Source: Coriobacteriales bacterium
Lineage (GTDB): Bacteria > Actinomycetota > Coriobacteriia > Coriobacteriales > UBA8131
DNA length: 64,000 bases
Assembly (NCBI GenBank): GCA_031263025.1
Contig: JAISGO010000038.1
Coordinates: 3,038-67,037 of the forward strand
Direction: 5' to 3'
The notes under the pieces are model-generated. The model did not search any database and had not been told where the DNA came from. It saw only the letters and a list, made by a program, of their open reading frames with translations. Within the stretch, counting starts at the first letter, position 1. The number at the start of each line of letters is the position of its first letter. The position numbers and the translations under genes were made by a program. Below are positions 1 to 64,000 of the stretch, one piece after another.

Positions 1-291
1 AAGGACAACGTGGTCGCCTGGATGGTGCCGATGGGAGTGGCCTATGTCACCGTAATCGGCGCCCTCATCATCGACTTCTCCAAGATCCGCCCGATCATGA
101 AGAAGGCCGCCCGCTCAAACGGCAGCCTTTCCCCCAAGCAGCTCAAGCACGAACAGGAAAAACAAGCCCAAGCCGCCGCCATCCAGGCCGAAAAGAAGGC
201 CCATCACCGCCGCCGCAGCAAGCAGGCGACCAAAGATCGGATGCGGGCCTTAGGTAAGGCAGCCGAGACGAAAGACAAGGCGGATCAATGA
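1..291 (+). CDS. partial CDS (5' end outside window): membrane protein C-terminus with Lys/Ala/Gln-rich tail
   Basis: frame open to position 1; hydrophobic helix VAWMVPMGVAYVTVIGALII; stop overlaps purS ATG (ATGA at 288). Confidence 0.4.
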   Translation, partial: KDNVVAWMVPMGVAYVTVIGALIIDFSKIRPIMKKAARSNGSLSPKQLKHEQEKQAQAAAIQAEKKAHHRRRSKQATKDRMRALGKAAETKDKADQ

Positions 292-530
292 AAGACTTCA
301 ACATCTACGTTACCGCCAAGGCCGGGATCTTCGACCCCGCCGGCGCCCAAGCCGAGGGCGCCTTGCACAACCTCGACCTGAAGATGATCGAACAAGTCAA
401 GATCGGTAAGTTCATCCAGTTGCGCTGCGACGATTCGACAAGCCTCGACAATGTCCGTCAAGCCTGCGACAAGCTGTTAGCCAATCCGGTGATCGAGGAC
501 TACCGGATCGAGCCTGTCTCCGAGGACTGA
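288..530 (+). CDS. purS: phosphoribosylformylglycinamidine synthase subunit PurS
   Basis: 80 aa, N-terminus MKDFNIYVTAKAGIFDPAG typical of PurS; directly upstream of purQ. Confidence 0.85.
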   Translation: MKDFNIYVTAKAGIFDPAGAQAEGALHNLDLKMIEQVKIGKFIQLRCDDSTSLDNVRQACDKLLANPVIEDYRIEPVSED

Positions 531-537
531 GCAAAGC

Positions 538-1185
538 ATGGCCACGCGCTACGGGATCCTCCGTTTTCCCGGCTCCAACTGTGAACAGGATGTGATGGGG
601 GCCCTCCAGGCCCTGGGCCGCAAAGCCGACTACGTCTGGCATGGTGAACTCGACATCAGCCGTTTCGATGCCCTCATCTTACCCGGCGGCTTCTCCTATG
701 GCGACTATCTACGCTGCGGCGCGATCGCCGCTTTCGCCCCGGTCATGCAGGCGGTCAAGGAATTCGCCGACCGTGGCGGCTATGTGATGGGGATCTGCAA
801 CGGTTTCCAGATCCTGACCGAGGCCCATCTCCTACCCGGCGCCCTGATCGCCAACCGCGCCCTCAAGTTCATTTGCGAAGACGTGCGCCTGCGCCTGGAC
901 AGCAATCGCTGTGCCTGGCTCAGCGATGAGGTGGGCAGCCTCTACACCATCCCCATCAACCACAACGAGGGCAATTTCATCTGTGACCCCCACACCCTCG
1001 CCGACCTCCAAGAACATGACCAGATCGTCTTACGTTACCTGGACAGCGCTCCCAATGGCGCCCTCGACGACATCGCCGGCATCTGCAATCGCGCCGGTAA
1101 CGTCTTCGGGTTGATGCCCCATCCGGAAAGGGTCAGCGAAGGTCTGGGGGGCAATGCTGACGGGGCGGCTTTTTTCAGGCTCTAG
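538..1185 (+). CDS. purQ: phosphoribosylformylglycinamidine synthase glutaminase subunit PurQ
   Basis: GATase1 motifs GFSYGDYLRCG, GICNGFQIL (Cys nucleophile), MPHPER. Confidence 0.9.
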   Translation: MATRYGILRFPGSNCEQDVMGALQALGRKADYVWHGELDISRFDALILPGGFSYGDYLRCGAIAAFAPVMQAVKEFADRGGYVMGICNGFQILTEAHLLPGALIANRALKFICEDVRLRLDSNRCAWLSDEVGSLYTIPINHNEGNFICDPHTLADLQEHDQIVLRYLDSAPNGALDDIAGICNRAGNVFGLMPHPERVSEGLGGNADGAAFFRL

Positions 1186-1227
1186 GCTTTTGTAGCCAGC
1201 TTAGGCCCAACGTTTGTCCACTCATGC

Positions 1228-1854
1228 ATGCTTCGGCTAAAAAATGAAGGGACGACTGTGACTAGGCAATCAGCCCAACTCACTTACTATGGCGATGGCG
1301 TGATCGGCCTTGACGAGGTCGGTCGCGGCCCCTTGGCCGGCCCCCTCTGCGTAGCTGCGGTGATGCTGCCCGACGGCGCATTAATCGAGGGCCTGAACGA
1401 CTCCAAGAAGGTTAGCCCAAAACGCCGTCTCGTCTTGGCTGAGCAAATCGCCGACCTCGCCACCGCGATTGGCTTAGCCTACGTCGCAGCTGGCGATATC
1501 GACCGCTACGGCATCGGGGCCTGCCTACGCAAATGCTTCAGGGGCGCACTCGACCAAGCCCTTGCCGGATATGGTGGAAGCTGCTCCCAGGTGCTCGTCG
1601 ACGGCCGGCCCCTTGGCATCGATTCCCGCGAGGAGGCCGTCGTCAAGGGCGACGCTACGATCGCCTGCATCGCTGCCGCCAGCATCTATGCCAAGGTCCA
1701 CCGTGACGCTCTGATGGTCAAATACGCCGAGGAGTATCCGGAATACGGTTTTGAACATAACAAAGGCTATGGCACCGCTGCCCACATCGCTGCCATCAAG
1801 GCCCATGGGCTTACCCCCATCCACCGGCGTAGTTTCTGCGGGCATTTTATATGA
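1228..1854 (+). CDS. rnhB: ribonuclease HII
   Basis: GLDEVGRGPLAGP and DSKK active-site motifs, ~200 aa. Confidence 0.9.
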   Translation: MLRLKNEGTTVTRQSAQLTYYGDGVIGLDEVGRGPLAGPLCVAAVMLPDGALIEGLNDSKKVSPKRRLVLAEQIADLATAIGLAYVAAGDIDRYGIGACLRKCFRGALDQALAGYGGSCSQVLVDGRPLGIDSREEAVVKGDATIACIAAASIYAKVHRDALMVKYAEEYPEYGFEHNKGYGTAAHIAAIKAHGLTPIHRRSFCGHFI

Positions 1855-1866
1855 TACAATAGCCCT

Positions 1867-2739
1867 ATGCCTGAGCAACAGACTCCTACAGCATCGCAAA
1901 GTAGCAACGACGAGTTCATCGACTTCCTCCTAAGCGACCAAAAGACCCCCGAGCACACCCTTAAGCAGCAGGCCCAGGCCGTCAAAGCAGCCAGGCATGC
2001 CGCTACCGGCAGACAGCAGGCAAGCTTTCGACCAGCCGCTAAACCGGCCATCGTCTTTGACCGGGTAACCAAGGTCTACCAAGCCCAACCGGGCAAACCC
2101 GCCCTCAACAAGGTGACCCTGCAGATTGCTTTCGGCGAGTTCGTTTTCCTGGTCGGCCACTCCGGCTCAGGTAAATCGACTTTCATCCGCCTGCTCAACC
2201 GCGAGCTTACCAGCACGCGCGGCACTATCTTGGTTGGTGGTGAGAACCTCTCTACCATTAAGAAATGGCGCATTCCCTACCTCCGTCGCAACGTCGGCTG
2301 CGTCTTCCAGGACTTCAAACTCCTGCCCAAGAAGACCGCTTTCGAAAACGTCGCTTTCGCCCTCCAGGTGATCGGCAAGTCCAAAGCAGTCATCCGCAAT
2401 CAAGTCCCTGAGGTGCTCCGCCTGGTCGGCCTTGGTGATAAGCAGCATAAGCGCCCTGACCAGCTTTCTGGCGGCGAACAGCAGCGGGTCAGCATCGCCC
2501 GTGCCATTGTCAACCGCCCGCCCATGCTGATCTGCGACGAGCCCACCGGCGACCTTGACCCCCAGACCTCGCTCGGCATCATGAAACTACTCGAACGCAT
2601 CAATCACACCGGCACCACCGTAGTGGTCGCCACCCACGATAAGCAGATGGTCAACGCCATGCGCAAACGGGTGATTACCCTCGAAGGCGGCTATCTGGTG
2701 CGCGATGAGGCCGAAGGAGAGTATTCGCTCAATGCGTAG
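1867..2739 (+). CDS. ftsE: cell division ATP-binding protein FtsE (with ~70-aa N-terminal extension)
   Basis: Walker [10 protein letters not shown], signature LSGGEQQR, Walker [10 protein letters not shown]; overlaps ftsX. Confidence 0.9.
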
Positions 2740-3646
2740 CATCGTCTACTTCATCAAAGAGGCCCTGGTCAACTCCCGGCGCAATATCGGCACTGCGATC
2801 GGCGCGATCATCACCATCTTCCTCTCCCTGCTCATCGTCGGGGTCTTCTCCATTACTTCCTTGATCATCAATAACGTGGTCAACGAAGTCGAACAAGAAG
2901 TCAACATCTCTTTCTACCTGAGTGACAACGCCGCTAACGCCAATGTCCAAGCTATGGAGGCCCAACTACGCTCCAACCCCCTGGTCTCCTCGGTGACCTA
3001 TCTGAGCAAAGACCAAGCCCTGCAGAAGTTCAAATCCATGCCTGGACAGGACAACCAGAACTTCGTCAATGAGCTCTCTGGCAACCCCCTACCGGCCTCC
3101 CTTGAGATCAACCTAGTCGATCCCGAGAACGTCCAGCAGGTCGTCGACAGTATCGAGCAAAACCCGCTCTTCACTAAGATCGCCCAAGAGCCGACCAAGC
3201 CAGACAACAGTCTGCTTTACGGCCAGGAGATCGTACCCAAGCTCTTCGCCGCCTCCAACATCATCCGGGTGGTCAGTGCGATCCTGGTGCTAATGATGGT
3301 GATCGTGGCCCTAATCTTCATCTACAACACCATCCGTCTGGCAATCACCGCGCGCAAGACCGAGATTGAGATCATGCGCCTAGTCGGCGCTTCCAACCGC
3401 TTCATCCGCGGCCCTTTCCTGATGGAGGGCGCCATCCAAGCCTTGGTCGCCGCTGTCTTGGCCATCCTAGCCATCCAGTTCTTGGTTGATTTCGGCCTCC
3501 CCCTGATCAGTAACATGATTCCCTGGCTGCCCGTCAGCATCGCTGGTGGCACGGTTACCCTGGTTTGTTTCGCCCTCTTAGTGGTCGGCCTCATCATCGG
3601 CGTGCTCGGGTCATGGTTAGCCATGCGCAAACACCTGCGAGTCTGA
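2732..3646 (+). CDS. ftsX: cell division permease FtsX
   Basis: N-terminal IKEALVNSRRN, extracellular loop, three C-terminal TM helices; ATG 2732 overlaps ftsE stop (ORF-track start 2705 less likely). Confidence 0.85.
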   Translation: MRSIVYFIKEALVNSRRNIGTAIGAIITIFLSLLIVGVFSITSLIINNVVNEVEQEVNISFYLSDNAANANVQAMEAQLRSNPLVSSVTYLSKDQALQKFKSMPGQDNQNFVNELSGNPLPASLEINLVDPENVQQVVDSIEQNPLFTKIAQEPTKPDNSLLYGQEIVPKLFAASNIIRVVSAILVLMMVIVALIFIYNTIRLAITARKTEIEIMRLVGASNRFIRGPFLMEGAIQALVAAVLAILAIQFLVDFGLPLISNMIPWLPVSIAGGTVTLVCFALLVVGLIIGVLGSWLAMRKHLRV

Positions 3647-3833
3647 TTTCCTCTTTATTCGGCACATTCGGGCTTTACCGTACCCCTCGATACCGCCAAG
3701 GTAACTTCGGCGCACGGCAAAGGCCCGACTGCACTCGAATAAAGAGGAAATCGCGCAATGGTTTATTCGGCACATTCGGGCTTTACCGTACCCCTCGATA
3801 CCGCCAAGGTAACTTCGGCGCAGGGCAAAGGCC
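3645..3833. repeat. 72-bp direct repeat (3654-3725 and 3762-3833, 1 mismatch). The first copy is enclosed by a perfect 17-bp inverted repeat (3645-3661 / 3736-3752).
   Basis: read directly: TTTATTCGGCACATTCGGGCTTTACCGTACCCCTCGATACCGCCAAGGTAACTTCGGCGCA(C/G)GGCAAAGGCC twice; GATTTCCTCTTTATTCG pairs with CGAATAAAGAGGAAATC. Confidence 0.9.
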
Positions 3834-3847
3834 TGGTAGCGACCCTG

Positions 3848-4678
3848 ATGATTGATTCTTCGCAACAAGCTCCACAGATCGAAGTCGCCGCCAAAGCCGG
3901 CGCTTGCTATGGCGTGCAACGCGCCCTTGATCTGACTGACCAAGCCCTCGCCGAAGCCGATGGCAGCAAGGTTTACAGCCTCGGCCCCCTCATTCATAAC
4001 CCCCAAGTCATCGCCGAGCTGGAGACCCGTGGCGTCAAGGTGATCGACCGGCTTGACGCAGCCGGCCCGGGCCGGCTAATCGTACGCACCCACGGCGTCC
4101 CCCCCGACCTCGCGCTCCCCCCTCACACCATTGATGCGACTTGCCCTTATGTCAAGATCGCCCAGCGCAAGACCGCCGAACTCGCCGCTTCCTGCGACCA
4201 AGTGGTAATCGTGGGTGATGACGGGCATCCCGAAGTCGAGGGGCTCAAGGGCTACGCCGGCGACAAGGGGGTAGTCGCCGCTGATACCAAGGCCGCCCGG
4301 CAGATCAAGCAGACCGGCAGCGTCGGCATCGTCGTCCAAACCACCCAAAGCCAAGCTGCCTTAAACGAAGTAGCGGCTTGCTTCGAGGCGCCTCGGATCG
4401 CCAACACTATCTGCCGGGCCACCGCCGAACGTCAACAAGCCGCAGTCGAACTTGCCCAGCGCGCCGACTCCATGCTCGTGGTCGGCGGACGCAACTCCGG
4501 CAACACCAAACGTCTGGCCGACCTCTGCGCTGCGGTCTGTCCCAACACTCATCTGATCGAAGGGGCCTCCGAGATCGACCCATCCTGGCTAGTAGGCTCC
4601 CAGCTCGTCGGCATCAGCGCTGGCGCCTCTACCCCACTCGCTCAAATCGAGGAGGTAAGGCATGCGCTTACCGACTGA
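3848..4678 (+). CDS. ispH: 4-hydroxy-3-methylbut-2-enyl diphosphate reductase
   Basis: LytB/IspH N-terminus GACYGVQRAL, HNP motif, conserved Cys positions. Start moved to ATG 3848 because 3758-3847 lies inside the 72-bp repeat. Confidence 0.88.
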   Translation: MIDSSQQAPQIEVAAKAGACYGVQRALDLTDQALAEADGSKVYSLGPLIHNPQVIAELETRGVKVIDRLDAAGPGRLIVRTHGVPPDLALPPHTIDATCPYVKIAQRKTAELAASCDQVVIVGDDGHPEVEGLKGYAGDKGVVAADTKAARQIKQTGSVGIVVQTTQSQAALNEVAACFEAPRIANTICRATAERQQAAVELAQRADSMLVVGGRNSGNTKRLADLCAAVCPNTHLIEGASEIDPSWLVGSQLVGISAGASTPLAQIEEVRHALTD

Positions 4679-5843
4679 AGTCGACGGACATCCCATCCGC
4701 GACCTAATCGACTGGCGTTGGTGGACCGACCAAGCGCGTTTCTGCGTAAGCTACGCTGACGGTAGCACCGAAGAAGTCGAGCGCGATCCCCAGACAGGTT
4801 TGTTACCCGCTCGTTTCGAGCAACTGCCGCCGATCTTCGACCAAGTAAGGCACTGCGTCAACGACTGCAACTTCTGTTTCGTCAAACAATTGCCCCCGGG
4901 GATGCGTGATTCGCTCTATGTCAAAGATGACGACTATCGGCTCTCTTTCTTGGAGGGCAACTTCGCTACCCTCTCCAATCTCTCAGAGGCCGACCTGGAG
5001 CGCATCGTAGAGATGAGCCTCTCGCCCCTCTACGTCTCCCTGCACAGCCTCGATCCGGATCTGCGCCAGACAATGCTAGGCCAAAACGCGGCTCGGGGCT
5101 TAGCCAACCTTAAGCGCTTGCTGGCAGCGGGGATCACCTTTCACCTTCAGGTGGTCTTAGTACCGGGTTATAACGATGGCGCAGACCTAGAGCAAACCAT
5201 GGCCTGGGCCGAGCAACAGACAGGGGCTTTAAGCCTGGGTGTAGTGCCTTTTGGCTATACCCGTTGGTCGAAACTGGCCAAAGAAGCTGGCGTCACCAGA
5301 CCGAAGCGGGTCAGTGGTTGTGGACTAGCAGAAAACGACCAGGTCAAAACAGCCTTACAGATCATCCGCCAGGCCCAACCCTTTGCCAAGACGATGCTGG
5401 CTGATGAGTTCTTCCTCAAGGCTTATGGCGCCGCTGCCACAGACAAACTGCCGCCAGCGGCCTACTACCATAACTACTGTCAGTACGAAAACGGCATCGG
5501 TATGCTGCGTTACTGGCTTGACCAACAGCAGCTGACAGATGATGACGGAGACTCGATCTTATACATCACCGGCGAAGCCTTTGCCGGGATCTTAAAGCGT
5601 TACCATAAGCGAGTCTTAGCGGTGCGCAACGATTTCTTCGGCGGCAACGTCAACGTGGCCGGCCTTTTGACCGGCCAGGACGTGATCGCTCAAGCCAGGC
5701 CGGTGCTTGCTGCAGAATCGGCCGATACGCTGGTCTTACCGGCCCAGATGTTCAATGACGATGGCCTGACCTTGGATGGCATGAGCTTAGCTGAGATCAG
5801 CCAAGCGCTGGCGGTGTCGGTTGAGTTAGCCAATGAAGGTTGA
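4662..5843 (+). CDS. DUF512 family (radical-SAM-like Fe-S) protein
   Basis: CVNDCNFCFV and KDDDYRLSFLEGNFATLSNL are characteristic of DUF512. Confidence 0.75.
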   Translation: MRLPTEVDGHPIRDLIDWRWWTDQARFCVSYADGSTEEVERDPQTGLLPARFEQLPPIFDQVRHCVNDCNFCFVKQLPPGMRDSLYVKDDDYRLSFLEGNFATLSNLSEADLERIVEMSLSPLYVSLHSLDPDLRQTMLGQNAARGLANLKRLLAAGITFHLQVVLVPGYNDGADLEQTMAWAEQQTGALSLGVVPFGYTRWSKLAKEAGVTRPKRVSGCGLAENDQVKTALQIIRQAQPFAKTMLADEFFLKAYGAAATDKLPPAAYYHNYCQYENGIGMLRYWLDQQQLTDDDGDSILYITGEAFAGILKRYHKRVLAVRNDFFGGNVNVAGLLTGQDVIAQARPVLAAESADTLVLPAQMFNDDGLTLDGMSLAEISQALAVSVELANEG

Positions 5844-5901
5844 TCAATCCTCATCGCTCGGGAAACGGACAGATGGGCACAGGAAGGAAAACATGTGAAC
5901 T

Positions 5902-6014
5902 TTCCATTCGACACTGCTTCGGATGCGAATTCTGCAGCCGCGCAAACGTTTGCGATAAGTTTGGATTCCATGCGGCGAAACCTGTCTGAGCAGGCGAAGC
6001 AGTGTCGAATGGAA
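5902..6014. repeat. perfect 20-bp inverted repeat enclosing 73 nt, upstream of obg
   Basis: TTCCATTCGACACTGCTTCG (5902-5921) / CGAAGCAGTGTCGAATGGAA (5995-6014); inner palindrome CGCAAACGTTTGCG. Confidence 0.85.
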
Positions 6015-6057
6015 CAGCCTGAACGACTTGGCAACGGCTTCCCTCTTACCCTTATAA

Positions 6058-7410
<1,353 letters not shown>

Positions 7411-7413
7411 GTT

Positions 7414-8013
7414 TTGCCCAGGAACAGAATCTATCGACGCTATCGCTTAGAGGCCTCTGGAATAAACGCAGAAGTGAGCGAGAAACCGGTGCGCAACCTC
7501 AACCTCAGGATCCTGCCTCCGGACGGGAGAGTGGTACTCTCCTGTCCGCCCGGCACCCCCGAAGCGCAAGTGGCCGAGATGATCGAAGGCCATCTCGCTT
7601 TGATCAAAAGGGCCAGAGACCGTTTGCAAGAAGCTGGCAGGCGCGAGTTCATCCCGCTCGACCAAGCCCGCCCTGTCCTGGCCGAGCTCCTCGAATCCAT
7701 CGCGCCGGCCCTGCTCACCCGCTGCCGCGAAACCTTTCCCAAACAAAAGGGTTATCGTCAAGCCCCACGCCTGCGCATCAAACAGATGTCATCACTTTGG
7801 GGCTCCTACAGTCGAACAAGCCATGCCATTTCCCTTAACTCCGAGCTCGCCGGGCTCGCACCTCGCTACAGTGAATATGTGTTGGCCCACGAGCTTGCCC
7901 ATGTGATGGCAAGCGGCCATGGAGCGCCTTTCCACGCCGCCCTGGATAAGATTTTGCCGCTCTGGCGCCCTGTCGAGAATGACCTTAGACATAAGCGCCT
8001 ACCTCTGCGATGA
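7414..8013 (+). CDS. DUF45/YgjP-like zinc metallopeptidase
   Basis: HELAHV zinc motif in DUF45-like context (FHAALDKILPLWR); TTG start. Confidence 0.65.
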   Translation: MPRNRIYRRYRLEASGINAEVSEKPVRNLNLRILPPDGRVVLSCPPGTPEAQVAEMIEGHLALIKRARDRLQEAGRREFIPLDQARPVLAELLESIAPALLTRCRETFPKQKGYRQAPRLRIKQMSSLWGSYSRTSHAISLNSELAGLAPRYSEYVLAHELAHVMASGHGAPFHAALDKILPLWRPVENDLRHKRLPLR

Positions 8014-10007
8014 GCACGCCAGCTACCCGATATGTCACGGTGCTGCCTGACGTCAACGCCCAGGCGCTCGATCATCCCTTCAGCTATAGTTGGCCGTCTG
8101 CGCTGGGCACGCCCCGAGTCGGCCAGGTGGTCAAGGTTGAGCTAGGCCGACGCCAGGTGACTGGCTTCCTCCTCGACGACGCCGCCGTAGTCGAAGCTGA
8201 CACGCGCGACAAGCTAAAAGCAGTGCTCTCCCTACGCGATGATGCCTGTTTGAGCGCGGGCAACATTGCCCTGGCAAAATGGATCGCCAGCGAATACCTC
8301 TGTCCTCTAGCGGCCGCCCTCCATCTCTTCCTGCCCATCACCGAAAAACCCAAACGCCCGCGTCGGGTCGAGCCTGCAACAGTCCCACCCGACCAGCCCA
8401 AGCTCCTCAACGACGAGCAGCAACAGGCATTAGAGACGATTTGCGCAGCCCTTGATGTCTCCTCCCGTCCCATCCTCCTTGACGGGGTCACCGGTAGCGG
8501 TAAGACCGAAGTCTACTTGCAGGCGATCGCGACGGTGTTGGCCCGCGGCGGTGGGGCGATCTGCCTGGTACCAGAGATCTCGCTCACGCCACAGACGGTG
8601 AGCCGCTTCCGGGCGCGTTTTGGCGACAAGGTGGCAGTGCTGCACTCCCGCATGTCCAAAGGCGCCCGCTACAGCGAATGGCAGCGCTTACGCTGCGGCC
8701 AGGCCCGCGTGGCAGTTGGTCCGCGCTCGGCCCTGTTCGCACCGGTGGCCGACTTAGGCCTTGTGATTATCGACGAAGAGCATGAATACTCCTATAAACA
8801 AGGCAACGCCCCACGCTATGTCAGCCGCGACGTCGCCGAACAGCTTTGCCGGATTGAAAGCGCTGGACTGGTCTTAGGCTCGGCCACACCATCGCTTGAG
8901 ACTCTCAGTCGCGCCGCCCAAGGCCACTACCAGCATCTTCGCCTGAGCAAACGTGCCACTGGAGCGACCGCCCCCCAGGTGCGTATAGTCGACCTCTCCC
9001 TAGAGTTCAAACAGGGCAACAAGACCATGATCTCAGTGGCCTTGGCCGAAGCCCTGCGCCAGACCATGGCCCGTCGACGCAAGGCCATCCTCCTGCTCAA
9101 CCGCCGTGGTTTTGCCTCTTTTCTGCTCTGCCGCGACTGTGGCTTCGTCCCTACCTGTGCCAACTGCTCAACCTCCCTCACCCTCCATCAAGCCACCGGA
9201 CACCTCGAATGCCATACCTGCGGCCTACAATACCCGATTCCACCACGCTGTCCTGAGTGCGGCTCGCGCTATATCGCCCGCTTCGGCAAGGGCACCGAGT
9301 TCGCTGAGGCCGACCTGCATCAACTACTCGGCCCCGACCTGCCGCTCATCCGCATGGACGCTGACTCGACCCGCCGGAGAGACGGTCACGAGCAACGCTT
9401 AAGGGAGTTCGCCGAGGCTCCCTACGGCATCCTGCTCGGCACCCAGATGATTGCCAAGGGACTGGACTTCCCCGAGGTGAGCCTGGTTGGGGTGTTGCTC
9501 GCGGACACCGGGCTGAAGATCCCGGACTTCCGAGCCGCCGAGCGCAGCTACGACCTCTTCGAGCAGGTGGCTGGGCGCAGCGGCCGCGCCGGCGACGTCC
9601 AGGGCCAAGTCATCATCCAAACCTACGAGGCCCAGCACATCGCCGTCAAGGCGGTCAAAGCCGGCAAACGCAGCCTTTTCACCGAGGGCGAGCTCACGCT
9701 GCGCCAAAGCTTGGGTTACCCTCCCTTCAGCCGTCTCTGCAACATTGTCTTCGACGGGCGTACGGAAGCAGAGGTGCAAGAACAGGCCCAAGCATTCTGT
9801 GCCAGCCTACACGCCGACGCCGCTTACGCCGATCAGGGGATTGCCGTCCTCGGCCCGGCAGCCTGCACCATTGCCCGTATCAAAGGACGCTATCGCTGGC
9901 ACGTTCTGCTCAAGGCACCACTGGGATATCATTTCAGGAGCTTCGGCTTCAAGCCGCCACGCACGGTGCGCATGACCGTCGATGTCGACCCCTATGACCT
10001 AATGTAG
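8010..10007 (+). CDS. priA: primosomal replication-restart helicase PriA
   Basis: Walker A GVTGSGKTE, DEEH box, Cys cluster CRDCG..CANCS..CHTCG..CPECGS. Confidence 0.9.
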   Translation: MSTPATRYVTVLPDVNAQALDHPFSYSWPSALGTPRVGQVVKVELGRRQVTGFLLDDAAVVEADTRDKLKAVLSLRDDACLSAGNIALAKWIASEYLCPLAAALHLFLPITEKPKRPRRVEPATVPPDQPKLLNDEQQQALETICAALDVSSRPILLDGVTGSGKTEVYLQAIATVLARGGGAICLVPEISLTPQTVSRFRARFGDKVAVLHSRMSKGARYSEWQRLRCGQARVAVGPRSALFAPVADLGLVIIDEEHEYSYKQGNAPRYVSRDVAEQLCRIESAGLVLGSATPSLETLSRAAQGHYQHLRLSKRATGATAPQVRIVDLSLEFKQGNKTMISVALAEALRQTMARRRKAILLLNRRGFASFLLCRDCGFVPTCANCSTSLTLHQATGHLECHTCGLQYPIPPRCPECGSRYIARFGKGTEFAEADLHQLLGPDLPLIRMDADSTRRRDGHEQRLREFAEAPYGILLGTQMIAKGLDFPEVSLVGVLLADTGLKIPDFRAAERSYDLFEQVAGRSGRAGDVQGQVIIQTYEAQHIAVKAVKAGKRSLFTEGELTLRQSLGYPPFSRLCNIVFDGRTEAEVQEQAQAFCASLHADAAYADQGIAVLGPAACTIARIKGRYRWHVLLKAPLGYHFRSFGFKPPRTVRMTVDVDPYDLM

Positions 10008-10020
10008 CAAAATCGCAAAA

Positions 10021-10046
10021 CGGGGACAGCTTATAAGCTGTCCCCG
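10021..10046. terminator. perfect 26-bp palindrome between convergent priA and clpX (bidirectional terminator candidate)
   Basis: CGGGGACAGCTTATAAGCTGTCCCCG, flanked by an A/T run (AAAA on plus = UUUU for clpX). Confidence 0.7.
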
Positions 10047-10068
10047 AACAATGCAGAGTTGCGGGATC

Positions 10069-11352
10069 CTAAGCGGCAGCCAGGCCTGAGCTGCCGTTTT
10101 TCACATAGGTGAGCTTGGCCTTGCCCTCCACCGCCTTGGCCGTGACGATGATCTTGTCAACCTCATGGGTACCCGGCAACTCGAACATCGCGTCCATCAA
10201 GAGCGCCTCGGTGATAGAGCGTAGGCCCCGTGCGCCCGTGCCGTGCTTAATCGCCTTCTGAGCAATCGCAGTCAGCGCCGTCGGTTTGAACTCGATTGCG
10301 ATCCTTTCATAGCCGAAGACCCTTTGATACTGTTTGACCAGGGCGTTCTTTGGCTGGGTCAGGATGTGCACGAGGTCGGACTGCTCGAGCTCATTGAGAG
10401 CGCTGATCACCGGAATGCGCCCGATCAACTCGGGGATCAGCCCGAAAGTATTCAGATCCTCTGGCTCCACCTGGGCAAACAGCTCACCGATGTTTCTATT
10501 ATCGCGCGACTTGACCTCAGAAGCGAAGCCAACGCCCTTATTACCCAGACGGCGGGCGATGATCTTGTCCAGGCCAACGAAAGCACCGCCTAGGATAAAG
10601 AGGATATTGGTGGTATCTATCTTCATCAGCTCCTGGTCGGGATGCTTGCGCCCACCCTTGGGCGGCACATTGGCCACCGTCCCCTCGATGATCTTAAGCA
10701 GGCCCTGCTGCACTCCTTCACCGGAGACGTCACGGGTAATGGAAACGTTTTCGCCCTTGCGGGTGATCTTGTCGATCTCATCGATATAGATGATTCCGAC
10801 CTGGGCCCGTTCGATGTCCTCGTCGGCAGCCAGATAGAGCTTGAGCAGGATACTCTCGACGTCTTCCCCGACATAACCAGCCTCGGTCAAAGAGGTAGCG
10901 TCTGCGATAGCGAAGGGCACGTCCAGAATGCGGGCCAGGGTCTCAGCCAAAAGGGTCTTACCCGAGCCGGAGGGCCCGAGCAACATGATGTTGCTCTTGG
11001 CGATCTCGACCTCGTTACCCTTCCAGGGTTGCTGCGCATCACCGGCGCTGGCATTGAGGAAGATCCGCTTGTAGTGGTTGTAGACTGCCACCGAAAGGGC
11101 TTTCTTGGCCTGGTCTTGACCGACTACATAATCTGAGAGCTGCTGGTAGATCTGCTTCGGCGAAGGTGGGTCGCGGAAAAGCTCGCGCCGCCTCGCTCCC
11201 TTTTTCTGCTCTACAGGGGCCTCCGGCTGGGATCCTGACACCATCTGCGCCGCCATCTGCTGCAGGAAAGCATTGAGGGTGTCATCGATCGAGCTGCCCT
11301 CTTTACCACCCTTGTCAGGAGTGTTGTTATGCGGAGTTTTACTTTCGCTCAT
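10069..11352 (-). CDS. clpX: ATP-dependent Clp protease ATP-binding subunit ClpX (no N-terminal zinc-binding domain)
   Basis: Walker A GPSGSGKT, Walker [19 protein letters not shown]; 4-nt overlap with clpP; no Cys in first ~100 aa. Confidence 0.9.
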
Positions 11353-11960
11353 TTTTTATTAGCTACGCGTTTGTAGAAAACATCATCAACCAGCCCATAG
11401 GCCTTAGCCTCTTCGGCGGTCATGTAGTTGTCGCGCTCAGTGTCGCGATTGATCACCTCAAGCGGCTGGCCGGTAGCGTCGGCCAGGATCTGGTTGATGC
11501 GCGCGCGGGTCTTCTTGATTTCCTCAGCTACGATCTCGATCTCGGTCTGCTGGCCCTGGGCACCACCAGAGGGCTGGTGGATCAGGATGCAGGAATTGGG
11601 CAGGGCATAGCGCTTGCCCTTGGTACCGCCGGCCAAAAGCACCGCCCCCATACTAGCGGAAAGCCCCATCGAGATGGTGGAGACGTCGCACTTGATGAAG
11701 TTCATGGTGTCGAGGATGGCGAGCCCGGCCGTGACCGAACCGCCGGGCGAGTTGATGTAAAGCGAGATGTCCTTGTCCGGATCCTCGCTCTCTAGGTGCA
11801 AGAGCTCCGCGACCACTACGTTGGCCACGTTGTCGTCGACCTGTTCACCCAAAAAGATGATGCGGTCGTTGAGCAGGCGGCTATAGATGTCATAGGAGCG
11901 CTCCCCCTTGGGCGATTGCTCGATGACATAAGGAATCAATGCAGCATGGGTACTTTCCAT
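11349..11960 (-). CDS. clpP: ATP-dependent Clp protease proteolytic subunit
   Basis: GLSASMGA (Ser) and ILIHQPSGG (His) motifs. ATG 11960 follows AAAGGGGA. The Arg-rich N-terminal extension in the ORF track overlaps tig and is rejected. Confidence 0.9.
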
Positions 11961-12048
11961 GATAAGGTGACGTCCCCTTTCTTTGGTCGTCCCCGTCCTC
12001 GCTTGAAAGGCTCGGGAAAGGGCGCTAGGATCCTTTCCGCCGGGGTGA

Positions 12049-13230
12049 TTATTTATCCGAGGCCTTACTCGCCGCTGCTTTCTTGGCAGCCGGTTTCTTG
12101 GCTGCGGTCTTCTTCGGCGCAGGCTCCTTGTCAGCTTTATTGTCGGACTTCTTGGCAGCCTTTTTCTTTTCCGGAAGTTTACCGATGTCAAACACCTCAG
12201 CGGTATCGACCACGTGTTTGGTCGCTTTCATGCGCAGGATGCCCTGTTTGATCTCAGCCAGGTTGCCGCGCTTCTCCCAGTTAGCATAGCTCTGCTCCGG
12301 ATCCTCTGCGCCGGCCTTCTTGAACTCTTCTACCACTTCGGACTTAGTGGCCTTGAGTTTGGCCTGGCGGGCCACTGCATCGAGCGCAAGCTCTTCTTTG
12401 ACCTGGCGCAGGGCGCTGTCATGGGTTTGTTCTTTGTACTCGTCGGCGGTCTTGCCCAACTGCTCGAGATAGGAGTCATAGGTGATCTGGTTCTGGTTGA
12501 GCATGCGGTAGAGGTCTTGGAAGATACTGACCTCTTTCTGCTCGACCAGGGCCTTGGGCGGCTCTTGCTCGACCCGCTCGCCCAGGGCGATCACGGCTAG
12601 GTTCTCCTTAAGCTGGGGCAGGGTCTGGGAATTCTGGGCCTTGATGCTGTCAGCGACCCGCTCGCGCAACTCGTCCACGCTCTCGAACTCCAAGGTGTCC
12701 TTGACCCATTGGTCAGTCAACTCAGGGAGCTTCTTCTCCTTTTGCTCGCCTTTGTCGTCTTTGTCATAGACCGCATAGAACTGACGCAGACGGTCGATCT
12801 CCTTGTCGATGTCGGCCGCGCTGGGCTCGTCTGGTGGCAACTCGATCTGGACCGGCCCATAGTCCGGTAGCTCGATCTGTGGTACCACCTCGACCTTGAA
12901 GCCGAAATTGTAATCCTTACCCTCTTCGACCATCCCAGAATCATCGAACTTGGCCTGGTCGATCGCGATGTAATCGGCCCCGTCGACTGCTTGGGGGGCG
13001 TTGCCGTTGACGACCTCGTCAGTGGCCTTAGCCAAAAAATAGTCCTTGCCGCCATAGACGCGGTTGAGGACGGGACGCGGGGCGCGACCGGGGCGGAAAC
13101 CCGGGATGCGCACCTGGGCGGCCTCTTTGTAGACGGACTTGATGGCAGCGTCGACTTCAGCGGCGGGAACAGTGATCTTGAAGACGATTAGGTTGGCCTG
13201 ATCCTTATCAGGCGTATGAGTGACTTTCAC
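12049..13230 (-). CDS. tig: trigger factor with Lys/Ala-rich C-terminal tail
   Basis: N-domain GFRPGRAPR ribosome-binding motif; tig-clpP-clpX order. Confidence 0.9.
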
Positions 13231-13503
13231 AGATAGGAACCCTTATCAGAAACGGGGATAATACCCTCTTAATATAGCATATCGCCCAGGCCGGCTCTCC
13301 CTCGCCGTACCCCATCTGATCCGGTACAGGAAGCGTTTGCATCAGGTGCTAGCTCGGCAGGGCAAAACGATAACCGCGTTGGGAAGCAGACAAAGTGACG
13401 GCGGCTGTTGTCTCGTTAAGATGTTCTTGAAAAAAACCTGAAACGCAACTGAAAAGAATGTTATAATCCCTGCTAACAGCAAAAGGACAATCCGAGGTTC
13501 GAA

Positions 13504-15081
13504 ATGTATGATGACGCTAAGAGCATAAGTCATTTCTCGCGAGCAGCCCAGTTCGGGATTTGTTTGATGTTATCTTTCTTATTAGCTGTGAGCTTGTTGC
13601 AGCTCAACCTGCGTCCTGTTTATGCCCAAACCGGGTCCCCAGTCCTGTATCAGCTCCGGCAAGCAGACGATGGGGCGACCCCGCAGGTTCATAGCAAGGC
13701 TGACATCACGAACTATATCACGGCAAACAACATACAGGTCAACACCCCGGTAAGCTACGCGGTTAGCCCCTCACTTACACCGCCCTACGCGCCGGGCAGC
13801 CTTTCGGACACGACACAGCAGCAGGCGCTCAAGACGCTTAACCTTATGCGCTACATCGCGGGCATCGACCCGGTCTCGCTCGACGACTCCTATGAGGAGA
13901 CGGCACAGGCGGGCGCCATGGTCAACGCCATCAACGGTGTCATCAGCCATTTTCCCACGCGCCCCACTCAGCTCACTGATGATGCGCTCTGGAACCTTGC
14001 CTATACTGGCACTTCCTCGTCCAACCTAGGCCAGGGTTATCCCACCCTTGGTTCTGCCATCATCGATGGCTGGGTCAATGATGGCGACCCCTCCAATATC
14101 ACCATGATCGGCCATCGACGCTGGGTGCTCAACCCGACGATGGCGGCCACCGGCTTCGGCTATGCGGGAGACCAGTCTGCCATGTATTCTTTTGACAGTA
14201 ACCATGCACTTGACTACGCCGATGTCGCATGGCCAGCACGCACCATGCCCTTGGAGTATTTCGGAAATGACTACCCCTGGAGCGTTTCAACGAACACACG
14301 GGAAGACCTGACGCAAGTTAAGGTAAGCCTGGTGCGGCTTTCCGACGGGAAGACCTGGCACTTCTCACAGGCGAGCGCGGACGGCTATTTCAATGTCGAT
14401 AACCAGGGTTATGGTCAGCCGGGCTGTATCATTTTCCGCCCAAGTGGGGTGGACTATAAGATAGGCGACAACTTCAACGTAACCATTTCCGGGCTTTCGG
14501 GCGGTACGCTCTCTTATACTGTCGATTTCGTAAAGCTGGGAATCGGCACCCTTGACGGTCATTCAGTTGGCGTCGATCTTCCGTCTAATACCAGAATTCC
14601 GAACCCGAATCTGACCTGGACGGGCACGCAGATACGGCCGACCACGCTAGAAGCAGGTTCGACAGTTCTCCGGGCTGGCGTCGATTTCACGGCAAGCTAC
14701 AGTGATAACACCGCTATCGGCCGCGCTCGCATGGAGATCACCGGCATCGGCAATTATTCAGGCAGCGGAACTATCTTCTTCAATATCCTTCCTGCGACGC
14801 CGAAGATCAAAAGCCTAAAATCGGGCAAAAAGAAGCTCAAAGTCTCTGTTGCGGGGCTTTACAAAGGAGAAAAGCTCAGCGTATACCAGCTGCGTTATCG
14901 CATCAAGGGCAAAAAAGCCTGGACGAGCAAGACGATTTCCGCAAAAAGTCCGACCTATTGGTTGAAGAAACTCAAATCCCGCAAAGAATACCAAGTCGCA
15001 GTTCGCTGCTGGAAAGCAGTTTCCGGCATCAACTATTACAGCGCCTGGAGCGGGATCAAGGCAAGCAAGCGGATAGGCTAA
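13504..15081 (+). CDS. secreted CAP/SCP-domain protein with C-terminal Ig/FN3-like domains
   Basis: signal-peptide-like N-terminus ending VYAQ; GHRRWVLNP CAP motif; C-terminal LKSGKKKLKVS..YQLRYRIKGKK domain. Confidence 0.7.
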   Translation: MYDDAKSISHFSRAAQFGICLMLSFLLAVSLLQLNLRPVYAQTGSPVLYQLRQADDGATPQVHSKADITNYITANNIQVNTPVSYAVSPSLTPPYAPGSLSDTTQQQALKTLNLMRYIAGIDPVSLDDSYEETAQAGAMVNAINGVISHFPTRPTQLTDDALWNLAYTGTSSSNLGQGYPTLGSAIIDGWVNDGDPSNITMIGHRRWVLNPTMAATGFGYAGDQSAMYSFDSNHALDYADVAWPARTMPLEYFGNDYPWSVSTNTREDLTQVKVSLVRLSDGKTWHFSQASADGYFNVDNQGYGQPGCIIFRPSGVDYKIGDNFNVTISGLSGGTLSYTVDFVKLGIGTLDGHSVGVDLPSNTRIPNPNLTWTGTQIRPTTLEAGSTVLRAGVDFTASYSDNTAIGRARMEITGIGNYSGSGTIFFNILPATPKIKSLKSGKKKLKVSVAGLYKGEKLSVYQLRYRIKGKKAWTSKTISAKSPTYWLKKLKSRKEYQVAVRCWKAVSGINYYSAWSGIKASKRIG

Positions 15082-15136
15082 GACGAAAAAGGGCAAAGCT
15101 TGTTGTCCGCTAGGACCTGGCTCGTTTCCGAAAAGT

Positions 15137-15215
15137 AACGGGGACACTCTAAATCGCTTCGGACAGGCTCAGGCCTAAGTGAGCTTAGCTGGGGCGATTT
15201 AGAGTGTCCCCCGTT
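15137..15215. repeat. long hairpin of the GGGGACACTCTAAAT family between the CAP gene and gltX
   Basis: AACGGGGACACTCTAAATCGC (15137-15157) pairs with GCGATTTAGAGTGTCCCCCGTT (15194-15215), 1-nt bulge. Confidence 0.85.
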
Positions 15216-16624
15216 TAGTCGACCAACTGCAAGGCCCGCTCGATCCGGGTCAGCACCAGGACGCGGTCGAGCAGCGCGATCGACTCGTTCAGCGGCGGCG
15301 AAACCATGTTGCCGCAGACCGCCACCCTGAGCGGTTGCCAAAAGAGCTTCGGCTTTAATGCCAACTTGGCCAATGCATCGTCGAGGGCGGCGGTGATAGG
15401 CTCCAGGGTCCAGTCCGCACTGCCGAGGGCGGCAAGGGCGGCTTTCTGCGCCTCGAGCGCGTTTTTGGCCGCAGCGGCATTGGCGGCGGCATTGTCTCCC
15501 CCGCCGCCGCGCAGTACCTTTTGCACCGACCTCTCATCCATCGCCAAGTGGTCGCCGCTAAAGAAGTAAGCGAGCTTGGGGGCGGCTTCGGCGAGGGTGT
15601 CGATGCGCTCGCAGACGAGCGCATACATCGCCTCGTACCACTCGCGCCGGGCGCTCGGGTCGGGTAGCTGCCAATCCTCAGCGTCGGCCGCCTTGATCAG
15701 ATAGGGCCACCAGGCGTCGACAAAGGCAGACGCCCCCATCTGCTTGATATATTGTTGGTTGACCCAATTCAGTTTCTTAGCGTCGAAAGTGGCTGGGTTC
15801 TTGGAGACATGGTCGAGCTTGAACTTCGCCGCTAAGGTCTCGCGCGCAAACAATGTGGTCTTCCCATCCGGGGCCCAGCCAAGCAGAGCCAGGTAGTTCA
15901 CCATCGCCTCCGGTAGGTAGCCCTCACCGCGGTAGGCCTCGACGCTGGTCGCACCGTGGCGCTTGGAAAGGCGCTTGCCGTCATCGCCTAAGATCATCGA
16001 GAGGTGGGCAAACTCTGGGATACGATAGCCGAGCGCACGGTATAACACGATCTGCTTGGGCGTGTTGGAGAGGTGATCATCGCCGCGGATGACGTGACTG
16101 ATTAACATATTAGCATCGTCGACCACCACCGCGAAATGATAAATCGGCGAGCCGTCGGAACGTTTGATGATGAAGTCCTCGACCTGGTCGCGTTCGACCA
16201 CGATGTGCCCGAAGACCAAGTCGTCGAACTCGATGGTGCGCTCCGGCCAGGCCCGGCGCACATCGAAGCGCCAAGCCGCGCTGTCGCCCTCGGGGTAGAC
16301 CAGGCCGGCATCTTGGAGTTTCTTGAACTCGCGCTCATAGAGCTCAGCCCGCTCGGTCTGGAGGTAAGGGCCAAAGTCCCCCCGGCTGCTACCATCCAAG
16401 GTCGGTCCCTCATCCCAGTCAAGGCCGAGCCAGGCCAGAGAGCGCAGGATCTGCTGGGTGTTCTCCGGGGTCGAGCGCTGCGCGTCGGTGTCCTCGATGC
16501 GCAGGAGAAATTTACCCCCGTGGGCACGGGCGAAAGCCCAGTTGTATATTGCGGTACGGGCCCCTCCTACGTGCAAATAGCCGGTCGGCGAGGGCGCAAA
16601 ACGCACCCGAATCTGATCAGACAT
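15215..16624 (-). CDS. gltX: glutamate--tRNA ligase
   Basis: HIGH-type PSPTGYLHVGGARTA, KMSKS-type RLSKR; ATG 16624 after GGAGGA. Confidence 0.9.
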   Translation of the reverse strand: MSDQIRVRFAPSPTGYLHVGGARTAIYNWAFARAHGGKFLLRIEDTDAQRSTPENTQQILRSLAWLGLDWDEGPTLDGSSRGDFGPYLQTERAELYEREFKKLQDAGLVYPEGDSAAWRFDVRRAWPERTIEFDDLVFGHIVVERDQVEDFIIKRSDGSPIYHFAVVVDDANMLISHVIRGDDHLSNTPKQIVLYRALGYRIPEFAHLSMILGDDGKRLSKRHGATSVEAYRGEGYLPEAMVNYLALLGWAPDGKTTLFARETLAAKFKLDHVSKNPATFDAKKLNWVNQQYIKQMGASAFVDAWWPYLIKAADAEDWQLPDPSARREWYEAMYALVCERIDTLAEAAPKLAYFFSGDHLAMDERSVQKVLRGGGGDNAAANAAAAKNALEAQKAALAALGSADWTLEPITAALDDALAKLALKPKLFWQPLRVAVCGNMVSPPLNESIALLDRVLVLTRIERALQLVD

Positions 16625-16695
16625 GGTTTCCTCCAATTCTCACCCGTTTATTCTAACCCGCTTTGCGAACCACCTCAAAGGAGGTCAAACTTTTT

Positions 16696-16719
16696 AGGGA
16701 CACCCTATAGAGTGTCCCT
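16696..16719. repeat. short hairpin version of the same repeat family
   Basis: AGGGACACCCTATAGAGTGTCCCT between gltX start and GNAT stop. Confidence 0.7.
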
Positions 16720-16726
16720 GCCCCAA

Positions 16727-17305
16727 CTAGGCTGCTAGGGCACGGCCCACGATCAGGACCTCGTCCGAGCTGATGCCAGCCATGGCATGAGCCCCCCACT
16801 CGACCCTTTTTCTGCCGATCAGGGAAAAACCCTGGGCCAGGTAATTACGATAACTCGCTTGGTTAGGCTCAAGCATGCTACTGATGGCGTAGTCATAACC
16901 ACGCCGGGCTAATTCATCCAGCCGATAGCGGATCATCAGTGCTTGCAGGCCACGCCGCCGAAATCGCGGATGCACCAAGTCGCCGCCCAAACTGGCCCAG
17001 CGCCTACCGCGCATGATCGAATCGGCCACCGCACCCGCGCCCAACCATTCCCCAAGGACAGGCTCGAGGTTGAGCAGGCTGCGCGCCGCCACTTCTGTCC
17101 CCACCAGGCACGCCAGGCTAAGGCGCTCCCCCATCCCATGCAGCGTCGCCGTCTCAGCGTCCAGGTCGCGGCGGAAGCTGACCATGATTGGATTGTCTTT
17201 TTCAAGACCGAAGATTACTTCCTGGTCGAAGAGCTCGACTGCCGCCGCGAGCGCGCTGTCGCTCCCATCCACTACCACCAAGCGTGGGTCAAACGTATCG
17301 TCCAT
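16727..17305 (-). CDS. GNAT family N-acetyltransferase
   Basis: acetyl-CoA motif A HPRFRRRGLQALM; ATG 17305 lies 4 nt after the KAP gene stop (ORF-track start 17344 alternative). Confidence 0.7.
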   Translation of the reverse strand: MDDTFDPRLVVVDGSDSALAAAVELFDQEVIFGLEKDNPIMVSFRRDLDAETATLHGMGERLSLACLVGTEVAARSLLNLEPVLGEWLGAGAVADSIMRGRRWASLGGDLVHPRFRRRGLQALMIRYRLDELARRGYDYAISSMLEPNQASYRNYLAQGFSLIGRKRVEWGAHAMAGISSDEVLIVGRALAA

Positions 17306-17309
17306 GACC

Positions 17310-19373
17310 TTATTTCTCGGCGTAGACATAAGCTGGATAAGCAATGGTTTGCGGGTGGAGTTGCTGGCAAAGCTCGAGGAAGCGTTCTTCGATCTGGGCG
17401 CGCAGGGGTTTGTCGATGGCGACGCCGAAAAGCTCGAGATAGCTCTGGGCGTTGGTCATGGCATAGTCTTGATAGAGCAGCTCCGGGGCAATCGTGTCGT
17501 CCTGCTCGATCTGCACTTTCAGGCTTGTACCCTTAAAACCACAATCAGCTAAAACCTGCTTTAAGCCCGCCTCGTCATAGAGATAGAAAGGCTCTGGTTT
17601 GCTTGCCAAGTCGAAGCCGAACTCCTCCATGACCTGGGCCAGCACCTGGCGCATGGCCTGATAGGTGCCCTTACTGCTCTGCTCGACCAAGAGTTTGCCA
17701 CCGGCCTTGAGCGCCGCATAGGCCTTCATATAGAAGACCTGCCCGGCCCAATGCGCCCCGGTGGTAGAGAAGACCGCGTCGAATTTTTGATCGTAGGCCA
17801 GCTGGTCGATACGCAGCTGCTCAAGTTTGACCCGTTTATCATCGATATCCGGCGCCTCATCGAGGGCTTTCTGGAAGGCCTGCAATAGATTGACCTCCGC
17901 GCTCACCGCCGTCACCTGGATCTTTGGATAGCGGCGCAAAAGCTCTAGGGTAAGCTGGCCATCGGCCGGTGTCAAATGCAGGATCCGGCCCTTTTCCGGT
18001 AACTCATATTTGTCGAGCAGCACCCGACCATAGGCCACCGTGGTCTGTACGTTCTCGGCGTAATCCTGGGCTTTCATACCGACGTTATTGCCATAGTTGG
18101 TGTTGACAAAACCGGACAGCCCGAGCACCTGGCTAAAGAGGATGTTGCGGTCGTTCTCGAGACCTTGGTTGATCTCCATCAGGGCTTGCATGATCTGGTC
18201 GACCTGGCCTTTGAAGGGCGAATGGGAAAGCGCCTGGCGGTACAGCTCGGCCCAGTTGCGGCGCAGGTCAAGGGCAGCACTTTTCTTCTCCGGCGTCTGG
18301 GCCAGAGCGTCCAAGACCAGCTGGGTCGGATGCCAGAACTCCGGAAAACGGCAGAGTTGGAGCACGAAATCAGGGCAGACCACCTTGAGGGCGATCACCA
18401 ATGCATTGACCAGTTTCTGTTCCTCTGAGCCTTGGGCCAGGAAATCATGGTTGTAGTGATCTTGCAGGACGCAGAAGCGCAGCGAGGTCAAGAAGCGCTT
18501 GAGCTTACGTGGGTTGGAGCCCACGATCCCTGCGACCGCGTCGCAGAGCCGCTCCAGCAAGGTCGGGTCGGCCTTGTCCAGGTACCCGATATCGGCCAAG
18601 CCCCGGGTCAGCATCTGTTTGCTGCGTTCCACCTGCACTGGCACGATGTAGGAGAACTGGAACAGCTTGTCGAAGTAATCACGGTAGATATGTTCGTCGC
18701 CCAGCGCCCCCGCGCCGTACTTTTGGGCCAGGCCGCGCGCAACCACGTTGAAGTCGATCGCGATCACGAAGACACAGTGCTCGATGAAGAAGACGTTCTT
18801 GAGGATCTCCAGGATATCCACCGCCACCTTTGGTTCGAGCCGGTCGAGGTCGTCGACGAAGAAGACGAAGGTCTTGCCCCCACCGCGTTTGACCAGGTCG
18901 GCGACCGCCTGGCGCAGTTGCTCGGCGGTATTGGCGGAGCTAGCCAGCGAAGCAGTCACGTTCTCCCCGTCACCACCCTGGAGACTGGCCATCACCCCCG
19001 CCCCTTTGGCGAGGAAGTCGCGCAGGTTGTGGCTAATCTTGTCCTTCAACTTGTCCTGCAGGCCGCATTTCTGCATAATCGACTGTACCAGGGAGGCGAT
19101 GATCCTTTGGGTGCCCTGTTCGCTGTCGCCGCTTACAAAATACTCCCAGGAATCGAGGTCGATCTCTTGGATGTCAGGCTCTGCCGCCAGTTTCTCGGCG
19201 ACCAGGCGCATCAGCGAGGTCTTACCGGATCCCCACTCGCCCTGGATAGAGAGGGTGAAAGGGGTGTCGACCGAGACGATCAGGTCGGCCAAAGCCTGGG
19301 CGTCGGCAGCGATGCCCAGATTGTCGTCGGCGCTGTCACAGATTGGGATATCATGGGTATAAAGGCTGCTCAT
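17310..19373 (-). CDS. KAP-family P-loop NTPase fused to a class-I-methyltransferase-like C-terminal domain
   Basis: Walker A GEWGSGKTS and Walker B FVFFVDDLDR. C-terminal ~220 aa carries FDAVFSTTGAHW and LKAGGKLLVEQ, but motif I reads ILHLTPADGQ instead of GxGxG. Confidence 0.75.
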   Translation of the reverse strand: MSSLYTHDIPICDSADDNLGIAADAQALADLIVSVDTPFTLSIQGEWGSGKTSLMRLVAEKLAAEPDIQEIDLDSWEYFVSGDSEQGTQRIIASLVQSIMQKCGLQDKLKDKISHNLRDFLAKGAGVMASLQGGDGENVTASLASSANTAEQLRQAVADLVKRGGGKTFVFFVDDLDRLEPKVAVDILEILKNVFFIEHCVFVIAIDFNVVARGLAQKYGAGALGDEHIYRDYFDKLFQFSYIVPVQVERSKQMLTRGLADIGYLDKADPTLLERLCDAVAGIVGSNPRKLKRFLTSLRFCVLQDHYNHDFLAQGSEEQKLVNALVIALKVVCPDFVLQLCRFPEFWHPTQLVLDALAQTPEKKSAALDLRRNWAELYRQALSHSPFKGQVDQIMQALMEINQGLENDRNILFSQVLGLSGFVNTNYGNNVGMKAQDYAENVQTTVAYGRVLLDKYELPEKGRILHLTPADGQLTLELLRRYPKIQVTAVSAEVNLLQAFQKALDEAPDIDDKRVKLEQLRIDQLAYDQKFDAVFSTTGAHWAGQVFYMKAYAALKAGGKLLVEQSSKGTYQAMRQVLAQVMEEFGFDLASKPEPFYLYDEAGLKQVLADCGFKGTSLKVQIEQDDTIAPELLYQDYAMTNAQSYLELFGVAIDKPLRAQIEERFLELCQQLHPQTIAYPAYVYAEK

Positions 19374-19384
19374 GGCCTGCCTCC

Positions 19385-20926
19385 TTAGGCTTGCCCCTCG
19401 AAAGCGGCCGCCTCGGCGGTGATCATACTAGCTAGGCAGACCCCGTCGTGATAACCGCTGAAGACACTTTGTCCGCTGGCCCGCACGTGGCTGCCCACGA
19501 ACTCACCCCTCACACAGAAAAGCCCGGTCAGGGTGTTAAAACTACTGAGATGATCCTGTTGGTCGGCCGCGAAGGGCGGACGCAGGGCGAGGTTTTCGGT
19601 CTGGGGCTGTCTCACGAAACGCTGCGCCAGGTAGTCGGTGTCCGCGCATTCGCGTAGGAGCTGCTCCCATTCGCTTGCCCCATAGTCACGCCCGGCATAG
19701 ACCCCGGCCGAGGCGTAGCCCTCGCAGGGCTTGATGATCCAGCGCTCCCGATGTTCAGTCAAACGCTCCAAGCTGAGCTCGTCTTCGGACAGGCGCGCGG
19801 TCAGGGGCACGTGGCGGTGCACGAAGCGGCGCTCCGAGGGGGTCAAAAGCTCGAATGTCTCAGGCAGATGCAGAACCCTGAACATCATCTTGCTGTGCGC
19901 TACTTGACTGGCGAAATGGCCGACCAGGCAGACCCGGCGGGCCCTGACCGCCTCGACCAGGGCTTGCTCACCTTTGCCAGCGCTCGCGAGCCCGTCGGCG
20001 AACTCGCTAGTCACGCAGCGCCGATAGACCAGATCGAGCGGTCGCTCGATCGCCAGGGGATCTGCCGCTAGCGCCTCGGCGCTCGGCGCCACCCAGAGCT
20101 GTTCATCGTGATAGCGCAGCTGGCCGACATCAGCTACCAGACAGGGATAGCCAGCTTCCTCGAAGCGCTGGCGGAATTGCTCGAACTCGGCCACGGTGCC
20201 GCGCTCCAGGTAGTCGATGATGGCGATGCGCGGCTTAGCGGGATGGTCGTGGACGGAATGGTCGCAGGCCCCACCATCAGCGTCTACTCCCTGCTCAGCT
20301 CGGGCCTCATCGTGGCCATGGTCTGGGCTTAGTAGCTTTGACTCCAGGTAGCAGCGCAGGATACCCGCGATGAAAGGCTGGAAGAGCTCCTGGGCACAAA
20401 GTGGGGTCTCGCCGACGAAACGCCGGTAGGCCGCGCTCTCCACCAGAGCGGCCGCACACTCGCGGTCCTCGTTCATCGCGCTGGCCCCGTCGGTATTGAT
20501 CTCACAAAAACGGAAATCACGTTTGCGGTCGTCGTAGAAGATATCAAAACGTCCGACCGGGATAGTACAGTTGTAGGTCACCGGCAGACAGATCAGCTGC
20601 TCGATGGTATCGGAGAAACCGAATAGCTTGCGGTAGTCGGGATTATCAAGATACTCCCTGGTACACTTGTCCAGGATCTGCCACATCTGGTCGATGACCT
20701 GGGCAAAGTAGAGTCGGTCGGTCAGGTCGTAAATCTTGGGCAAAAAGCCCATCTCCACCGGCTCACCGTGATAGATCGCAGTGGAATGTTGGATCTGCTG
20801 GTAAAAACGCCGTTGCGAGGTCAAATCGCCGTCCAGCTGGTAGAAGATCTCCTGATAACGTTGTTCGAGAGTATACATGGCAAAATTGTAGCTGACTTGG
20901 GACTTAGCCTTAGCGGGGACACTCAA
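19385..20926 (-). CDS. glutathionylspermidine-synthase-like ATP-grasp amide ligase
   Basis: VGRFDIFYDD..DFRFCEINTDGASAMNED pattern recalled from GspS-type ATP-grasp proteins; start uncertain (TTG 20926 or ATG 20878). Confidence 0.6.
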   Translation of the reverse strand: MSVPAKAKSQVSYNFAMYTLEQRYQEIFYQLDGDLTSQRRFYQQIQHSTAIYHGEPVEMGFLPKIYDLTDRLYFAQVIDQMWQILDKCTREYLDNPDYRKLFGFSDTIEQLICLPVTYNCTIPVGRFDIFYDDRKRDFRFCEINTDGASAMNEDRECAAALVESAAYRRFVGETPLCAQELFQPFIAGILRCYLESKLLSPDHGHDEARAEQGVDADGGACDHSVHDHPAKPRIAIIDYLERGTVAEFEQFRQRFEEAGYPCLVADVGQLRYHDEQLWVAPSAEALAADPLAIERPLDLVYRRCVTSEFADGLASAGKGEQALVEAVRARRVCLVGHFASQVAHSKMMFRVLHLPETFELLTPSERRFVHRHVPLTARLSEDELSLERLTEHRERWIIKPCEGYASAGVYAGRDYGASEWEQLLRECADTDYLAQRFVRQPQTENLALRPPFAADQQDHLSSFNTLTGLFCVRGEFVGSHVRASGQSVFSGYHDGVCLASMITAEAAAFEGQA

Positions 20927-20932
20927 AATTGC

Positions 20933-22227
20933 CTAACCCCCGACCTGATAGGGCAGGTACGTATCCTGCAAAAGCAGCGGCACCCGCAGGCTCATCAGGA
21001 TACCATCCTCGCGGTAGGTCTTGGCCAGCACCTTGCATTGTTCATAGGCGAGATGCTCAAGCTGACCTTGGGCATAAGGGATACATACTGTCAGGAGTTT
21101 GCTCAAACGGTCGGCCTCCTCCTCTAGGGCCCGAAGCAGGAGCTCCATCCCCTGGCCGCTCTCCGCCGAGATCAAGACCGCCTCGGGATAGGCCACTTGC
21201 AGGTCGGCCCGCTCCGCCGCCGCAAGCAAGTCGCATTTATTGAAGGCCAAAAGAATAGGAATGTCCTTAGCCCCGATCTGGGCCAAGGTGGCATCGACCG
21301 CCTTGATCTGACCTTCGCGCAATGACGAGGAAGCGTCCACTAGATGCAGGACCAAATCGGCCTGGGTGATTTCCTCCAAGGTGGAGTTGAAAGCTTGGAT
21401 CAGGGTAGTGGGGAGCTTCTGGATGAAGCCGACCGTGTCGCTTAGGGTAAAACGCCGCCCATCGGGGAAAGCGGCCTTACGAGTGGTCGAGTCAAGGGTG
21501 GCGAAAAGCTTGTCATCAGCATAAGCCACGCCTTTGGTCAAGGTGTTGAGCAAGGTAGACTTGCCGGCGTTGGTATAGCCAGCCAGCGCCACCTTAAAGA
21601 CCCCCGAGGCCAGGCGGCCTCGACGCTGCTGGGCACGTTCTGCCGCCACCCGGGCAAGTTCTATCTTGGTGCGGTCGATACGCCGGTGCACCATCCGCCG
21701 GTCAACCTCGAGCTGGCTCTCACCCTCGCCGAAGCGCCCGCCTACACCGCCGCCCATGTGGCCAGAGGCCAAGTGGCTCCACATTCCGCGCAGCCGGGGT
21801 AGCAGGTATTGGTCTTGGGCCAAACGCACCTGCAGGCGCCCCTCGCGGTCTGGGCCCGCATCCCAAAGATATCTAGGATCAGGGCGGTGCGGTCAAGCAC
21901 TTTGGGAGCGCCGAGCTCGCGCTCGAGGTTGTCCTGTTGGGTCGGCGACAGCTCGTCGTCGAAGATCACCAGATCGGCATCGTGGCGCAGGACTGCCGCC
22001 GCCACTTCGCGCACCTTACCGGAGCCGATGAAAGTGGCGCCATTGGGGCGTTCCAGAGCCTGGCTGAACTCCCCCACCACCTCAGCGCCGGCGGTCTCAG
22101 TCAAACGGGCCAGCTCGGCCAGGGAATCCTCTACCGGCAGCAGCTGTCCACGCTGCTTCACCCCGACCAAGATCGCACGCTCGCGCGGCGCCGCCGTCTC
22201 CTGCAGCCTTGTCCTACTTTTTGCCAT
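20933..22227 (-). pseudogene. hflX: GTPase HflX, interrupted by a 1-nt frameshift (or sequencing error)
   Basis: The N-domain ORF (21742..22290) and the GTPase ORF (20933..21829: GYTNAGKSTL, DTVGF, NKCD) overlap. Restoring one C in CAGACC^GCGAGGGG (plus 21847-21848) gives the canonical RAQTREGRLQVRLAQ. Confidence 0.8.
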
Positions 22228-22249
22228 ACCGCTATAGTAGACTAAAAAC

Positions 22250-22828
22250 ATGCGTGAATTGCTTTTCGAGACTTCTACGCCCATGGCCAACGTAATCCCG
22301 CCCTACCAGGGTCTACAGGCAGAAGAGCTAAAAGGCCATCTCGCTCCCCAGCGCTCACCCTTGCTCAACCTCTGCATGAACCTGACCTCGGATTTCAACA
22401 AGGCCCAGCTGATCCGAGCCAGCAACGCTTTCCTAGCCCGGGCGGTCTGGCTGATCGGCACACGCAAGCTCGATTGCCGGGGGGCGGTCGGGATGCAATT
22501 TCTAGAGAAGGTCTGGGAATGTTCTAGCCTCGACGAAGCCGCAGCCGTGCTTGAGGCCGAAGACTATGTCCTCTTTGCCATCGACAACCAGCCCGAGCAA
22601 CACCCACGCTCGATTCACCAAGTCGAGCTGCCCCTACGCAGCGCCTTCCTTTACGGTGAGGAACGCCTCGGCCTTAGCGCCGGAGCGGTCGCCCGTTGCG
22701 GCGGCGGTATGCTCTGCATCCCCCAGCGCGGTGCCATCGCCAGCTTAAACGTCGCCCAAGCCGCCGCCGTGGCCATGGCCGAATACAACCGCCAACACCC
22801 ACTCAAGCAATCCAACGGGGACACTTAA
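22250..22828 (+). CDS. SpoU/TrmH-family RNA 2'-O-methyltransferase
   Basis: LYGEERLGLS and IPQRGAIASLNVAQAAAVAMAEY C-terminal knot motifs. Confidence 0.7.
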   Translation: MRELLFETSTPMANVIPPYQGLQAEELKGHLAPQRSPLLNLCMNLTSDFNKAQLIRASNAFLARAVWLIGTRKLDCRGAVGMQFLEKVWECSSLDEAAAVLEAEDYVLFAIDNQPEQHPRSIHQVELPLRSAFLYGEERLGLSAGAVARCGGGMLCIPQRGAIASLNVAQAAAVAMAEYNRQHPLKQSNGDT

Positions 22829-22908
22829 AATTGCCTGGCTAAAGCTGGCACAAATGCTACAATCTGTATCAGTTGCCCAAAAGCCAGAAGAAAAGTGAGG
22901 AAAACCCT

Positions 22909-23355
22909 ATGGCCAAGATCATCAATGTCACTGCTGACACCGTCTCGATCGGACTCGACGACGGCAGCCTTAAAGACGTGCCGCGCAATGTCTTTAACTT
23001 CGAGCCCGTGATCGGCGACCAAGTCGACTATTTCGAGAGCGCCGACCATGTGGTCATCAACAAGGTCAACAACGTCCAGGCCCAGGTCATCAACAACCCT
23101 GACGCCAAGTCAAAGCTGGCCGCTGGCCTGCTCGGCATTTTCTTAGGCGAGCTCGGCATCCACAATTTCTATCTCGGCTTCACCACCAAGGCTTTGATCC
23201 AGCTCTTGGTCACCATCATCGGCGGCGTTTTCACCTTGGGCCTGGCTTCTTTCGGCATGTGGGTCTGGGGCTTGGTCGAGGGCATCATGATCTTGTCCAG
23301 CAAACCCGGCAACAAGTGGCACCAAGACGCCACCGGTCTTGAGCTCAACGACTAG
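22909..23355 (+). CDS. TM2-domain membrane protein
   Basis: GIFLGELGIHNFYLG.. two-helix TM2 pattern; ATG 22909 after GAGGA. Confidence 0.7.
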   Translation: MAKIINVTADTVSIGLDDGSLKDVPRNVFNFEPVIGDQVDYFESADHVVINKVNNVQAQVINNPDAKSKLAAGLLGIFLGELGIHNFYLGFTTKALIQLLVTIIGGVFTLGLASFGMWVWGLVEGIMILSSKPGNKWHQDATGLELND

Positions 23356-23360
23356 AAGAG

Positions 23361-23831
23361 CTAAGCCAGCGGGTCAATCCGCAGAACCTGACCAGCCAAA
23401 GCCGCCTGAGCGATCTCTGCGAGGGCGGCTTTTTTCGTGCAGAGTTCTAGATAGAAATAATCCTCCTGGTTCGCCGCCCGGCAAAGCGCTGCGTCCTCTG
23501 CCACGAAAAGCGCTCCCGAGCGCGAGATCAGGAAAACCTCTCCGCCTGGCACCTCGAGCAGCCGCCAAGCGAGGCAGCGCTCTTCTGCCACTTCGCATAC
23601 CCGTGTAAAACGCAAACCCAAGCCCTCCCCGCCATAGGCTGGCTGGTAGTCACGCACCCGGTACTCGAGGCCAGCGATTCCCTGGTTCTGCGCGGATTTG
23701 GCAAAATCCCGGCCGAACTCGGCCAGGCCCAAGCGGAAGTCACGCCGCTGCGCCTCGGCCTCAAGCTGGTTGGCTTTGGCGATGATCTCGGCCTCGGTTG
23801 GGTTGGGGCTGTCGAAGGGCGGTTTGGGCAT
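23361..23831 (-). CDS. hypothetical protein
   Basis: 156-aa ORF with normal composition; TACAAT 7 nt upstream of the ATG (possible leaderless transcript). Confidence 0.45.
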   Translation of the reverse strand: MPKPPFDSPNPTEAEIIAKANQLEAEAQRRDFRLGLAEFGRDFAKSAQNQGIAGLEYRVRDYQPAYGGEGLGLRFTRVCEVAEERCLAWRLLEVPGGEVFLISRSGALFVAEDAALCRAANQEDYFYLELCTKKAALAEIAQAALAGQVLRIDPLA

Positions 23832-23942
23832 GACCTGATTGTAGCAGAGGGGTTGCCTTAGAAACTATCGGAGACGCTTAAAACGCCCACAATCATAAAC
23901 TTCTTCTGCCCTGTATGCATTTGTTTTGTCTAGGATAGGTTT

Positions 23943-25205
23943 ATGACAAGACAACATCTGCTTCCCCTCACGGTCGCCATGCGCCGGCGCTGGCTTTACC
24001 TCGTCCTGGCCATGCTGGCCCTGCTCTTCCTCGGTTTTATCTATGGTTGGTCTATCCTCTCCGAACCGCTCGCTGGCGAGTTCGGCTGGAACGCCACCCA
24101 GCTCTCCGTCCCTTTCACCATCTGCACCAGTTGTTACTGCATCAGCGGCGTGGTCGGGGCCTACTTGACCCGGGCGACCTCGCTGCGCGTGACCATGTTA
24201 GCTGCCGCCGTACTCGGCCTAGCCGGTTATGGCCTCTGTAGCGGGCTCAATGCGAACGGCCTGCCGCTGCTCTATGTCGCCTACGGGGTGGGGGTCGGCT
24301 TTTGTTCCGGTATGGCTTATAACGCCATCCTGGGCTCTGTTAACCGTTGGTTTCCTGACCACGTGGGTTTGTCCTCCGGCCTCTTGATGATGGGCTTTGG
24401 GCTATCCAACTTGGTCCTCGGCTCACTAGTAGGTTGGCTGATCGAGGTGCTCGGCTGGCGTCCCAGTTTCCTTGCCCTCGGCATCGTCACCGCAGTGGTG
24501 CTTTTCTTGGTCTCACTGGTCTTGCGTGCCCCCGATGAAGGCCAGGAGCTCCCCCCGGTGATCAAGAGCGACGACGCGGAGGGACAGGCGAAAGCCCGCA
24601 AATGGGGTTACAGCGGCCTTGAGATCGACAGCCGCGGGATGCTCAAACGCCTACAATTCTGGCTGATCTTCATCTTCGCCACTTTCTGCGCACTTTGTTA
24701 TCTGGCCGTGGTCGGCCATGCTTCGCAGATCTCGGTGGACTCCGGTACGCCCTTTGCCTGGGCGGCCTTTACCGTGGGGATCTTGGCTTTGGCGGACAGC
24801 GTCACCCGGATCGTGGGCGGCATCGTCTTTGACCGTTTCGGCTACCGGGTGAGCCTCTTGATCAGCCCGATCGGTTTTGGGGTTGCCGCGCTCTGCCTCT
24901 TCGGCGCGCTGGTCTTACACTCCCCTGCCCTCACTATCATCGGCTTTATCGGCACCGGGGTCGGCTTTGGCAACTGGTCGACCATCTACTCGGCGATCCT
25001 GATCCGTTTCTTCGGTGGACGCTACTACGGCACCAATGTCTCCATCGCCTATCTGGACTTCGTCCCGGCATCGATCGCTGGGCCGCTTCTGCTTGGCGCC
25101 GTCGACACTGCCAGCGGCAGTTTTGCCTGGGCTTTCCCGGCGCTTTTCCTGCTTTGCGTGGCAGCTTTGATCTTTAGCCGTTTCGTGCACCCACCTAAGC
25201 GGTAG
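23943..25205 (+). CDS. MFS transporter (oxalate/formate-antiporter-like)
   Basis: ~12 hydrophobic helices with a central loop, MFS-like. Confidence 0.8.
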   Translation: MTRQHLLPLTVAMRRRWLYLVLAMLALLFLGFIYGWSILSEPLAGEFGWNATQLSVPFTICTSCYCISGVVGAYLTRATSLRVTMLAAAVLGLAGYGLCSGLNANGLPLLYVAYGVGVGFCSGMAYNAILGSVNRWFPDHVGLSSGLLMMGFGLSNLVLGSLVGWLIEVLGWRPSFLALGIVTAVVLFLVSLVLRAPDEGQELPPVIKSDDAEGQAKARKWGYSGLEIDSRGMLKRLQFWLIFIFATFCALCYLAVVGHASQISVDSGTPFAWAAFTVGILALADSVTRIVGGIVFDRFGYRVSLLISPIGFGVAALCLFGALVLHSPALTIIGFIGTGVGFGNWSTIYSAILIRFFGGRYYGTNVSIAYLDFVPASIAGPLLLGAVDTASGSFAWAFPALFLLCVAALIFSRFVHPPKR

Positions 25206-25212
25206 GAAGAGA

Positions 25213-25239
25213 AAGGGGACGCCTTATAAGGTGCCCCCC
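25213..25239. terminator. imperfect palindrome between convergent MFS and adenylation genes
   Basis: AAGGGGACGCCTTATAAGGTGCCCCCC. Confidence 0.55.
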
Positions 25240-25247
25240 GATGGTTT

Positions 25248-26801
25248 CTAGATCTGGGGTTCGCGGAGGACGAGGGGGAGGGCTTTGAGGTCGACTTTGC
25301 CGGAGGAGCCCTTGGGGAGTTCGGCGAGCTGGACGAAGAACTCGGGGACCATGAAGGCGGCCAGGTAGCTCGCGGCGTGGCTGCGCAGCGCGACCACGTC
25401 GAGCGGGGTGTCGGCGTCTTCTGCCACCACGTAGGCGGTCAGATAAGCCAGGTTGGCGGCGTCGAAATGGGCGCAGACCACCGCCTCGCGCACGGCCGGA
25501 TGGCGCTCGATCACGGCCGCCACCTCGCCGGGCTCGACCCGGCGGCCGAGGATCATCACCTGGGCGTCAGCCCGGCGCAGGAAAGCCAGGTTACCGTCAG
25601 GTAGGAGGTAGCCGAGGTCGCCGGAGGTGTAGAAGCGGCTGCCGTCCGCCGCCTCCTTGAAGGCCGTCGCGCTGGCAGGGTTGCCGACGTAGCCGAGTCC
25701 GACACCGCCGCCGTAGATGTAGATCTCGCCGGCGTCGCCCGCGGGGACCTCATGCCCGGCATTATCCATCACCTTGATCTCAGTGCCGAGGATCGGGCGA
25801 CCGACCGGGTAGCTGCCGTCTTCGAGCTCGGTGTCAGGGCGACAGTGGAAGTAACTGCAGCAGACCGTGGTCTCGGAGGGGCCGTAGGTGTTGTAGACGG
25901 CGATGCGGCCGACCAGGCGGTCGACGTAGGAGGCGCGCACGACATCGCCGCCGCTGATCAGCAAACGCAGGGAGCGGGGCAGGTCGGTGGCGACCTCGGA
26001 GGCGTTGAACTCGCGGATGAAATAGGGGAAGCCGGTGACGATGGTCACGCCATAGGCGGTGATGAAGTCGAGCAGGCGGGCGAAGTCGGCTTTGCTTTGC
26101 GGGCCCGGGATGGCGAGGCTGCCGCCGTGCAGGAGCACCGGGAAGACCTCCTCGGTGAAGATGTCGAAGCTGCAGACGGAGTATTGCAGCATCACGTCCG
26201 CTGGTCCCGGCGCGAACTCGTGGGCGAAAGCATTGACATAATGGAGCACGTTGCCCTGGCTGATCTGCACGCCCTTGGGGGCGCCGGTCGAGCCGGAGGT
26301 GTAGAGGATGTAGGCGCGGTCTGCGGCGGAGGCGTCGGCCGGGGCGGCGGTCAGCTCGAGCTCGGAGGCGGCGTCTGCATCTGAACCGTCCGCGATCCGG
26401 CGCATCTTGGCGAGCAGCTTCTCCGGCCCCAGGAAATAGAGCGGGCCGCTCTCGAAAAGGTCGGCGTACTCGTGCTGAGTGATTGAGAGGGTGCTGTCGC
26501 TTTGCGCCATCATGTTGCGGATGCGCTCGGCGGGGAAGCTCGGCTCGGCCGGGACGTAGGCGGCGCCGGTCTTGAGGACGGCGAGGATCGCGGCGATCAG
26601 CATGACCGTGTGGTCGAGCACCAACCCGATGCACTCGCCGCGGTGCTCCCAGCCGATCTCGGCGGCAATCAGGTCGCTGAGTAGGTCAAGTTCTTTGAAA
26701 GTCAACTGGCAGCGCTCATCGCTGAGCGCGATGGCCTCAGGCGTAGCCTGGGCCTGGGCCCTATAGGCGCCTGCGATACTCTGAAAATCCGAACTCTGCA
26801 T
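25248..26801 (-). CDS. stand-alone AMP-dependent adenylation enzyme (NRPS A-domain / DltA-like)
   Basis: YTSGSTGAPKG, YGPSETT, YTSGDLGY, SSGKVD core motifs; ATG 26801 after GGGGAAG; no carrier or condensation domain nearby. Confidence 0.8.
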   Translation of the reverse strand: MQSSDFQSIAGAYRAQAQATPEAIALSDERCQLTFKELDLLSDLIAAEIGWEHRGECIGLVLDHTVMLIAAILAVLKTGAAYVPAEPSFPAERIRNMMAQSDSTLSITQHEYADLFESGPLYFLGPEKLLAKMRRIADGSDADAASELELTAAPADASAADRAYILYTSGSTGAPKGVQISQGNVLHYVNAFAHEFAPGPADVMLQYSVCSFDIFTEEVFPVLLHGGSLAIPGPQSKADFARLLDFITAYGVTIVTGFPYFIREFNASEVATDLPRSLRLLISGGDVVRASYVDRLVGRIAVYNTYGPSETTVCCSYFHCRPDTELEDGSYPVGRPILGTEIKVMDNAGHEVPAGDAGEIYIYGGGVGLGYVGNPASATAFKEAADGSRFYTSGDLGYLLPDGNLAFLRRADAQVMILGRRVEPGEVAAVIERHPAVREAVVCAHFDAANLAYLTAYVVAEDADTPLDVVALRSHAASYLAAFMVPEFFVQLAELPKGSSGKVDLKALPLVLREPQI

Positions 26802-26887
26802 CTTCCCCTGCTTTCCACTTTTTTCGCAACGCAACATAGTGTAGTGCAAGGATGCTCCACCATAGTGGGGACTGGTACTCTTCTCAC

Positions 26888-26943
26888 TTGACAGCATAAC
26901 ATTGTTGCGATATTATTGTAAAACATTGTTTCGTAACATTGTT
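26888..26943 (+). promoter_or_regulatory. promoter (TTGACA-17-TATTAT) plus three copies of the 9-bp palindrome AACATTGTT
   Basis: TTGACA 26888-26893, TATTAT 26911-26916; AACATTGTT at 26898, 26922 and 26935. Confidence 0.55.
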
Positions 26944-26972
26944 TTGTCGAATGCTGGAAGAAAGGAGAAGCA

Positions 26973-27356
26973 ATGGTCAAAAAGCGAGACGCCGGCGGAG
27001 ACGAGCCTTGGATCTCGAAGAAGCAGCTGCTGGCCGAGACCGGCATCTCCTACGGGCAACTCTATCGCTGGAAACGCGAGGGGTTGTTGCCCGAGGCGTG
27101 GTTTCACAAACGGTCGGCGCCGACCGGGCAGGAGACTTATTTTCCGCGGGAGGCGGTGCTCGCGCGCATCAAGCGCATCAAGGAGCTGAAGAACGACAAG
27201 TCCCTGGAAGAGATCGCCGAGGTGCTACCCACTCCCCTCTCATACGAGGCCGAGAAGGTGGCGACGGAGCTCGCGCAGAACCAGGATTTCATCAAGCGGG
27301 TGGCCACAGCCGTCGCGGCGTTAAGGGTCCCAGCGGACCCGGACAAGGAGGCGTGA
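26973..27356 (+). CDS. MerR-like HTH protein (YhbD/DUF4004-like)
   Basis: ISKKQLLAETGISYGQLYRWKREGLLP HTH; RBS AAAGGAG. Confidence 0.65.
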   Translation: MVKKRDAGGDEPWISKKQLLAETGISYGQLYRWKREGLLPEAWFHKRSAPTGQETYFPREAVLARIKRIKELKNDKSLEEIAEVLPTPLSYEAEKVATELAQNQDFIKRVATAVAALRVPADPDKEA

Positions 27357-27358
27357 GC

Positions 27359-28108
27359 ATGTTCGAGAACGAACAACAGAAGGCCAGCTGGAAGGCGGCC
27401 AAAGCCAAGATCAAGGCCGACAAGAAGGCCTTCAAACAGGGACTGCACGTCGAGACCGGCTACGAGGGCGGCGTCGGCAACATCAACGACCAGGGCGCAG
27501 ACCGCCTGGTCGAAGGCGTCATTAACATGGCTGGCGGCGATTTCCGGCGTGTCTTCGTCGAAGGCGTCCTGAACACGAGCGGCGCGCTCACCGCCGAGCT
27601 GCTCGACGTCTCCGGCGTGGCCAATTTCAACGGCGACCTCAAGGTCGGCGATTTCGCCTGCGAGGGCACCATCAACATCCGAGGCGACGTCAAGGCCGAG
27701 CAAGTCGGCATCGAGGGCGTGGTGAATGTGAATAGTGGCAAGCTCGAGGCCACCGAAATCAACTGCGACGGCGTACTGCGCGTCAAGCAGGGCGAGGTCT
27801 CGGCGGACCGGATCGACGCCGAAGGCAGCATCTGGGCGAGCCAGATCGTGGGCGACCAGGTGCGGATCTGCAATAAGTACAAGTCCAGCTTCTGGACGAG
27901 CCTGCTCAACTCTTTCGGCCCGACCAAGGTCGACCTGATCGAGGCCACCGATATCCACCTGGAGAAGGTGGTCGCGAACCAGGTCAACGGCGAGCACATC
28001 GAAATCGGCCCGAAATGCGAAATCGACCACGTCGACTGCTCCGGCACCCTCCACGTCGACCCCTCCGCCACCGTCGGGAGCATCACTGGTGACTGCCGGA
28101 CGGTGTGA
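27359..28108 (+). CDS. bactofilin-like (polymer-forming beta-helix) protein
   Basis: repeated V.G.(I/V)...G beta-helix rungs. ATG 27359 lies 3 nt after the upstream stop. The first 140 codons of ORF-track 26939..28108 are an out-of-frame overlap. Confidence 0.7.
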   Translation: MFENEQQKASWKAAKAKIKADKKAFKQGLHVETGYEGGVGNINDQGADRLVEGVINMAGGDFRRVFVEGVLNTSGALTAELLDVSGVANFNGDLKVGDFACEGTINIRGDVKAEQVGIEGVVNVNSGKLEATEINCDGVLRVKQGEVSADRIDAEGSIWASQIVGDQVRICNKYKSSFWTSLLNSFGPTKVDLIEATDIHLEKVVANQVNGEHIEIGPKCEIDHVDCSGTLHVDPSATVGSITGDCRTV

Positions 28109-28159
28109 GCTGAGTTTTGCTAAGATGGGGCGAGTAGCCCGCAAGAGAAAGTGTGTGCC

Positions 28160-28489
28160 ATGAGTGAGAAAGTCACGGCCGGACACGACCAGCTGGGTGC
28201 CTTCGCGCCGAAATTCGCCGAGCTCAACGACGACGTCCTGTTCGGGGAGGTGTGGAGCCGCGAGAGCGAACTGGGCGCGCGCGACCGCAGCTTCGTCACG
28301 ATCAGCGCGCTGATCGCCCAGGGCGCCTTCGAGCAGCTGCCCTTCCACATGGCCAAGGCCAAGGCGAACGGCCTCACGGCGACGGAGGTCAGCGAGGCCA
28401 TCACCCATCTGGCCTTCTACGTGGGCTGGCCCAAGGCCTGGAGCGCCTTCACGATCGCCCAAGACGTCTACGGCGAGGAGGCGAAGTGA
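28160..28489 (+). CDS. carboxymuconolactone decarboxylase (AhpD-like) family protein
   Basis: RDRSFVTISALIAQG, ITHLAFYVGWP. Confidence 0.8.
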   Translation: MSEKVTAGHDQLGAFAPKFAELNDDVLFGEVWSRESELGARDRSFVTISALIAQGAFEQLPFHMAKAKANGLTATEVSEAITHLAFYVGWPKAWSAFTIAQDVYGEEAK

Positions 28490-28490
28490 G

Positions 28491-28931
28491 ATGACCGATC
28501 TTAAGACCCTACAATGCGCACAGCCATCCGGACGGTCCACCGAGAGCGGCGGCCTCTTCGGACTAGGTGAGCCGAACAGCGCCTTCGGGCAGTACTTCAT
28601 CGGCCAGAGCTATCTGAAACCGCTGGCCTCGAGCCTGGGCGTCTCCAACGTCACCTTCGAGCCCGGTTGCCGCAACAACTGGCACATCCACCACGGCGGC
28701 GGTCAGATCCTGCTGGTCACCGACGGACGCGGCTGGTACCAGGAATGGGGCAAACCCGCCCGCGAGCTCAAGCCCGGCGACACGGTCGACATCCCGCCCG
28801 AGGTCAAACACTGGCACGGCGCCGCCAAGGACAGCTGGTTCTGCCACGTCGCCATCGCCGTCCCCGGCCCAGACGCCTCGAACGAATGGCTCGAAGCGGT
28901 CAGTGACGCAGAGTACGACAAGCTGGACTGA
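28491..28931 (+). CDS. cupin-domain protein
   Basis: NNWHIHHGGGQILLVTDG..PPEVKHWHGA cupin barrel motifs. Confidence 0.8.
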   Translation: MTDLKTLQCAQPSGRSTESGGLFGLGEPNSAFGQYFIGQSYLKPLASSLGVSNVTFEPGCRNNWHIHHGGGQILLVTDGRGWYQEWGKPARELKPGDTVDIPPEVKHWHGAAKDSWFCHVAIAVPGPDASNEWLEAVSDAEYDKLD

Positions 28932-28942
28932 ACTTGCGGAGT

Positions 28943-29024
28943 CAAACGGGGACACTCTAAATAGCCTCGCCACCGTTTACTCGCTTGTGGCCATATCCAA
29001 GGCTATTTAGAGTGTCCCCGTTTG
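28943..29024. repeat. perfect 24-bp-stem hairpin of the GGGGACACTCTAAAT family
   Basis: CAAACGGGGACACTCTAAATAGCC (28943-28966) / GGCTATTTAGAGTGTCCCCGTTTG (29001-29024). Confidence 0.9.
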
Positions 29025-29027
29025 TTA

Positions 29028-29066
29028 GAACCGATCAGTGACGAAGAGTACGCCAAACTAGACTAA
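29028..29066 (+). pseudogene. 39-bp remnant of a second cupin-gene 3' end
   Basis: [12 protein letters not shown] versus the intact gene end EAVSDAEYDKLD* (28893-28931), 32/39 nt identical. Confidence 0.6.
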
Positions 29067-30394
29067 TCCAACTCCGCGAACTTAGCCTTCATGGTCTTGT
29101 TGCCACGGGTGAGCTTCTTCACGGTCAGGTCCTCGGCCTTGTTATTAGCTAAGCGCAGGTTGTTCTCCGATTTGGTCAGGGCATCCTTAATCTTCTGCAG
29201 GTGGTCGATGGACTTGTCGATCTCGAGGATCGCGGTGTCGAACTGGTTGCTGGCCAGCTCGAAGTTACGCGCGAAGCCGGTCTTGAACTTCTCTATTTTG
29301 TCCTCGAAGTTCGTCACGTCGATGTTCTGCTGACGAACCAGGGCCAGTTCCTGTTTGGCGCCAAAGGAGTTCTTGGCAACGTTCCGCAGGATGCCGATCA
29401 GCGGGATGAAGAACTGCGGCCGGATGAAATACATCTTGCCATATTCGTAGGACAGGTCCAGGATGCCCTGATTATAAAGGTCGCTCTCCTGCTCGAGCAT
29501 CGACACCAGCACCGCGTACTCGCATTTCTTCGCCCGTCTGTCCTTGTCCAGTTTGGCCAGGAAATCCTCGTTCCTATGCTTAGTGGCCGTCGTGTCGTTC
29601 TCGTTCTTCATCTCGAACATGATGGAGATCAGCTCGACCCCGTCCTCGTCGCACTCGCGGAAGATGAAATCGCCTTTGCTCCCCTCCGAGGCGTCATTAT
29701 CCTTACCGAACTCCGCCCGCGGGAAGGCCGTCGCCCGGATCTTGTTGAACTCGTCCTGGCAATAACGCTCCAGGCTCTCCCCCACCATCTTGGTCGAGAG
29801 GCTCTGCCGGTATTCCTTCAGCTGCTCGATCTGCTCGTCCTTGAGTTTGAGCGCGCCCTCGTACTTGTCGCGCTGCGCCCGCTGCGCCAGCTCGGCCTCG
29901 CTCTGCTGGGCCTTGATCTGCGCCTCCGTCGTCGCCGCCTGCTTGTCGAGCTCAGCCCGCGCCTGGTCGCGCTCTTTCTCGACGTCTTTGATGGCCTCCG
30001 CCACCGCCAACTTCTGCGCGCTCGCCCCCTCCTTCACCTGCGAGCGCAACTCTGCCAGCTCCGCCTCCCGCCGACTGATCTGTTCCTGCAATTCCTGTTT
30101 GGTTTGAATAGTGGCGAGTTCGACCTGGGCGGCTTGCCTCTTCTGATTCTCCTCCAAGGTGGTCTGGAGCTTCGACAACTCGGCCTGAAGTTGGGCATTC
30201 TCCTTTTGTGCAGCCGCCTTGGCCTCGGCTACCGCCGTCTCCTGCTGGCTTGCGGCGACTTTCGCCAGCTCAGCCTCGCGGTCTTTGACCGCCTGCTGGA
30301 ATTCCTTGTCATGCACCTGCTTGACGATGTCGGCGTAGCCGCTCTCGTCTACCGTGAACACCGTCCCGCACTTCGGACATCTTATCTCGCTCAT
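29063..30394 (-). CDS. DUF2130 family protein (Zn-ribbon, coiled coil, nuclease-like C-terminus)
   Basis: [12 protein letters not shown] zinc ribbon, ~200-aa Gln/Glu/Ala coiled coil, C-terminal [10 protein letters not shown].. region. Confidence 0.7.
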
Positions 30395-30490
30395 CTGCGC
30401 ACTCCTTTGTCTTGCTTCATGCTTTTGTACCTGTTAGTCTAGCAGTGTCTGTGTCCCATTATTAGCGCGCAGAACGGGGACAATCCTTAC

Positions 30491-30530
30491 TTGACATAGA
30501 GAAGAATCGTGTATATACTATAGTATATAC
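30491..30530 (+). promoter_or_regulatory. mazEF promoter TTGACA-17-TATACT overlapped by a perfect 20-bp palindrome
   Basis: TTGACA 30491-30496, TATACT 30514-30519, GTATATACTATAGTATATAC 30511-30530. Confidence 0.6.
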
Positions 30531-30539
30531 ACTAGGAAA

Positions 30540-30836
30540 GTGAGCACCGTTATGACCACTGCCACATTGACCCGTTGGGGCAACAGCCAAGGCATCCGTC
30601 TCCCCAAAGAACTCTGCCGCGCATGCGGGCTCCGTGTCGGCGCTAAGATCGCGATTAGCCGGGAACGCGATGACAGCATCGTGCTCAAAGCAGTCAAGGA
30701 TCCCGCGCGACCTCACTATCAGCGCAGAAGGATCATGACTACAGAAGAACTGTTCAAAGATTGGCATCCTAGCTCTGCCTCCAAGATCAAGGAAATGGAT
30801 TGGGGCGAAGACGTCGGCAGCGAGGTGGTCGAATGA
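30540..30836 (+). CDS. mazE: MazE/AbrB-type antitoxin
   Basis: LTRWGNSQGIRLPKEL swapped-hairpin motif; GTG 30540 (ATG 30552 alternative). Confidence 0.8.
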   Translation: MSTVMTTATLTRWGNSQGIRLPKELCRACGLRVGAKIAISRERDDSIVLKAVKDPARPHYQRRRIMTTEELFKDWHPSSASKIKEMDWGEDVGSEVVE

Positions 30837-31168
30837 GCGGTTATCGCCAAGGGGAGCTGATCGAGGTGAACTTCTCCCCCAGCCGGGGCCACGAGCCGCT
30901 CAAGACCCGGCCGGCCGTGGTCGTGAGCGCCGATGCCCACAACGCCATGTCCAGCCTCGTCTGCGTCTGCCCGATCACCAGCCTGGATAACGGCTACCCC
31001 CTCCATGTGAAATTGCCCAAAGGTAGCTACGCTCATGGGGCGATTTGCGTCGAACAGCTCCGTTCCGTCGACCTCGTCGCCAGGGGGGCCATCTCTTCTG
31101 GCGAGTTCCTTGACGAAGACACGATGGATCAAATCCTCGAGCGCGTTGGTGCTATCTTTAGCATCTAG
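30833..31168 (+). CDS. mazF: MazF/PemK endoribonuclease toxin
   Basis: GELIEVNFSPSRGHE, TRPAVVVS, VCPITS; ATGA overlap with mazE. Confidence 0.85.
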   Translation: MSGYRQGELIEVNFSPSRGHEPLKTRPAVVVSADAHNAMSSLVCVCPITSLDNGYPLHVKLPKGSYAHGAICVEQLRSVDLVARGAISSGEFLDEDTMDQILERVGAIFSI

Positions 31169-31332
31169 CCGCTAAGAGCGAAGCGGAGGGGTATTACAAG
31201 TTGGCAACCTACGGAAACACATCATGACAGCAGGCGCACCGCCATCCCGCGCCGTATTGCCACTTTTCGTAGAGGCGGCATGCTGCTGTATAATGGGCAC
31301 GATTTGAACGGACGATATGCGAAGGACGCACC

Positions 31333-31755
31333 ATGAAACGACAGATCATTTGCCCGAATTGTAAGACGAAGCTCGAGGTGGAACTCCAAGACGATGCGGC
31401 GACCGGCGCCACTTGCGCCACGACCTGCCCCGAATGCCAGCATGATTTCGCCTTCACGATCGACGACACGACCGAGGACCCAACAGAGCAAGCCTCCGCG
31501 TCCGATTCAACGCCCCAGGCCGCTTCCAGGAATTCCGCAAACAGCGCTTATTATTACTGCGATGACGACGATGACGATTTCGGCTACGACACGGACGAAG
31601 ATGATACAGGCGGCGCCGACTCATTCGGCTACGGCTCCTCCCAACCGGACCAACTCGACCCCAACTCCGTCAATACCACGCTGAACGCCGCCACCCTGAA
31701 CACCCTCGCCGGCAGCCCCATCCCACCCGGCGCCCCCACCTGGTCGGCGGCGTGA
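31333..31755 (+). CDS. zinc-ribbon protein with Asp-rich acidic tail
   Basis: CPNC..(22)..CPEC then DDDDDDFGYDTDEDD low-complexity region. Confidence 0.5.
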   Translation: MKRQIICPNCKTKLEVELQDDAATGATCATTCPECQHDFAFTIDDTTEDPTEQASASDSTPQAASRNSANSAYYYCDDDDDDFGYDTDEDDTGGADSFGYGSSQPDQLDPNSVNTTLNAATLNTLAGSPIPPGAPTWSAA

Positions 31756-31904
31756 GCATGGGCGAATGCAACAATGTACCAAGTACCTCGTTACATGCGA
31801 AACTTAGCGTGAGTAGCGTCTGACAAGTTTGGGAATTTTTCACAGATTATTTGCGAAGCAGCTCGGGGAGTAGAAACGGATGTTGCTTGCTGTAAAATCC
31901 AGTC

Positions 31905-32156
31905 ATGGGACCTAATGATATTCAGATATTGAAAGCACGAAGATCGGATGATTCGCCCGATTCCAGCGTGTTAGTGGTATCAGACAACCTGCTAAAGCTA
32001 AATGACGGACAGGAAGTTTATGCCTTTACTAATAGGCACGGCGGTATAACTATTATCACGGACGCAAACCAAGCAGCTGAGGCAAAGTTCTATGACAGGA
32101 ATCCAGTTGACGCGTGGCCCCCTGATGCGGCAGCGATGGCTAGGGCGGCGTGGTAA
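31905..32156 (+). CDS. hypothetical 83-aa protein, first gene of the Mrr-like operon
   Basis: stop lies 3 nt before the Mrr-like ATG; lower GC than core. Confidence 0.4.
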   Translation: MGPNDIQILKARRSDDSPDSSVLVVSDNLLKLNDGQEVYAFTNRHGGITIITDANQAAEAKFYDRNPVDAWPPDAAAMARAAW

Positions 32157-32159
32157 TTT

Positions 32160-33605
32160 ATGTATTACTATAGGCTGCCAAATCCATTTATTCAGCATTG
32201 CTACAAATGCGGCAAGAAGATCAACACTGAACATGGCCATGGTGAAAAATTTGTTTTCATGGCTGAGCTTGCAGATTATTTTAGCGATTGGGATGACTTT
32301 TTAAAGGCCAATCCAAAGGCAGCTACAAAAGAAGGACGGCATTATATCTTTTGCAAATCTTGTGCAAACCTGCTTGGCTGGCGCAGCGAAACCCAGATAG
32401 CTAAAGCACAAGAGAAAGAAAGATTGAGGGCCGTTAAGCAAGCCGAAAAGGTTGCTGTCAAAGAGGAAAAAGAACGACTGGCACAAGAAAAAATTGAGCA
32501 AGCTACTAAAGACCACAAAGCATACATTCAAGAAAACGCACCGAATTTTGAAGTTTTAGATCACTATCCAAAATTATTTGAACGGATTGAAGCAGAATGG
32601 CGGAATCCGGAATTAGCTACTTTTCTGGCGTTGAAAAATCACGGCAGAGCAACCGCAGATGAAGATAGTAAATTGTTCCCAGATATTTGCGTTATTCCAC
32701 AGGGAATTAGTTATAAGTGCGACTGCAACGATGAAAATAATATTGCAGTTATTGACATAGATTTACCTGATAGGGACTCAGTACCAAATATTCTTGGATT
32801 CCGATCGGCTGGGAACCACTTACCATTAAAAATGAATAAGTCTGAAACGAGAAAATTCTACGATGAAACCGTCTCGTGCCAAATATTGCTTGGAACAAAG
32901 ATTGCAATCGAACAAAATCTTAGTTCCAAAACAGTCGTTGCAAATGGCATAGTCAATTATGTTGACGGGGCAACTGGCCAAGATAAGCGCACATGTATTT
33001 TGTCCGTCGAAATTCCGCGTGAAAAATTTGAACGGATTAATTTCGATCGCATTGATCCTTATGAGTGCGTAAAGAGCTTTAAACCGATAATGGCAGGAGT
33101 ACTGCAAAATCTAACGCCTGTAAAACCGATTTTGACTTTTGACAAAAATGATCATCGTTTTATTGAATCTTCTGAAATCGTTGATAATTTAAGTGAAAAT
33201 CAAAACCTCGCGACTATGCTTTGGGAAGATTTTGAGCACTTGGTACGCGAGCTCTTCGAGCGTTATTTTGAGGGTGATGGAACCGAAGTAAGGGTTACGC
33301 AAGCCAGCCGCGACGGCGGAGTTGACGCGATAGCTTTTGATCCGGATCCGATCAGGGGCGGCAAGTTTGTGATACAGGCTAAGCGTTACAACAACGTGGT
33401 TCCGGTTTCTGCTGTGCGTGATTTATACGGCACAATGATTAATGAAGGCGCAACAAAAGGCATTCTTGTTACGACGGCCTATTACGGACCCGAAACCTAC
33501 GATTTTGCCAAAGATAAACCTATTTCGCTAATTGCCGGCTCCAATCTGGTTTATATGCTGGAACAGTATGGATATCACTTTCGAGTGGATTTAAAGGAAG
33601 AATAA
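32160..33605 (+). CDS. Mrr-like restriction endonuclease domain protein with ~340-aa N-terminal region of unknown function
   Basis: C-terminal WEDFEHLVRELF, DGGVDAIAF, FVIQAKRY, GILVTT (PD-(D/E)xK Mrr_cat). N-terminal CYKCG..CKSC pairs and a Lys/Glu coiled coil. Confidence 0.75.
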   Translation: MYYYRLPNPFIQHCYKCGKKINTEHGHGEKFVFMAELADYFSDWDDFLKANPKAATKEGRHYIFCKSCANLLGWRSETQIAKAQEKERLRAVKQAEKVAVKEEKERLAQEKIEQATKDHKAYIQENAPNFEVLDHYPKLFERIEAEWRNPELATFLALKNHGRATADEDSKLFPDICVIPQGISYKCDCNDENNIAVIDIDLPDRDSVPNILGFRSAGNHLPLKMNKSETRKFYDETVSCQILLGTKIAIEQNLSSKTVVANGIVNYVDGATGQDKRTCILSVEIPREKFERINFDRIDPYECVKSFKPIMAGVLQNLTPVKPILTFDKNDHRFIESSEIVDNLSENQNLATMLWEDFEHLVRELFERYFEGDGTEVRVTQASRDGGVDAIAFDPDPIRGGKFVIQAKRYNNVVPVSAVRDLYGTMINEGATKGILVTTAYYGPETYDFAKDKPISLIAGSNLVYMLEQYGYHFRVDLKEE

Positions 33606-33607
33606 AA

Positions 33608-33670
33608 ATGAAACTTTATCATTATACCTCTGCCGATGCAGCTTTAAATATTCTTGAGCACGGATTGTAA
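33608..33670 (+). pseudogene. 5' fragment (17 codons + 3 foreign codons) of the DUF2971 gene split by the 29.3-kb insertion
   Basis: MKLYHYTSADAALNILE|HGL*; continues in frame at 62955 (see findings). Confidence 0.65.
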
Positions 33671-33871
33671 AACGAACTGTCACATCCCTCCTCAACGCCC
33701 TCATGCGACTATTCCGTTGTAAATTCGAGGCATTTTGCCGCCTCGTTGCGTTAAGTATAGCGCTTATTTTTGATTTGTCAAGGCACGTATTATTTTCCGT
33801 TATGAATAACGGTGTAGTGTGGCGGTTGTTTGTATAAAGCGCCAGGTTTCGCATAATCGAAAGTCGTTTAT

Positions 33872-33920
33872 GAAGCATATTTTATACTAGCATAGTATAA
33901 GCTAGTATAAAATATGCTTC
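33872..33920. repeat. perfect 20-bp inverted repeat spanning the 3' end of the left transposase gene
   Basis: GAAGCATATTTTATACTAGC (33872-33891) / GCTAGTATAAAATATGCTTC (33901-33920). Confidence 0.8.
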
Positions 33921-35053
33921 AACTCTTCTAAGAACTTCTCCTTAGCGCTTCGATAACCAAGAGACTTGCGCCATTTGTTGTTGACCTTTTCGGTAGCCCG
34001 CGCCACGCCTTCGGCCCCGTATTCTGCGATGTTGTGGCCCTTCCTTATCCCCGCCTGGCGCAGTAGTCCGTTGCAGTTCTCGTTCGACCCTCTCTCCCAA
34101 GAATGATAAGCATGCGCATAGTAACAGCGCGTCCGGCACATGTGGATAAAGCCGAGTAGCTCGTACACGGAGGTCTCAAAGTCGTCTGGCCTCGTGAACT
34201 CGGTTCCGTTATCCCAAGTGATGCTCTTGAATATCGCCTGGAATAGCTTACTTCCGATGGTAAGCTCTAAATCATCGAACCATGCGACGACATTCTCATG
34301 GTCTTTTGATTCCAGGTAGGCAGTCAGGTATATGCGGGTCTTGCGCTCAAGTAGGGTCAAGACGACCTCTTTCCTGCCGCCGCGCTTACCGACCACTAGA
34401 TCTCCCTCCCAATGACCGAACTCCTCTCGCGCTTCTACCTCGGCCGGCCGCTCGTCGATGGATTCGCCTCGGGTATACACCTGCTTGTAGGTGTACTTCT
34501 TATGCTTCGCCTTGCGCCTCATCTCGGCCATCGGCAATTTGTCTGCCGAGTAGCCGAGCTTACCATTGTTGGCGTAGTTGTAGATGGTCTTCGTGCAGAC
34601 CGTCTCCGGCAGCTTCCCTTCCATCCTGGCCCGGCCGCAAGCCTCATCAGGCGAGCGCCTGTTCTCGATTATCTCTTGCGCGTACCAAAGCATCGCCTTT
34701 CGGTGCTGCGGTCTTTCGAGTTTGAGCTTCGGTCCCTTTCTCGCCCAACGCGCTTCTGCTCTTCTTTGCGCCACGTCCTCATGATAATAAGGAACCTCCT
34801 CCAACGCTTCACCATCTGACCGGCGTACCCGCCGCACTTCGAGGATTGAACCGCGTTCTATCTCGCGATAGATGGTCTTGCGGCACCTACCTAAGATCTT
34901 GGCGATCCTTGCCACCGGAAGATGAAGCCGGTTCAGAAACAAGTCCAGCGCGTTACGTTCCTTGTCGTTGAAGTACTTACCTTTTCGCTTTCGAACGCCT
35001 TCTTCATCGAGTCCGTCAAGGTACTCCTCCGCAAGTCCGTATATCTTGGGCAA
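33902..35053 (-). CDS. IS30-family DDE transposase (left)
   Basis: HWEGDL, TWDNGTEF, WERGSNENCNGLLR catalytic motifs; N-terminal HTH; TTG start. Confidence 0.85.
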   Translation of the reverse strand: MPKIYGLAEEYLDGLDEEGVRKRKGKYFNDKERNALDLFLNRLHLPVARIAKILGRCRKTIYREIERGSILEVRRVRRSDGEALEEVPYYHEDVAQRRAEARWARKGPKLKLERPQHRKAMLWYAQEIIENRRSPDEACGRARMEGKLPETVCTKTIYNYANNGKLGYSADKLPMAEMRRKAKHKKYTYKQVYTRGESIDERPAEVEAREEFGHWEGDLVVGKRGGRKEVVLTLLERKTRIYLTAYLESKDHENVVAWFDDLELTIGSKLFQAIFKSITWDNGTEFTRPDDFETSVYELLGFIHMCRTRCYYAHAYHSWERGSNENCNGLLRQAGIRKGHNIAEYGAEGVARATEKVNNKWRKSLGYRSAKEKFLEELKHILY

Positions 35054-35173
35054 ATCAGTTCGTTCCTTTCAATGCATAGTATATGCTTTGCTATACTATG
35101 CGGCTATCCGTTTCTTCTATCAGTTTGTCGATAAGATTTTACCCCTGCGGCGCACACCTTTAGCGTTTTCCGC

Positions 35174-35208
35174 TTGACAATAGTATAGTATATGCTATAC
35201 TATACTAT
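35174..35208 (+). promoter_or_regulatory. parA(L) promoter TTGACA-16-TATACT overlapped by the palindrome ATAGTATAGTATA-TGC-TATACTATACTAT
   Basis: TTGACA 35174-35179; IR 35180-35192 / 35196-35208; related IR GCATAGTATA/TATACTATGC at 35074-35101. Confidence 0.6.
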
Positions 35209-35269
35209 GTTAGGCTACTATAGAATAGTCTTCAATGTACTATGCTATGCGTGAGAAAGAGAGGTATGT

Positions 35270-35818
35270 ATGAAAACCGTTTTGTTGGTGAACCAAAAGG
35301 GAGGAAGCGGCAAGACCACCATCGCTGATGAGTTGGTCTTCAACCTGGAGCGAAAAGGCCACAAGGTGACCTTCCAATCGCTTGACGCCCAAGGCGGTTC
35401 TATACACTATGGCAGTATGCCAGACGAGGACACCGAGTACCGCGTGATCGACTCGCCCGGCGCCATGCCGAAAGAGTTCAAGAACTGGTGTTCGGCGGCT
35501 GACATCATCATCATCCCGACCAAACCCGGGATTCCCGACCTTGCGCCTTTCAATCGTACCTACTCCGCCGCCCGGCAGGCCGCGCCGAAAGCGCACATCG
35601 GCATCGTCGTCAATTTCTACGACGCCAGGCGGGTGGTCGATCGCAACTTCGTGGAGGAGTTCGTTAAGCCGCTCATGTTAGACGTCTTTGCCTATATCCC
35701 TTCCACCACCCAGGTGGCCCGCGCCCAGGCTGAACAGATCTCCGTCTTTGACTATGACCGCAACTCGGAAGTGGCTAAGGCGTTTGACGCTCTCGCAGAC
35801 AAGGTGTTGTCTCTATAG
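35270..35818 (+). CDS. parA: ParA/Soj-type partition ATPase (left)
   Basis: deviant Walker A NQKGGSGKTT; ~45% identical to 60782..61333. Confidence 0.85.
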   Translation: MKTVLLVNQKGGSGKTTIADELVFNLERKGHKVTFQSLDAQGGSIHYGSMPDEDTEYRVIDSPGAMPKEFKNWCSAADIIIIPTKPGIPDLAPFNRTYSAARQAAPKAHIGIVVNFYDARRVVDRNFVEEFVKPLMLDVFAYIPSTTQVARAQAEQISVFDYDRNSEVAKAFDALADKVLSL

Positions 35819-35879
35819 CAAATACTATACTTTGCTATACTATGCTATTATATAATATGCTAAGAAAGGAATATGCTAA

Positions 35880-36224
35880 ATGAGTACAGACATTTTCGCA
35901 GAGTCGGCGCAAGCTGCTTTAGACGCACAAGACGAAGCGATGTACGCACCGGTCCCTATGGATAAGCCCGATACGAGCAAGCGCCCGAAACGTGCCTCCC
36001 ACAAGACCTCAAAGCCGACGACTTCCGCCAGGAAAGCGGACACCGCACCCGGCGAGTATCACGTCAAGCCTGCGAACGAGCGACGCGACTGTAAGGTGCT
36101 CGTTGGGTTCACTCCGTCCGAGCGCGAGCTACTCGAGCTCATTAAGACCGCCGAGGAACGTCCGCTCACACAGGTGATCGTCCGGGCGGTCAAGGAATAC
36201 TATAAGAACCACTACCAAGCCTAG
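35880..36224 (+). CDS. ribbon-helix-helix (CopG-like) protein
   Basis: C-terminal RRDCKVLVGFTPSERELLELIK..VIVRAVKEYYKNHY; ~50% identical to 60170..60385. Confidence 0.6.
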   Translation: MSTDIFAESAQAALDAQDEAMYAPVPMDKPDTSKRPKRASHKTSKPTTSARKADTAPGEYHVKPANERRDCKVLVGFTPSERELLELIKTAEERPLTQVIVRAVKEYYKNHYQA

Positions 36225-36240
36225 TTGAAGGAGGGGCAGC

Positions 36241-37644
36241 ATGAGACATAAGTCTCGCGAGAAGATAACCACCTATACCCTCATGAACAAGAACACCCCT
36301 GTTCTTGAGTTCGAGTATGCTCTTGCTTCCTCCACTATAACTGCTATCACCGCTCTGATTAACCCGGCGTATGCGCCTCTCGACGCATCACGCGCTTATA
36401 GCGATGGCGTGATAACCGAGGAATCCCTCAACGAGTGGTGGAGGAAGCGGGGCATCCCCTCTTCCCGTCAACATTTAGCAAACGCAGAAGACGTACTGCC
36501 GGCTTCGATGATGGAGCTACTTGAACACAACTATGGTCTATCGCTTTCCGATCAGTATTGGCTCAACGATTCGCGCTCGCCCAAGAGATGGGCCGAAGTG
36601 AACTTCTTCACCAATCCTTTTAGTGTCGACATCGGCCGTGCGCTTTTCGGCGGGGTGTCTTCGGAGGAGGCATTAAGCAACGACTTTTCCCTTATCTCAC
36701 CCGACGTTACCACCGGCGGGGTCTTACAAAAGAAGTGGATTATCGACGAAGGCCAACGCGTTCTCGTCAAAGGCGCCGAGGGCCAAGATCGCCAACAGGT
36801 CTTTAACGAGGTGATTGCCACCGAGCTGTATAGCAGATTGCTACCGCCAGATGAATACGTTACTTATAAGCTTATCAAAGAGGGCCATAAAGTCTATTGC
36901 GCATGCGGGGACATGATAGACATTGACGAAGAACTTGTAAGCGCAAAAGCGATTCGGCTGCATTTCGCCCGAGAGGAGAAAACGAGCGACTACGAACATC
37001 TCGTAAATTCTTACGAAAAGCTCGGCGTCAGCCATGCGGTTACAGCTACTGCCTTTTCCAAAATGCTTGTCTGCGACGCGCTTATGGCAAACGAGGATAG
37101 GCATACGGGTAACTTCGGCGTCATTAGGGACGTGAACAGTCTGGAGATCAAACGCATCGCCCCCCTTTGGGATACCGGTAACTCTCTCTTCTTCGACAAT
37201 GCCAGTCTTCTTTTGACACCTGGCTACGAATGGGAGTTCCGTTCAAAACCGTTTGCGGCGCGTATGAAGACCCAACTGGAATATGTGGACGATTATTCTT
37301 GGTATGACCCCAAATCCCTCAAAGGGTTCAGAGATTACGTGGCAGAGAAACTTTCGGAGATCGCACTTTATAAATCGTCTGGCCTAGACGTAGCGATTGC
37401 CGCTAGTGTCGATTGCCGCCGCGACTATATAGACAAGCAAGCTCGCGAATGGCAACTGAATCACAGCCGGAATCATATGTACAACGAAGCCCAAATCGCT
37501 AAACCCAGCGACGGGAAAAATCAAGTTCAACCGAACCTCGGTCCGCACCACATGGAGGACCTTGTTGCCCAAACGACAAGGGTTTCCGAAGCCCGCGAAG
37601 AGACGCGCGGAGGGCATGGCGGGCACGAAGAACCTAAACGCTAG
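36241..37644 (+). CDS. HipA-like Ser/Thr kinase toxin homolog with portable C-terminal tail
   Basis: HipA_C catalytic loop MANEDRHTGNFGVI; RBS GGAGGGG; tail NLGPHHMEDLVAQTTRVSEA. Confidence 0.7.
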   Translation: MRHKSREKITTYTLMNKNTPVLEFEYALASSTITAITALINPAYAPLDASRAYSDGVITEESLNEWWRKRGIPSSRQHLANAEDVLPASMMELLEHNYGLSLSDQYWLNDSRSPKRWAEVNFFTNPFSVDIGRALFGGVSSEEALSNDFSLISPDVTTGGVLQKKWIIDEGQRVLVKGAEGQDRQQVFNEVIATELYSRLLPPDEYVTYKLIKEGHKVYCACGDMIDIDEELVSAKAIRLHFAREEKTSDYEHLVNSYEKLGVSHAVTATAFSKMLVCDALMANEDRHTGNFGVIRDVNSLEIKRIAPLWDTGNSLFFDNASLLLTPGYEWEFRSKPFAARMKTQLEYVDDYSWYDPKSLKGFRDYVAEKLSEIALYKSSGLDVAIAASVDCRRDYIDKQAREWQLNHSRNHMYNEAQIAKPSDGKNQVQPNLGPHHMEDLVAQTTRVSEAREETRGGHGGHEEPKR

Positions 37645-37656
37645 AAGGAAACGGTG

Positions 37657-38460
37657 ATGACGACCCAAGACCTCATAAACGCGCTACTGGAGCAACGCAG
37701 GTTGCAGATAAACGGTAACGTCTACTGGCAGACCCAGATCGACCTGGCCTATAACTCGAATAGGATCGAGGGTTCCCAACTCACCCACGAACAGACCCGC
37801 TACATCTTCGAGACACAGACGATCTCCGGCGAAAACGTTCCCGTAGACGACGTGGTGGAGATGAAGAATCACTTCCGCATGTTCTATTACATGCTGGACC
37901 ATTTCAAGGAACCCGTGAGCGTCGAGACCATCCAAAGCTATCAGGCAATCCTCAAGGCCGGCACCTTTATGTCGGAGGACCCGAAGATGAACGTGGGGGG
38001 ATGGAAGCTCATCCCGAACGCGGTCGGCAACACCACTACGTCGCTACCGGGACAAGTCGATAACGACGTGAGGGCGCTCCTCGCCGCCTATAACAGGCAC
38101 GTCGAATCCGGCCACGAGGTGACGCTCACGCAGATCGCCGCCTTCCATGCACAGTTCGAGGCGATCCACCCCTTCCTCGACGGCAACGGGCGTACCGGTC
38201 GCATCATCATGTTCCACCAATGTCTCCAGGCGGGACTTATCCCGCCCATCGTCATGGACAAGACCAAGGCGGCCTACTACGCCGGCCTCGACCGCTGGCA
38301 GAACCATAACGACAGCAAACCGCTTCTGGACTATCTCGAAGAATGTCAGGCTGATTATCGCTCAGAATGCGAGTTCCTCCTTGAGGGCAAAGGCAAAGAT
38401 TTGAGTGGCCGCAAACCAGCCGATGTTGGCTACGAGGACATCTTCAAGGCGGACGAATAA
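37657..38460 (+). CDS. Fic-domain AMPylase, class II (N-terminal inhibitory motif)
   Basis: HPFLDGNGRTGR canonical Fic motif; SNRIEG matches (S/T)xxxE(G/N); starts 9-12 nt after the HipA-like stop. Confidence 0.85.
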   Translation: MTTQDLINALLEQRRLQINGNVYWQTQIDLAYNSNRIEGSQLTHEQTRYIFETQTISGENVPVDDVVEMKNHFRMFYYMLDHFKEPVSVETIQSYQAILKAGTFMSEDPKMNVGGWKLIPNAVGNTTTSLPGQVDNDVRALLAAYNRHVESGHEVTLTQIAAFHAQFEAIHPFLDGNGRTGRIIMFHQCLQAGLIPPIVMDKTKAAYYAGLDRWQNHNDSKPLLDYLEECQADYRSECEFLLEGKGKDLSGRKPADVGYEDIFKADE

Positions 38461-38477
38461 GCTTTAGAAACTCCTTG

Positions 38478-38497
38478 ACGCCGCCTGCGGGCGGCGT
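38478..38497 (+). terminator. rho-independent terminator candidate after fic
   Basis: ACGCCGCC-TGCG-GGCGGCGT followed by TTCCTTT. Confidence 0.6.
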
Positions 38498-38537
38498 TTC
38501 CTTTGGCGGCTTTAGCCGCCTCATGACGTTCTTTCCA

Positions 38538-38590
38538 TTACCGTCTCAAGGTTGTATAATCACATTTAACGGTAACGCTGAATAGCCCGT
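38538..38590 (+). other. oriT candidate (left module): 7-bp IR with 24-nt loop followed by GGTAACGC
   Basis: TTACCGT (38538-38544) / ACGGTAA (38569-38575) then CGCTGAATAGCCC; same layout as the right module; upstream of mobC. Confidence 0.4.
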
Positions 38591-38810
38591 TGGTGACAAA
38601 TTAACTCCGCTAATTTTCTCCAACGGCATTCACTCCGAGTCCTGCCAGACTCGGAGAGGCAAACCGCCCGAGGCTTCGCCACCCGGTCGGTTTCGCACAA
38701 AAGACGCAGACTTTGTGCGGGCGTGTCGGCCTGAGCCGCCAACGTCAGGGGGAGACCCCTGAGACCCCTGGTAATGGAGTCCGCAACGACCGAAAGGAGT
38801 TGCGGACATA

Positions 38811-39242
38811 ATGGCAAGACCTCACTTGAAAGATAACGGCAGAAGCCGGAGGGTTCACTTCGCTGTCACTCCAAAGGAGTATTCGAAGATAAAGGTTCAG
38901 GCTAAAAGTCTGAACCTTACCATCTCCGCCTATATTCGTCAGCGTGCCCTCTCAGATGTTACTGTCTTTTACGCCGGTGACGACGAAGGTCTCGCTAAGA
39001 TCCGTTCACAGCTACTCCGCGCTTTCGCAAGGAACAATCAAGCGGTAAAGGCAATCAACTACATTAGTAACGGTCTTCGCGAAAACTACTTTCCAGATTC
39101 GATTAGGGAAGACCTCAAGAATTTCGCAAACGAGAACGCTCCTTATTTCTCCGATACCGCGAATCAAATCAGCGATTGCCTTGCCGGTATTTCTGACTTC
39201 TATCATTCATTCAACAAGCTTCTTAAAGAAGGGAGAATCTAA
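38811..39242 (+). CDS. mobC: MobC-type relaxosome accessory protein (left)
   Basis: RRVHFAVTPKEYSKIK..ISAYIRQRAL RHH; TAATG overlap with next gene. Confidence 0.65.
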   Translation: MARPHLKDNGRSRRVHFAVTPKEYSKIKVQAKSLNLTISAYIRQRALSDVTVFYAGDDEGLAKIRSQLLRAFARNNQAVKAINYISNGLRENYFPDSIREDLKNFANENAPYFSDTANQISDCLAGISDFYHSFNKLLKEGRI

Positions 39243-39742
39243 TGCTAGACATTTGCGCTAAAAGGGATACGCCTTACGTGTATCCAAGCCTGCGTAGTCT
39301 CATTTCCGAGGACTGTCGTTTCAGTCTCTTCAAGGCGGATAGTCTGCTTAAAGGAGACATAATCGGCGAGTATCATGCTAAACTTTGCGGTCTATTCTGG
39401 GGGAGGCAACCTCGTAGCGGTCGAGCTACGCCTCTAGTCGCCTGTCTCTTCCTTATCTATACGGCAGACGAAAATAACAAAATCGTTGAACTTGAAAATA
39501 AGTTCATTACCGCTTCCGCTTGGGATAATAACCTTCATAAACCTCTTTTCGACTCGCCTTCGGCACCGCCACCAGACGACACTCTAGCTTATTCTGATTG
39601 GCTCGCTTCATTGCATATTGACGAATCCGCAGAACCGCAAAAATATCTTGCACTTAGGAGCATCCCCATCGGTAGTTATATCACTTGCACATTCGCCCTC
39701 AACCGTAACGGGCATGGGGTACTTCGCGACTGGATCGTCTGA
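39242..39742 (+). CDS. hypothetical protein (left module only)
   Basis: translationally coupled on both sides (TAATG, TGATG); no counterpart between mobC and relaxase on the right. Confidence 0.5.
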   Translation: MLDICAKRDTPYVYPSLRSLISEDCRFSLFKADSLLKGDIIGEYHAKLCGLFWGRQPRSGRATPLVACLFLIYTADENNKIVELENKFITASAWDNNLHKPLFDSPSAPPPDDTLAYSDWLASLHIDESAEPQKYLALRSIPIGSYITCTFALNRNGHGVLRDWIV

Positions 39743-41244
39743 TGCCTGAACTCCGTCTTCAAGCCGCACACCGTAAATGCTTTGGCGTTGCTGAGTATCT
39801 ACGTTACGGGAAAGGCGAAAGCTACTTTACGAACAAACGTGAAGGAAAGACTCGTGTTCGCGCCTTCGGTGGTTTTAACCTTGCCGGCGACATCTTCGAC
39901 TGGGATCAGCAGATGGACGAAACTCGAGAGATGGCCGGAAACGACCTCCCGTATCGTGGGCGCCGGGCACGGACTTACAATCACTTCGTCCTCTCGCCCG
40001 ATCCTGCGGACGGGCTTTCCTATGAAGATGTCCTAGCCCTCGCGGAAGAATACGCCGCGCACTTCTTCGGCGACGGTGAAGTCCGTGGTACCATTGGCCA
40101 GTTTGAGAGCGCCATTATCATACATGACGACGGAACGAACAATGTGGTACATGCGCATGTGATTGTGAACAATACCGATCTCGATACCCTCAAGCGTATT
40201 CATCGTGACCGCAGAGACATCAAGGAAATGTATGACTTCGCGGAAGAGCTTGCGAAATCGCATGGGTATCATTCTTTTACGGAGACACATGAGTCTGTTC
40301 CTGCTAAGGTCGGCGAGTTCGAGATGGGAACAAGGATATTCTCCAAGCCTAGACCGATTAGTTTTGCCGAGCGTCACGCGATGGAAGCGCATGAAGGCTA
40401 CTCCTGGAAGGAGGATCTCGCCCAGCGTGTCCGGGTCGCCTATGAATGCGCGAGCGACATGAAGGGTTTCGTCCTTGCCTGCAAGGACCTCGGGGTGACG
40501 GTGGAGAAGTCGAAGGCGAAAAACTACGCCGGCGACTTCCTCTACCGTATGGCCGACGAGCCCACGCATTGCTGTCGTGCCAACAAGCTCGGCACAGACT
40601 ACCGCTCCGGCAACCTCACCCGCCACTTCGCCCGAAACGAGAAGCGTGGCCTCTGGAAGCCACGCGATGGCCAGGCGGCCGAAGTCGCGAAGGTGTTCTG
40701 GCCGAAGGGTATCCGCCGGGTCGGCAACATCGAGAAGGGAAGCGGTATCAGCCTCCACGAGGCCTTCCAGGTGATTGACTTCATGCGCGAAGTGCATGTG
40801 AGCGACTACACGCAGATAAAGCGGATTAGACCCTCTTCCGAGGACATGCGCGAGCGTCTGGAACGTTTCGCCTACGTCGCCGAACACGCCCACCTCAAGG
40901 TCAGGGACACCACGAAACCGGCCGCGAAGCCGCAGGCAAAGCAAAGCGCACCTATCGTCGAGGACGGCAAGATCGTCGGCACGGCGGACGCGAAGACCAA
41001 GGCGCTGTTCGCCACCGTGAACAAACAAGCGGCCGCAAGAAAGAAACAGATTGCAGCTATGACACCATCGGAGCGTGCTGCCGCAGCAGTCGCAGCACAA
41101 CGAAACGCACAACGAAGCCGGCCACAGCAAGCACAGCGCCGCGCCGCGCCTCAGCCACAACGTCCCGCGCCGCGACCCCAAGCGAGACCGCAACCGCAGC
41201 CACAGCGCAGCCGTCCGCCTACCCGCCACTCTCCGCAACGCTAA
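39742..41244 (+). CDS. MOBQ/MobA-VirD2-type relaxase (left)
   Basis: IHDDGTNNVVHAHVIVNNTD (HxDx..HxH), N-terminal Tyr region AEYLRYGKG; Pro/Gln/Arg-rich tail. Confidence 0.8.
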   Translation: MPELRLQAAHRKCFGVAEYLRYGKGESYFTNKREGKTRVRAFGGFNLAGDIFDWDQQMDETREMAGNDLPYRGRRARTYNHFVLSPDPADGLSYEDVLALAEEYAAHFFGDGEVRGTIGQFESAIIIHDDGTNNVVHAHVIVNNTDLDTLKRIHRDRRDIKEMYDFAEELAKSHGYHSFTETHESVPAKVGEFEMGTRIFSKPRPISFAERHAMEAHEGYSWKEDLAQRVRVAYECASDMKGFVLACKDLGVTVEKSKAKNYAGDFLYRMADEPTHCCRANKLGTDYRSGNLTRHFARNEKRGLWKPRDGQAAEVAKVFWPKGIRRVGNIEKGSGISLHEAFQVIDFMREVHVSDYTQIKRIRPSSEDMRERLERFAYVAEHAHLKVRDTTKPAAKPQAKQSAPIVEDGKIVGTADAKTKALFATVNKQAAARKKQIAAMTPSERAAAAVAAQRNAQRSRPQQAQRRAAPQPQRPAPRPQARPQPQPQRSRPPTRHSPQR

Positions 41245-41270
41245 TCGCAAAAGACAGAAAGGAACCTACC

Positions 41271-42014
41271 ATGCAAGTCAAGATCTACTACCAATCCGGT
41301 CGGGTCGCCGTCTTCGATACGGCGAACTTCACCATGCCCGAGCCTTTCGGTCCCAAGGACAAGAACATCCTCACCAACTTCGAGCTGAACCTCGACAGCT
41401 GCCAGAACGAGGATTCGCTCGGCCTTTACATCGACGTCTATTACTACGACATCGACCCTGGTGTCGGTAAACGACCGGAAACCGCCACAGCCCTCCGGGC
41501 CGGGAGGAAGGAATCGAAACTCACCTTTCCGAGCATCCGATCCGGCTACCGCTTGCTTTTAACTGACAAGGAGGGACTTGCGGACGTCGGTTATATCGAA
41601 GTCGATGGAAAGATAGTAATGTGGCGCCAAGGCGACGACCTCATCAACGCCAACAAGTTCGAGATCCAGCAGTTCATCTGCTACAACTCCACAACGGCGG
41701 AATCTTATAACACTAAGGTCTTAGACCTCTTCCGCTACGTCAGGAACGCCGAGGGCGGACGCGAAGAACACGGACCGACCGATAAGCAGATCGCCGAACG
41801 TCTCGGTTACACCGAGGCGGCGCTTTACAAGGCCATGCGCGACGAGGCCGCGAACGTCGATACTATCGAAGACGAGGACATGGCAGGAGTAGGGGAGGAA
41901 GATGAGAGCGAAAGCGATACTCCCGAGCCACCAAGTCCGCAAGAACAGCCCCAGGAAGCCCCCTCAGAGGCCATTGAGGGCCTTGCAGACGAATACCTAG
42001 CCAATCTCTCGTAG
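41271..42014 (+). CDS. conserved hypothetical protein with HTH-like segment and acidic tail (paralog of 56026..56742)
   Basis: MQVKIYYQSGRVAVFDT vs MKVNVYFENGRVNIFDT; TDKQIAERLGYTEAALYKAMRDE; follows the relaxase in both modules. Confidence 0.6.
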   Translation: MQVKIYYQSGRVAVFDTANFTMPEPFGPKDKNILTNFELNLDSCQNEDSLGLYIDVYYYDIDPGVGKRPETATALRAGRKESKLTFPSIRSGYRLLLTDKEGLADVGYIEVDGKIVMWRQGDDLINANKFEIQQFICYNSTTAESYNTKVLDLFRYVRNAEGGREEHGPTDKQIAERLGYTEAALYKAMRDEAANVDTIEDEDMAGVGEEDESESDTPEPPSPQEQPQEAPSEAIEGLADEYLANLS

Positions 42015-42053
42015 AACCCGTCAGGACGCCCCGAGAAGCCCTCTGGGCGTCCT

Positions 42054-42339
42054 CCTGCCCTCTTCTCTCGTTACCCTTCCCCAATTTTCCAGTCAACTTT
42101 TACCTCTCCGCTTTTCCCGCTACCTCCTCCACACCGCATTTCCTAACCCGTCACCTGCACCACCTCCTCCTTCGGACTTCCCCTCTGCCTACTCCTCCAT
42201 CTAGCCACAGGACCCGCCTACGGTCAAGGGCCGCTCGGGGCCATCACGGTTACCGCTGGACGCGCGCATACGCCCGCGCCTCAGCTCCCTAAGACGTGAT
42301 CGCCCCTGCGCTTGAACCCTTGACCGTAGGCGGGTCCTG
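42054..42339 (+). other. non-coding module: ~150-nt polypyrimidine tract plus 132-nt long-stem hairpin (left)
   Basis: perfect 23-bp stem CAGGACCCGCCTACGGTCAAGGG (42208-42230) / its complement (42317-42339); conserved loop GGTTACCGCTGGACG...CCTCAGCTCCCTAAG. Confidence 0.7.
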
Positions 42340-42397
42340 CGGCGTCATGCCGGCGTAGACAAAGGGACGAAGTCCCAAGATCAGAAAGGAGCCTCAC

Positions 42398-42817
42398 ATG
42401 CAGGCGACACAGGAAAAGCGGATGGTGAATCTGGAGGACAAGCGGACAATCGAGCAGGCAAAAGTCATTGCCATCAAATACCTGGAGAAAGGTAACTTCA
42501 AGATCGTCGCGCAGGATTACACCTCGACGGCGGGCGTCGCTGATTACGTCTTCTACGAGAAAGACGATTTGGTATTCGCAAGCGTCGGCCTCGGGGACAA
42601 CGAGGGGAACTTCCCGGAGCATGATTGCTCTAGCGAACGCAAGGCGGCCGAGAGGATCGCCCTCGACTATTTCACCTCCCACCCCCACATCAACTCCTGC
42701 CGCGTCCGCTTCGATAACATCGACGTCTGCTTCGCAGGCCCCTCCGGCCAGCAGGCGATGGTGAAGCACCACCGTGACGCCTACTCCACAGACGACGACT
42801 ACTCGCCCATCGGGTAG
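42398..42817 (+). CDS. YraN/UPF0102-like (endonuclease fold) protein, catalytic residues apparently lost
   Basis: layout AKVIAIKYLEKGNFKIVAQ..GVADYVF..LVFASVG..RFDNIDV parallels YraN; paralog of 55250..55660. Confidence 0.55.
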   Translation: MQATQEKRMVNLEDKRTIEQAKVIAIKYLEKGNFKIVAQDYTSTAGVADYVFYEKDDLVFASVGLGDNEGNFPEHDCSSERKAAERIALDYFTSHPHINSCRVRFDNIDVCFAGPSGQQAMVKHHRDAYSTDDDYSPIG

Positions 42818-42882
42818 CGCCGCCGGTGAGGGGGCGTTTCGCCCCCTCACCTTTCCTGCGCGTTTGTCGACGCTCGCTTCCA

Positions 42883-43145
42883 GGTAGAATAGGGGAGCGA
42901 GTTAGCGTTTCGCCGGGTGCGCCTAATCTTCCCGTGGGGAGAGGAGGTGATGCCCTTATGGATGTCTTACAGCTGATAACCGCAGCGATCCGGCTTTTAC
43001 TGGTCGTGGCGAAACTGCCGAAAGCGTTCAGGCGTTTACGCCAGGAAAGGAAGAAGCGTCCATAAAGGACGCTTCCTAATCTTAATCGGCGCACCCGGCG
43101 TCAGTCACAACCACGGGGCGCTAACTCGCTTGATTATACCACGGC
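42883..43145. repeat. 263-bp direct repeat, copy 1 (copy 2 = 53466-53728)
   Basis: read directly, ~93% identical, same orientation in both copies. Confidence 0.9.
42958..43065 (+). CDS. 35-aa hydrophobic/basic peptide (type-I-toxin-like candidate), copy 1
   Basis: MDVLQLITAAIRLLLVVAKLPKAFRRLRQERKKRP; SD GGAGAGGAGGTG; identical peptide in copy 2 despite 6 nt changes. Confidence 0.5.
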   Translation: MDVLQLITAAIRLLLVVAKLPKAFRRLRQERKKRP

Positions 43146-43157
43146 TTGAATAAGGAA

Positions 43158-43379
43158 AAGGCCGGGCACACTACGGCCCGGTCTTATTCGGTTGATGAAA
43201 CGTTTCAATCCACGTGCCTACTGAGGATAGACACGACGAGGCTATTATACGTCGTCTTCTCTGCCTACACCGCGCTGATTATTCCTATTCTGCTTTTGAA
43301 GGGTTCGGCCTGCTTGCGCGGCGCTCGCCCTTGTCGCTCCGGCGACTGTATCATCCATCTTTCGAGGACCGAGGTGAGG
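43158..43379. repeat. ~220-bp direct repeat, copy 1 (copy 2 = 43858-44077): tail-coding segment plus terminator
   Basis: read directly; contains hairpin CCGGGC..GCCCGG followed on the minus strand by a U-rich run. Confidence 0.85.
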
Positions 43380-43409
43380 ATAGCCTTTTTGGCTTTTTTG
43401 CTCGACACG

Positions 43410-43832
43410 CTACATCCTCGTTAAGACGTTATTTGACACATAGAGGTTGCGGCGTCTGAACTCCGGAGGACTGTCGTCTCGCATGACTTTCACGAGTTCT
43501 GGCCTCAGCTCCCCTATAGGCCTTCCAGCGAGCAAAGGCCGATCAAGGAAATACTGCGGCTTCTCGGTCCAAGTGGGTACGCGCAGGTTAAAATCATGTG
43601 CGAGCTTTTCGGCCTCTGCGGCATATTCCGCCATGTCGTCGCATGAAACGTCATAGCCATCTTGCGGGATAGGTTCATACTCGATGAACGACTGTCGCTG
43701 TCTCGGTTTGGCCGCGTAAAAAGCATCGAGGAAATTGCCGTTTGCAGTTGCCGGATCCACGCCTAATGCGCGTTGTGCCATCACTTCACGGAAGTTCAGC
43801 GGTCGCCTATGTAGCAAATCCCTCATTCGCAT
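43410..43832 (-). CDS. hypothetical 140-aa protein ending at a TAG that is in frame with a 54-codon shared tail
   Basis: ORF ..NNVLTRM-TAG-RVEQKSQKGYPHLGPRKMDDTVAGATRASAAQAGR..REDDV* (43409-43245). Confidence 0.5.
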   Translation of the reverse strand: MRMRDLLHRRPLNFREVMAQRALGVDPATANGNFLDAFYAAKPRQRQSFIEYEPIPQDGYDVSCDDMAEYAAEAEKLAHDFNLRVPTWTEKPQYFLDRPLLAGRPIGELRPELVKVMRDDSPPEFRRRNLYVSNNVLTRM

Positions 43833-43942
43833 ATTTTACCACGGCATCAAGAAAGACAAGGCCGGGCACTACGGCCCGGTCTTATTCGGTTGATGAAACG
43901 TTTCAATCCACGTGTCTACTGAGGATAGACACGACGAGGCTA

Positions 43943-44788
43943 TTATACATCGTCTTCTCTGCCTACACCGCGCTGAGGGTTCCTGTTTTGTCCTTGGAAG
44001 TCCCTTCCTGCTTGCGCGGCGCTCGCCCTTGTCGCTCCGGCGACTATATCATCCATCTTCCGAGGACCGAGGTGAGGTACAGCCGGCTTAGATTTATCCT
44101 CGTTAATTTTCTGTCCCGTTCTCTCTTTCGAGAAGTCAGTACCGACAAGGCAATCCTCATAAAGGAATAGCTTCAAGGGGGTCGGTTCGTTCGTTTCGTA
44201 GAAGTCCGTGAGCGCTTTCCTGAACCGGCTTAACTTGTTCTCCGCGATAGCGAGGATGCCGAACCCCTGAGAAATGAGGTAATGATTCGCTGCGAGTTGC
44301 GCCGTCCGTTTATTGCCGTCGAAGAAAAGCTGCTTACGACAGACCCAGCACATTATGTCGAGGCCCTTCTCGGGGCCTTCGGGTCCACGTAACATGCTCT
44401 CGAACCCTTCCTTATCCATCTGTTCGTTTGGAATGTCGGGTCGCCATGTCGTGCCGCCGATCCTCACGTCCACCGTCCTGACTTTCCCAGGTTCCCTCGT
44501 AACCCCGGCCTCGCCGATAAGCTGGTTGAACTCTTTCAGCATCCGGAAATCAAGTGGCACCTCGATTTCCTGCAAGCAATACTCCCAAGCGTGTTTGAGG
44601 TTGTTGATGGCGATGGTCTCGTTTACGGAGAGACCTGACACGGTTCTCCCCTCGAAGATCTCGGCGGTGTCCGGAAAAGTTACGTTGATTCCCTCTAGCC
44701 TGGCCTCTTTCCATATACTATCGACCACAAGACGCTTGGCGTACCAAACGTTCTCCTCTTGCGTCATATCGAACTTGTTCTCGAACAT
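43943..44788 (-). CDS. Fic/Doc-family protein with non-canonical motif (Gln in place of catalytic His) and portable C-terminal tail
   Basis: CRKQLFFDGNKRTAQLAANHYL aligns to HxFx(D/N)(A/G)NKR; N-terminal ARLEGINVTF. Confidence 0.7.
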   Translation of the reverse strand: MFENKFDMTQEENVWYAKRLVVDSIWKEARLEGINVTFPDTAEIFEGRTVSGLSVNETIAINNLKHAWEYCLQEIEVPLDFRMLKEFNQLIGEAGVTREPGKVRTVDVRIGGTTWRPDIPNEQMDKEGFESMLRGPEGPEKGLDIMCWVCRKQLFFDGNKRTAQLAANHYLISQGFGILAIAENKLSRFRKALTDFYETNEPTPLKLFLYEDCLVGTDFSKERTGQKINEDKSKPAVPHLGPRKMDDIVAGATRASAAQAGRDFQGQNRNPQRGVGREDDV

Positions 44789-44814
44789 TATCTTTCCTAG
44801 CTTATTCTAACAGC

Positions 44815-46497
44815 TCATTTAGTCTTGGCCGACTTGGTGGCCGAGGTCGCCGAGAGGGCGGCTTTGACGCCATCGGGTCCGCTATGGTAGACGACGACCT
44901 TCACGGCGTACTTCTTCTTGTTCGCGAGCTTCAGGGTCGCCTTGTGGGTGGAGTTTGCCTGGTAGGTCTTGTGAGACCATTTGGAGGAGCCGGACTTCTT
45001 GTAGCAGACCTGGTAGTAGGAGACGTTGCCTCCGCTGGTGGAGTAGTCTTTCCAGGAGACGGAGAGCTTGTTGTTACCGGCTTTGAGCTTCAAGGAAGAG
45101 ACCTTATGCGGGTAGACCACGAAGACACCGATGGCGAGCTTCGTTACCGGCTTGTAGATGCTGCTACCGGCGCAACTCACGGAGAGGGTGTAGCGGCCGA
45201 CCTTGGTGGGCGTTGTGGCAGAGCCGTTGTAATAGACGGTGAGCTTACCGACGGGAGCGACAAGGGCGGACACGTTCGCCGAGAGCGCCTTCTTGTCAAA
45301 GGTCGCTTTATGGCTGTAGCCGAAGCAAGAGGGCGTGAGGGCCTTCTTGGCCACCGTCGGCGTAGGCGTAGGGGTTGGCTCGGGCGTCGGATCCGGAGTC
45401 GGGCCAGGCGTCGGCGTAGGGTCGGGAGTAGGGGTCGGGGTCGGGTCGACGTCTGACGAGGAAACCGGCTTGTAGTAAGCGCAGAGCGCGAGGCTGCCGT
45501 CGCTTGCGACGGTGCCGGAGAGCTTGTTTGCGGCATTCGCCGCGTCGAAGGTGTAACCGCTGAAGGACGCGCTCGGGTTCCCGCTCGTGTCCTCGGGGAC
45601 GCTCACGGTCGCACCGACCGTGCCGCTAAGGGTGCCGCCGTTGCCTAAGATGGTGCCGTCGTCCGCATAGTAGGTGACGCTATAGGCGGCGGTCGCCGCT
45701 GGTGTCGGGGTGGGAGTGGGATCGGGTGTAGGGGTAGGCGTAGAATCGTCTGCTGGATCCTTCGAGATCCAGGCGTGGAGATCTGCGGGTTGGTCGGCAT
45801 AGGGCGCAGAACTCCAGGCTTCGCCATCGGGTTGGCATTGACCGGCGGCTACCTCGTCGGCCACGAAGTCGTAATAGCCGTCCGCCGTATCGGTCGGGGT
45901 AGCGGTTGTGCCACCGCACAGGCTTTGAAGCGAGCATGAACCAAAAGGAACGTCCGACCCCTTAATTACGTACCCGTCCGGGTCGGCTTTCGCCGCCAGG
46001 GCGTCCTTCTCGGAGATGGTGGCTGATCCAGCGGTTTGGTCTACCTCGTCGATTTCAGGGATAATTTCGCCGTTCTGGTCATGTAGACCAGAGATGGGGC
46101 AGTTCCAGTTATTGGGGCGCTGATCACCCAGGAAACCCATAGAGGGGTCTGCGACGTCTGCTTCTGTCGACCATGTTCCAACGTCTTCGCCTGGATGTGC
46201 TTGTATCTCAGGCAGATGTTCTTTGATGTACTTGATGGTGACCTCTGACATGTACGCCCAAGGATAAGGAGGATTCCAGATATTAGGGTCGTTTGTACCT
46301 TTATAGTAAAGGCCTATTATGGGATACCAATCATGTACATCTTGCCAATGCAAGGTATAAACCCAGTGACCTGATTCCGACCCGCTGTCATCTGCGAAAG
46401 CCGGCTGGCTCGGTTTGCCGAGAAGCGAAGCGGCGAGGAGGAATGTCAAAGCGACTGCTAGGGCGATTCCTGCGATATGTAAGAGTTTCCTTGTCAT
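44815..46497 (-). CDS. secreted surface protein with Pro/Thr linkers and C-terminal Ig/FN3-like domains (paralog of 53728..54993)
   Basis: signal peptide MTRKLLHIAGIALAVALTFLLAASLL..AFA; PTPTPDPTPTP linkers; ATG 46497 lies 2 nt after the upstream stop. Confidence 0.7.
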   Translation of the reverse strand: MTRKLLHIAGIALAVALTFLLAASLLGKPSQPAFADDSGSESGHWVYTLHWQDVHDWYPIIGLYYKGTNDPNIWNPPYPWAYMSEVTIKYIKEHLPEIQAHPGEDVGTWSTEADVADPSMGFLGDQRPNNWNCPISGLHDQNGEIIPEIDEVDQTAGSATISEKDALAAKADPDGYVIKGSDVPFGSCSLQSLCGGTTATPTDTADGYYDFVADEVAAGQCQPDGEAWSSAPYADQPADLHAWISKDPADDSTPTPTPDPTPTPTPAATAAYSVTYYADDGTILGNGGTLSGTVGATVSVPEDTSGNPSASFSGYTFDAANAANKLSGTVASDGSLALCAYYKPVSSSDVDPTPTPTPDPTPTPGPTPDPTPEPTPTPTPTVAKKALTPSCFGYSHKATFDKKALSANVSALVAPVGKLTVYYNGSATTPTKVGRYTLSVSCAGSSIYKPVTKLAIGVFVVYPHKVSSLKLKAGNNKLSVSWKDYSTSGGNVSYYQVCYKKSGSSKWSHKTYQANSTHKATLKLANKKKYAVKVVVYHSGPDGVKAALSATSATKSAKTK

Positions 46498-46499
46498 AG

Positions 46500-46892
46500 C
46501 TAGGCCCACCCTTCCGGAGCGATTACGGTGGCGATTTCCTCGCCGCTCTGGTAGATGTTCCACATGCCGCCCGGCGTTCCCGGCAGGTCTTTCAGGTCGT
46601 CGTTCCTATCGTAGATGAGGTTGATGCCGCCGGGCAGCTTCCCGTTTTCCATTGCGAGCCAGGCGCCGATGTCTTGTAGCCAGGGAGATTCGGTCGCGGT
46701 GAAGGTCTCATGAAGTCCAATGAGGGTAATGCCGAGCGGGTCAAGTCTCGGGAGGCCGTCTATAGACGACCAATTGCCGATAATCGCCTCGGCACCGTCC
46801 ATACTGCCCCCGAGACTCGTGACGCCATAGACGATGATTCCGCTCTCCTGCCCGGTGAGTTCCTGTAATGAGCTGTACTCCGTCATGTTCAT
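46500..46892 (-). CDS. hypothetical 130-aa protein
   Basis: ATG 46892 after GGAGAT; ATGA overlap with upstream ORF. Confidence 0.5.
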   Translation of the reverse strand: MNMTEYSSLQELTGQESGIIVYGVTSLGGSMDGAEAIIGNWSSIDGLPRLDPLGITLIGLHETFTATESPWLQDIGAWLAMENGKLPGGINLIYDRNDDLKDLPGTPGGMWNIYQSGEEIATVIAPEGWA

Positions 46893-47110
46893 ATCTCCTT
46901 TTCTTTGCCAGTATAGTCCTTGTTTCCGTTTTGCGCTACATATGCGGCATACGCCGCCCGCCATTCCTTCTGAGTGCAACGCTCGAGGTTTTTGCGGTAC
47001 TCGCCACGTTCGTAGTACTTCATACCGCGACGGACGAAGGTGTTGAAGCAGTCGTAACTGTCACCTTCATAGATGAAGTGACTATCCTTTGTTCTCTCTA
47101 GCCGTTCCAC
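46889..47110 (-). CDS. hypothetical 73-aa protein (first gene of operon)
   Basis: GTG 47110 preceded by AAAGGAG; promoter directly upstream. Confidence 0.45.
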   Translation of the reverse strand: MERLERTKDSHFIYEGDSYDCFNTFVRRGMKYYERGEYRKNLERCTQKEWRAAYAAYVAQNGNKDYTGKEKEI

Positions 47111-47132
47111 AGTCTGCTCCTTTCTTTAATAT

Positions 47133-47161
47133 AGTATAGTATATACTATGCTATATGTCAA
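47133..47161 (-). promoter_or_regulatory. promoter TTGACA-17-TATACT with left-module operator motif
   Basis: minus strand TTGACA (47161-47156), TATACT (47138-47133); spacer CATAGTATATAC resembles the parA(L) operator. Confidence 0.55.
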
Positions 47162-47191
47162 GTGAGAAATGCGGATTCTTACGATAAAGTG

Positions 47192-47215
47192 GGGGCCGGA
47201 CTTGCGTCCGGCCCC
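47192..47215 (-). terminator. terminator candidate after 47241..48326
   Basis: GGGGCCGGAC-TTGC-GTCCGGCCCC. Confidence 0.6.
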
Positions 47216-47240
47216 GTCTGCTTCGGCACTCCTCGCGAGG

Positions 47241-48326
47241 TCACTTCCTCGACCCCAGCTTCTTCATGCCGATGCTGGCGTAGTAGTTGTAGGCCGGCGT
47301 GAACTTGTAGTAGAGCTTCTTGTACTTCGAGCCTGAGCGGTACTTGCTCGGCACCTTGTAGTACTTATAGACGTAGCCCGCCGTCAAGGTCTTCACCTTC
47401 TTGCTCTTGTAGTATAGGGTGAGCTTTCCTTTGGGGCAGTTGTCCGTGTAGTAGATCACCTCGTGCATGGAGCGGTCGTACTTCGCGTAGAGCGCCGCCG
47501 AGTACTTCGGCGGGTTCGAGGTGAAGCTGTAGGTGAAACCTTCGTTCCAAGTCGAGGGGTTGACCACGACCTTTACGCTATAAGTTTGCGTAAGGTCACT
47601 CGCGTAAGCGTCATAGACAACCCCGTCCTGGTCCGAGAAAGGCTTCGCGTTCACGCTACTCTTCTTGTGCCAGGCACCGCCGTAGTAGAGATAGAGGTCG
47701 ATGGCGGAACCATAGATACCTGAGATGTCGATGGTCTTATCGAAGTCGTAGAAGCTGGAATAACGGGTGTAGGTGGTAGCCTTCGCCGAATAGGTCGGCG
47801 TTCCCCGGTAGAAGGTGACGTTAAACAGGATACTTTCGTATCCTCTAAGACTGGGCACCGCATCATTATCGGCGATCCCGTAGTTCACCTCGTTATCCCA
47901 GAACTCGTTATCGTTCACGTAGGCGAGCTTGATGACCGTCCCCGGCGTCCAAGCGGGATTGAAGTCGAAGGGTACGACTTTTTGCGAGGTGGCGTCGGCG
48001 GTGATGTCGGTATCGCTTCCGCTGAAGTAGTCCCCGTTCTGATAGCTCGGCGCTTCGTTCGGCAGATACCAGGCCCCGCCGTCGTAGACGACCAGGTCGT
48101 ACTCCTTTCCCACCGTAAAGCCGGATATGTTGAGGGCCGTGCCTGCCGCCTTTGCGCTAGGCACCTGAAGCTCTTGTGCTGTAAGTGACCCGGAAGCGGC
48201 ATAAGCCTCCTTGTTCCCTCTCGTCAGGCCGGCCAGATTGAGGAGACCCGCCGCCAGCGCTACCGCGAGTAGGCAGGCGACGACCCATCTCCCTGTTTTC
48301 CTTGTAAAACCCTTGCTTTCCATCAT
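47241..48326 (-). CDS. secreted protein of unknown function (Tyr/Lys-rich C-terminus)
   Basis: ATGATG 48326 after AAGGAG; signal/TM segment WVVACLLAVALAAGLL. Confidence 0.6.
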   Translation of the reverse strand: MMESKGFTRKTGRWVVACLLAVALAAGLLNLAGLTRGNKEAYAASGSLTAQELQVPSAKAAGTALNISGFTVGKEYDLVVYDGGAWYLPNEAPSYQNGDYFSGSDTDITADATSQKVVPFDFNPAWTPGTVIKLAYVNDNEFWDNEVNYGIADNDAVPSLRGYESILFNVTFYRGTPTYSAKATTYTRYSSFYDFDKTIDISGIYGSAIDLYLYYGGAWHKKSSVNAKPFSDQDGVVYDAYASDLTQTYSVKVVVNPSTWNEGFTYSFTSNPPKYSAALYAKYDRSMHEVIYYTDNCPKGKLTLYYKSKKVKTLTAGYVYKYYKVPSKYRSGSKYKKLYYKFTPAYNYYASIGMKKLGSRK

Positions 48327-48391
48327 GTACTCCTTAGTCGTTAAACCGTTTGCGTAAAACCTTCGTGTCGTCCATAGGCTCCTTTCTTTCT

Positions 48392-51358
48392 TCACCGTCT
48401 CCCCGTATTGCCCTTTGCCGGCATCTTGCGCTTTTTGCGTGATACGCGGATAAGCGCGGCCCCCGCGCAGAGCGCTGCTAAGACGGCGGCGATGAGCAGG
48501 GTGGCGAGCCGCTCTCCGGTCTGCGGCAGGTTGCCGTAAGTGCCTTCCGCCGAGCCGTCCTCGCCGAAGCTCACCTGGCGGTTCGACTGGGTGAGGTTCA
48601 GGTTGAAGGTGTCCATGAAGGCGGTCGGCGAAGTCGCGGTCGCCTGTTTGGTGAGCGCGGGATCGCCGTTCTTGGAGACCTCGGCGTGTACGGTCTGTAT
48701 CGGCGTATTGACGTTACCGGCGGCGTCGTGTGTCCAGAAACCTTTCGTGCCATACATCTCGACGTAGTTGGTGTAATTCTCGGTGTAAAGGCCACCGTCG
48801 ACCTGTACGCCGTTGGTGTGGTCGCCGTCCACGTAGGGAGCCTTCTCGTAAGGAGAGTGGTTCTGCGGCTGTTCGCTGTAGCTCTTATAGGTGCCATAGT
48901 CGTGCGACGGGTTCACGCCGTAAGGGGTGACCCCACTAGAGGTGTCCTTGAACTCACCCGGGATCATGCCGGCCGGGTTCGCGATTGTCCCCGGGTTCGT
49001 ACCTGTGAGTGTCTGATAGTGGCCGATGTAGAAACCCTCCGCGACTGCGCCGAACACGTACTTGATGGAGGTGATGTACTCCCCGGGTTGTAGGTTGAGG
49101 TCGCTCGCGTAAAGCTCGTGCGGCACCAGGGTGGAAAGCCCGTCCTCCCATACCCGGTAGCCCGCTGGGTAGGAGATCTGGCTGGTCTTCGCCGCGGGTG
49201 TGGCGATGTCGGGGTTCGCCGGATTGTCGGCGAGCGGATCGACCTTGTAGTCCGGTTTCACGTCGGGGTTTCCGGCGGTGAGATTCGTCGCATAAAGCAC
49301 CGCGAAGGTATTGTCGAAGTCAAGGCCGGGTTCCACGGTGTAGGTACGCAGCATTTTCACGCGCAGACCCCATTCGGCGCCGAAGAGGTCGTTCGTGAGC
49401 GTGAACTCGTCGACCGCCGCGTTCGTCTCGTTCCTGCCGGCGAAGAAGGTCTGGAGGTACTGGCTTCCGACCTGATTCGGCTCCCCGTAGGCGCGACCGT
49501 CGAAGGCGACGTTCGAGTTGTCTACCGTGTCCGAAAAACAGGCCACGGCATCTGATACCGCCTTATCCTGGTAAGCCGCGATCACGGTATCGGCGGTCGG
49601 TGCGGTGACCGCGTTCGCGGTCTGGGAGTCGACGATGTAGTAAGTGGCGTCCTTTCTGCCGCACTCATGCGGCAGCAGGTACGCCGGGTTCGACTTCACC
49701 TCCACGACTTTATAGATGCCAAAGGGCAGGTCGGTGAAGGTGCAGGTGCCGTCCGCACCGGTGGTGAGGTCGTCAGTCAGGGGAGTAAGCCCTGCGCTGC
49801 CGTCGTTTGCGACCACGTTTCCGGCCGCGTTATAGGCAAGCGCGGCGGAAACCCGCTCCCAGCTCGCGTTCTCCTTCATCGCGGACGAGATCCTCGTAGT
49901 CACCCGGCCCTCTGCGACTTGCGCATGGACGTCGGTGTAGAGCTGGAACTCGGTATCGGGCACCGCCGCCTTGGTGTCGGCGTCGGTCTTTTGCACCTTG
50001 ATGGACTTCAGGGTGTAATCCTGGTAAGGCGCCGCCACGGTGTCCTTCACGGTCGAACTTGAGTTCGCGGTCTTGTCGACCACGTAATAATGCGCCGACG
50101 GGAAGCCGGCTTGCTCCTGGGACTGGTAGGAGGTGTTCGGCGTCACCTCCAAGGCCATGTAATAGCCGAAGGGCAAGTCCTCAAAAGTGCAAGTTCCGTC
50201 CGGGCCGGTTTCGAGGTCGTCGGTAAGCGGCTTCAAGTTACCTTTGCTACCGATGAGCGCGACGTTTCCGTTCTTGTCGTAGCCGTAATATGCGGAAACC
50301 CTTACCCAGTTGCCGCCGGTAGAGCTATCGACTTCCCCATCTTTAACGGTAACGCCGCTCTTGACGTAGAGCTGGAAACGGGTATCGGGCACCGCAACTC
50401 CCGTGTCGGCGTCGGACTTCTCGACCCGCACCTGCTTTAGGGTGTAGTCGGCGAAGGGAACCTCCACGGTGTCCTTGTAGGCAGAAGCCGAGTTCGCGGT
50501 CTTATCGACCACGAAGAAGTGTCCGCCGGGGTTTCCGGCTTGCGCCTGCGACTGGTAGCCTTTGGTAGGCGTCACCTCGATGGCCTCGTAAAGCCCGAAG
50601 GGCAGATCCTTGAAGGTGGCCGAGCCGTCCGGCAGCGTGGTGGTGTCGTCGGATAAGGGGGTAAGACCCGCCGAGCCGTCGTTTGTAACGACGTTTCCGG
50701 CCGTGTCATAGGCGTATGCCTTCGAGACCTTGACCCAACCCGCGCTATCCGCCTGGGCGGTGGCCAGCTCGGTGGTAACGGAGCCGTCTGCTACCTTAGC
50801 CGCGGGGTAGACCATGAGCTTAAACTCGGTGCCGGCGATCGCTACCTTGGTGTCGGCGTCTGACTTCTCGACCCGCACCTGCTTTAGGGTGTAGTCGGCG
50901 TATTGTTTGGTGATTATGTTCGTGGTCTTATCCACGGTAAAGTACTGCGCTGCCTCCTGGCCTTCCTGGGCACGGGACTGATAGGCTACGTTCGGGGTCG
51001 TCTCCACGATCTTGTAAGCGCCGACGGCGACCGGCGAGAAGAGGCATTTACCGGTAGACAAGGTGGCGTGGGTAGTGGTAAGCTTCCAGTCGCCTGCCAC
51101 AGTCGCTTCCAGGTCGGTTTCTGTCGGGTTCTCGATCTGACCGGTGTATTTGTAAAGCGTGTAGGTAGTGTTCGCGACCATGACGCTAGTGTCGATGTCG
51201 GACTTCTGCACCACTAGCTCGTGCGGCGGTTCGTCATAGGTGATGGTGACGTTATCGACATCATGGTTTCCTGGCGTTACCTGCATCACCGTCGGGGTGT
51301 TATCTTTCGGGAGCTGATAGCCGACGGGTGGGTTCGTTTCCTGGATTACCAAGGTACC
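48392..51358 (-). CDS. LPXTG-anchored adhesin with >=4 tandem SpaA/Cna-B-like domains, 5'-truncated (no signal peptide)
   Basis: LPQTG (48529-48515) + hydrophobic helix + RKKRK tail; ~130-aa repeats ending DLPFG.Y..(I/V)EV.P..(G/S)YQSQ; homology stops at 51358. Confidence 0.7.
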   Translation of the reverse strand, partial: GTLVIQETNPPVGYQLPKDNTPTVMQVTPGNHDVDNVTITYDEPPHELVVQKSDIDTSVMVANTTYTLYKYTGQIENPTETDLEATVAGDWKLTTTHATLSTGKCLFSPVAVGAYKIVETTPNVAYQSRAQEGQEAAQYFTVDKTTNIITKQYADYTLKQVRVEKSDADTKVAIAGTEFKLMVYPAAKVADGSVTTELATAQADSAGWVKVSKAYAYDTAGNVVTNDGSAGLTPLSDDTTTLPDGSATFKDLPFGLYEAIEVTPTKGYQSQAQAGNPGGHFFVVDKTANSASAYKDTVEVPFADYTLKQVRVEKSDADTGVAVPDTRFQLYVKSGVTVKDGEVDSSTGGNWVRVSAYYGYDKNGNVALIGSKGNLKPLTDDLETGPDGTCTFEDLPFGYYMALEVTPNTSYQSQEQAGFPSAHYYVVDKTANSSSTVKDTVAAPYQDYTLKSIKVQKTDADTKAAVPDTEFQLYTDVHAQVAEGRVTTRISSAMKENASWERVSAALAYNAAGNVVANDGSAGLTPLTDDLTTGADGTCTFTDLPFGIYKVVEVKSNPAYLLPHECGRKDATYYIVDSQTANAVTAPTADTVIAAYQDKAVSDAVACFSDTVDNSNVAFDGRAYGEPNQVGSQYLQTFFAGRNETNAAVDEFTLTNDLFGAEWGLRVKMLRTYTVEPGLDFDNTFAVLYATNLTAGNPDVKPDYKVDPLADNPANPDIATPAAKTSQISYPAGYRVWEDGLSTLVPHELYASDLNLQPGEYITSIKYVFGAVAEGFYIGHYQTLTGTNPGTIANPAGMIPGEFKDTSSGVTPYGVNPSHDYGTYKSYSEQPQNHSPYEKAPYVDGDHTNGVQVDGGLYTENYTNYVEMYGTKGFWTHDAAGNVNTPIQTVHAEVSKNGDPALTKQATATSPTAFMDTFNLNLTQSNRQVSFGEDGSAEGTYGNLPQTGERLATLLIAAVLAALCAGAALIRVSRKKRKMPAKGNTGRR

Positions 51359-52533
51359 CCTACGAGACTGTCGTGGCTTTCGACGGGAGGCAGTGGGGCG
51401 ATGAAGACTTACGCGGCAAAGAGGAGCTGCCACTTTGGTTTGCTGGGCGAAATGAATCAAACTCAGGAGTAGACGAGTTCAGCCTGACAGAAGACTTGAA
51501 TACGCTGGCTGATACTTGGGGTATGCGGCTAGAACGTTTCAAGACTTATCCAGTTGAACCAGGTCTTGACCTGGATGGCAAGTTCGCAGTTATCTATGAG
51601 ACGAACCTCACCCGTGGCAATGTCGATATAAGACCACAATATACGACTGCACCTCTAGCCGGTAATCCCGAGAACCCCACGAACCCAGATAAGCAGAGTC
51701 TGATTTCGTACCCTGTCGGCTACAGGGTATGGCAGGACGGTTTAGATACTAGCAAAGTATATGATCTCAAGGCGAGCGCGCTGGCTTTGCAAGCAGGTGA
51801 GTACATCACCGGCGTGAAAGTTGTATATGGTGCAGTCGCCGAGGGTTTCTATGTGGGGCACTACCAGCCGCTTACTGGTCAAAATCCTGGAACCCTGGAT
51901 AATCCTGGGGGTATGGCGCCAGGACAGTTTAAAGATACTAGCGACGGCACTAAGAGCAGTGGGCTAAACCCAAGCCATAATTGGAGGGACTATGACGAAC
52001 TGCCGAATGAGGTCTTCGGTGATAAGGTATTCCCTTTCCAGGCTTATACCCACAAAGTCGATCCGATATATAACGGGCAAGTATACAATCCTGACATCTA
52101 CACGACCCGGGAAAGCCTGACCATGCGCGGCACCACAGACGGAGGTCTGCACAACGAACAATATAATCCAACGCTTTTCTTGACTTGCGTCAAGTCCTGG
52201 AACAATATCGACGACGCGGGTAATCACCAGGTGGCAACGCAGACGGTTCATGCGGAAGTGTCGAAGAACGCCTCTGAGAGTTTGACCAAACACGCAGACG
52301 CCACTTCCGATACTACGTTTTTCTCAGGCTTTAGGATTTGGACGAAGAATTATGAGGATGACGTAGCTGACACCTCCATTTATGGGAGCGAGGACGGCGC
52401 CGTACAAACAGCGGCAAACGCGAAAAGTCCTCTTTATAGCCTAATCACGATGGCGGTGATAATGATGGCGCTTGCAGCCGCGACCGGCGCGGTCGCATAC
52501 ACCAAGAAGCGAAAAGGTGGCAGTAAGAAGTAG
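51328..52533 (+). CDS. C-terminal fragment of a paralogous adhesin (no signal peptide, non-LPXTG tail); likely gene remnant
   Basis: ~55% identical to the last ~400 aa of 48392..51358 (VAFDGR..FAGRNE(S/T)N..VDEF(S/T)LT..); ends in TM helix + KKRKGGSKK. Confidence 0.55.
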   Translation: MGSFPGLPRYPYETVVAFDGRQWGDEDLRGKEELPLWFAGRNESNSGVDEFSLTEDLNTLADTWGMRLERFKTYPVEPGLDLDGKFAVIYETNLTRGNVDIRPQYTTAPLAGNPENPTNPDKQSLISYPVGYRVWQDGLDTSKVYDLKASALALQAGEYITGVKVVYGAVAEGFYVGHYQPLTGQNPGTLDNPGGMAPGQFKDTSDGTKSSGLNPSHNWRDYDELPNEVFGDKVFPFQAYTHKVDPIYNGQVYNPDIYTTRESLTMRGTTDGGLHNEQYNPTLFLTCVKSWNNIDDAGNHQVATQTVHAEVSKNASESLTKHADATSDTTFFSGFRIWTKNYEDDVADTSIYGSEDGAVQTAANAKSPLYSLITMAVIMMALAAATGAVAYTKKRKGGSKK

Positions 52534-52534
52534 C

Positions 52535-53305
52535 GTGGTTAGAGAGAGCGCCAAAAATAGAAGTACCGCAATAAAGATGGCGTTAATAGCTGCGAGCGTA
52601 TTGTTTGCGCTCGCAGCTATTCTGCTTCTATATAAGGTATGGGCGTACTGGAAGCAAACACCAGAAGGTGTGTATGCGCCTTATCAAGAGGACACTGTTG
52701 GAAACACTGAGGACACAGATAAGATGCCAAACCCAGACTGGGTGAAGTTGAAGCAGGCGAACTCTGCATGTATCGGCTGGATCTGCATACCCGGAACGAA
52801 AATCAACTATCCCATTGTCAAAGGTGGAAATGCAAACAAAGGAGAGCGGGAGTGGTGGCTACATCATGATTTCGAGGGACATCAATCAAGTTATGGGGCA
52901 ATCGCCACTGACCTTGACGGAGGCCTCGATGAAGCGAACAATTTCATATACGGTCATAACATGGCCGATGGCTCGATGTTCCACGACCTCAATAAGTACT
53001 TGGAGGGCTCTTATCTGAAAGACCACGCATACGCATATATTGTTACACCTGACAGGAGCATGAGGCTTGTAATAACCAGCGTGAGTTTAGTGCCGGGGAA
53101 TAAATCGCGGTTCTGGCTGCGTAACGACTTCGGCGATAAAGCAGAGCTAAGGCGTTATCTCGAGGAGTTCTACAAAAACTCTGAGGTGAAGTCTGCGGAT
53201 GGGAAAAACGTGATCAGGGGCAAAGGACAGAACTTCTGCTTGTACACATGTTACGGGGCAGATGATAGATACCGCGTCCTCGTGATGGCACAGCAAGAGC
53301 ACTAG
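52535..53305 (+). CDS. srtB: class-B-like sortase
   Basis: IPGTKINYPIV, IYGHNMADGSMFHDL, Cys in LYTCY, N-terminal TM anchor; start GTG 52535 or ATG 52577. Confidence 0.75.
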   Translation: MVRESAKNRSTAIKMALIAASVLFALAAILLLYKVWAYWKQTPEGVYAPYQEDTVGNTEDTDKMPNPDWVKLKQANSACIGWICIPGTKINYPIVKGGNANKGEREWWLHHDFEGHQSSYGAIATDLDGGLDEANNFIYGHNMADGSMFHDLNKYLEGSYLKDHAYAYIVTPDRSMRLVITSVSLVPGNKSRFWLRNDFGDKAELRRYLEEFYKNSEVKSADGKNVIRGKGQNFCLYTCYGADDRYRVLVMAQQEH

Positions 53306-53312
53306 AAAAGAA

Positions 53313-53334
53313 CTAGCCGCCCGAAGGCGGCTAG
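53313..53334 (+). terminator. terminator candidate after the sortase gene
   Basis: CTAGCCGCC-CGAA-GGCGGCTAG. Confidence 0.55.
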
Positions 53335-53540
53335 AAGATGAGCGCCAGAAATCAATAGTGAGTTGAGTTTGGCAGGCTCAAAATTAAAAGGTGATATAAA
53401 TATAGCACTAATTCAGAAAAAGTCAAACGAGAAGGATTAAGTCCTAGAGCCGCCGGGGACTACCAAGTAGAATAGATAAACGAGTTAGCGTTTCGCCGGG
53501 TGCGCCTAATCTTCCCGTGGGGAGAGGAGGTGATGCCCTC

Positions 53541-53648
53541 ATGGATGTCTTACAGCTGATAACCGCAGCGATCCGGCTTTTGCTGGTCGTGGCGAAGCTG
53601 CCGAAAGCGTTCAGACGTTTGCGCCAGGAAAGGAAGAAGCGCCCGTAA
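53541..53648 (+). CDS. 35-aa hydrophobic/basic peptide, copy 2
   Basis: identical peptide to 42958..43065; same SD; lies in the 263-bp repeat 53466-53728. Confidence 0.5.
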   Translation: MDVLQLITAAIRLLLVVAKLPKAFRRLRQERKKRP

Positions 53649-53727
53649 AGGACGCTTCCTAATCTTAATCGGCGCACCCGACACCAGTTACAACCACGGG
53701 GCGCTAACTCATTTGATTATACCACGG

Positions 53728-54993
53728 CTATTTGGTTTTGGCCGTTTTAGTGGCACTAGTGGAGCTTACGCCAGCGCGGACGACAGAGACCTTGACTGTG
53801 TACTTCTTCTTGTCCCTAAGCTTCAAAGTTACCTTGTGTGCAGAGCTTGATTTGAGCGATTTGGTCTTCCAAGTTGTCCCTTTGGTCTTATAGGAGACCT
53901 TATAGGAGGAGGCGTTGGCTTTACTTGACGAGAAGTTCTTCCAGGAGACAATCAGCTTGTTGTTACCTGATTTGACTTTGAGAGCGGAGACCTTATGCGG
54001 GTAAATGGTGTATGTACCAAGCTCCAGCATCATAGCCGCGTTATAAGCGTCGGATCCCGTACAAGAGACCGAGACGGTGTACTTTCCGGCCTTGGTCGGA
54101 CGTTTCGTTGACTGGTTGTAGTAGACCTTTATCTTGCCAGCTGCGACCGATGATTTGACGTCAGAGGATTGAGTTTTCTTGTTGTACGTGTCAGAGGTCT
54201 CGAAGGTGAAATCTGAAGCGCTGAGGTCGGCTTTAGTGATACCGGCAGGTTCTTCGGGAACGACTGGGACGATTGGGGCAACTGGAGTGTTCGGAGAAGG
54301 CTCAGGCTCTGGTTGTGGATTAGGATTAGGGACGGGATTAGCCGGTGTAGGCTTAGGATTAGGGGTCGGCTGAGGGTTAGCGACCCATTCACTTGTAATG
54401 TAACCGCCTTTGTCGCCGCAAGTATTAAGGCAGTTCCAACCAAGTGGATCGGGGAACATGAAAAGCTCATCGGGGTTAGCTTCAGCTTGCAGGGCTAGGT
54501 CTTCGGGTATCACAACTTCGCCGGCAGTTTGGTAAACCTGGACAATTTCGGGGATGATGTCGCCGTTCTGATCCGGAAGACCAGAGATTCTAGCGTCTAC
54601 ATTTGAGTGTTCATTAAGCTCCGATAGCAAACCCATCGAGGGGTCATTTATGTCTTCTTCAGTTGACCAACAAAGAACATCAGTAGACGTGTCTTTAAGG
54701 ATTTCGTCCATGTGTTTGTTGATGTATTTTACGGTAACTACCGACATACGCTTCCAGGGATAAGGTGGGTCGAATTGATAAGGGTCATTTGCAGCCGAAA
54801 AGTATGTTCCCCGCAGAGGAGTCGATGTTGACGCTTCCGAGTAGTGCAGGGTATAGACATAATGACCAGATTCGCTTTCGTTTGCAAAAGCAGAATGGGC
54901 GGTTTTACCAAGAAGAGCGAGAGAAAGGACAAGGGAAAGGGCGATGCAAAAGGCGGCTTTAATCGCCGTTGTACGAGCGGTGTTCTTGTTCAT
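53728..54993 (-). CDS. secreted surface protein (paralog of 44815..46497)
   Basis: signal peptide ..LLGKTAHSAFA; shared ESGH(W/Y)VYTLH, DPSMG, QNG(E/D)IIPEI; RBS AAGGAGG. Confidence 0.7.
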   Translation of the reverse strand: MNKNTARTTAIKAAFCIALSLVLSLALLGKTAHSAFANESESGHYVYTLHYSEASTSTPLRGTYFSAANDPYQFDPPYPWKRMSVVTVKYINKHMDEILKDTSTDVLCWSTEEDINDPSMGLLSELNEHSNVDARISGLPDQNGDIIPEIVQVYQTAGEVVIPEDLALQAEANPDELFMFPDPLGWNCLNTCGDKGGYITSEWVANPQPTPNPKPTPANPVPNPNPQPEPEPSPNTPVAPIVPVVPEEPAGITKADLSASDFTFETSDTYNKKTQSSDVKSSVAAGKIKVYYNQSTKRPTKAGKYTVSVSCTGSDAYNAAMMLELGTYTIYPHKVSALKVKSGNNKLIVSWKNFSSSKANASSYKVSYKTKGTTWKTKSLKSSSAHKVTLKLRDKKKYTVKVSVVRAGVSSTSATKTAKTK

Positions 54994-55038
54994 AGTAGCC
55001 TCCTTAAAGCTTTATAGATTTTATATAAGAAAGTACGG

Positions 55039-55078
55039 TATATACAAGCTATAAATATTTATTTATAGCTTGTATATA
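55039..55078. promoter_or_regulatory. perfect 19-bp inverted repeat (right-module operator type) upstream of 53728..54993
   Basis: TATATACAAGCTATAAATA-TT-TATTTATAGCTTGTATATA. Confidence 0.6.
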
Positions 55079-55249
55079 ATTATAGCATTTATATCACTTC
55101 GCGTCAACTACACTACGCTTCCAAGATTACTCGCGTCCGGGCGCTCTTCGCTGGGGGCCGTCCCCGGCACCCACGCAACATTCAGTTGGTGGCAGGCTTT
55201 CAGTTGTCAAGGTGCAAATACCCAAGTCCTGGAAAGGACGGCGGGAGAT

Positions 55250-55660
55250 TTAATCTCCCGCCGAGTAGGCATCTCGGTGATGACGAAGAAAGGCCTTACT
55301 TTTACCTAAGAGGCCAACGGCGATGATGTCGAAACGGATACGGCAGGATTCGTAGTTATGAGTGGAGAGGTAGTCGATGACGAGCTTCTCAGCGGCTTTG
55401 CGTCCTGCCCTGATCTCCTCGTTAGTCTCCTCCGGTAGCTCTCCGGTAGTGGAGGCTCTCACATCCGCGAAAACGAGTTCGTTGTCTTCTTTGTAGATGA
55501 GGTCGGCTTGACCCGATCCTGAACGCCAGTCTTTCTCTAAGACTTCGATTCCCTGCCTTTTAAGGTAAATGGTAGCTACCTCTTCTGCCTTGTTCAATTG
55601 CTCTTCAAACTCTTCTTTCCTTGCCACCCTGCTGTCAATCTGGTTTGCTACTGCCTGCAT
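55250..55660 (-). CDS. YraN/UPF0102-like protein (right)
   Basis: GQADLIYKEDNELVFADVR retains D..(D)xR positions; paralog of 42398..42817. Confidence 0.6.
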   Translation of the reverse strand: MQAVANQIDSRVARKEEFEEQLNKAEEVATIYLKRQGIEVLEKDWRSGSGQADLIYKEDNELVFADVRASTTGELPEETNEEIRAGRKAAEKLVIDYLSTHNYESCRIRFDIIAVGLLGKSKAFLRHHRDAYSAGD

Positions 55661-55715
55661 TTCAGGCTCCTTTCCTTTGGGGTCTTCCTGGCCCCGTTGT
55701 CAATGCCGATGTGAA

Positions 55716-55835
55716 GCCACGGCGCAAGTGGTTGCGTCAAGGGGACAAGGCCTCGCTTTAAGGAGCTGAGGCGATGGCCAGCCATCGTCCAGCGGTAATC
55801 GAGGTCGGCCCTTGCGCGGCCGCTCGCGCCGTGGC
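55716..55835 (-). other. 120-nt long-stem hairpin (right-module counterpart of 42208-42339), followed toward 56025 by a polypyrimidine (minus-strand) tract
   Basis: GCCACGGCGC (55716-55725) / GCGCCGTGGC (55826-55835); minus-strand loop ATTACCGCTGGACG..CCTCAGCTCCTTAAAG. Confidence 0.65.
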
Positions 55836-56025
55836 AAAACGTGAGGCTTGACAGCGGAGGCAGGAAAAGAGGGAAAGGTCTAAAAGATTGCAGGCGAACA
55901 AGATTATCGGTTCATGCAGCGGGTGTAAGAGGTTTGAAGCTGGGCGGGGAAAAGGGAGAGAGAGAGATTTGAAACCTCCCTCCCAACAGGGCAAAGTGAA
56001 GACAATGGTAATGCGTTCAGGTGGC

Positions 56026-56742
56026 TTAAAGCTGACTCTCCAGGAAGGAAGTCACGCCATCCTCGTCGGTGGAGGTCTCATCTACTGGGGCTTCAGGAGA
56101 AAGATCATCGGGGGACTTGGCCAAGATGTAGTTCTCAGGAAGGACGGGCCCGTCCTCGGCATCTGCTTCTTCCGTTGCGAGGTTTGCCTCTTCGTCGGCT
56201 AAGGCTTTCTGCAGGGCTTTCGGAGTGTAGCCGAGCTTGTCGGCGATCTCCTCGTCGCTTATGCCAAGATTGGCTTGTTGTAGATAGCGGAAGAGCTCCG
56301 CCACTTTCGCGTTGTAGGAGGCGACTGCCGGGCTCGAGTAACAGAGAAGCTCCTGGGCCTTGAATTTATTGGCGTTGATAAGCTCTCCACCTTGTTTCCA
56401 CAAGACGAGTTCGTCGTCTACGGTTACTTGTGTGATGTAGTCAACCTCGTCTTTACCGACAAGTGCGGTACGGCAGCAGAGCAGGTTGTTCGAGTAGGGG
56501 ATTTTGGTAAAGCGTCCTGGGGTGTGCTCCACTTCCGCATAATGGGGAGACTCACCTCCGCTACCGCCAGGGGCGTCGTGGAAGTAGACGTCGAGGCAAA
56601 GCCCGGTCTCGTGAATGGTGTCGAGGGTTAGCTGAAACTCAGTCACAACGTTCTGCTCGCCCTTGATCGGGTCTTTAGTCGTATAACAGTCTGTGTCGAA
56701 GATATTGACACGACCGTTCTCGAAATAGACATTGACTTTCAT
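56026..56742 (-). CDS. conserved hypothetical protein (paralog of 41271..42014)
   Basis: same position after the relaxase; SDEEIADKLGYTPKALQKALADE. Confidence 0.6.
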   Translation of the reverse strand: MKVNVYFENGRVNIFDTDCYTTKDPIKGEQNVVTEFQLTLDTIHETGLCLDVYFHDAPGGSGGESPHYAEVEHTPGRFTKIPYSNNLLCCRTALVGKDEVDYITQVTVDDELVLWKQGGELINANKFKAQELLCYSSPAVASYNAKVAELFRYLQQANLGISDEEIADKLGYTPKALQKALADEEANLATEEADAEDGPVLPENYILAKSPDDLSPEAPVDETSTDEDGVTSFLESQL

Positions 56743-56763
56743 GGTCGTTCCTTTCTCTTTGGA

Positions 56764-58185
56764 TTAACGGGCACCTCGAGAAGGCGAGCTGCGGCCTCTC
56801 GATTGCGGACTATGTTGCTGCGGCCGAGAACCGGAGGAGCTGTGGTGCCTTCCACTACCGCTTCCAAACATCTCGCGTTCCCTGTCCCGAGCCGTGCCTT
56901 TCTCATATTTGCCGACCCCTCTAGCCTTATTGCGGGCTGCAATGTCCCGAGCCTGTTCTCCAAGAGGCGATAACGGACGCTGGCTAACAGAGCGCGCCGG
57001 TAGCATCTTCGCTTCACTCGCGACTTTCTGGATGTTGGCAAGTTCGGCTTTCGCCGCCGGGTTCCGCACTTCGAGCTTGTCGAAGCCGGCAAGCGAGCAG
57101 ATACCGAAAGTGTTTATGAAGGATAGTGCTCGGGAGATGTCTTTAAGGCTGTAATTCGCACCAGGAGCGACTGTCGCGACCTTTCTTGCACCTCTAGGCC
57201 AAAGTTGTCCCGCGATGGCCGCAGCGGCGCTCTCAGGGCTCTTCTGACGCTTTATCTGGGCGTCGCGAGAGAAGTATCGTTTGATATTGCCCGAGCGAAA
57301 GTCATTGCCGAGTTTCCAGGCGCCGACCTGGCGGCTCGGCTGGTCGGTCAAGCGATAGATGAAGTCTCCCGCGTGTGCTTTCGAGGTTGAATAGTCGAGG
57401 CTTATGCCCATCACGTTCAAGGAGCGGACGTAGCCGGACATATCCTTGGCCGTCTCGTAGGCGATCCGTACCCGGTCAGCGATGTCCGACTTCCAGGAGT
57501 AGGTTCCGGTGCCTTCTGCACGTATCTCCGCGAAGCTGCGGTTACGCGGTGTCGTGAAGGCTTCCCGCTCGGGCTCCGGCACCTGGTAGTGTTCATCTCT
57601 TTCCTCCTCGGTACGTGAGAGCGTGCTCGCATAATCGTTGTTGAAATAGTGCAAGTGATGTGCGCGGGCGAGGTCGTTTAGGCTATGCCGGAGACTGCGG
57701 TTCGAGGCGTCGGAGATCTGTAGCCTCTTGCCGTTTGTGAGGTCTGTGTTGTTCACGATAACGTGGGCGTGGGCAACACCGTGGCTGCCGTCGTCATGGA
57801 CTATCACCACCCATTCGTAAAGCCCGAGGCTACCAGTATGTCCATCTGAGCCGAACCAAACCCGGCAATACTCATTCGCAAGCTCCAGCACATCATGGGT
57901 AGACAGCTTGTCGGCGGGATCAGGCGAGAGCAGGAGATGATTCGCCCTTACGCACTTACGTCCCCGCCATCCGGTATCGTTTCCGGCGGCCTTGCGGCTT
58001 GCGTCCATCTCTTTGTCCCAGCTGTCAAGGGGGTTGAGTGAGACCATGTTCTCCGCGTGAAAGGCACGGACGCGGTTACGGCCGAGGGCGAGGTTCTTGC
58101 GGTAGGCTTCCCCTTTGCCGAAGAGCAGGTAGTTGCGCACTCCAACGATAGAGCGATGCACCCTTCTTGCCCCGAACTTCGGCAT
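56764..58185 (-). CDS. MOBQ/MobA-VirD2-type relaxase (right)
   Basis: VHDDGSHGVAHAHVIVNNTD; N-terminal VRNYLLFGKGEAY. Confidence 0.8.
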   Translation of the reverse strand: MPKFGARRVHRSIVGVRNYLLFGKGEAYRKNLALGRNRVRAFHAENMVSLNPLDSWDKEMDASRKAAGNDTGWRGRKCVRANHLLLSPDPADKLSTHDVLELANEYCRVWFGSDGHTGSLGLYEWVVIVHDDGSHGVAHAHVIVNNTDLTNGKRLQISDASNRSLRHSLNDLARAHHLHYFNNDYASTLSRTEEERDEHYQVPEPEREAFTTPRNRSFAEIRAEGTGTYSWKSDIADRVRIAYETAKDMSGYVRSLNVMGISLDYSTSKAHAGDFIYRLTDQPSRQVGAWKLGNDFRSGNIKRYFSRDAQIKRQKSPESAAAAIAGQLWPRGARKVATVAPGANYSLKDISRALSFINTFGICSLAGFDKLEVRNPAAKAELANIQKVASEAKMLPARSVSQRPLSPLGEQARDIAARNKARGVGKYEKGTARDREREMFGSGSGRHHSSSGSRPQQHSPQSRGRSSPSRGAR

Positions 58186-58187
58186 GG

Positions 58188-58628
58188 CTAAAATCCTGCC
58201 TTCCGAAGCTTCGCGTCAACCGCGAACTGGAGAGCGACGACCCTCTGTTTCGCTTCCTTGATCTCTTGTTGGGTGGCGATGATCAGAGGCTTGGTGTCGC
58301 TTACGAAGTGGGCGAGGTCTTCGCTGATGGTTTCTACGGAGAAGCCCTCTTCGAGTCCGTAGGCGATCCGGTTGAGTGCTTTGATCCCTTGGGAGTTACG
58401 ATTGCCGGCAAGGGTGATGGCGTTTGACAGCTCCCTCATCGCCGCGATTAGCTGTCCCGATCCGAGTGGGTAATAATCGCCAGCGACATCGAGCGCGGAG
58501 GAACGCAGGAACTCGGAAAGAGACACGCCAGAAGCCGCTGCCGCAGCCTTTATCGCCTGGCGCTCAGCGACCGTCAAGCGAACAGCGAGGGGTGCCGTCT
58601 TAGGGGTGACTGTCTTGGGTCTCGCCAT
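58188..58628 (-). CDS. mobC: MobC-type relaxosome accessory protein (right)
   Basis: MARPKTV..LAVRLTVAERQAIK..LSEFLRSSAL; start set to ATG 58628 (both MobC copies start MARP). Confidence 0.65.
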   Translation of the reverse strand: MARPKTVTPKTAPLAVRLTVAERQAIKAAAAASGVSLSEFLRSSALDVAGDYYPLGSGQLIAAMRELSNAITLAGNRNSQGIKALNRIAYGLEEGFSVETISEDLAHFVSDTKPLIIATQQEIKEAKQRVVALQFAVDAKLRKAGF

Positions 58629-58920
58629 ATGTCTTGAAGCGACCTTTCCGTATCGTTTGCTACAAACGAACGGTCGGTCGCCAACTGGCGAGAGCTGGGC
58701 CGAATGTCTTTTGAGGGGTGTGGGGTCTCCCCCACGAAGCGCTAGGCGCTTTCCTCGGGGCGGCAAACCCGGCAGGGTTTTCAAAGCCCCCACGGCAGGA
58801 CTGCCGTGGAACCGGTCAGGGTTGCGTAGGCCCTCTCCGGTTCGCCTCCCGAGCTTTAAGCTCGAGCCAGTGGTATAAGCCGAGACGAAAACGCAGTTTT
58901 CGTATTCGGTTTATACGGTG

Positions 58921-58969
58921 CTGGGCGCGTTACCGCATAAGGGATTTTAACATAGAAATAGCGGTAACG
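58921..58969 (-). other. oriT candidate (right module): 9-bp IR + GCGGTAACGCGCCCAG
   Basis: CGTTACCGC (58928-58936) / GCGGTAACG (58961-58969). On the minus strand the IR is followed by TAACGCGCCCAG, which resembles the RSF1010/R1162 nick region GGTAAGTGCGCCCT (from memory). Confidence 0.5.
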
Positions 58970-58981
58970 TTGGTCAAGAGA

Positions 58982-59011
58982 AGAAAAAATAAACCGCCCA
59001 AAGGGGCGGTT
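58982..59011 (-). terminator. rho-independent terminator after abiEii
   Basis: minus strand AACCGCCC-CTTT-GGGCGGTT followed by TATTTTTTCTT. Confidence 0.7.
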
Positions 59012-59023
59012 CTAAGATGCTTT

Positions 59024-59779
59024 TTATATCTCTGGTGGGTCTTGAATCGGTGGGTCTACAAAGAACCCGTCGTCATCGCGGTCAGGTTGATAGTGCGCTA
59101 CGATTCTGACTTCATCTGCTCTGGCGCTAAGGCGCGAGGGCTGCATTAAGCCGACCTTATCGTAGGCGGAAAGAAAGCGTGTCTCGAGAAGGGAATTGTC
59201 GATTAGTGGGTCGTCCTGGGTTCTCACTAGATAGTCGAACTCGTTTAGGCCCTTGTATTCAAAGGCGTTGCGGACGACCTCAACAGAGGCCTTCTCGAGG
59301 TCATCAAAATACTTTGCACAAATGAACGTCAGGTCGTAGAGGTCGCGGATACGGTCGCGGTGCAGATAGGCCGAGGCCTTCATCTTGCAAAGCTCGTCAA
59401 TAGAGTAGACGAGTATCCCGTTTATGGTTCTCGTATCGGTATCAAAGTCAATATCGCGGCGGCGATAGGAAAGCTCGACTTTAAGGGGGGTCGAAGGATC
59501 GCCATAGTTGATGAGTGCGCGCTTGACAGTATTGGTGTCCTTTCCGATGCGGTAATCATAGCTACTCTTCTCGCAGAATGTTGAAACAATCTTAAAAAGG
59601 GCGTCAGAGGACTTTTCATATCTCTCCCCCTCTCCGTCCAGGTCTATGTCAACGGAGTTGCGGTCGAGATCGTAGCAGAACATCAAAGCCGTGCCGCCCT
59701 TCAAAACGAAGCGGCTTGGATCGGCGTTGATGGCCGCGACAAGTTCCCTCATCACCGAAACATGTTTATCGAAGTCCAT
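59024..59779 (-). CDS. AbiEii/DUF1814-type nucleotidyltransferase toxin
   Basis: FVLKGGTALMFCY..RNSVDIDLD motifs. Confidence 0.75.
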   Translation of the reverse strand: MDFDKHVSVMRELVAAINADPSRFVLKGGTALMFCYDLDRNSVDIDLDGEGERYEKSSDALFKIVSTFCEKSSYDYRIGKDTNTVKRALINYGDPSTPLKVELSYRRRDIDFDTDTRTINGILVYSIDELCKMKASAYLHRDRIRDLYDLTFICAKYFDDLEKASVEVVRNAFEYKGLNEFDYLVRTQDDPLIDNSLLETRFLSAYDKVGLMQPSRLSARADEVRIVAHYQPDRDDDGFFVDPPIQDPPEI

Positions 59780-60167
59780 GATTCCCCTTGAAGTCTAGCC
59801 AAGTGCAGCCATATTCCTTGCCGACGGCACGGTCTATCTTGTCCCAGTTCGGCGACTGCCTGAGCGAAGTGAGCTTGTCGAAGAAAAGCGGCGTGTACCT
59901 CTCATTGCCGATGAAGTATTCACGGGTACCCTGGAAGGAGGAATAATAGCCCTCCTGTAAGAGGTCGATCGCGGCGCGGACGTGGTTGGCGACGGGAAGT
60001 CCGCAGGGGTTGTCGATTCCGTAGTTGATTCCCCATTTGCCGAGCGGAGACTCCGTGGTGTCGAAGACGTTAGGCTTGTCCCAATGCAGGGCTGGATAAT
60101 GCCAGTCTTGGAAGGTGTCCAAGGTATCCGGCAGGTTGAAGGCGAATGTCCCGGTGAGGTACTTCAT
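59766..60167 (-). CDS. hypothetical 133-aa protein overlapping abiEii by 14 nt (not AbiEi-like)
   Basis: coupled to abiEii; no recognisable wHTH; Trp/Tyr/Gly-rich. Confidence 0.5.
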   Translation of the reverse strand: MKYLTGTFAFNLPDTLDTFQDWHYPALHWDKPNVFDTTESPLGKWGINYGIDNPCGLPVANHVRAAIDLLQEGYYSSFQGTREYFIGNERYTPLFFDKLTSLRQSPNWDKIDRAVGKEYGCTWLDFKGNHGLR

Positions 60168-60169
60168 CT

Positions 60170-60385
60170 CTAATCGGCTATATCCTGCTCATGATGATTT
60201 TGATAATACTCACGAAGCGAACGCACGATGATACGCGTCATGGGTCTATCTTCCTCCGCACTTAGGGTGTCAAGCATATCGCGTTCCTCCGGAGTGAATC
60301 CCATCGTGATCTTCGAGTCACGCCGCTCGCTCGCAGGCTTCTTGCGATGATCGCGGGGTTTGTCCTGGCTTGCAACTTGCGACAT
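60170..60385 (-). CDS. ribbon-helix-helix protein (homolog of 35880..36224)
   Basis: RRDSKITMGFTPEERDMLDTL..IIVRSLREYYQNHH. Confidence 0.6.
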   Translation of the reverse strand: MSQVASQDKPRDHRKKPASERRDSKITMGFTPEERDMLDTLSAEEDRPMTRIIVRSLREYYQNHHEQDIAD

Positions 60386-60525
60386 TACCGGCCTTTCAGT
60401 TAATAGCTTCTATTCAATCATAGTCTATCATAGAATAGTAGCTAATTTTATAGCAAGCTATAAAAGATATGTTTATTGCAAAGATATAAAAGCAATAATT
60501 ATATAAATATAGCTAAGGAGTCTTA

Positions 60526-60789
60526 CTAATCTTTCCTTATCAGGTCAGCGATGATTAGGTCGCGGACATAAGCCGAGAAAGAAGAATGGAGTTTCGCTGC
60601 CTTTGCCTTCGCCTGCCATTTGAGCTTATCAGGCATCCTTAGAATGACCGAGACATTCTCCTCTTTCGTGCCGTCCGGGGGCAGGGGCAGGCGTACCCGA
60701 CTCCCTTCCACTTTCTGATACTTGCGTTTCTGCTCTGTGGCGGCTTTCGTGAATATCTCAGCAGATTTCTTCTCAGCCATTTCAACCAA
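60526..60789 (-). CDS. ParG-like RHH partition protein
   Basis: overlaps the parA(R) stop by 8 nt; VSVILRMPDKLKWQAKAKAAKLHSSFSAYVRDLI. Confidence 0.55.
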   Translation of the reverse strand: MVEMAEKKSAEIFTKAATEQKRKYQKVEGSRVRLPLPPDGTKEENVSVILRMPDKLKWQAKAKAAKLHSSFSAYVRDLIIADLIRKD

Positions 60790-61333
60790 CCTCCTTGATT
60801 ATCCTGTCGCAAAGCTCCTCGAAAGCAGCTGCGGCCTTATTCTTCTTGTTGAACTCATATATTGACATCTGAGCGGCCTGTGCCTGGACGATAGCTGTCG
60901 TGGTAGGAATAGTCGTCCATACCGGCATCTCGCAGTTAGCGAGGTAACGGAGGAAGTCGCTATCAGCGAGGCGCCGTTTATCGTAGAAGTTCACGGCTAT
61001 GCCAAGGTGGGCTTTAGTCTTGGACTTCACTGCCTTGTCCCAGCAGCGCATAAGCGGAATCTGGTCTAAGGTGGACGCCCGTGTCGGCATCACGATGAGA
61101 TCAGCCGCGCGGCACCACTCAGCAAAGTCTTTGTGGAGTGTAGGCGGAGTATCTACGATCAAAAAATCATCGTCGTCTTTGGGGAGGGTTGGCGCATGTA
61201 GGACGCCACCTTGCGGGTCGAGGTTTTGGAAGCTCACCTTGTAGCCCCGGCGTTCCAGGGCAAACGCGATCTCATCAGAGACTGTGGTTTTCCCTACCCC
61301 ACCTTTTTGATTGGCTACAAGAACCGTCTTCAT
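60782..61333 (-). CDS. parA: ParA/Soj-type partition ATPase (right)
   Basis: NQKGGVGKTT deviant Walker A. Confidence 0.85.
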   Translation of the reverse strand: MKTVLVANQKGGVGKTTVSDEIAFALERRGYKVSFQNLDPQGGVLHAPTLPKDDDDFLIVDTPPTLHKDFAEWCRAADLIVMPTRASTLDQIPLMRCWDKAVKSKTKAHLGIAVNFYDKRRLADSDFLRYLANCEMPVWTTIPTTTAIVQAQAAQMSIYEFNKKNKAAAAFEELCDRIIKEVG

Positions 61334-61526
61334 GTCCGCTCCTCACGTGCAGATATGTATAAAAGAATAATTATATCATTTATAGAATTATAAAGAAGAT
61401 ATACATGAGTGTCAAACATGCAGGAAAAGACAAAATAATTTCAAAAATTATATAATTGCAATAAATATAGAATTATTACAATTATATAAAGCTAATAAAA
61501 TCCACTACGAACAGAGGAGGCGAACA

Positions 61527-62672
61527 TTGGCCGGACTTACCATAGAACTTGAGCAATATCTTGACGAAGGAAGCTGCAATCGTCCAGGTAAATACCTTAA
61601 CGCGCTCGACCGGCATTTCATAGACATAGCCCTAAATGAATTGAAAATGCCGGTTTCCAAAATCGCGAAGACCTTGGAACGCAGCCGACGGACAATCCAG
61701 AGGGAGATTAGGAGAGGTTCCACTTGGGAAGCGGCCGAAAAAAATACTTATGCTATTGGCAGAAAAAGTAAACAAGATAGGGTGCTGAAGTACCACTGGG
61801 AGGCAGCGGAACGCCTTTTTCGTAAAAGGCAGAAAAATAAAGGATATGGTCTGAAACTAGCCGACGAGAAGTACATGGACGCTGCCGTTTGGTATCACAA
61901 GATGATAGTCGTTGAAGGCCGGTCGCCTGATGAAGTGTGCGGTCGGGCCCGAATTGAAGGGAAGTTGTCGGCGTATGTGTGTTTTAAGACGCTTTACAAC
62001 TACTCGCATAACGGCGTACTTGGGTACAGCGATAAGAACCTGCCGATGGCAGAAATCGAGCGGAAAGCTCAAAAGAAAAGATATACCTATAAGCAGAAGT
62101 ATGTCCGAGGGGAGTCGATTGAGTTCAGGTCGGATGCGGTAAACAAAAGACAGGAGTTCGGGCACTGGGAAGGTGATTTGATTGTAGGTAAGCGTGGCGG
62201 GAAGAAGGAGGTAATCTTAACCTTGGTCGAAAGGAAGACCCGCTATCTTATCGCGGTAGTCCTCGCTTCAAAGGAACATGAGAATGTAGCCGCGTGGTTT
62301 GATCAAGTGGAGCTTATCATCGGGGAAGAGCGCTTCGCCAATATTTTCCGCTCTGTCACCTGGGACAATGGATCGGAGTTCGCCCGTCCGATTGACTTTG
62401 AGACGTCGATATTCGAGCTCCTCGGCATAAGCGGTTCATATCGCACTAGATGTTTCTATGCTCATGCCTACACGTCCTGGGAAAGAGGCTCTAACGAGAA
62501 CTGCAATGGTCTTATTCGCAGGAACGGCATTAAGAAAGGCCATGACATAGAAGAATATGGACAAGAAGTTGTAAGACAGGTTGCTGAGAAGATTAACAAC
62601 AAATGGCGCAAGATCCTAGGGTATCATTCAGCAAAGGAGTATTTCGCAAGAGAAATGAAACTTATAGAATGA
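61527..62672 (+). CDS. IS30-family DDE transposase (right)
   Basis: HWEGDL, TWDNGSEF, WERGSNENCNGLIR; TTG start after AGAGGAGG; ~60% identical to the left copy. Confidence 0.85.
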   Translation: MAGLTIELEQYLDEGSCNRPGKYLNALDRHFIDIALNELKMPVSKIAKTLERSRRTIQREIRRGSTWEAAEKNTYAIGRKSKQDRVLKYHWEAAERLFRKRQKNKGYGLKLADEKYMDAAVWYHKMIVVEGRSPDEVCGRARIEGKLSAYVCFKTLYNYSHNGVLGYSDKNLPMAEIERKAQKKRYTYKQKYVRGESIEFRSDAVNKRQEFGHWEGDLIVGKRGGKKEVILTLVERKTRYLIAVVLASKEHENVAAWFDQVELIIGEERFANIFRSVTWDNGSEFARPIDFETSIFELLGISGSYRTRCFYAHAYTSWERGSNENCNGLIRRNGIKKGHDIEEYGQEVVRQVAEKINNKWRKILGYHSAKEYFAREMKLIE

Positions 62673-62963
62673 TTGGAAATATAGCTTTATTTCTTTTCAT
62701 AAAAGTAATAATTATATAATTATAAAGAATATATACTTGCGATAAGTATATACAATCTCGCAGTAACTGCTACCTATATTGTCGTTTTTTCTTTACCAGA
62801 AAATTTTACAAAAAACCGTCTAAACGGTTGACATGTTTTCAAAAATCAGGTAAAGTACTCCGTAAATAGTGAGTTTTAATGAGCTTGGCAAAGGTATTTG
62901 AAAATTAAAGGGTAAGGTTCCGGCTGCGCCAGTTTCTTTTACAATATTCTTGAGAAACAAGAA

Positions 62964-63920
62964 ATGTGGATGACAGATACCCAATTTATGAGCGACAAGT
63001 CAGAATTTCTATACGGTAGAAGATTGGCTTTTAATCATTTTAAACCGAAACTTGAAAATTTCAGGAATCGCAAAGGAAACTGGGACGATGATTTCATATA
63101 TTTTTTAGACCGCGATTATTGCTTATATAAAAGTATTGATGAAATAGTTGATGATTTTAACTCTCAGGCAGATGTGGCCCGGCGCAGATATTTCGTAATT
63201 AGTTTTTGTGAACGCCCCGATTTACTTTCCATGTGGCGTGGATATTCGAATGATGGTGTCTGTTTAGAATTTGAGATAAACGATAGTATAGTTTCACAGC
63301 TTTGGCGGTCTAAAGATTTTATAAAAAACTATAAAGATATATATCCACAAAAGAGCTGCTTTGGCTGCTTTTTAGCTGACGCTAATTTTTGGTTATCGAA
63401 GGTAGTTTATTCGTTGAACGAGCAGAAGGCAAAGTTGGATAATTTTGCAAATAGCTTTACAAATGACTTAGATTACCCTAGCAATAAAAGAACTCCTCAG
63501 TTTGAGGTTTTTAAAGAGTATTATGAATTATTACTTTCGTTCAAAGATCATCACTTTGCTGAAGAAAAAGAATATAGATTAATCTTTGCCACGGGAAATT
63601 CAGAGTTCGGTAAAGCTCCAGCAACTGAAATAAATGAAGAAACAGTTAATAGTCATAGCTTCAATCTAGAAGTACGCTCAACTAATCATGGGGTTAAGCC
63701 ATATTTTCCAATGCCAATCGAAACTTTTGGCAAAATTACGGGAATCTTCATTGGGCCCGGACAAAATCAAGAAAATAATTTTGCAGCAATGAGACTGGCT
63801 AAAATCACTAATCATCTTGACATTCAAATTTCATCAATTCCCCTAAACGGCAGCATGAAACATGTCAGTGGCCTGCACAATCTGAAGAACCAAAGCTTCG
63901 CGACTATTGAATCATTTTAA
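62964..63920 (+). CDS. DUF2971 family protein, 3' portion of the interrupted gene (frame open back to 62916)
   Basis: FVISFCERPDLLSMWRGYSNDGVCLEF DUF2971 signature; upstream in-frame codons YNILEKQE match the fragment at 33608. Confidence 0.7.
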   Translation: MWMTDTQFMSDKSEFLYGRRLAFNHFKPKLENFRNRKGNWDDDFIYFLDRDYCLYKSIDEIVDDFNSQADVARRRYFVISFCERPDLLSMWRGYSNDGVCLEFEINDSIVSQLWRSKDFIKNYKDIYPQKSCFGCFLADANFWLSKVVYSLNEQKAKLDNFANSFTNDLDYPSNKRTPQFEVFKEYYELLLSFKDHHFAEEKEYRLIFATGNSEFGKAPATEINEETVNSHSFNLEVRSTNHGVKPYFPMPIETFGKITGIFIGPGQNQENNFAAMRLAKITNHLDIQISSIPLNGSMKHVSGLHNLKNQSFATIESF

Positions 63921-64000
63921 GCTGCCGAACCTGCTGAATTCCCCAGTTTCTTAAACCCGCACCGATCCGCTCCATTTCCGAACCAGCGGAACGGCCACAG

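What the first reader, a model, noticed from the sequence alone, without database searches (positions are those of the whole stretch)
51328..51460. Head-to-head junction of two 5'-truncated paralogous adhesin genes marks the symmetry axis
The minus-strand adhesin loses homology at 51358, in the middle of a Cna-B/SpaA-like repeat (..RR|GTLVIQETNPPVGYQ). It has no signal peptide.

The plus-strand paralog begins homology at ~51367 (..TVVAFDGRQWG, equivalent to the last ~400 aa of the other gene). It also has no signal peptide.

The two truncated 5' ends abut within ~10 nt around a GGTACC palindrome (51353-51358). This is a rearrangement breakpoint, caused by an illegitimate inversion or fusion of the two modules.

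Neither adhesin can be exported as encoded. Downstream genes (47241..48326 and the sortase) lose their natural upstream context.
Basis: seen in the sequence. Interest (0 to 1): 0.55.

Follow-up and report, generated by a model that had tools for sequence, protein, structure and literature searches.

The report
Two beheaded adhesin genes, head-to-head
Two related cell-wall adhesin genes from two related mobile elements each lack their front end and abut head to head within 8 bases; this is an ordinary rearrangement scar, or less likely an assembly error, that leaves two dead genes.

Summary
The minus-strand ORF (48392-51460) matches its family only from Gly35 (51358), the last strand of a domain that related genomes encode in full. 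The plus-strand ORF (51328-52533) matches only from Thr14 (51367) and equals the last ~370 aa of the other gene (45% identity, E 5e-91). Neither has a signal peptide, whereas full-length relatives (760-1840 aa) do.

The junction is the axis of two diverged (35-57% aa) mobilizable modules in mirror image. Each carries an IS30 transposase, ParA, a NikA-like protein, a MobA relaxase, YraN, a surface protein and an adhesin.

The junction has no repeated site, no site-specific recombinase and no other adhesin fragment in the 64 kb.

My best reading (0.55) is a recent illegitimate rearrangement, most simply a deletion across the meeting point of two inversely oriented elements. It removed both 5' parts and both promoters.

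An artefactual join in this metagenome-assembled contig cannot be excluded (0.3), and GC3 jumps from 0.79 to 0.56 at the junction. However, at most 8 nt could be shared at the join, which argues against a k-mer-driven misjoin.

The GGTACC palindrome is not significant. The finding is ordinary, so interest is low.

The parts
48392..51358 (-). AdhL', the 3' remnant of an LPXTG adhesin gene. It runs from the last strand of a truncated domain through four SpaA (PF17802) stretches and a ~370-aa C-terminal region to LPQTG, a TM segment and a basic tail. The open frame continues to a TTG at 51460 through unrelated sequence.
   Evidence: Homology to relatives starts at Gly35 (51358). There is no signal peptide. 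NCBI calls it MDR1016669, 986 aa, not flagged as a pseudogene.
51359..51366 (.). Junction: 8 nt (CCTACGAG) that belong to neither homology. The GGTACC palindrome at 51353-51358 abuts it.
   Evidence: No copy of the flanking sequence occurs elsewhere in the window. The palindrome is not significant.
51367..52533 (+). AdhR', the 3' remnant of a paralogous adhesin gene. Only the family-specific C-terminal region and the anchor remain. NAKSP stands where AdhL has LPQTG, followed by a TM segment and KKRK.
   Evidence: In 116 relatives this domain lies near the C-terminus of proteins of 500-2150 aa. There is no Pfam or PDB match and no signal peptide.
52535..53305 (+). Sortase directly downstream of AdhR', class-B-like. 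It is now without the operon's 5' end.
   Evidence: Pfam Sortase 32.4 bits against a cut-off of 26.6. TIGR03064 srtB 117 bits, below its cut-off of 153.75. A 256-aa version is called on Logan contig L003.
47241..48326 (-). 361-aa secreted or membrane protein of unknown function, directly downstream of AdhL' in the same operon direction.
   Evidence: MDR1016668. N-terminal hydrophobic segment.
33902..51358 (+). Module L. IS30 transposase (33902-35053, -), ParA, HipA-like, Fic, NikA-like, MobA/VirD2 relaxase (39742-41244), X (41271-42014), YraN/UPF0102 (42398-42817), toxin-like repeat D2, Fic-like, surface protein (44815-46563, -), 159-aa and 361-aa proteins, AdhL'.
   Evidence: GC3 is about 0.58-0.81, close to the chromosome.
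51359..62672 (-). Module R, the mirror image of L. AdhR', sortase, D2 repeat, surface protein (53728-54993), YraN (55250-55660), X (56026-56742), relaxase (56764-58185), NikA-like (58188-58793), AbiEii, ParA (60782-61333), IS30 transposase (61527-62672, +).
   Evidence: Pairwise identities to module L proteins are 28-57% aa. GC3 is 0.53-0.67.

Best explanation
The junction is a real but non-functional scar.

Two distantly related mobilizable elements of one family lie next to each other in opposite orientation in a Coriobacteriales genome. Each carries an IS30-family transposase, ParA, a NikA-like protein, a MobA relaxase, YraN, a surface protein and an adhesin operon. The adhesin operons pointed away from the shared boundary.

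One recent illegitimate (non-homologous) rearrangement made the junction. The simplest version is a deletion spanning the boundary. It removed both promoters, both signal-peptide and N-terminal parts, and whatever lay between. That left the 3' 2.97 kb of one gene and the 3' 1.17 kb of the other 8 nt apart.

Shown: both genes are truncated, there is no signal peptide, the breakpoints are sharp, the modules are mirrored, and no repeat or recombinase lies at the junction.

Inferred: the event is recent, it was a deletion rather than another rearrangement, and both remnants and their downstream genes are now silent.
For: - Truncation and breakpoints.
- Full-length relatives with a signal peptide: list, ORFs of 760-1657 aa in related loci, hydropathy.
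- Mirror-image modules at 28-57% aa identity: with family assignments.
- Both remnants are still open over 988 and 389 homologous codons, while other frames of the region carry a stop every 16-86 codons. Both keep the invariant residues of the family's C-terminal domain. They therefore diverged as working genes and were cut recently.
- Two long genes that flank a shared boundary are the likeliest end points of a deletion across it.
- A k-mer-driven misjoin needs 20 nt or more common to both true loci. Here at most 8 nt can be shared, and homology-driven misjoins are collinear, not head to head.
- To the right of module R, GC returns to 0.56-0.59, the level of the chromosome on the left. This fits one host genome.
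- No adhesin 5' part follows module R's far end in the 1.6 kb seen beyond the window. R therefore did not simply insert into AdhL.
Against: - The contig comes from a metagenome-assembled genome.
- No read-level or independent-contig support for the junction could be obtained. Logan contigs of the same sample stop at 51688 on the right, and the only one retrieved on the left covers 47194-49298.
- Composition changes abruptly at the junction: GC3 0.79 against 0.56, with a low tetranucleotide correlation.
- About 22 kb of the 86-kb contig lie outside the window, so a reciprocal junction (inversion) cannot be excluded.
- No related element with an intact gene pair was found to show the ancestral state.
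Confidence: 0.55

Rival explanations
1. The join is an assembly or library artefact. The chromosome with module L and the piece carrying module R are not adjacent in any cell. A chimeric read, or a low-k bridge between two dead ends in repeat-rich adhesin genes, joined them.
For: - The source is a MAG contig.
- GC3 shifts sharply at exactly the junction.
- Both breakpoints lie where repetitive SpaA-type sequence would begin in intact genes, which is where assemblies break.
- An independent assembly of the sample is fragmented here and no contig across the junction was seen.
- The organism was seen in one sample only.
Against: - No shared sequence long enough for a graph misjoin: at most 8 nt, and no repeat of the junction sequence in the window.
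- Similarity-driven chimeras join paralogues collinearly, not head to head.
- A random chimera would not be expected to join two members of the same rare element family at the same rare gene family.
- GC to the right of module R returns to the level of the left-hand chromosome.
Confidence: 0.3
2. It is an illegitimate inversion. The two elements once lay in tandem with both adhesin genes on the same strand. One inversion with a break in each gene produced this head-to-head junction. It would also have produced a reciprocal junction elsewhere, where the two 5' parts converge.
For: - Tandem accretion of related elements at one site is common (general knowledge).
- Undoing such an inversion would give two co-linear elements with the same gene order (derived).
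- Relative to the backbone, the segment with the surface-protein gene and the D2 repeat is inverted between the two modules, so this element family has undergone inversions.
Against: - No adhesin 5' fragment anywhere in the 64 kb, nor in the 1.6 kb beyond the right end.
- It needs two simultaneous non-homologous breaks that both happen to fall in paralogous genes far apart, which a deletion between neighbouring genes does not.
- No inverted repeat lies at the break.
Confidence: 0.1
3. It is a programmed variation system. The two promoterless 3' parts would be cassettes that become attached to a constant 5' expression segment elsewhere. Attachment could be by site-specific inversion (shufflon-like) or by gene conversion (pilS-like).
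For: - Head-to-head 5'-less paralogues are the layout found at the border of two shufflon segments (general knowledge).
- Both frames are intact.
- AdhR' starts almost exactly at a domain boundary.
Against: - No tyrosine or serine recombinase among the module ORFs scanned.
- No crossover-site repeat at the junction or elsewhere in the window.
- No constant 5' segment in 64 kb.
- The cassettes share no 21-mer with anything else in the window and are only 45% identical in protein, so gene conversion has no substrate.
- AdhL' starts inside a domain.
Confidence: 0.03

Closest known systems
Sortase-anchored SpaA/Cna-B-repeat surface adhesins of Gram-positive bacteria (Pfam PF17802; NCBIfam NF033902-like)
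   Same: AdhL' has four SpaA stretches and an LPQTG sorting signal. Both remnants carry the family's C-terminal domain, a TM segment and a basic tail. A sortase gene follows AdhR'.
   Different: Both lack the signal peptide and N-terminal region that all full-length relatives have. AdhR' has no SpaA repeat left, and NAKSP stands in place of LPXTG. The ~190-aa C-terminal domain has no Pfam or PDB match.
Gene remnants at deletion or rearrangement junctions in islands rich in mobile elements
   Same: Sharp non-homologous breakpoints inside coding sequence, no site or repeat at the join, and intact but promoterless and leaderless frames.
   Different: Both remnants belong to the same gene family and lie on the axis of two mirrored, related elements. 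This is tidy, but it is expected if those long genes flanked the boundary.
Shufflons (R64 Rci/sfx) and other multiple-inversion systems
   Same: Head-to-head 5'-less paralogous 3' gene parts.
   Different: No recombinase, no crossover repeats and no constant 5' segment.
ICE6013-type elements that use an IS30-family DDE transposase (recalled from the literature, not read here)
   Same: Each module has an IS30-family transposase above the NCBIfam cut-off beside transfer-related genes, namely a NikA-like protein and a MobA/VirD2 relaxase.
   Different: No type IV secretion or coupling protein was seen among the module ORFs scanned, so these would be mobilizable rather than conjugative. The element ends were not defined.

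Membership tests
Sortase-anchored SpaA-repeat adhesins | N-terminal Sec signal peptide | tested here: not met
   No hydrophobic segment follows any possible start. The best 12-residue hydropathy is 0.07-0.88, against 2.3-3.6 in twelve full-length homologues.
Sortase-anchored SpaA-repeat adhesins | SpaA / Cna-B-type repeats | tested here: met
   AdhL': PF17802 at 5.1e-35 in four stretches. AdhR' has none left.
Sortase-anchored SpaA-repeat adhesins | C-terminal sorting signal (LPXTG-type motif, TM segment, basic tail) | tested here: met
   AdhL': LPQTG plus TM plus RKKRK, with TIGR01167 at 17.4 bits against a cut-off of 15.9. AdhR': NAKSP aligns to LPQTG and is followed by TM plus KKRK. Its motif is non-canonical. 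The resemblance to class-B sortase motifs is from memory only.
Family-specific C-terminal domain of Coriobacteriia adhesins (unnamed) | ~170-190-aa domain with invariant D, G, DEF, YxTN, W, EY, GxV and F positions, lying 150-300 aa before the C-terminus | tested here: met
   116 relatives at E <= 1e-3. Alignment A3 with 21 invariant columns, kept in both remnants. Seven loci, all in Coriobacteriia-class MAGs, several from termite guts by their isolate names.
Class B sortase | Score above the curated cut-off of TIGR03064 | tested here: inconclusive
   117 bits against a cut-off of 153.75. The Pfam Sortase domain is above its cut-off. NCBI names it class B sortase.
Shufflon / invertase-driven cassette systems | Site-specific recombinase gene in or beside the locus | tested here: not met
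   Pfam and NCBIfam scans of the larger ORFs of both modules find only IS30 DDE transposases.
Shufflon / invertase-driven cassette systems | Short inverted crossover repeats at the 5' ends of the cassettes | tested here: not met
   Short-word BLAST of 51250-51480 against the window gives only chance matches of 12 nt or less. No inverted repeat at the junction.
Shufflon / invertase-driven cassette systems | A constant 5' gene segment with promoter and signal peptide | tested here: not met
   tblastn of about 100 homologues finds no adhesin fragment outside 48300-52600. The 22 kb of the contig outside the window could not be searched.
Silent-cassette gene conversion (pilE/pilS-like) | Full-length expression copy sharing near-identical blocks with the cassettes | not testable with these tools
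Neither remnant shares a 21-mer with anything else in the window.
IS30-transposase mobilizable elements | IS30-family DDE transposase together with a relaxase | tested here: met
   NF033563 at 207 and 195 bits against a cut-off of 80. PF03432 relaxase at 8.4e-17 and 7.1e-13.
IS30-transposase mobilizable elements | Defined element ends (terminal inverted repeats, target duplication) | not tested
   AT-rich repeats flank both transposase genes, but the ends of the whole modules were not defined.

The most novel reading that the evidence does not exclude
The two promoterless, leaderless 3' halves would be maintained cassettes rather than debris. In this reading, mobilizable elements carry exchangeable adhesin C-termini, each with its own sorting signal and, in one case, its own sortase. 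An as yet unseen recombination step would splice them onto a resident 5' expression segment, changing the tip and anchoring mode of a surface adhesin.
Probability: 0.03. Interest if true: 0.6.

Novelty: new member of a known kind. Interest (0 to 1): 0.2.

Why it matters
The finding matters mainly as a correction.

- The public annotation lists both ORFs as ordinary proteins: MDR1016669 as an 'LPXTG cell wall anchor domain-containing protein' and MDR1016670 as 'hypothetical protein'. They are 5'-truncated remnants that cannot be secreted.
- The junction is a place where the integrity of this MAG contig should be checked before the 86-kb contig is used as evidence that the two mobile modules share one genome.
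- If the junction is real, it documents accretion and decay of two related IS30/relaxase elements carrying adhesin cargo in Coriobacteriia that appear, from the names of related MAGs, to come from termite guts. That is of modest interest.

Tried and rejected
- **Close relatives with intact genes.** Word-indexed protein searches with both ORFs returned only the ORFs themselves, and a search with a domain profile returned one fragment. Scans of genome, metagenome and viral contigs with the paralogue alignment found nothing. A metagenome scan with the surface-protein alignment found nothing. Plasmid searches gave only distant Staphylococcus relaxases and no adhesin.
- **Independent contig across the junction.** Logan contigs of SRR14710920 are 99.99-100% identical to the window but short. 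They cover 47194-49298, 51688-53510, 53651-61429 and 62787 onward.
- **Frameshift instead of truncation.** Rejected: no frame on either strand continues the homology.
- **Simple insertion of one module into the other's adhesin gene.** Rejected for L into AdhR, because no AdhR 5' part lies anywhere to the left. Disfavoured for R into AdhL, because HipA/HTH rather than adhesin follows R's far end.
- **Transposase-end junction (IS30 IR-IR).** Rejected: the AT-rich repeats next to the transposases have no counterpart at the junction.
- **Structure of the C-terminal domain.** The AlphaFold model from three sequences had pLDDT 38, so no fold search was run. The profile search against PDB was empty.
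- **Rfam and tRNA scans of the window.** Both empty.
- **Literature search for the run and the sample name.** Nothing useful.
Full report
**What is at the coordinates**

Two ORFs overlap at 51328-51460. One runs on the minus strand (48392..51460, 1022 codons from a TTG). The other runs on the plus strand (51328..52533, 401 codons from a GTG).

The minus ORF has four SpaA/prealbumin-fold stretches (PF17802, 5.1e-35). After them come a region of about 370 aa and then LPQTG, a hydrophobic segment and a basic tail. The plus ORF has no Pfam or NCBIfam match. It aligns over 392 columns with residues 651-1016 of the minus ORF at 45% identity, E 5e-91. The paralogy is real.

**Are both truncated?**

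A full HMMER scan of 1.84 billion representative proteins with the plus ORF gave 116 relatives.
- The shared domain corresponds to query residues about 14-190. In relatives it almost always lies 150-300 residues before the C-terminus of proteins of 500-2150 aa.
- Those scanned have SpaA repeats upstream of it.
- Complete relatives begin with a Met and a hydrophobic leader and end in an [LFM]PxTG-type signal.
- The best 12-residue hydropathy in the first 70 residues is 2.3-3.6 in twelve full-length relatives. It is 0.07-0.88 for every possible start of the two window ORFs.
- In Coriobacteriia-class MAGs, several from termite guts by their names, the genes are intact ORFs of 760-1657 aa.

**How sharp are the breakpoints?**

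- For the minus ORF, tblastn against six related loci has a hit starting at residue 35 in each.
- In four of those loci the homologue reads '...ASG.PTR(T/S)WV...PL|GT(L/V/I)..(Q/H)E..P.GY.LP'. The window has 'GTLVIQETNPPVGYQLP' preceded by unrelated sequence that contains stop codons. Gly35 is codon 51358-51356.
- For the plus ORF, matches start at residues 12-17 in the HMMER search and at residue 14 or later by tblastn. In the domain alignment the nearly invariant Thr of the first strand is Thr14 (51367). The conserved 'TI' before it is replaced by 'YP'.
- tblastn of about 100 relatives against the window gave 292 hits. Apart from two self-hits of the 361-aa downstream protein, none lies outside 48300-52600. 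No plus-strand hit lies left of 51361 and no minus-strand hit lies beyond 51409.
- The two homologies are therefore 8 nt apart (51359-51366). No frame continues either gene, and no other fragment of such a gene lies in the 64 kb.
- GGTACC is at 51353-51358 as stated. A 6-nt palindrome somewhere in such a span is expected about 17% of the time.

**Context**

An all-against-all comparison of stop-to-stop ORFs shows that 33.9-62.7 kb consists of two diverged modules in mirror image.

| Component | Module L | Module R | aa identity |
|---|---|---|---|
| IS30-family transposase | 33902-35053 (-) | 61527-62672 (+) | 57% |
| ParA | 35270-35818 | 60782-61333 | 43% |
| NikA-like | 38775-39239 | 58188-58793 | 28% |
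| MobA/VirD2 relaxase | 39742-41244 | 56764-58185 | 37% |
| Unknown protein X | 41271-42014 | 56026-56742 | 36% |
| YraN/UPF0102 | 42398-42817 | 55250-55660 | 37% |
| Surface protein | 44815-46563 | 53728-54993 | 47-50% |
| Adhesin remnant | 48392-51358 | 51367-52533 | 45-49% |

- Both transposases score 207 and 195 bits against an NCBIfam cut-off of 80. A small ORF next to ParA is also shared (44%).
- The junction is the axis of this mirror. The symmetry is not perfect: both surface-protein genes are on the minus strand, and the 270-nt, 93%-identical repeat D2 is direct.
- No tyrosine or serine recombinase was found among the module ORFs scanned.
- No inverted or direct repeat marks the junction.
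- No promoter-like site lies within about 400 nt of it.

**Timing**

The modules differ far too much to be a recent duplication, yet both remnants are intact.
- They are open over 988 and 389 homologous codons. Other frames of the same region carry a stop every 16-86 codons.
- Both keep the invariant residues of the family domain.

They therefore evolved as working genes in separate elements and were cut recently, or were never cut in vivo.

**Real or artefact?**

The contig is from a MAG, 'Coriobacteriales bacterium'. Its proteins are MDR1016668-71, the locus tags include LBL67_04310 and LBL67_04320, and the contig is 86,451 nt.

Points for an artefact:
- GC3 changes from 0.79 (AdhL') to 0.56 (AdhR'). 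Chromosomal genes at 0.5-30 kb are at 0.65-0.86.
- The only independent assembly I could reach is Logan contigs of SRR14710920, which are 99.99-100% identical to the window. It is fragmented throughout, covering 47194-49298, 51688-53510 and 53651-61429.

Points against an artefact:
- A de Bruijn misjoin needs a shared k-mer. At most 8 nt can belong to both true loci, and the junction sequence has no repeat in the window.
- Misjoins through paralogy are collinear, not head to head.
- A random chimera would hardly join two members of one rare element family at one rare gene family.
- The 1.6 kb beyond the right end of the window returns to GC 0.56-0.59, like the left-hand chromosome.

I put a real junction at about two in three.

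**Which rearrangement?**

- Insertion of L into AdhR is excluded, because no AdhR 5' part lies to the left.
- Insertion of R into AdhL is disfavoured. Beyond the IS30 gene of R come a low-GC DUF2971 gene and then a HipA/HTH pair, not an adhesin 5' part.
- An inversion would leave a reciprocal junction. None is in the window, but 22 kb of the contig are unseen.
- A single deletion across the boundary between two inversely oriented elements needs one event. It also explains why both ends fall in the long genes that flank that boundary. This is my best explanation (0.55), with inversion kept as a rival (0.1).
- A programmed system, whether shufflon-like or silent cassettes, fails every feature I could test and gets 0.03.

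**Consequences (inferred)**

- Both remnants lack a promoter, a start context and a leader, so they should yield no surface protein.
- The 361-aa gene downstream of AdhL' and the sortase downstream of AdhR' depend on read-through or internal promoters that I did not find.
- AdhR' has NAKSP where AdhL' has LPQTG and is followed by a class-B-like sortase. From memory, class B sortases recognise NP(Q/K)TN-, NAKTN- and NPKSS-type signals. The intact gene probably had a dedicated sortase.

**Verdict**

The interpretation as a breakpoint that kills both genes is right. The mechanism and even the physical reality of the join need the reads. The finding is an ordinary scar, or an assembly flaw, in an island of mobile elements, so interest is low.

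Noticed in passing
window 42877-43146 and 53460-53729 (both + strand): This is a 270-nt repeat, 93% identical, between modules whose proteins are only 28-57% identical. It carries a strong RBS and a 35-codon ORF (MDVLQLITAAIRLLLVVAKLPKAFRRLRQERKKRP). The RNA folds with long-range 5'-3' pairing (-114 kcal/mol, z -4.85). It looks like a hok-type (type I) toxin cassette. It has no Rfam or NCBIfam match and sits at the convergence point of backbone and adhesin operon in both modules.
   Followed up: partly
window 33902-62672: Two diverged modules lie in mirror image, each with an IS30 transposase, ParA, NikA-like protein, MobA relaxase, YraN and a surface protein. No type IV secretion genes were seen among the ORFs scanned. 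They are probably a family of mobilizable elements that use an IS30-type transposase. The module proteins tested (adhesin paralogues, surface proteins, relaxase) found no close relatives in the collections scanned.
   Followed up: partly
window 42877-46563 versus 53460-54993: Relative to the backbone, the segment holding the D2 repeat and the surface-protein gene is inverted in one module compared with the other. The mirror symmetry is therefore broken here.
   Followed up: no
window 43133-43379 and 43833-44077: A direct duplication about 245 nt long and 84-91% identical, 700 nt apart, flanks a 140-aa ORF. It starts with the same 'ATTATACCACGGC' motif that ends both D2 copies.
   Followed up: no
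window 55033-55095, 60443-60505, 61358-61488, 62657-62769; also 33871-33921 and 35065-35222: AT-rich repeats spaced 17 nt apart (TATATAATTATAAAG-like in module R, TATAGTATA-like in module L) flank both IS30 transposase genes and lie next to ParA. They could be iteron-, parS- or transposase-binding-like arrays.
   Followed up: no
window 51367-51950 and 48950-49513; loci L004-L010: The ~190-aa adhesin C-terminal domain has no Pfam or PDB match. It has 116 relatives in 1.84 billion representative proteins. All seven loci found in GTDB genomes are Coriobacteriia-class MAGs, several from termite guts by their isolate names.
   Followed up: partly
window 52420-52533 and 52535-53305: AdhR' has NAKSP at the position of LPXTG and is followed by a class-B-like sortase, whereas the paralogue AdhL' has LPQTG and no sortase nearby. 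The two paralogues therefore have different anchoring routes.
   Followed up: no
window 32160-33605 and 62964-63920: Low-GC genes lie just outside both transposases: an Mrr-type restriction endonuclease (GC about 0.42 in this region) and a DUF2971 protein (GC 0.355). Beyond the right end of the window a HipA/HTH pair follows at GC 0.56-0.59.
   Followed up: no
window 42181-42230 / 42317-42366: A 50-nt inverted repeat, 82% complementary with an 86-nt spacer, lies between gene X and the YraN gene of module L. Its function is unknown.
   Followed up: no
window 48392-52533: The public annotation gives both remnants protein accessions without flagging truncation: MDR1016669 (986 aa) and MDR1016670 (386 aa).
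   Followed up: yes
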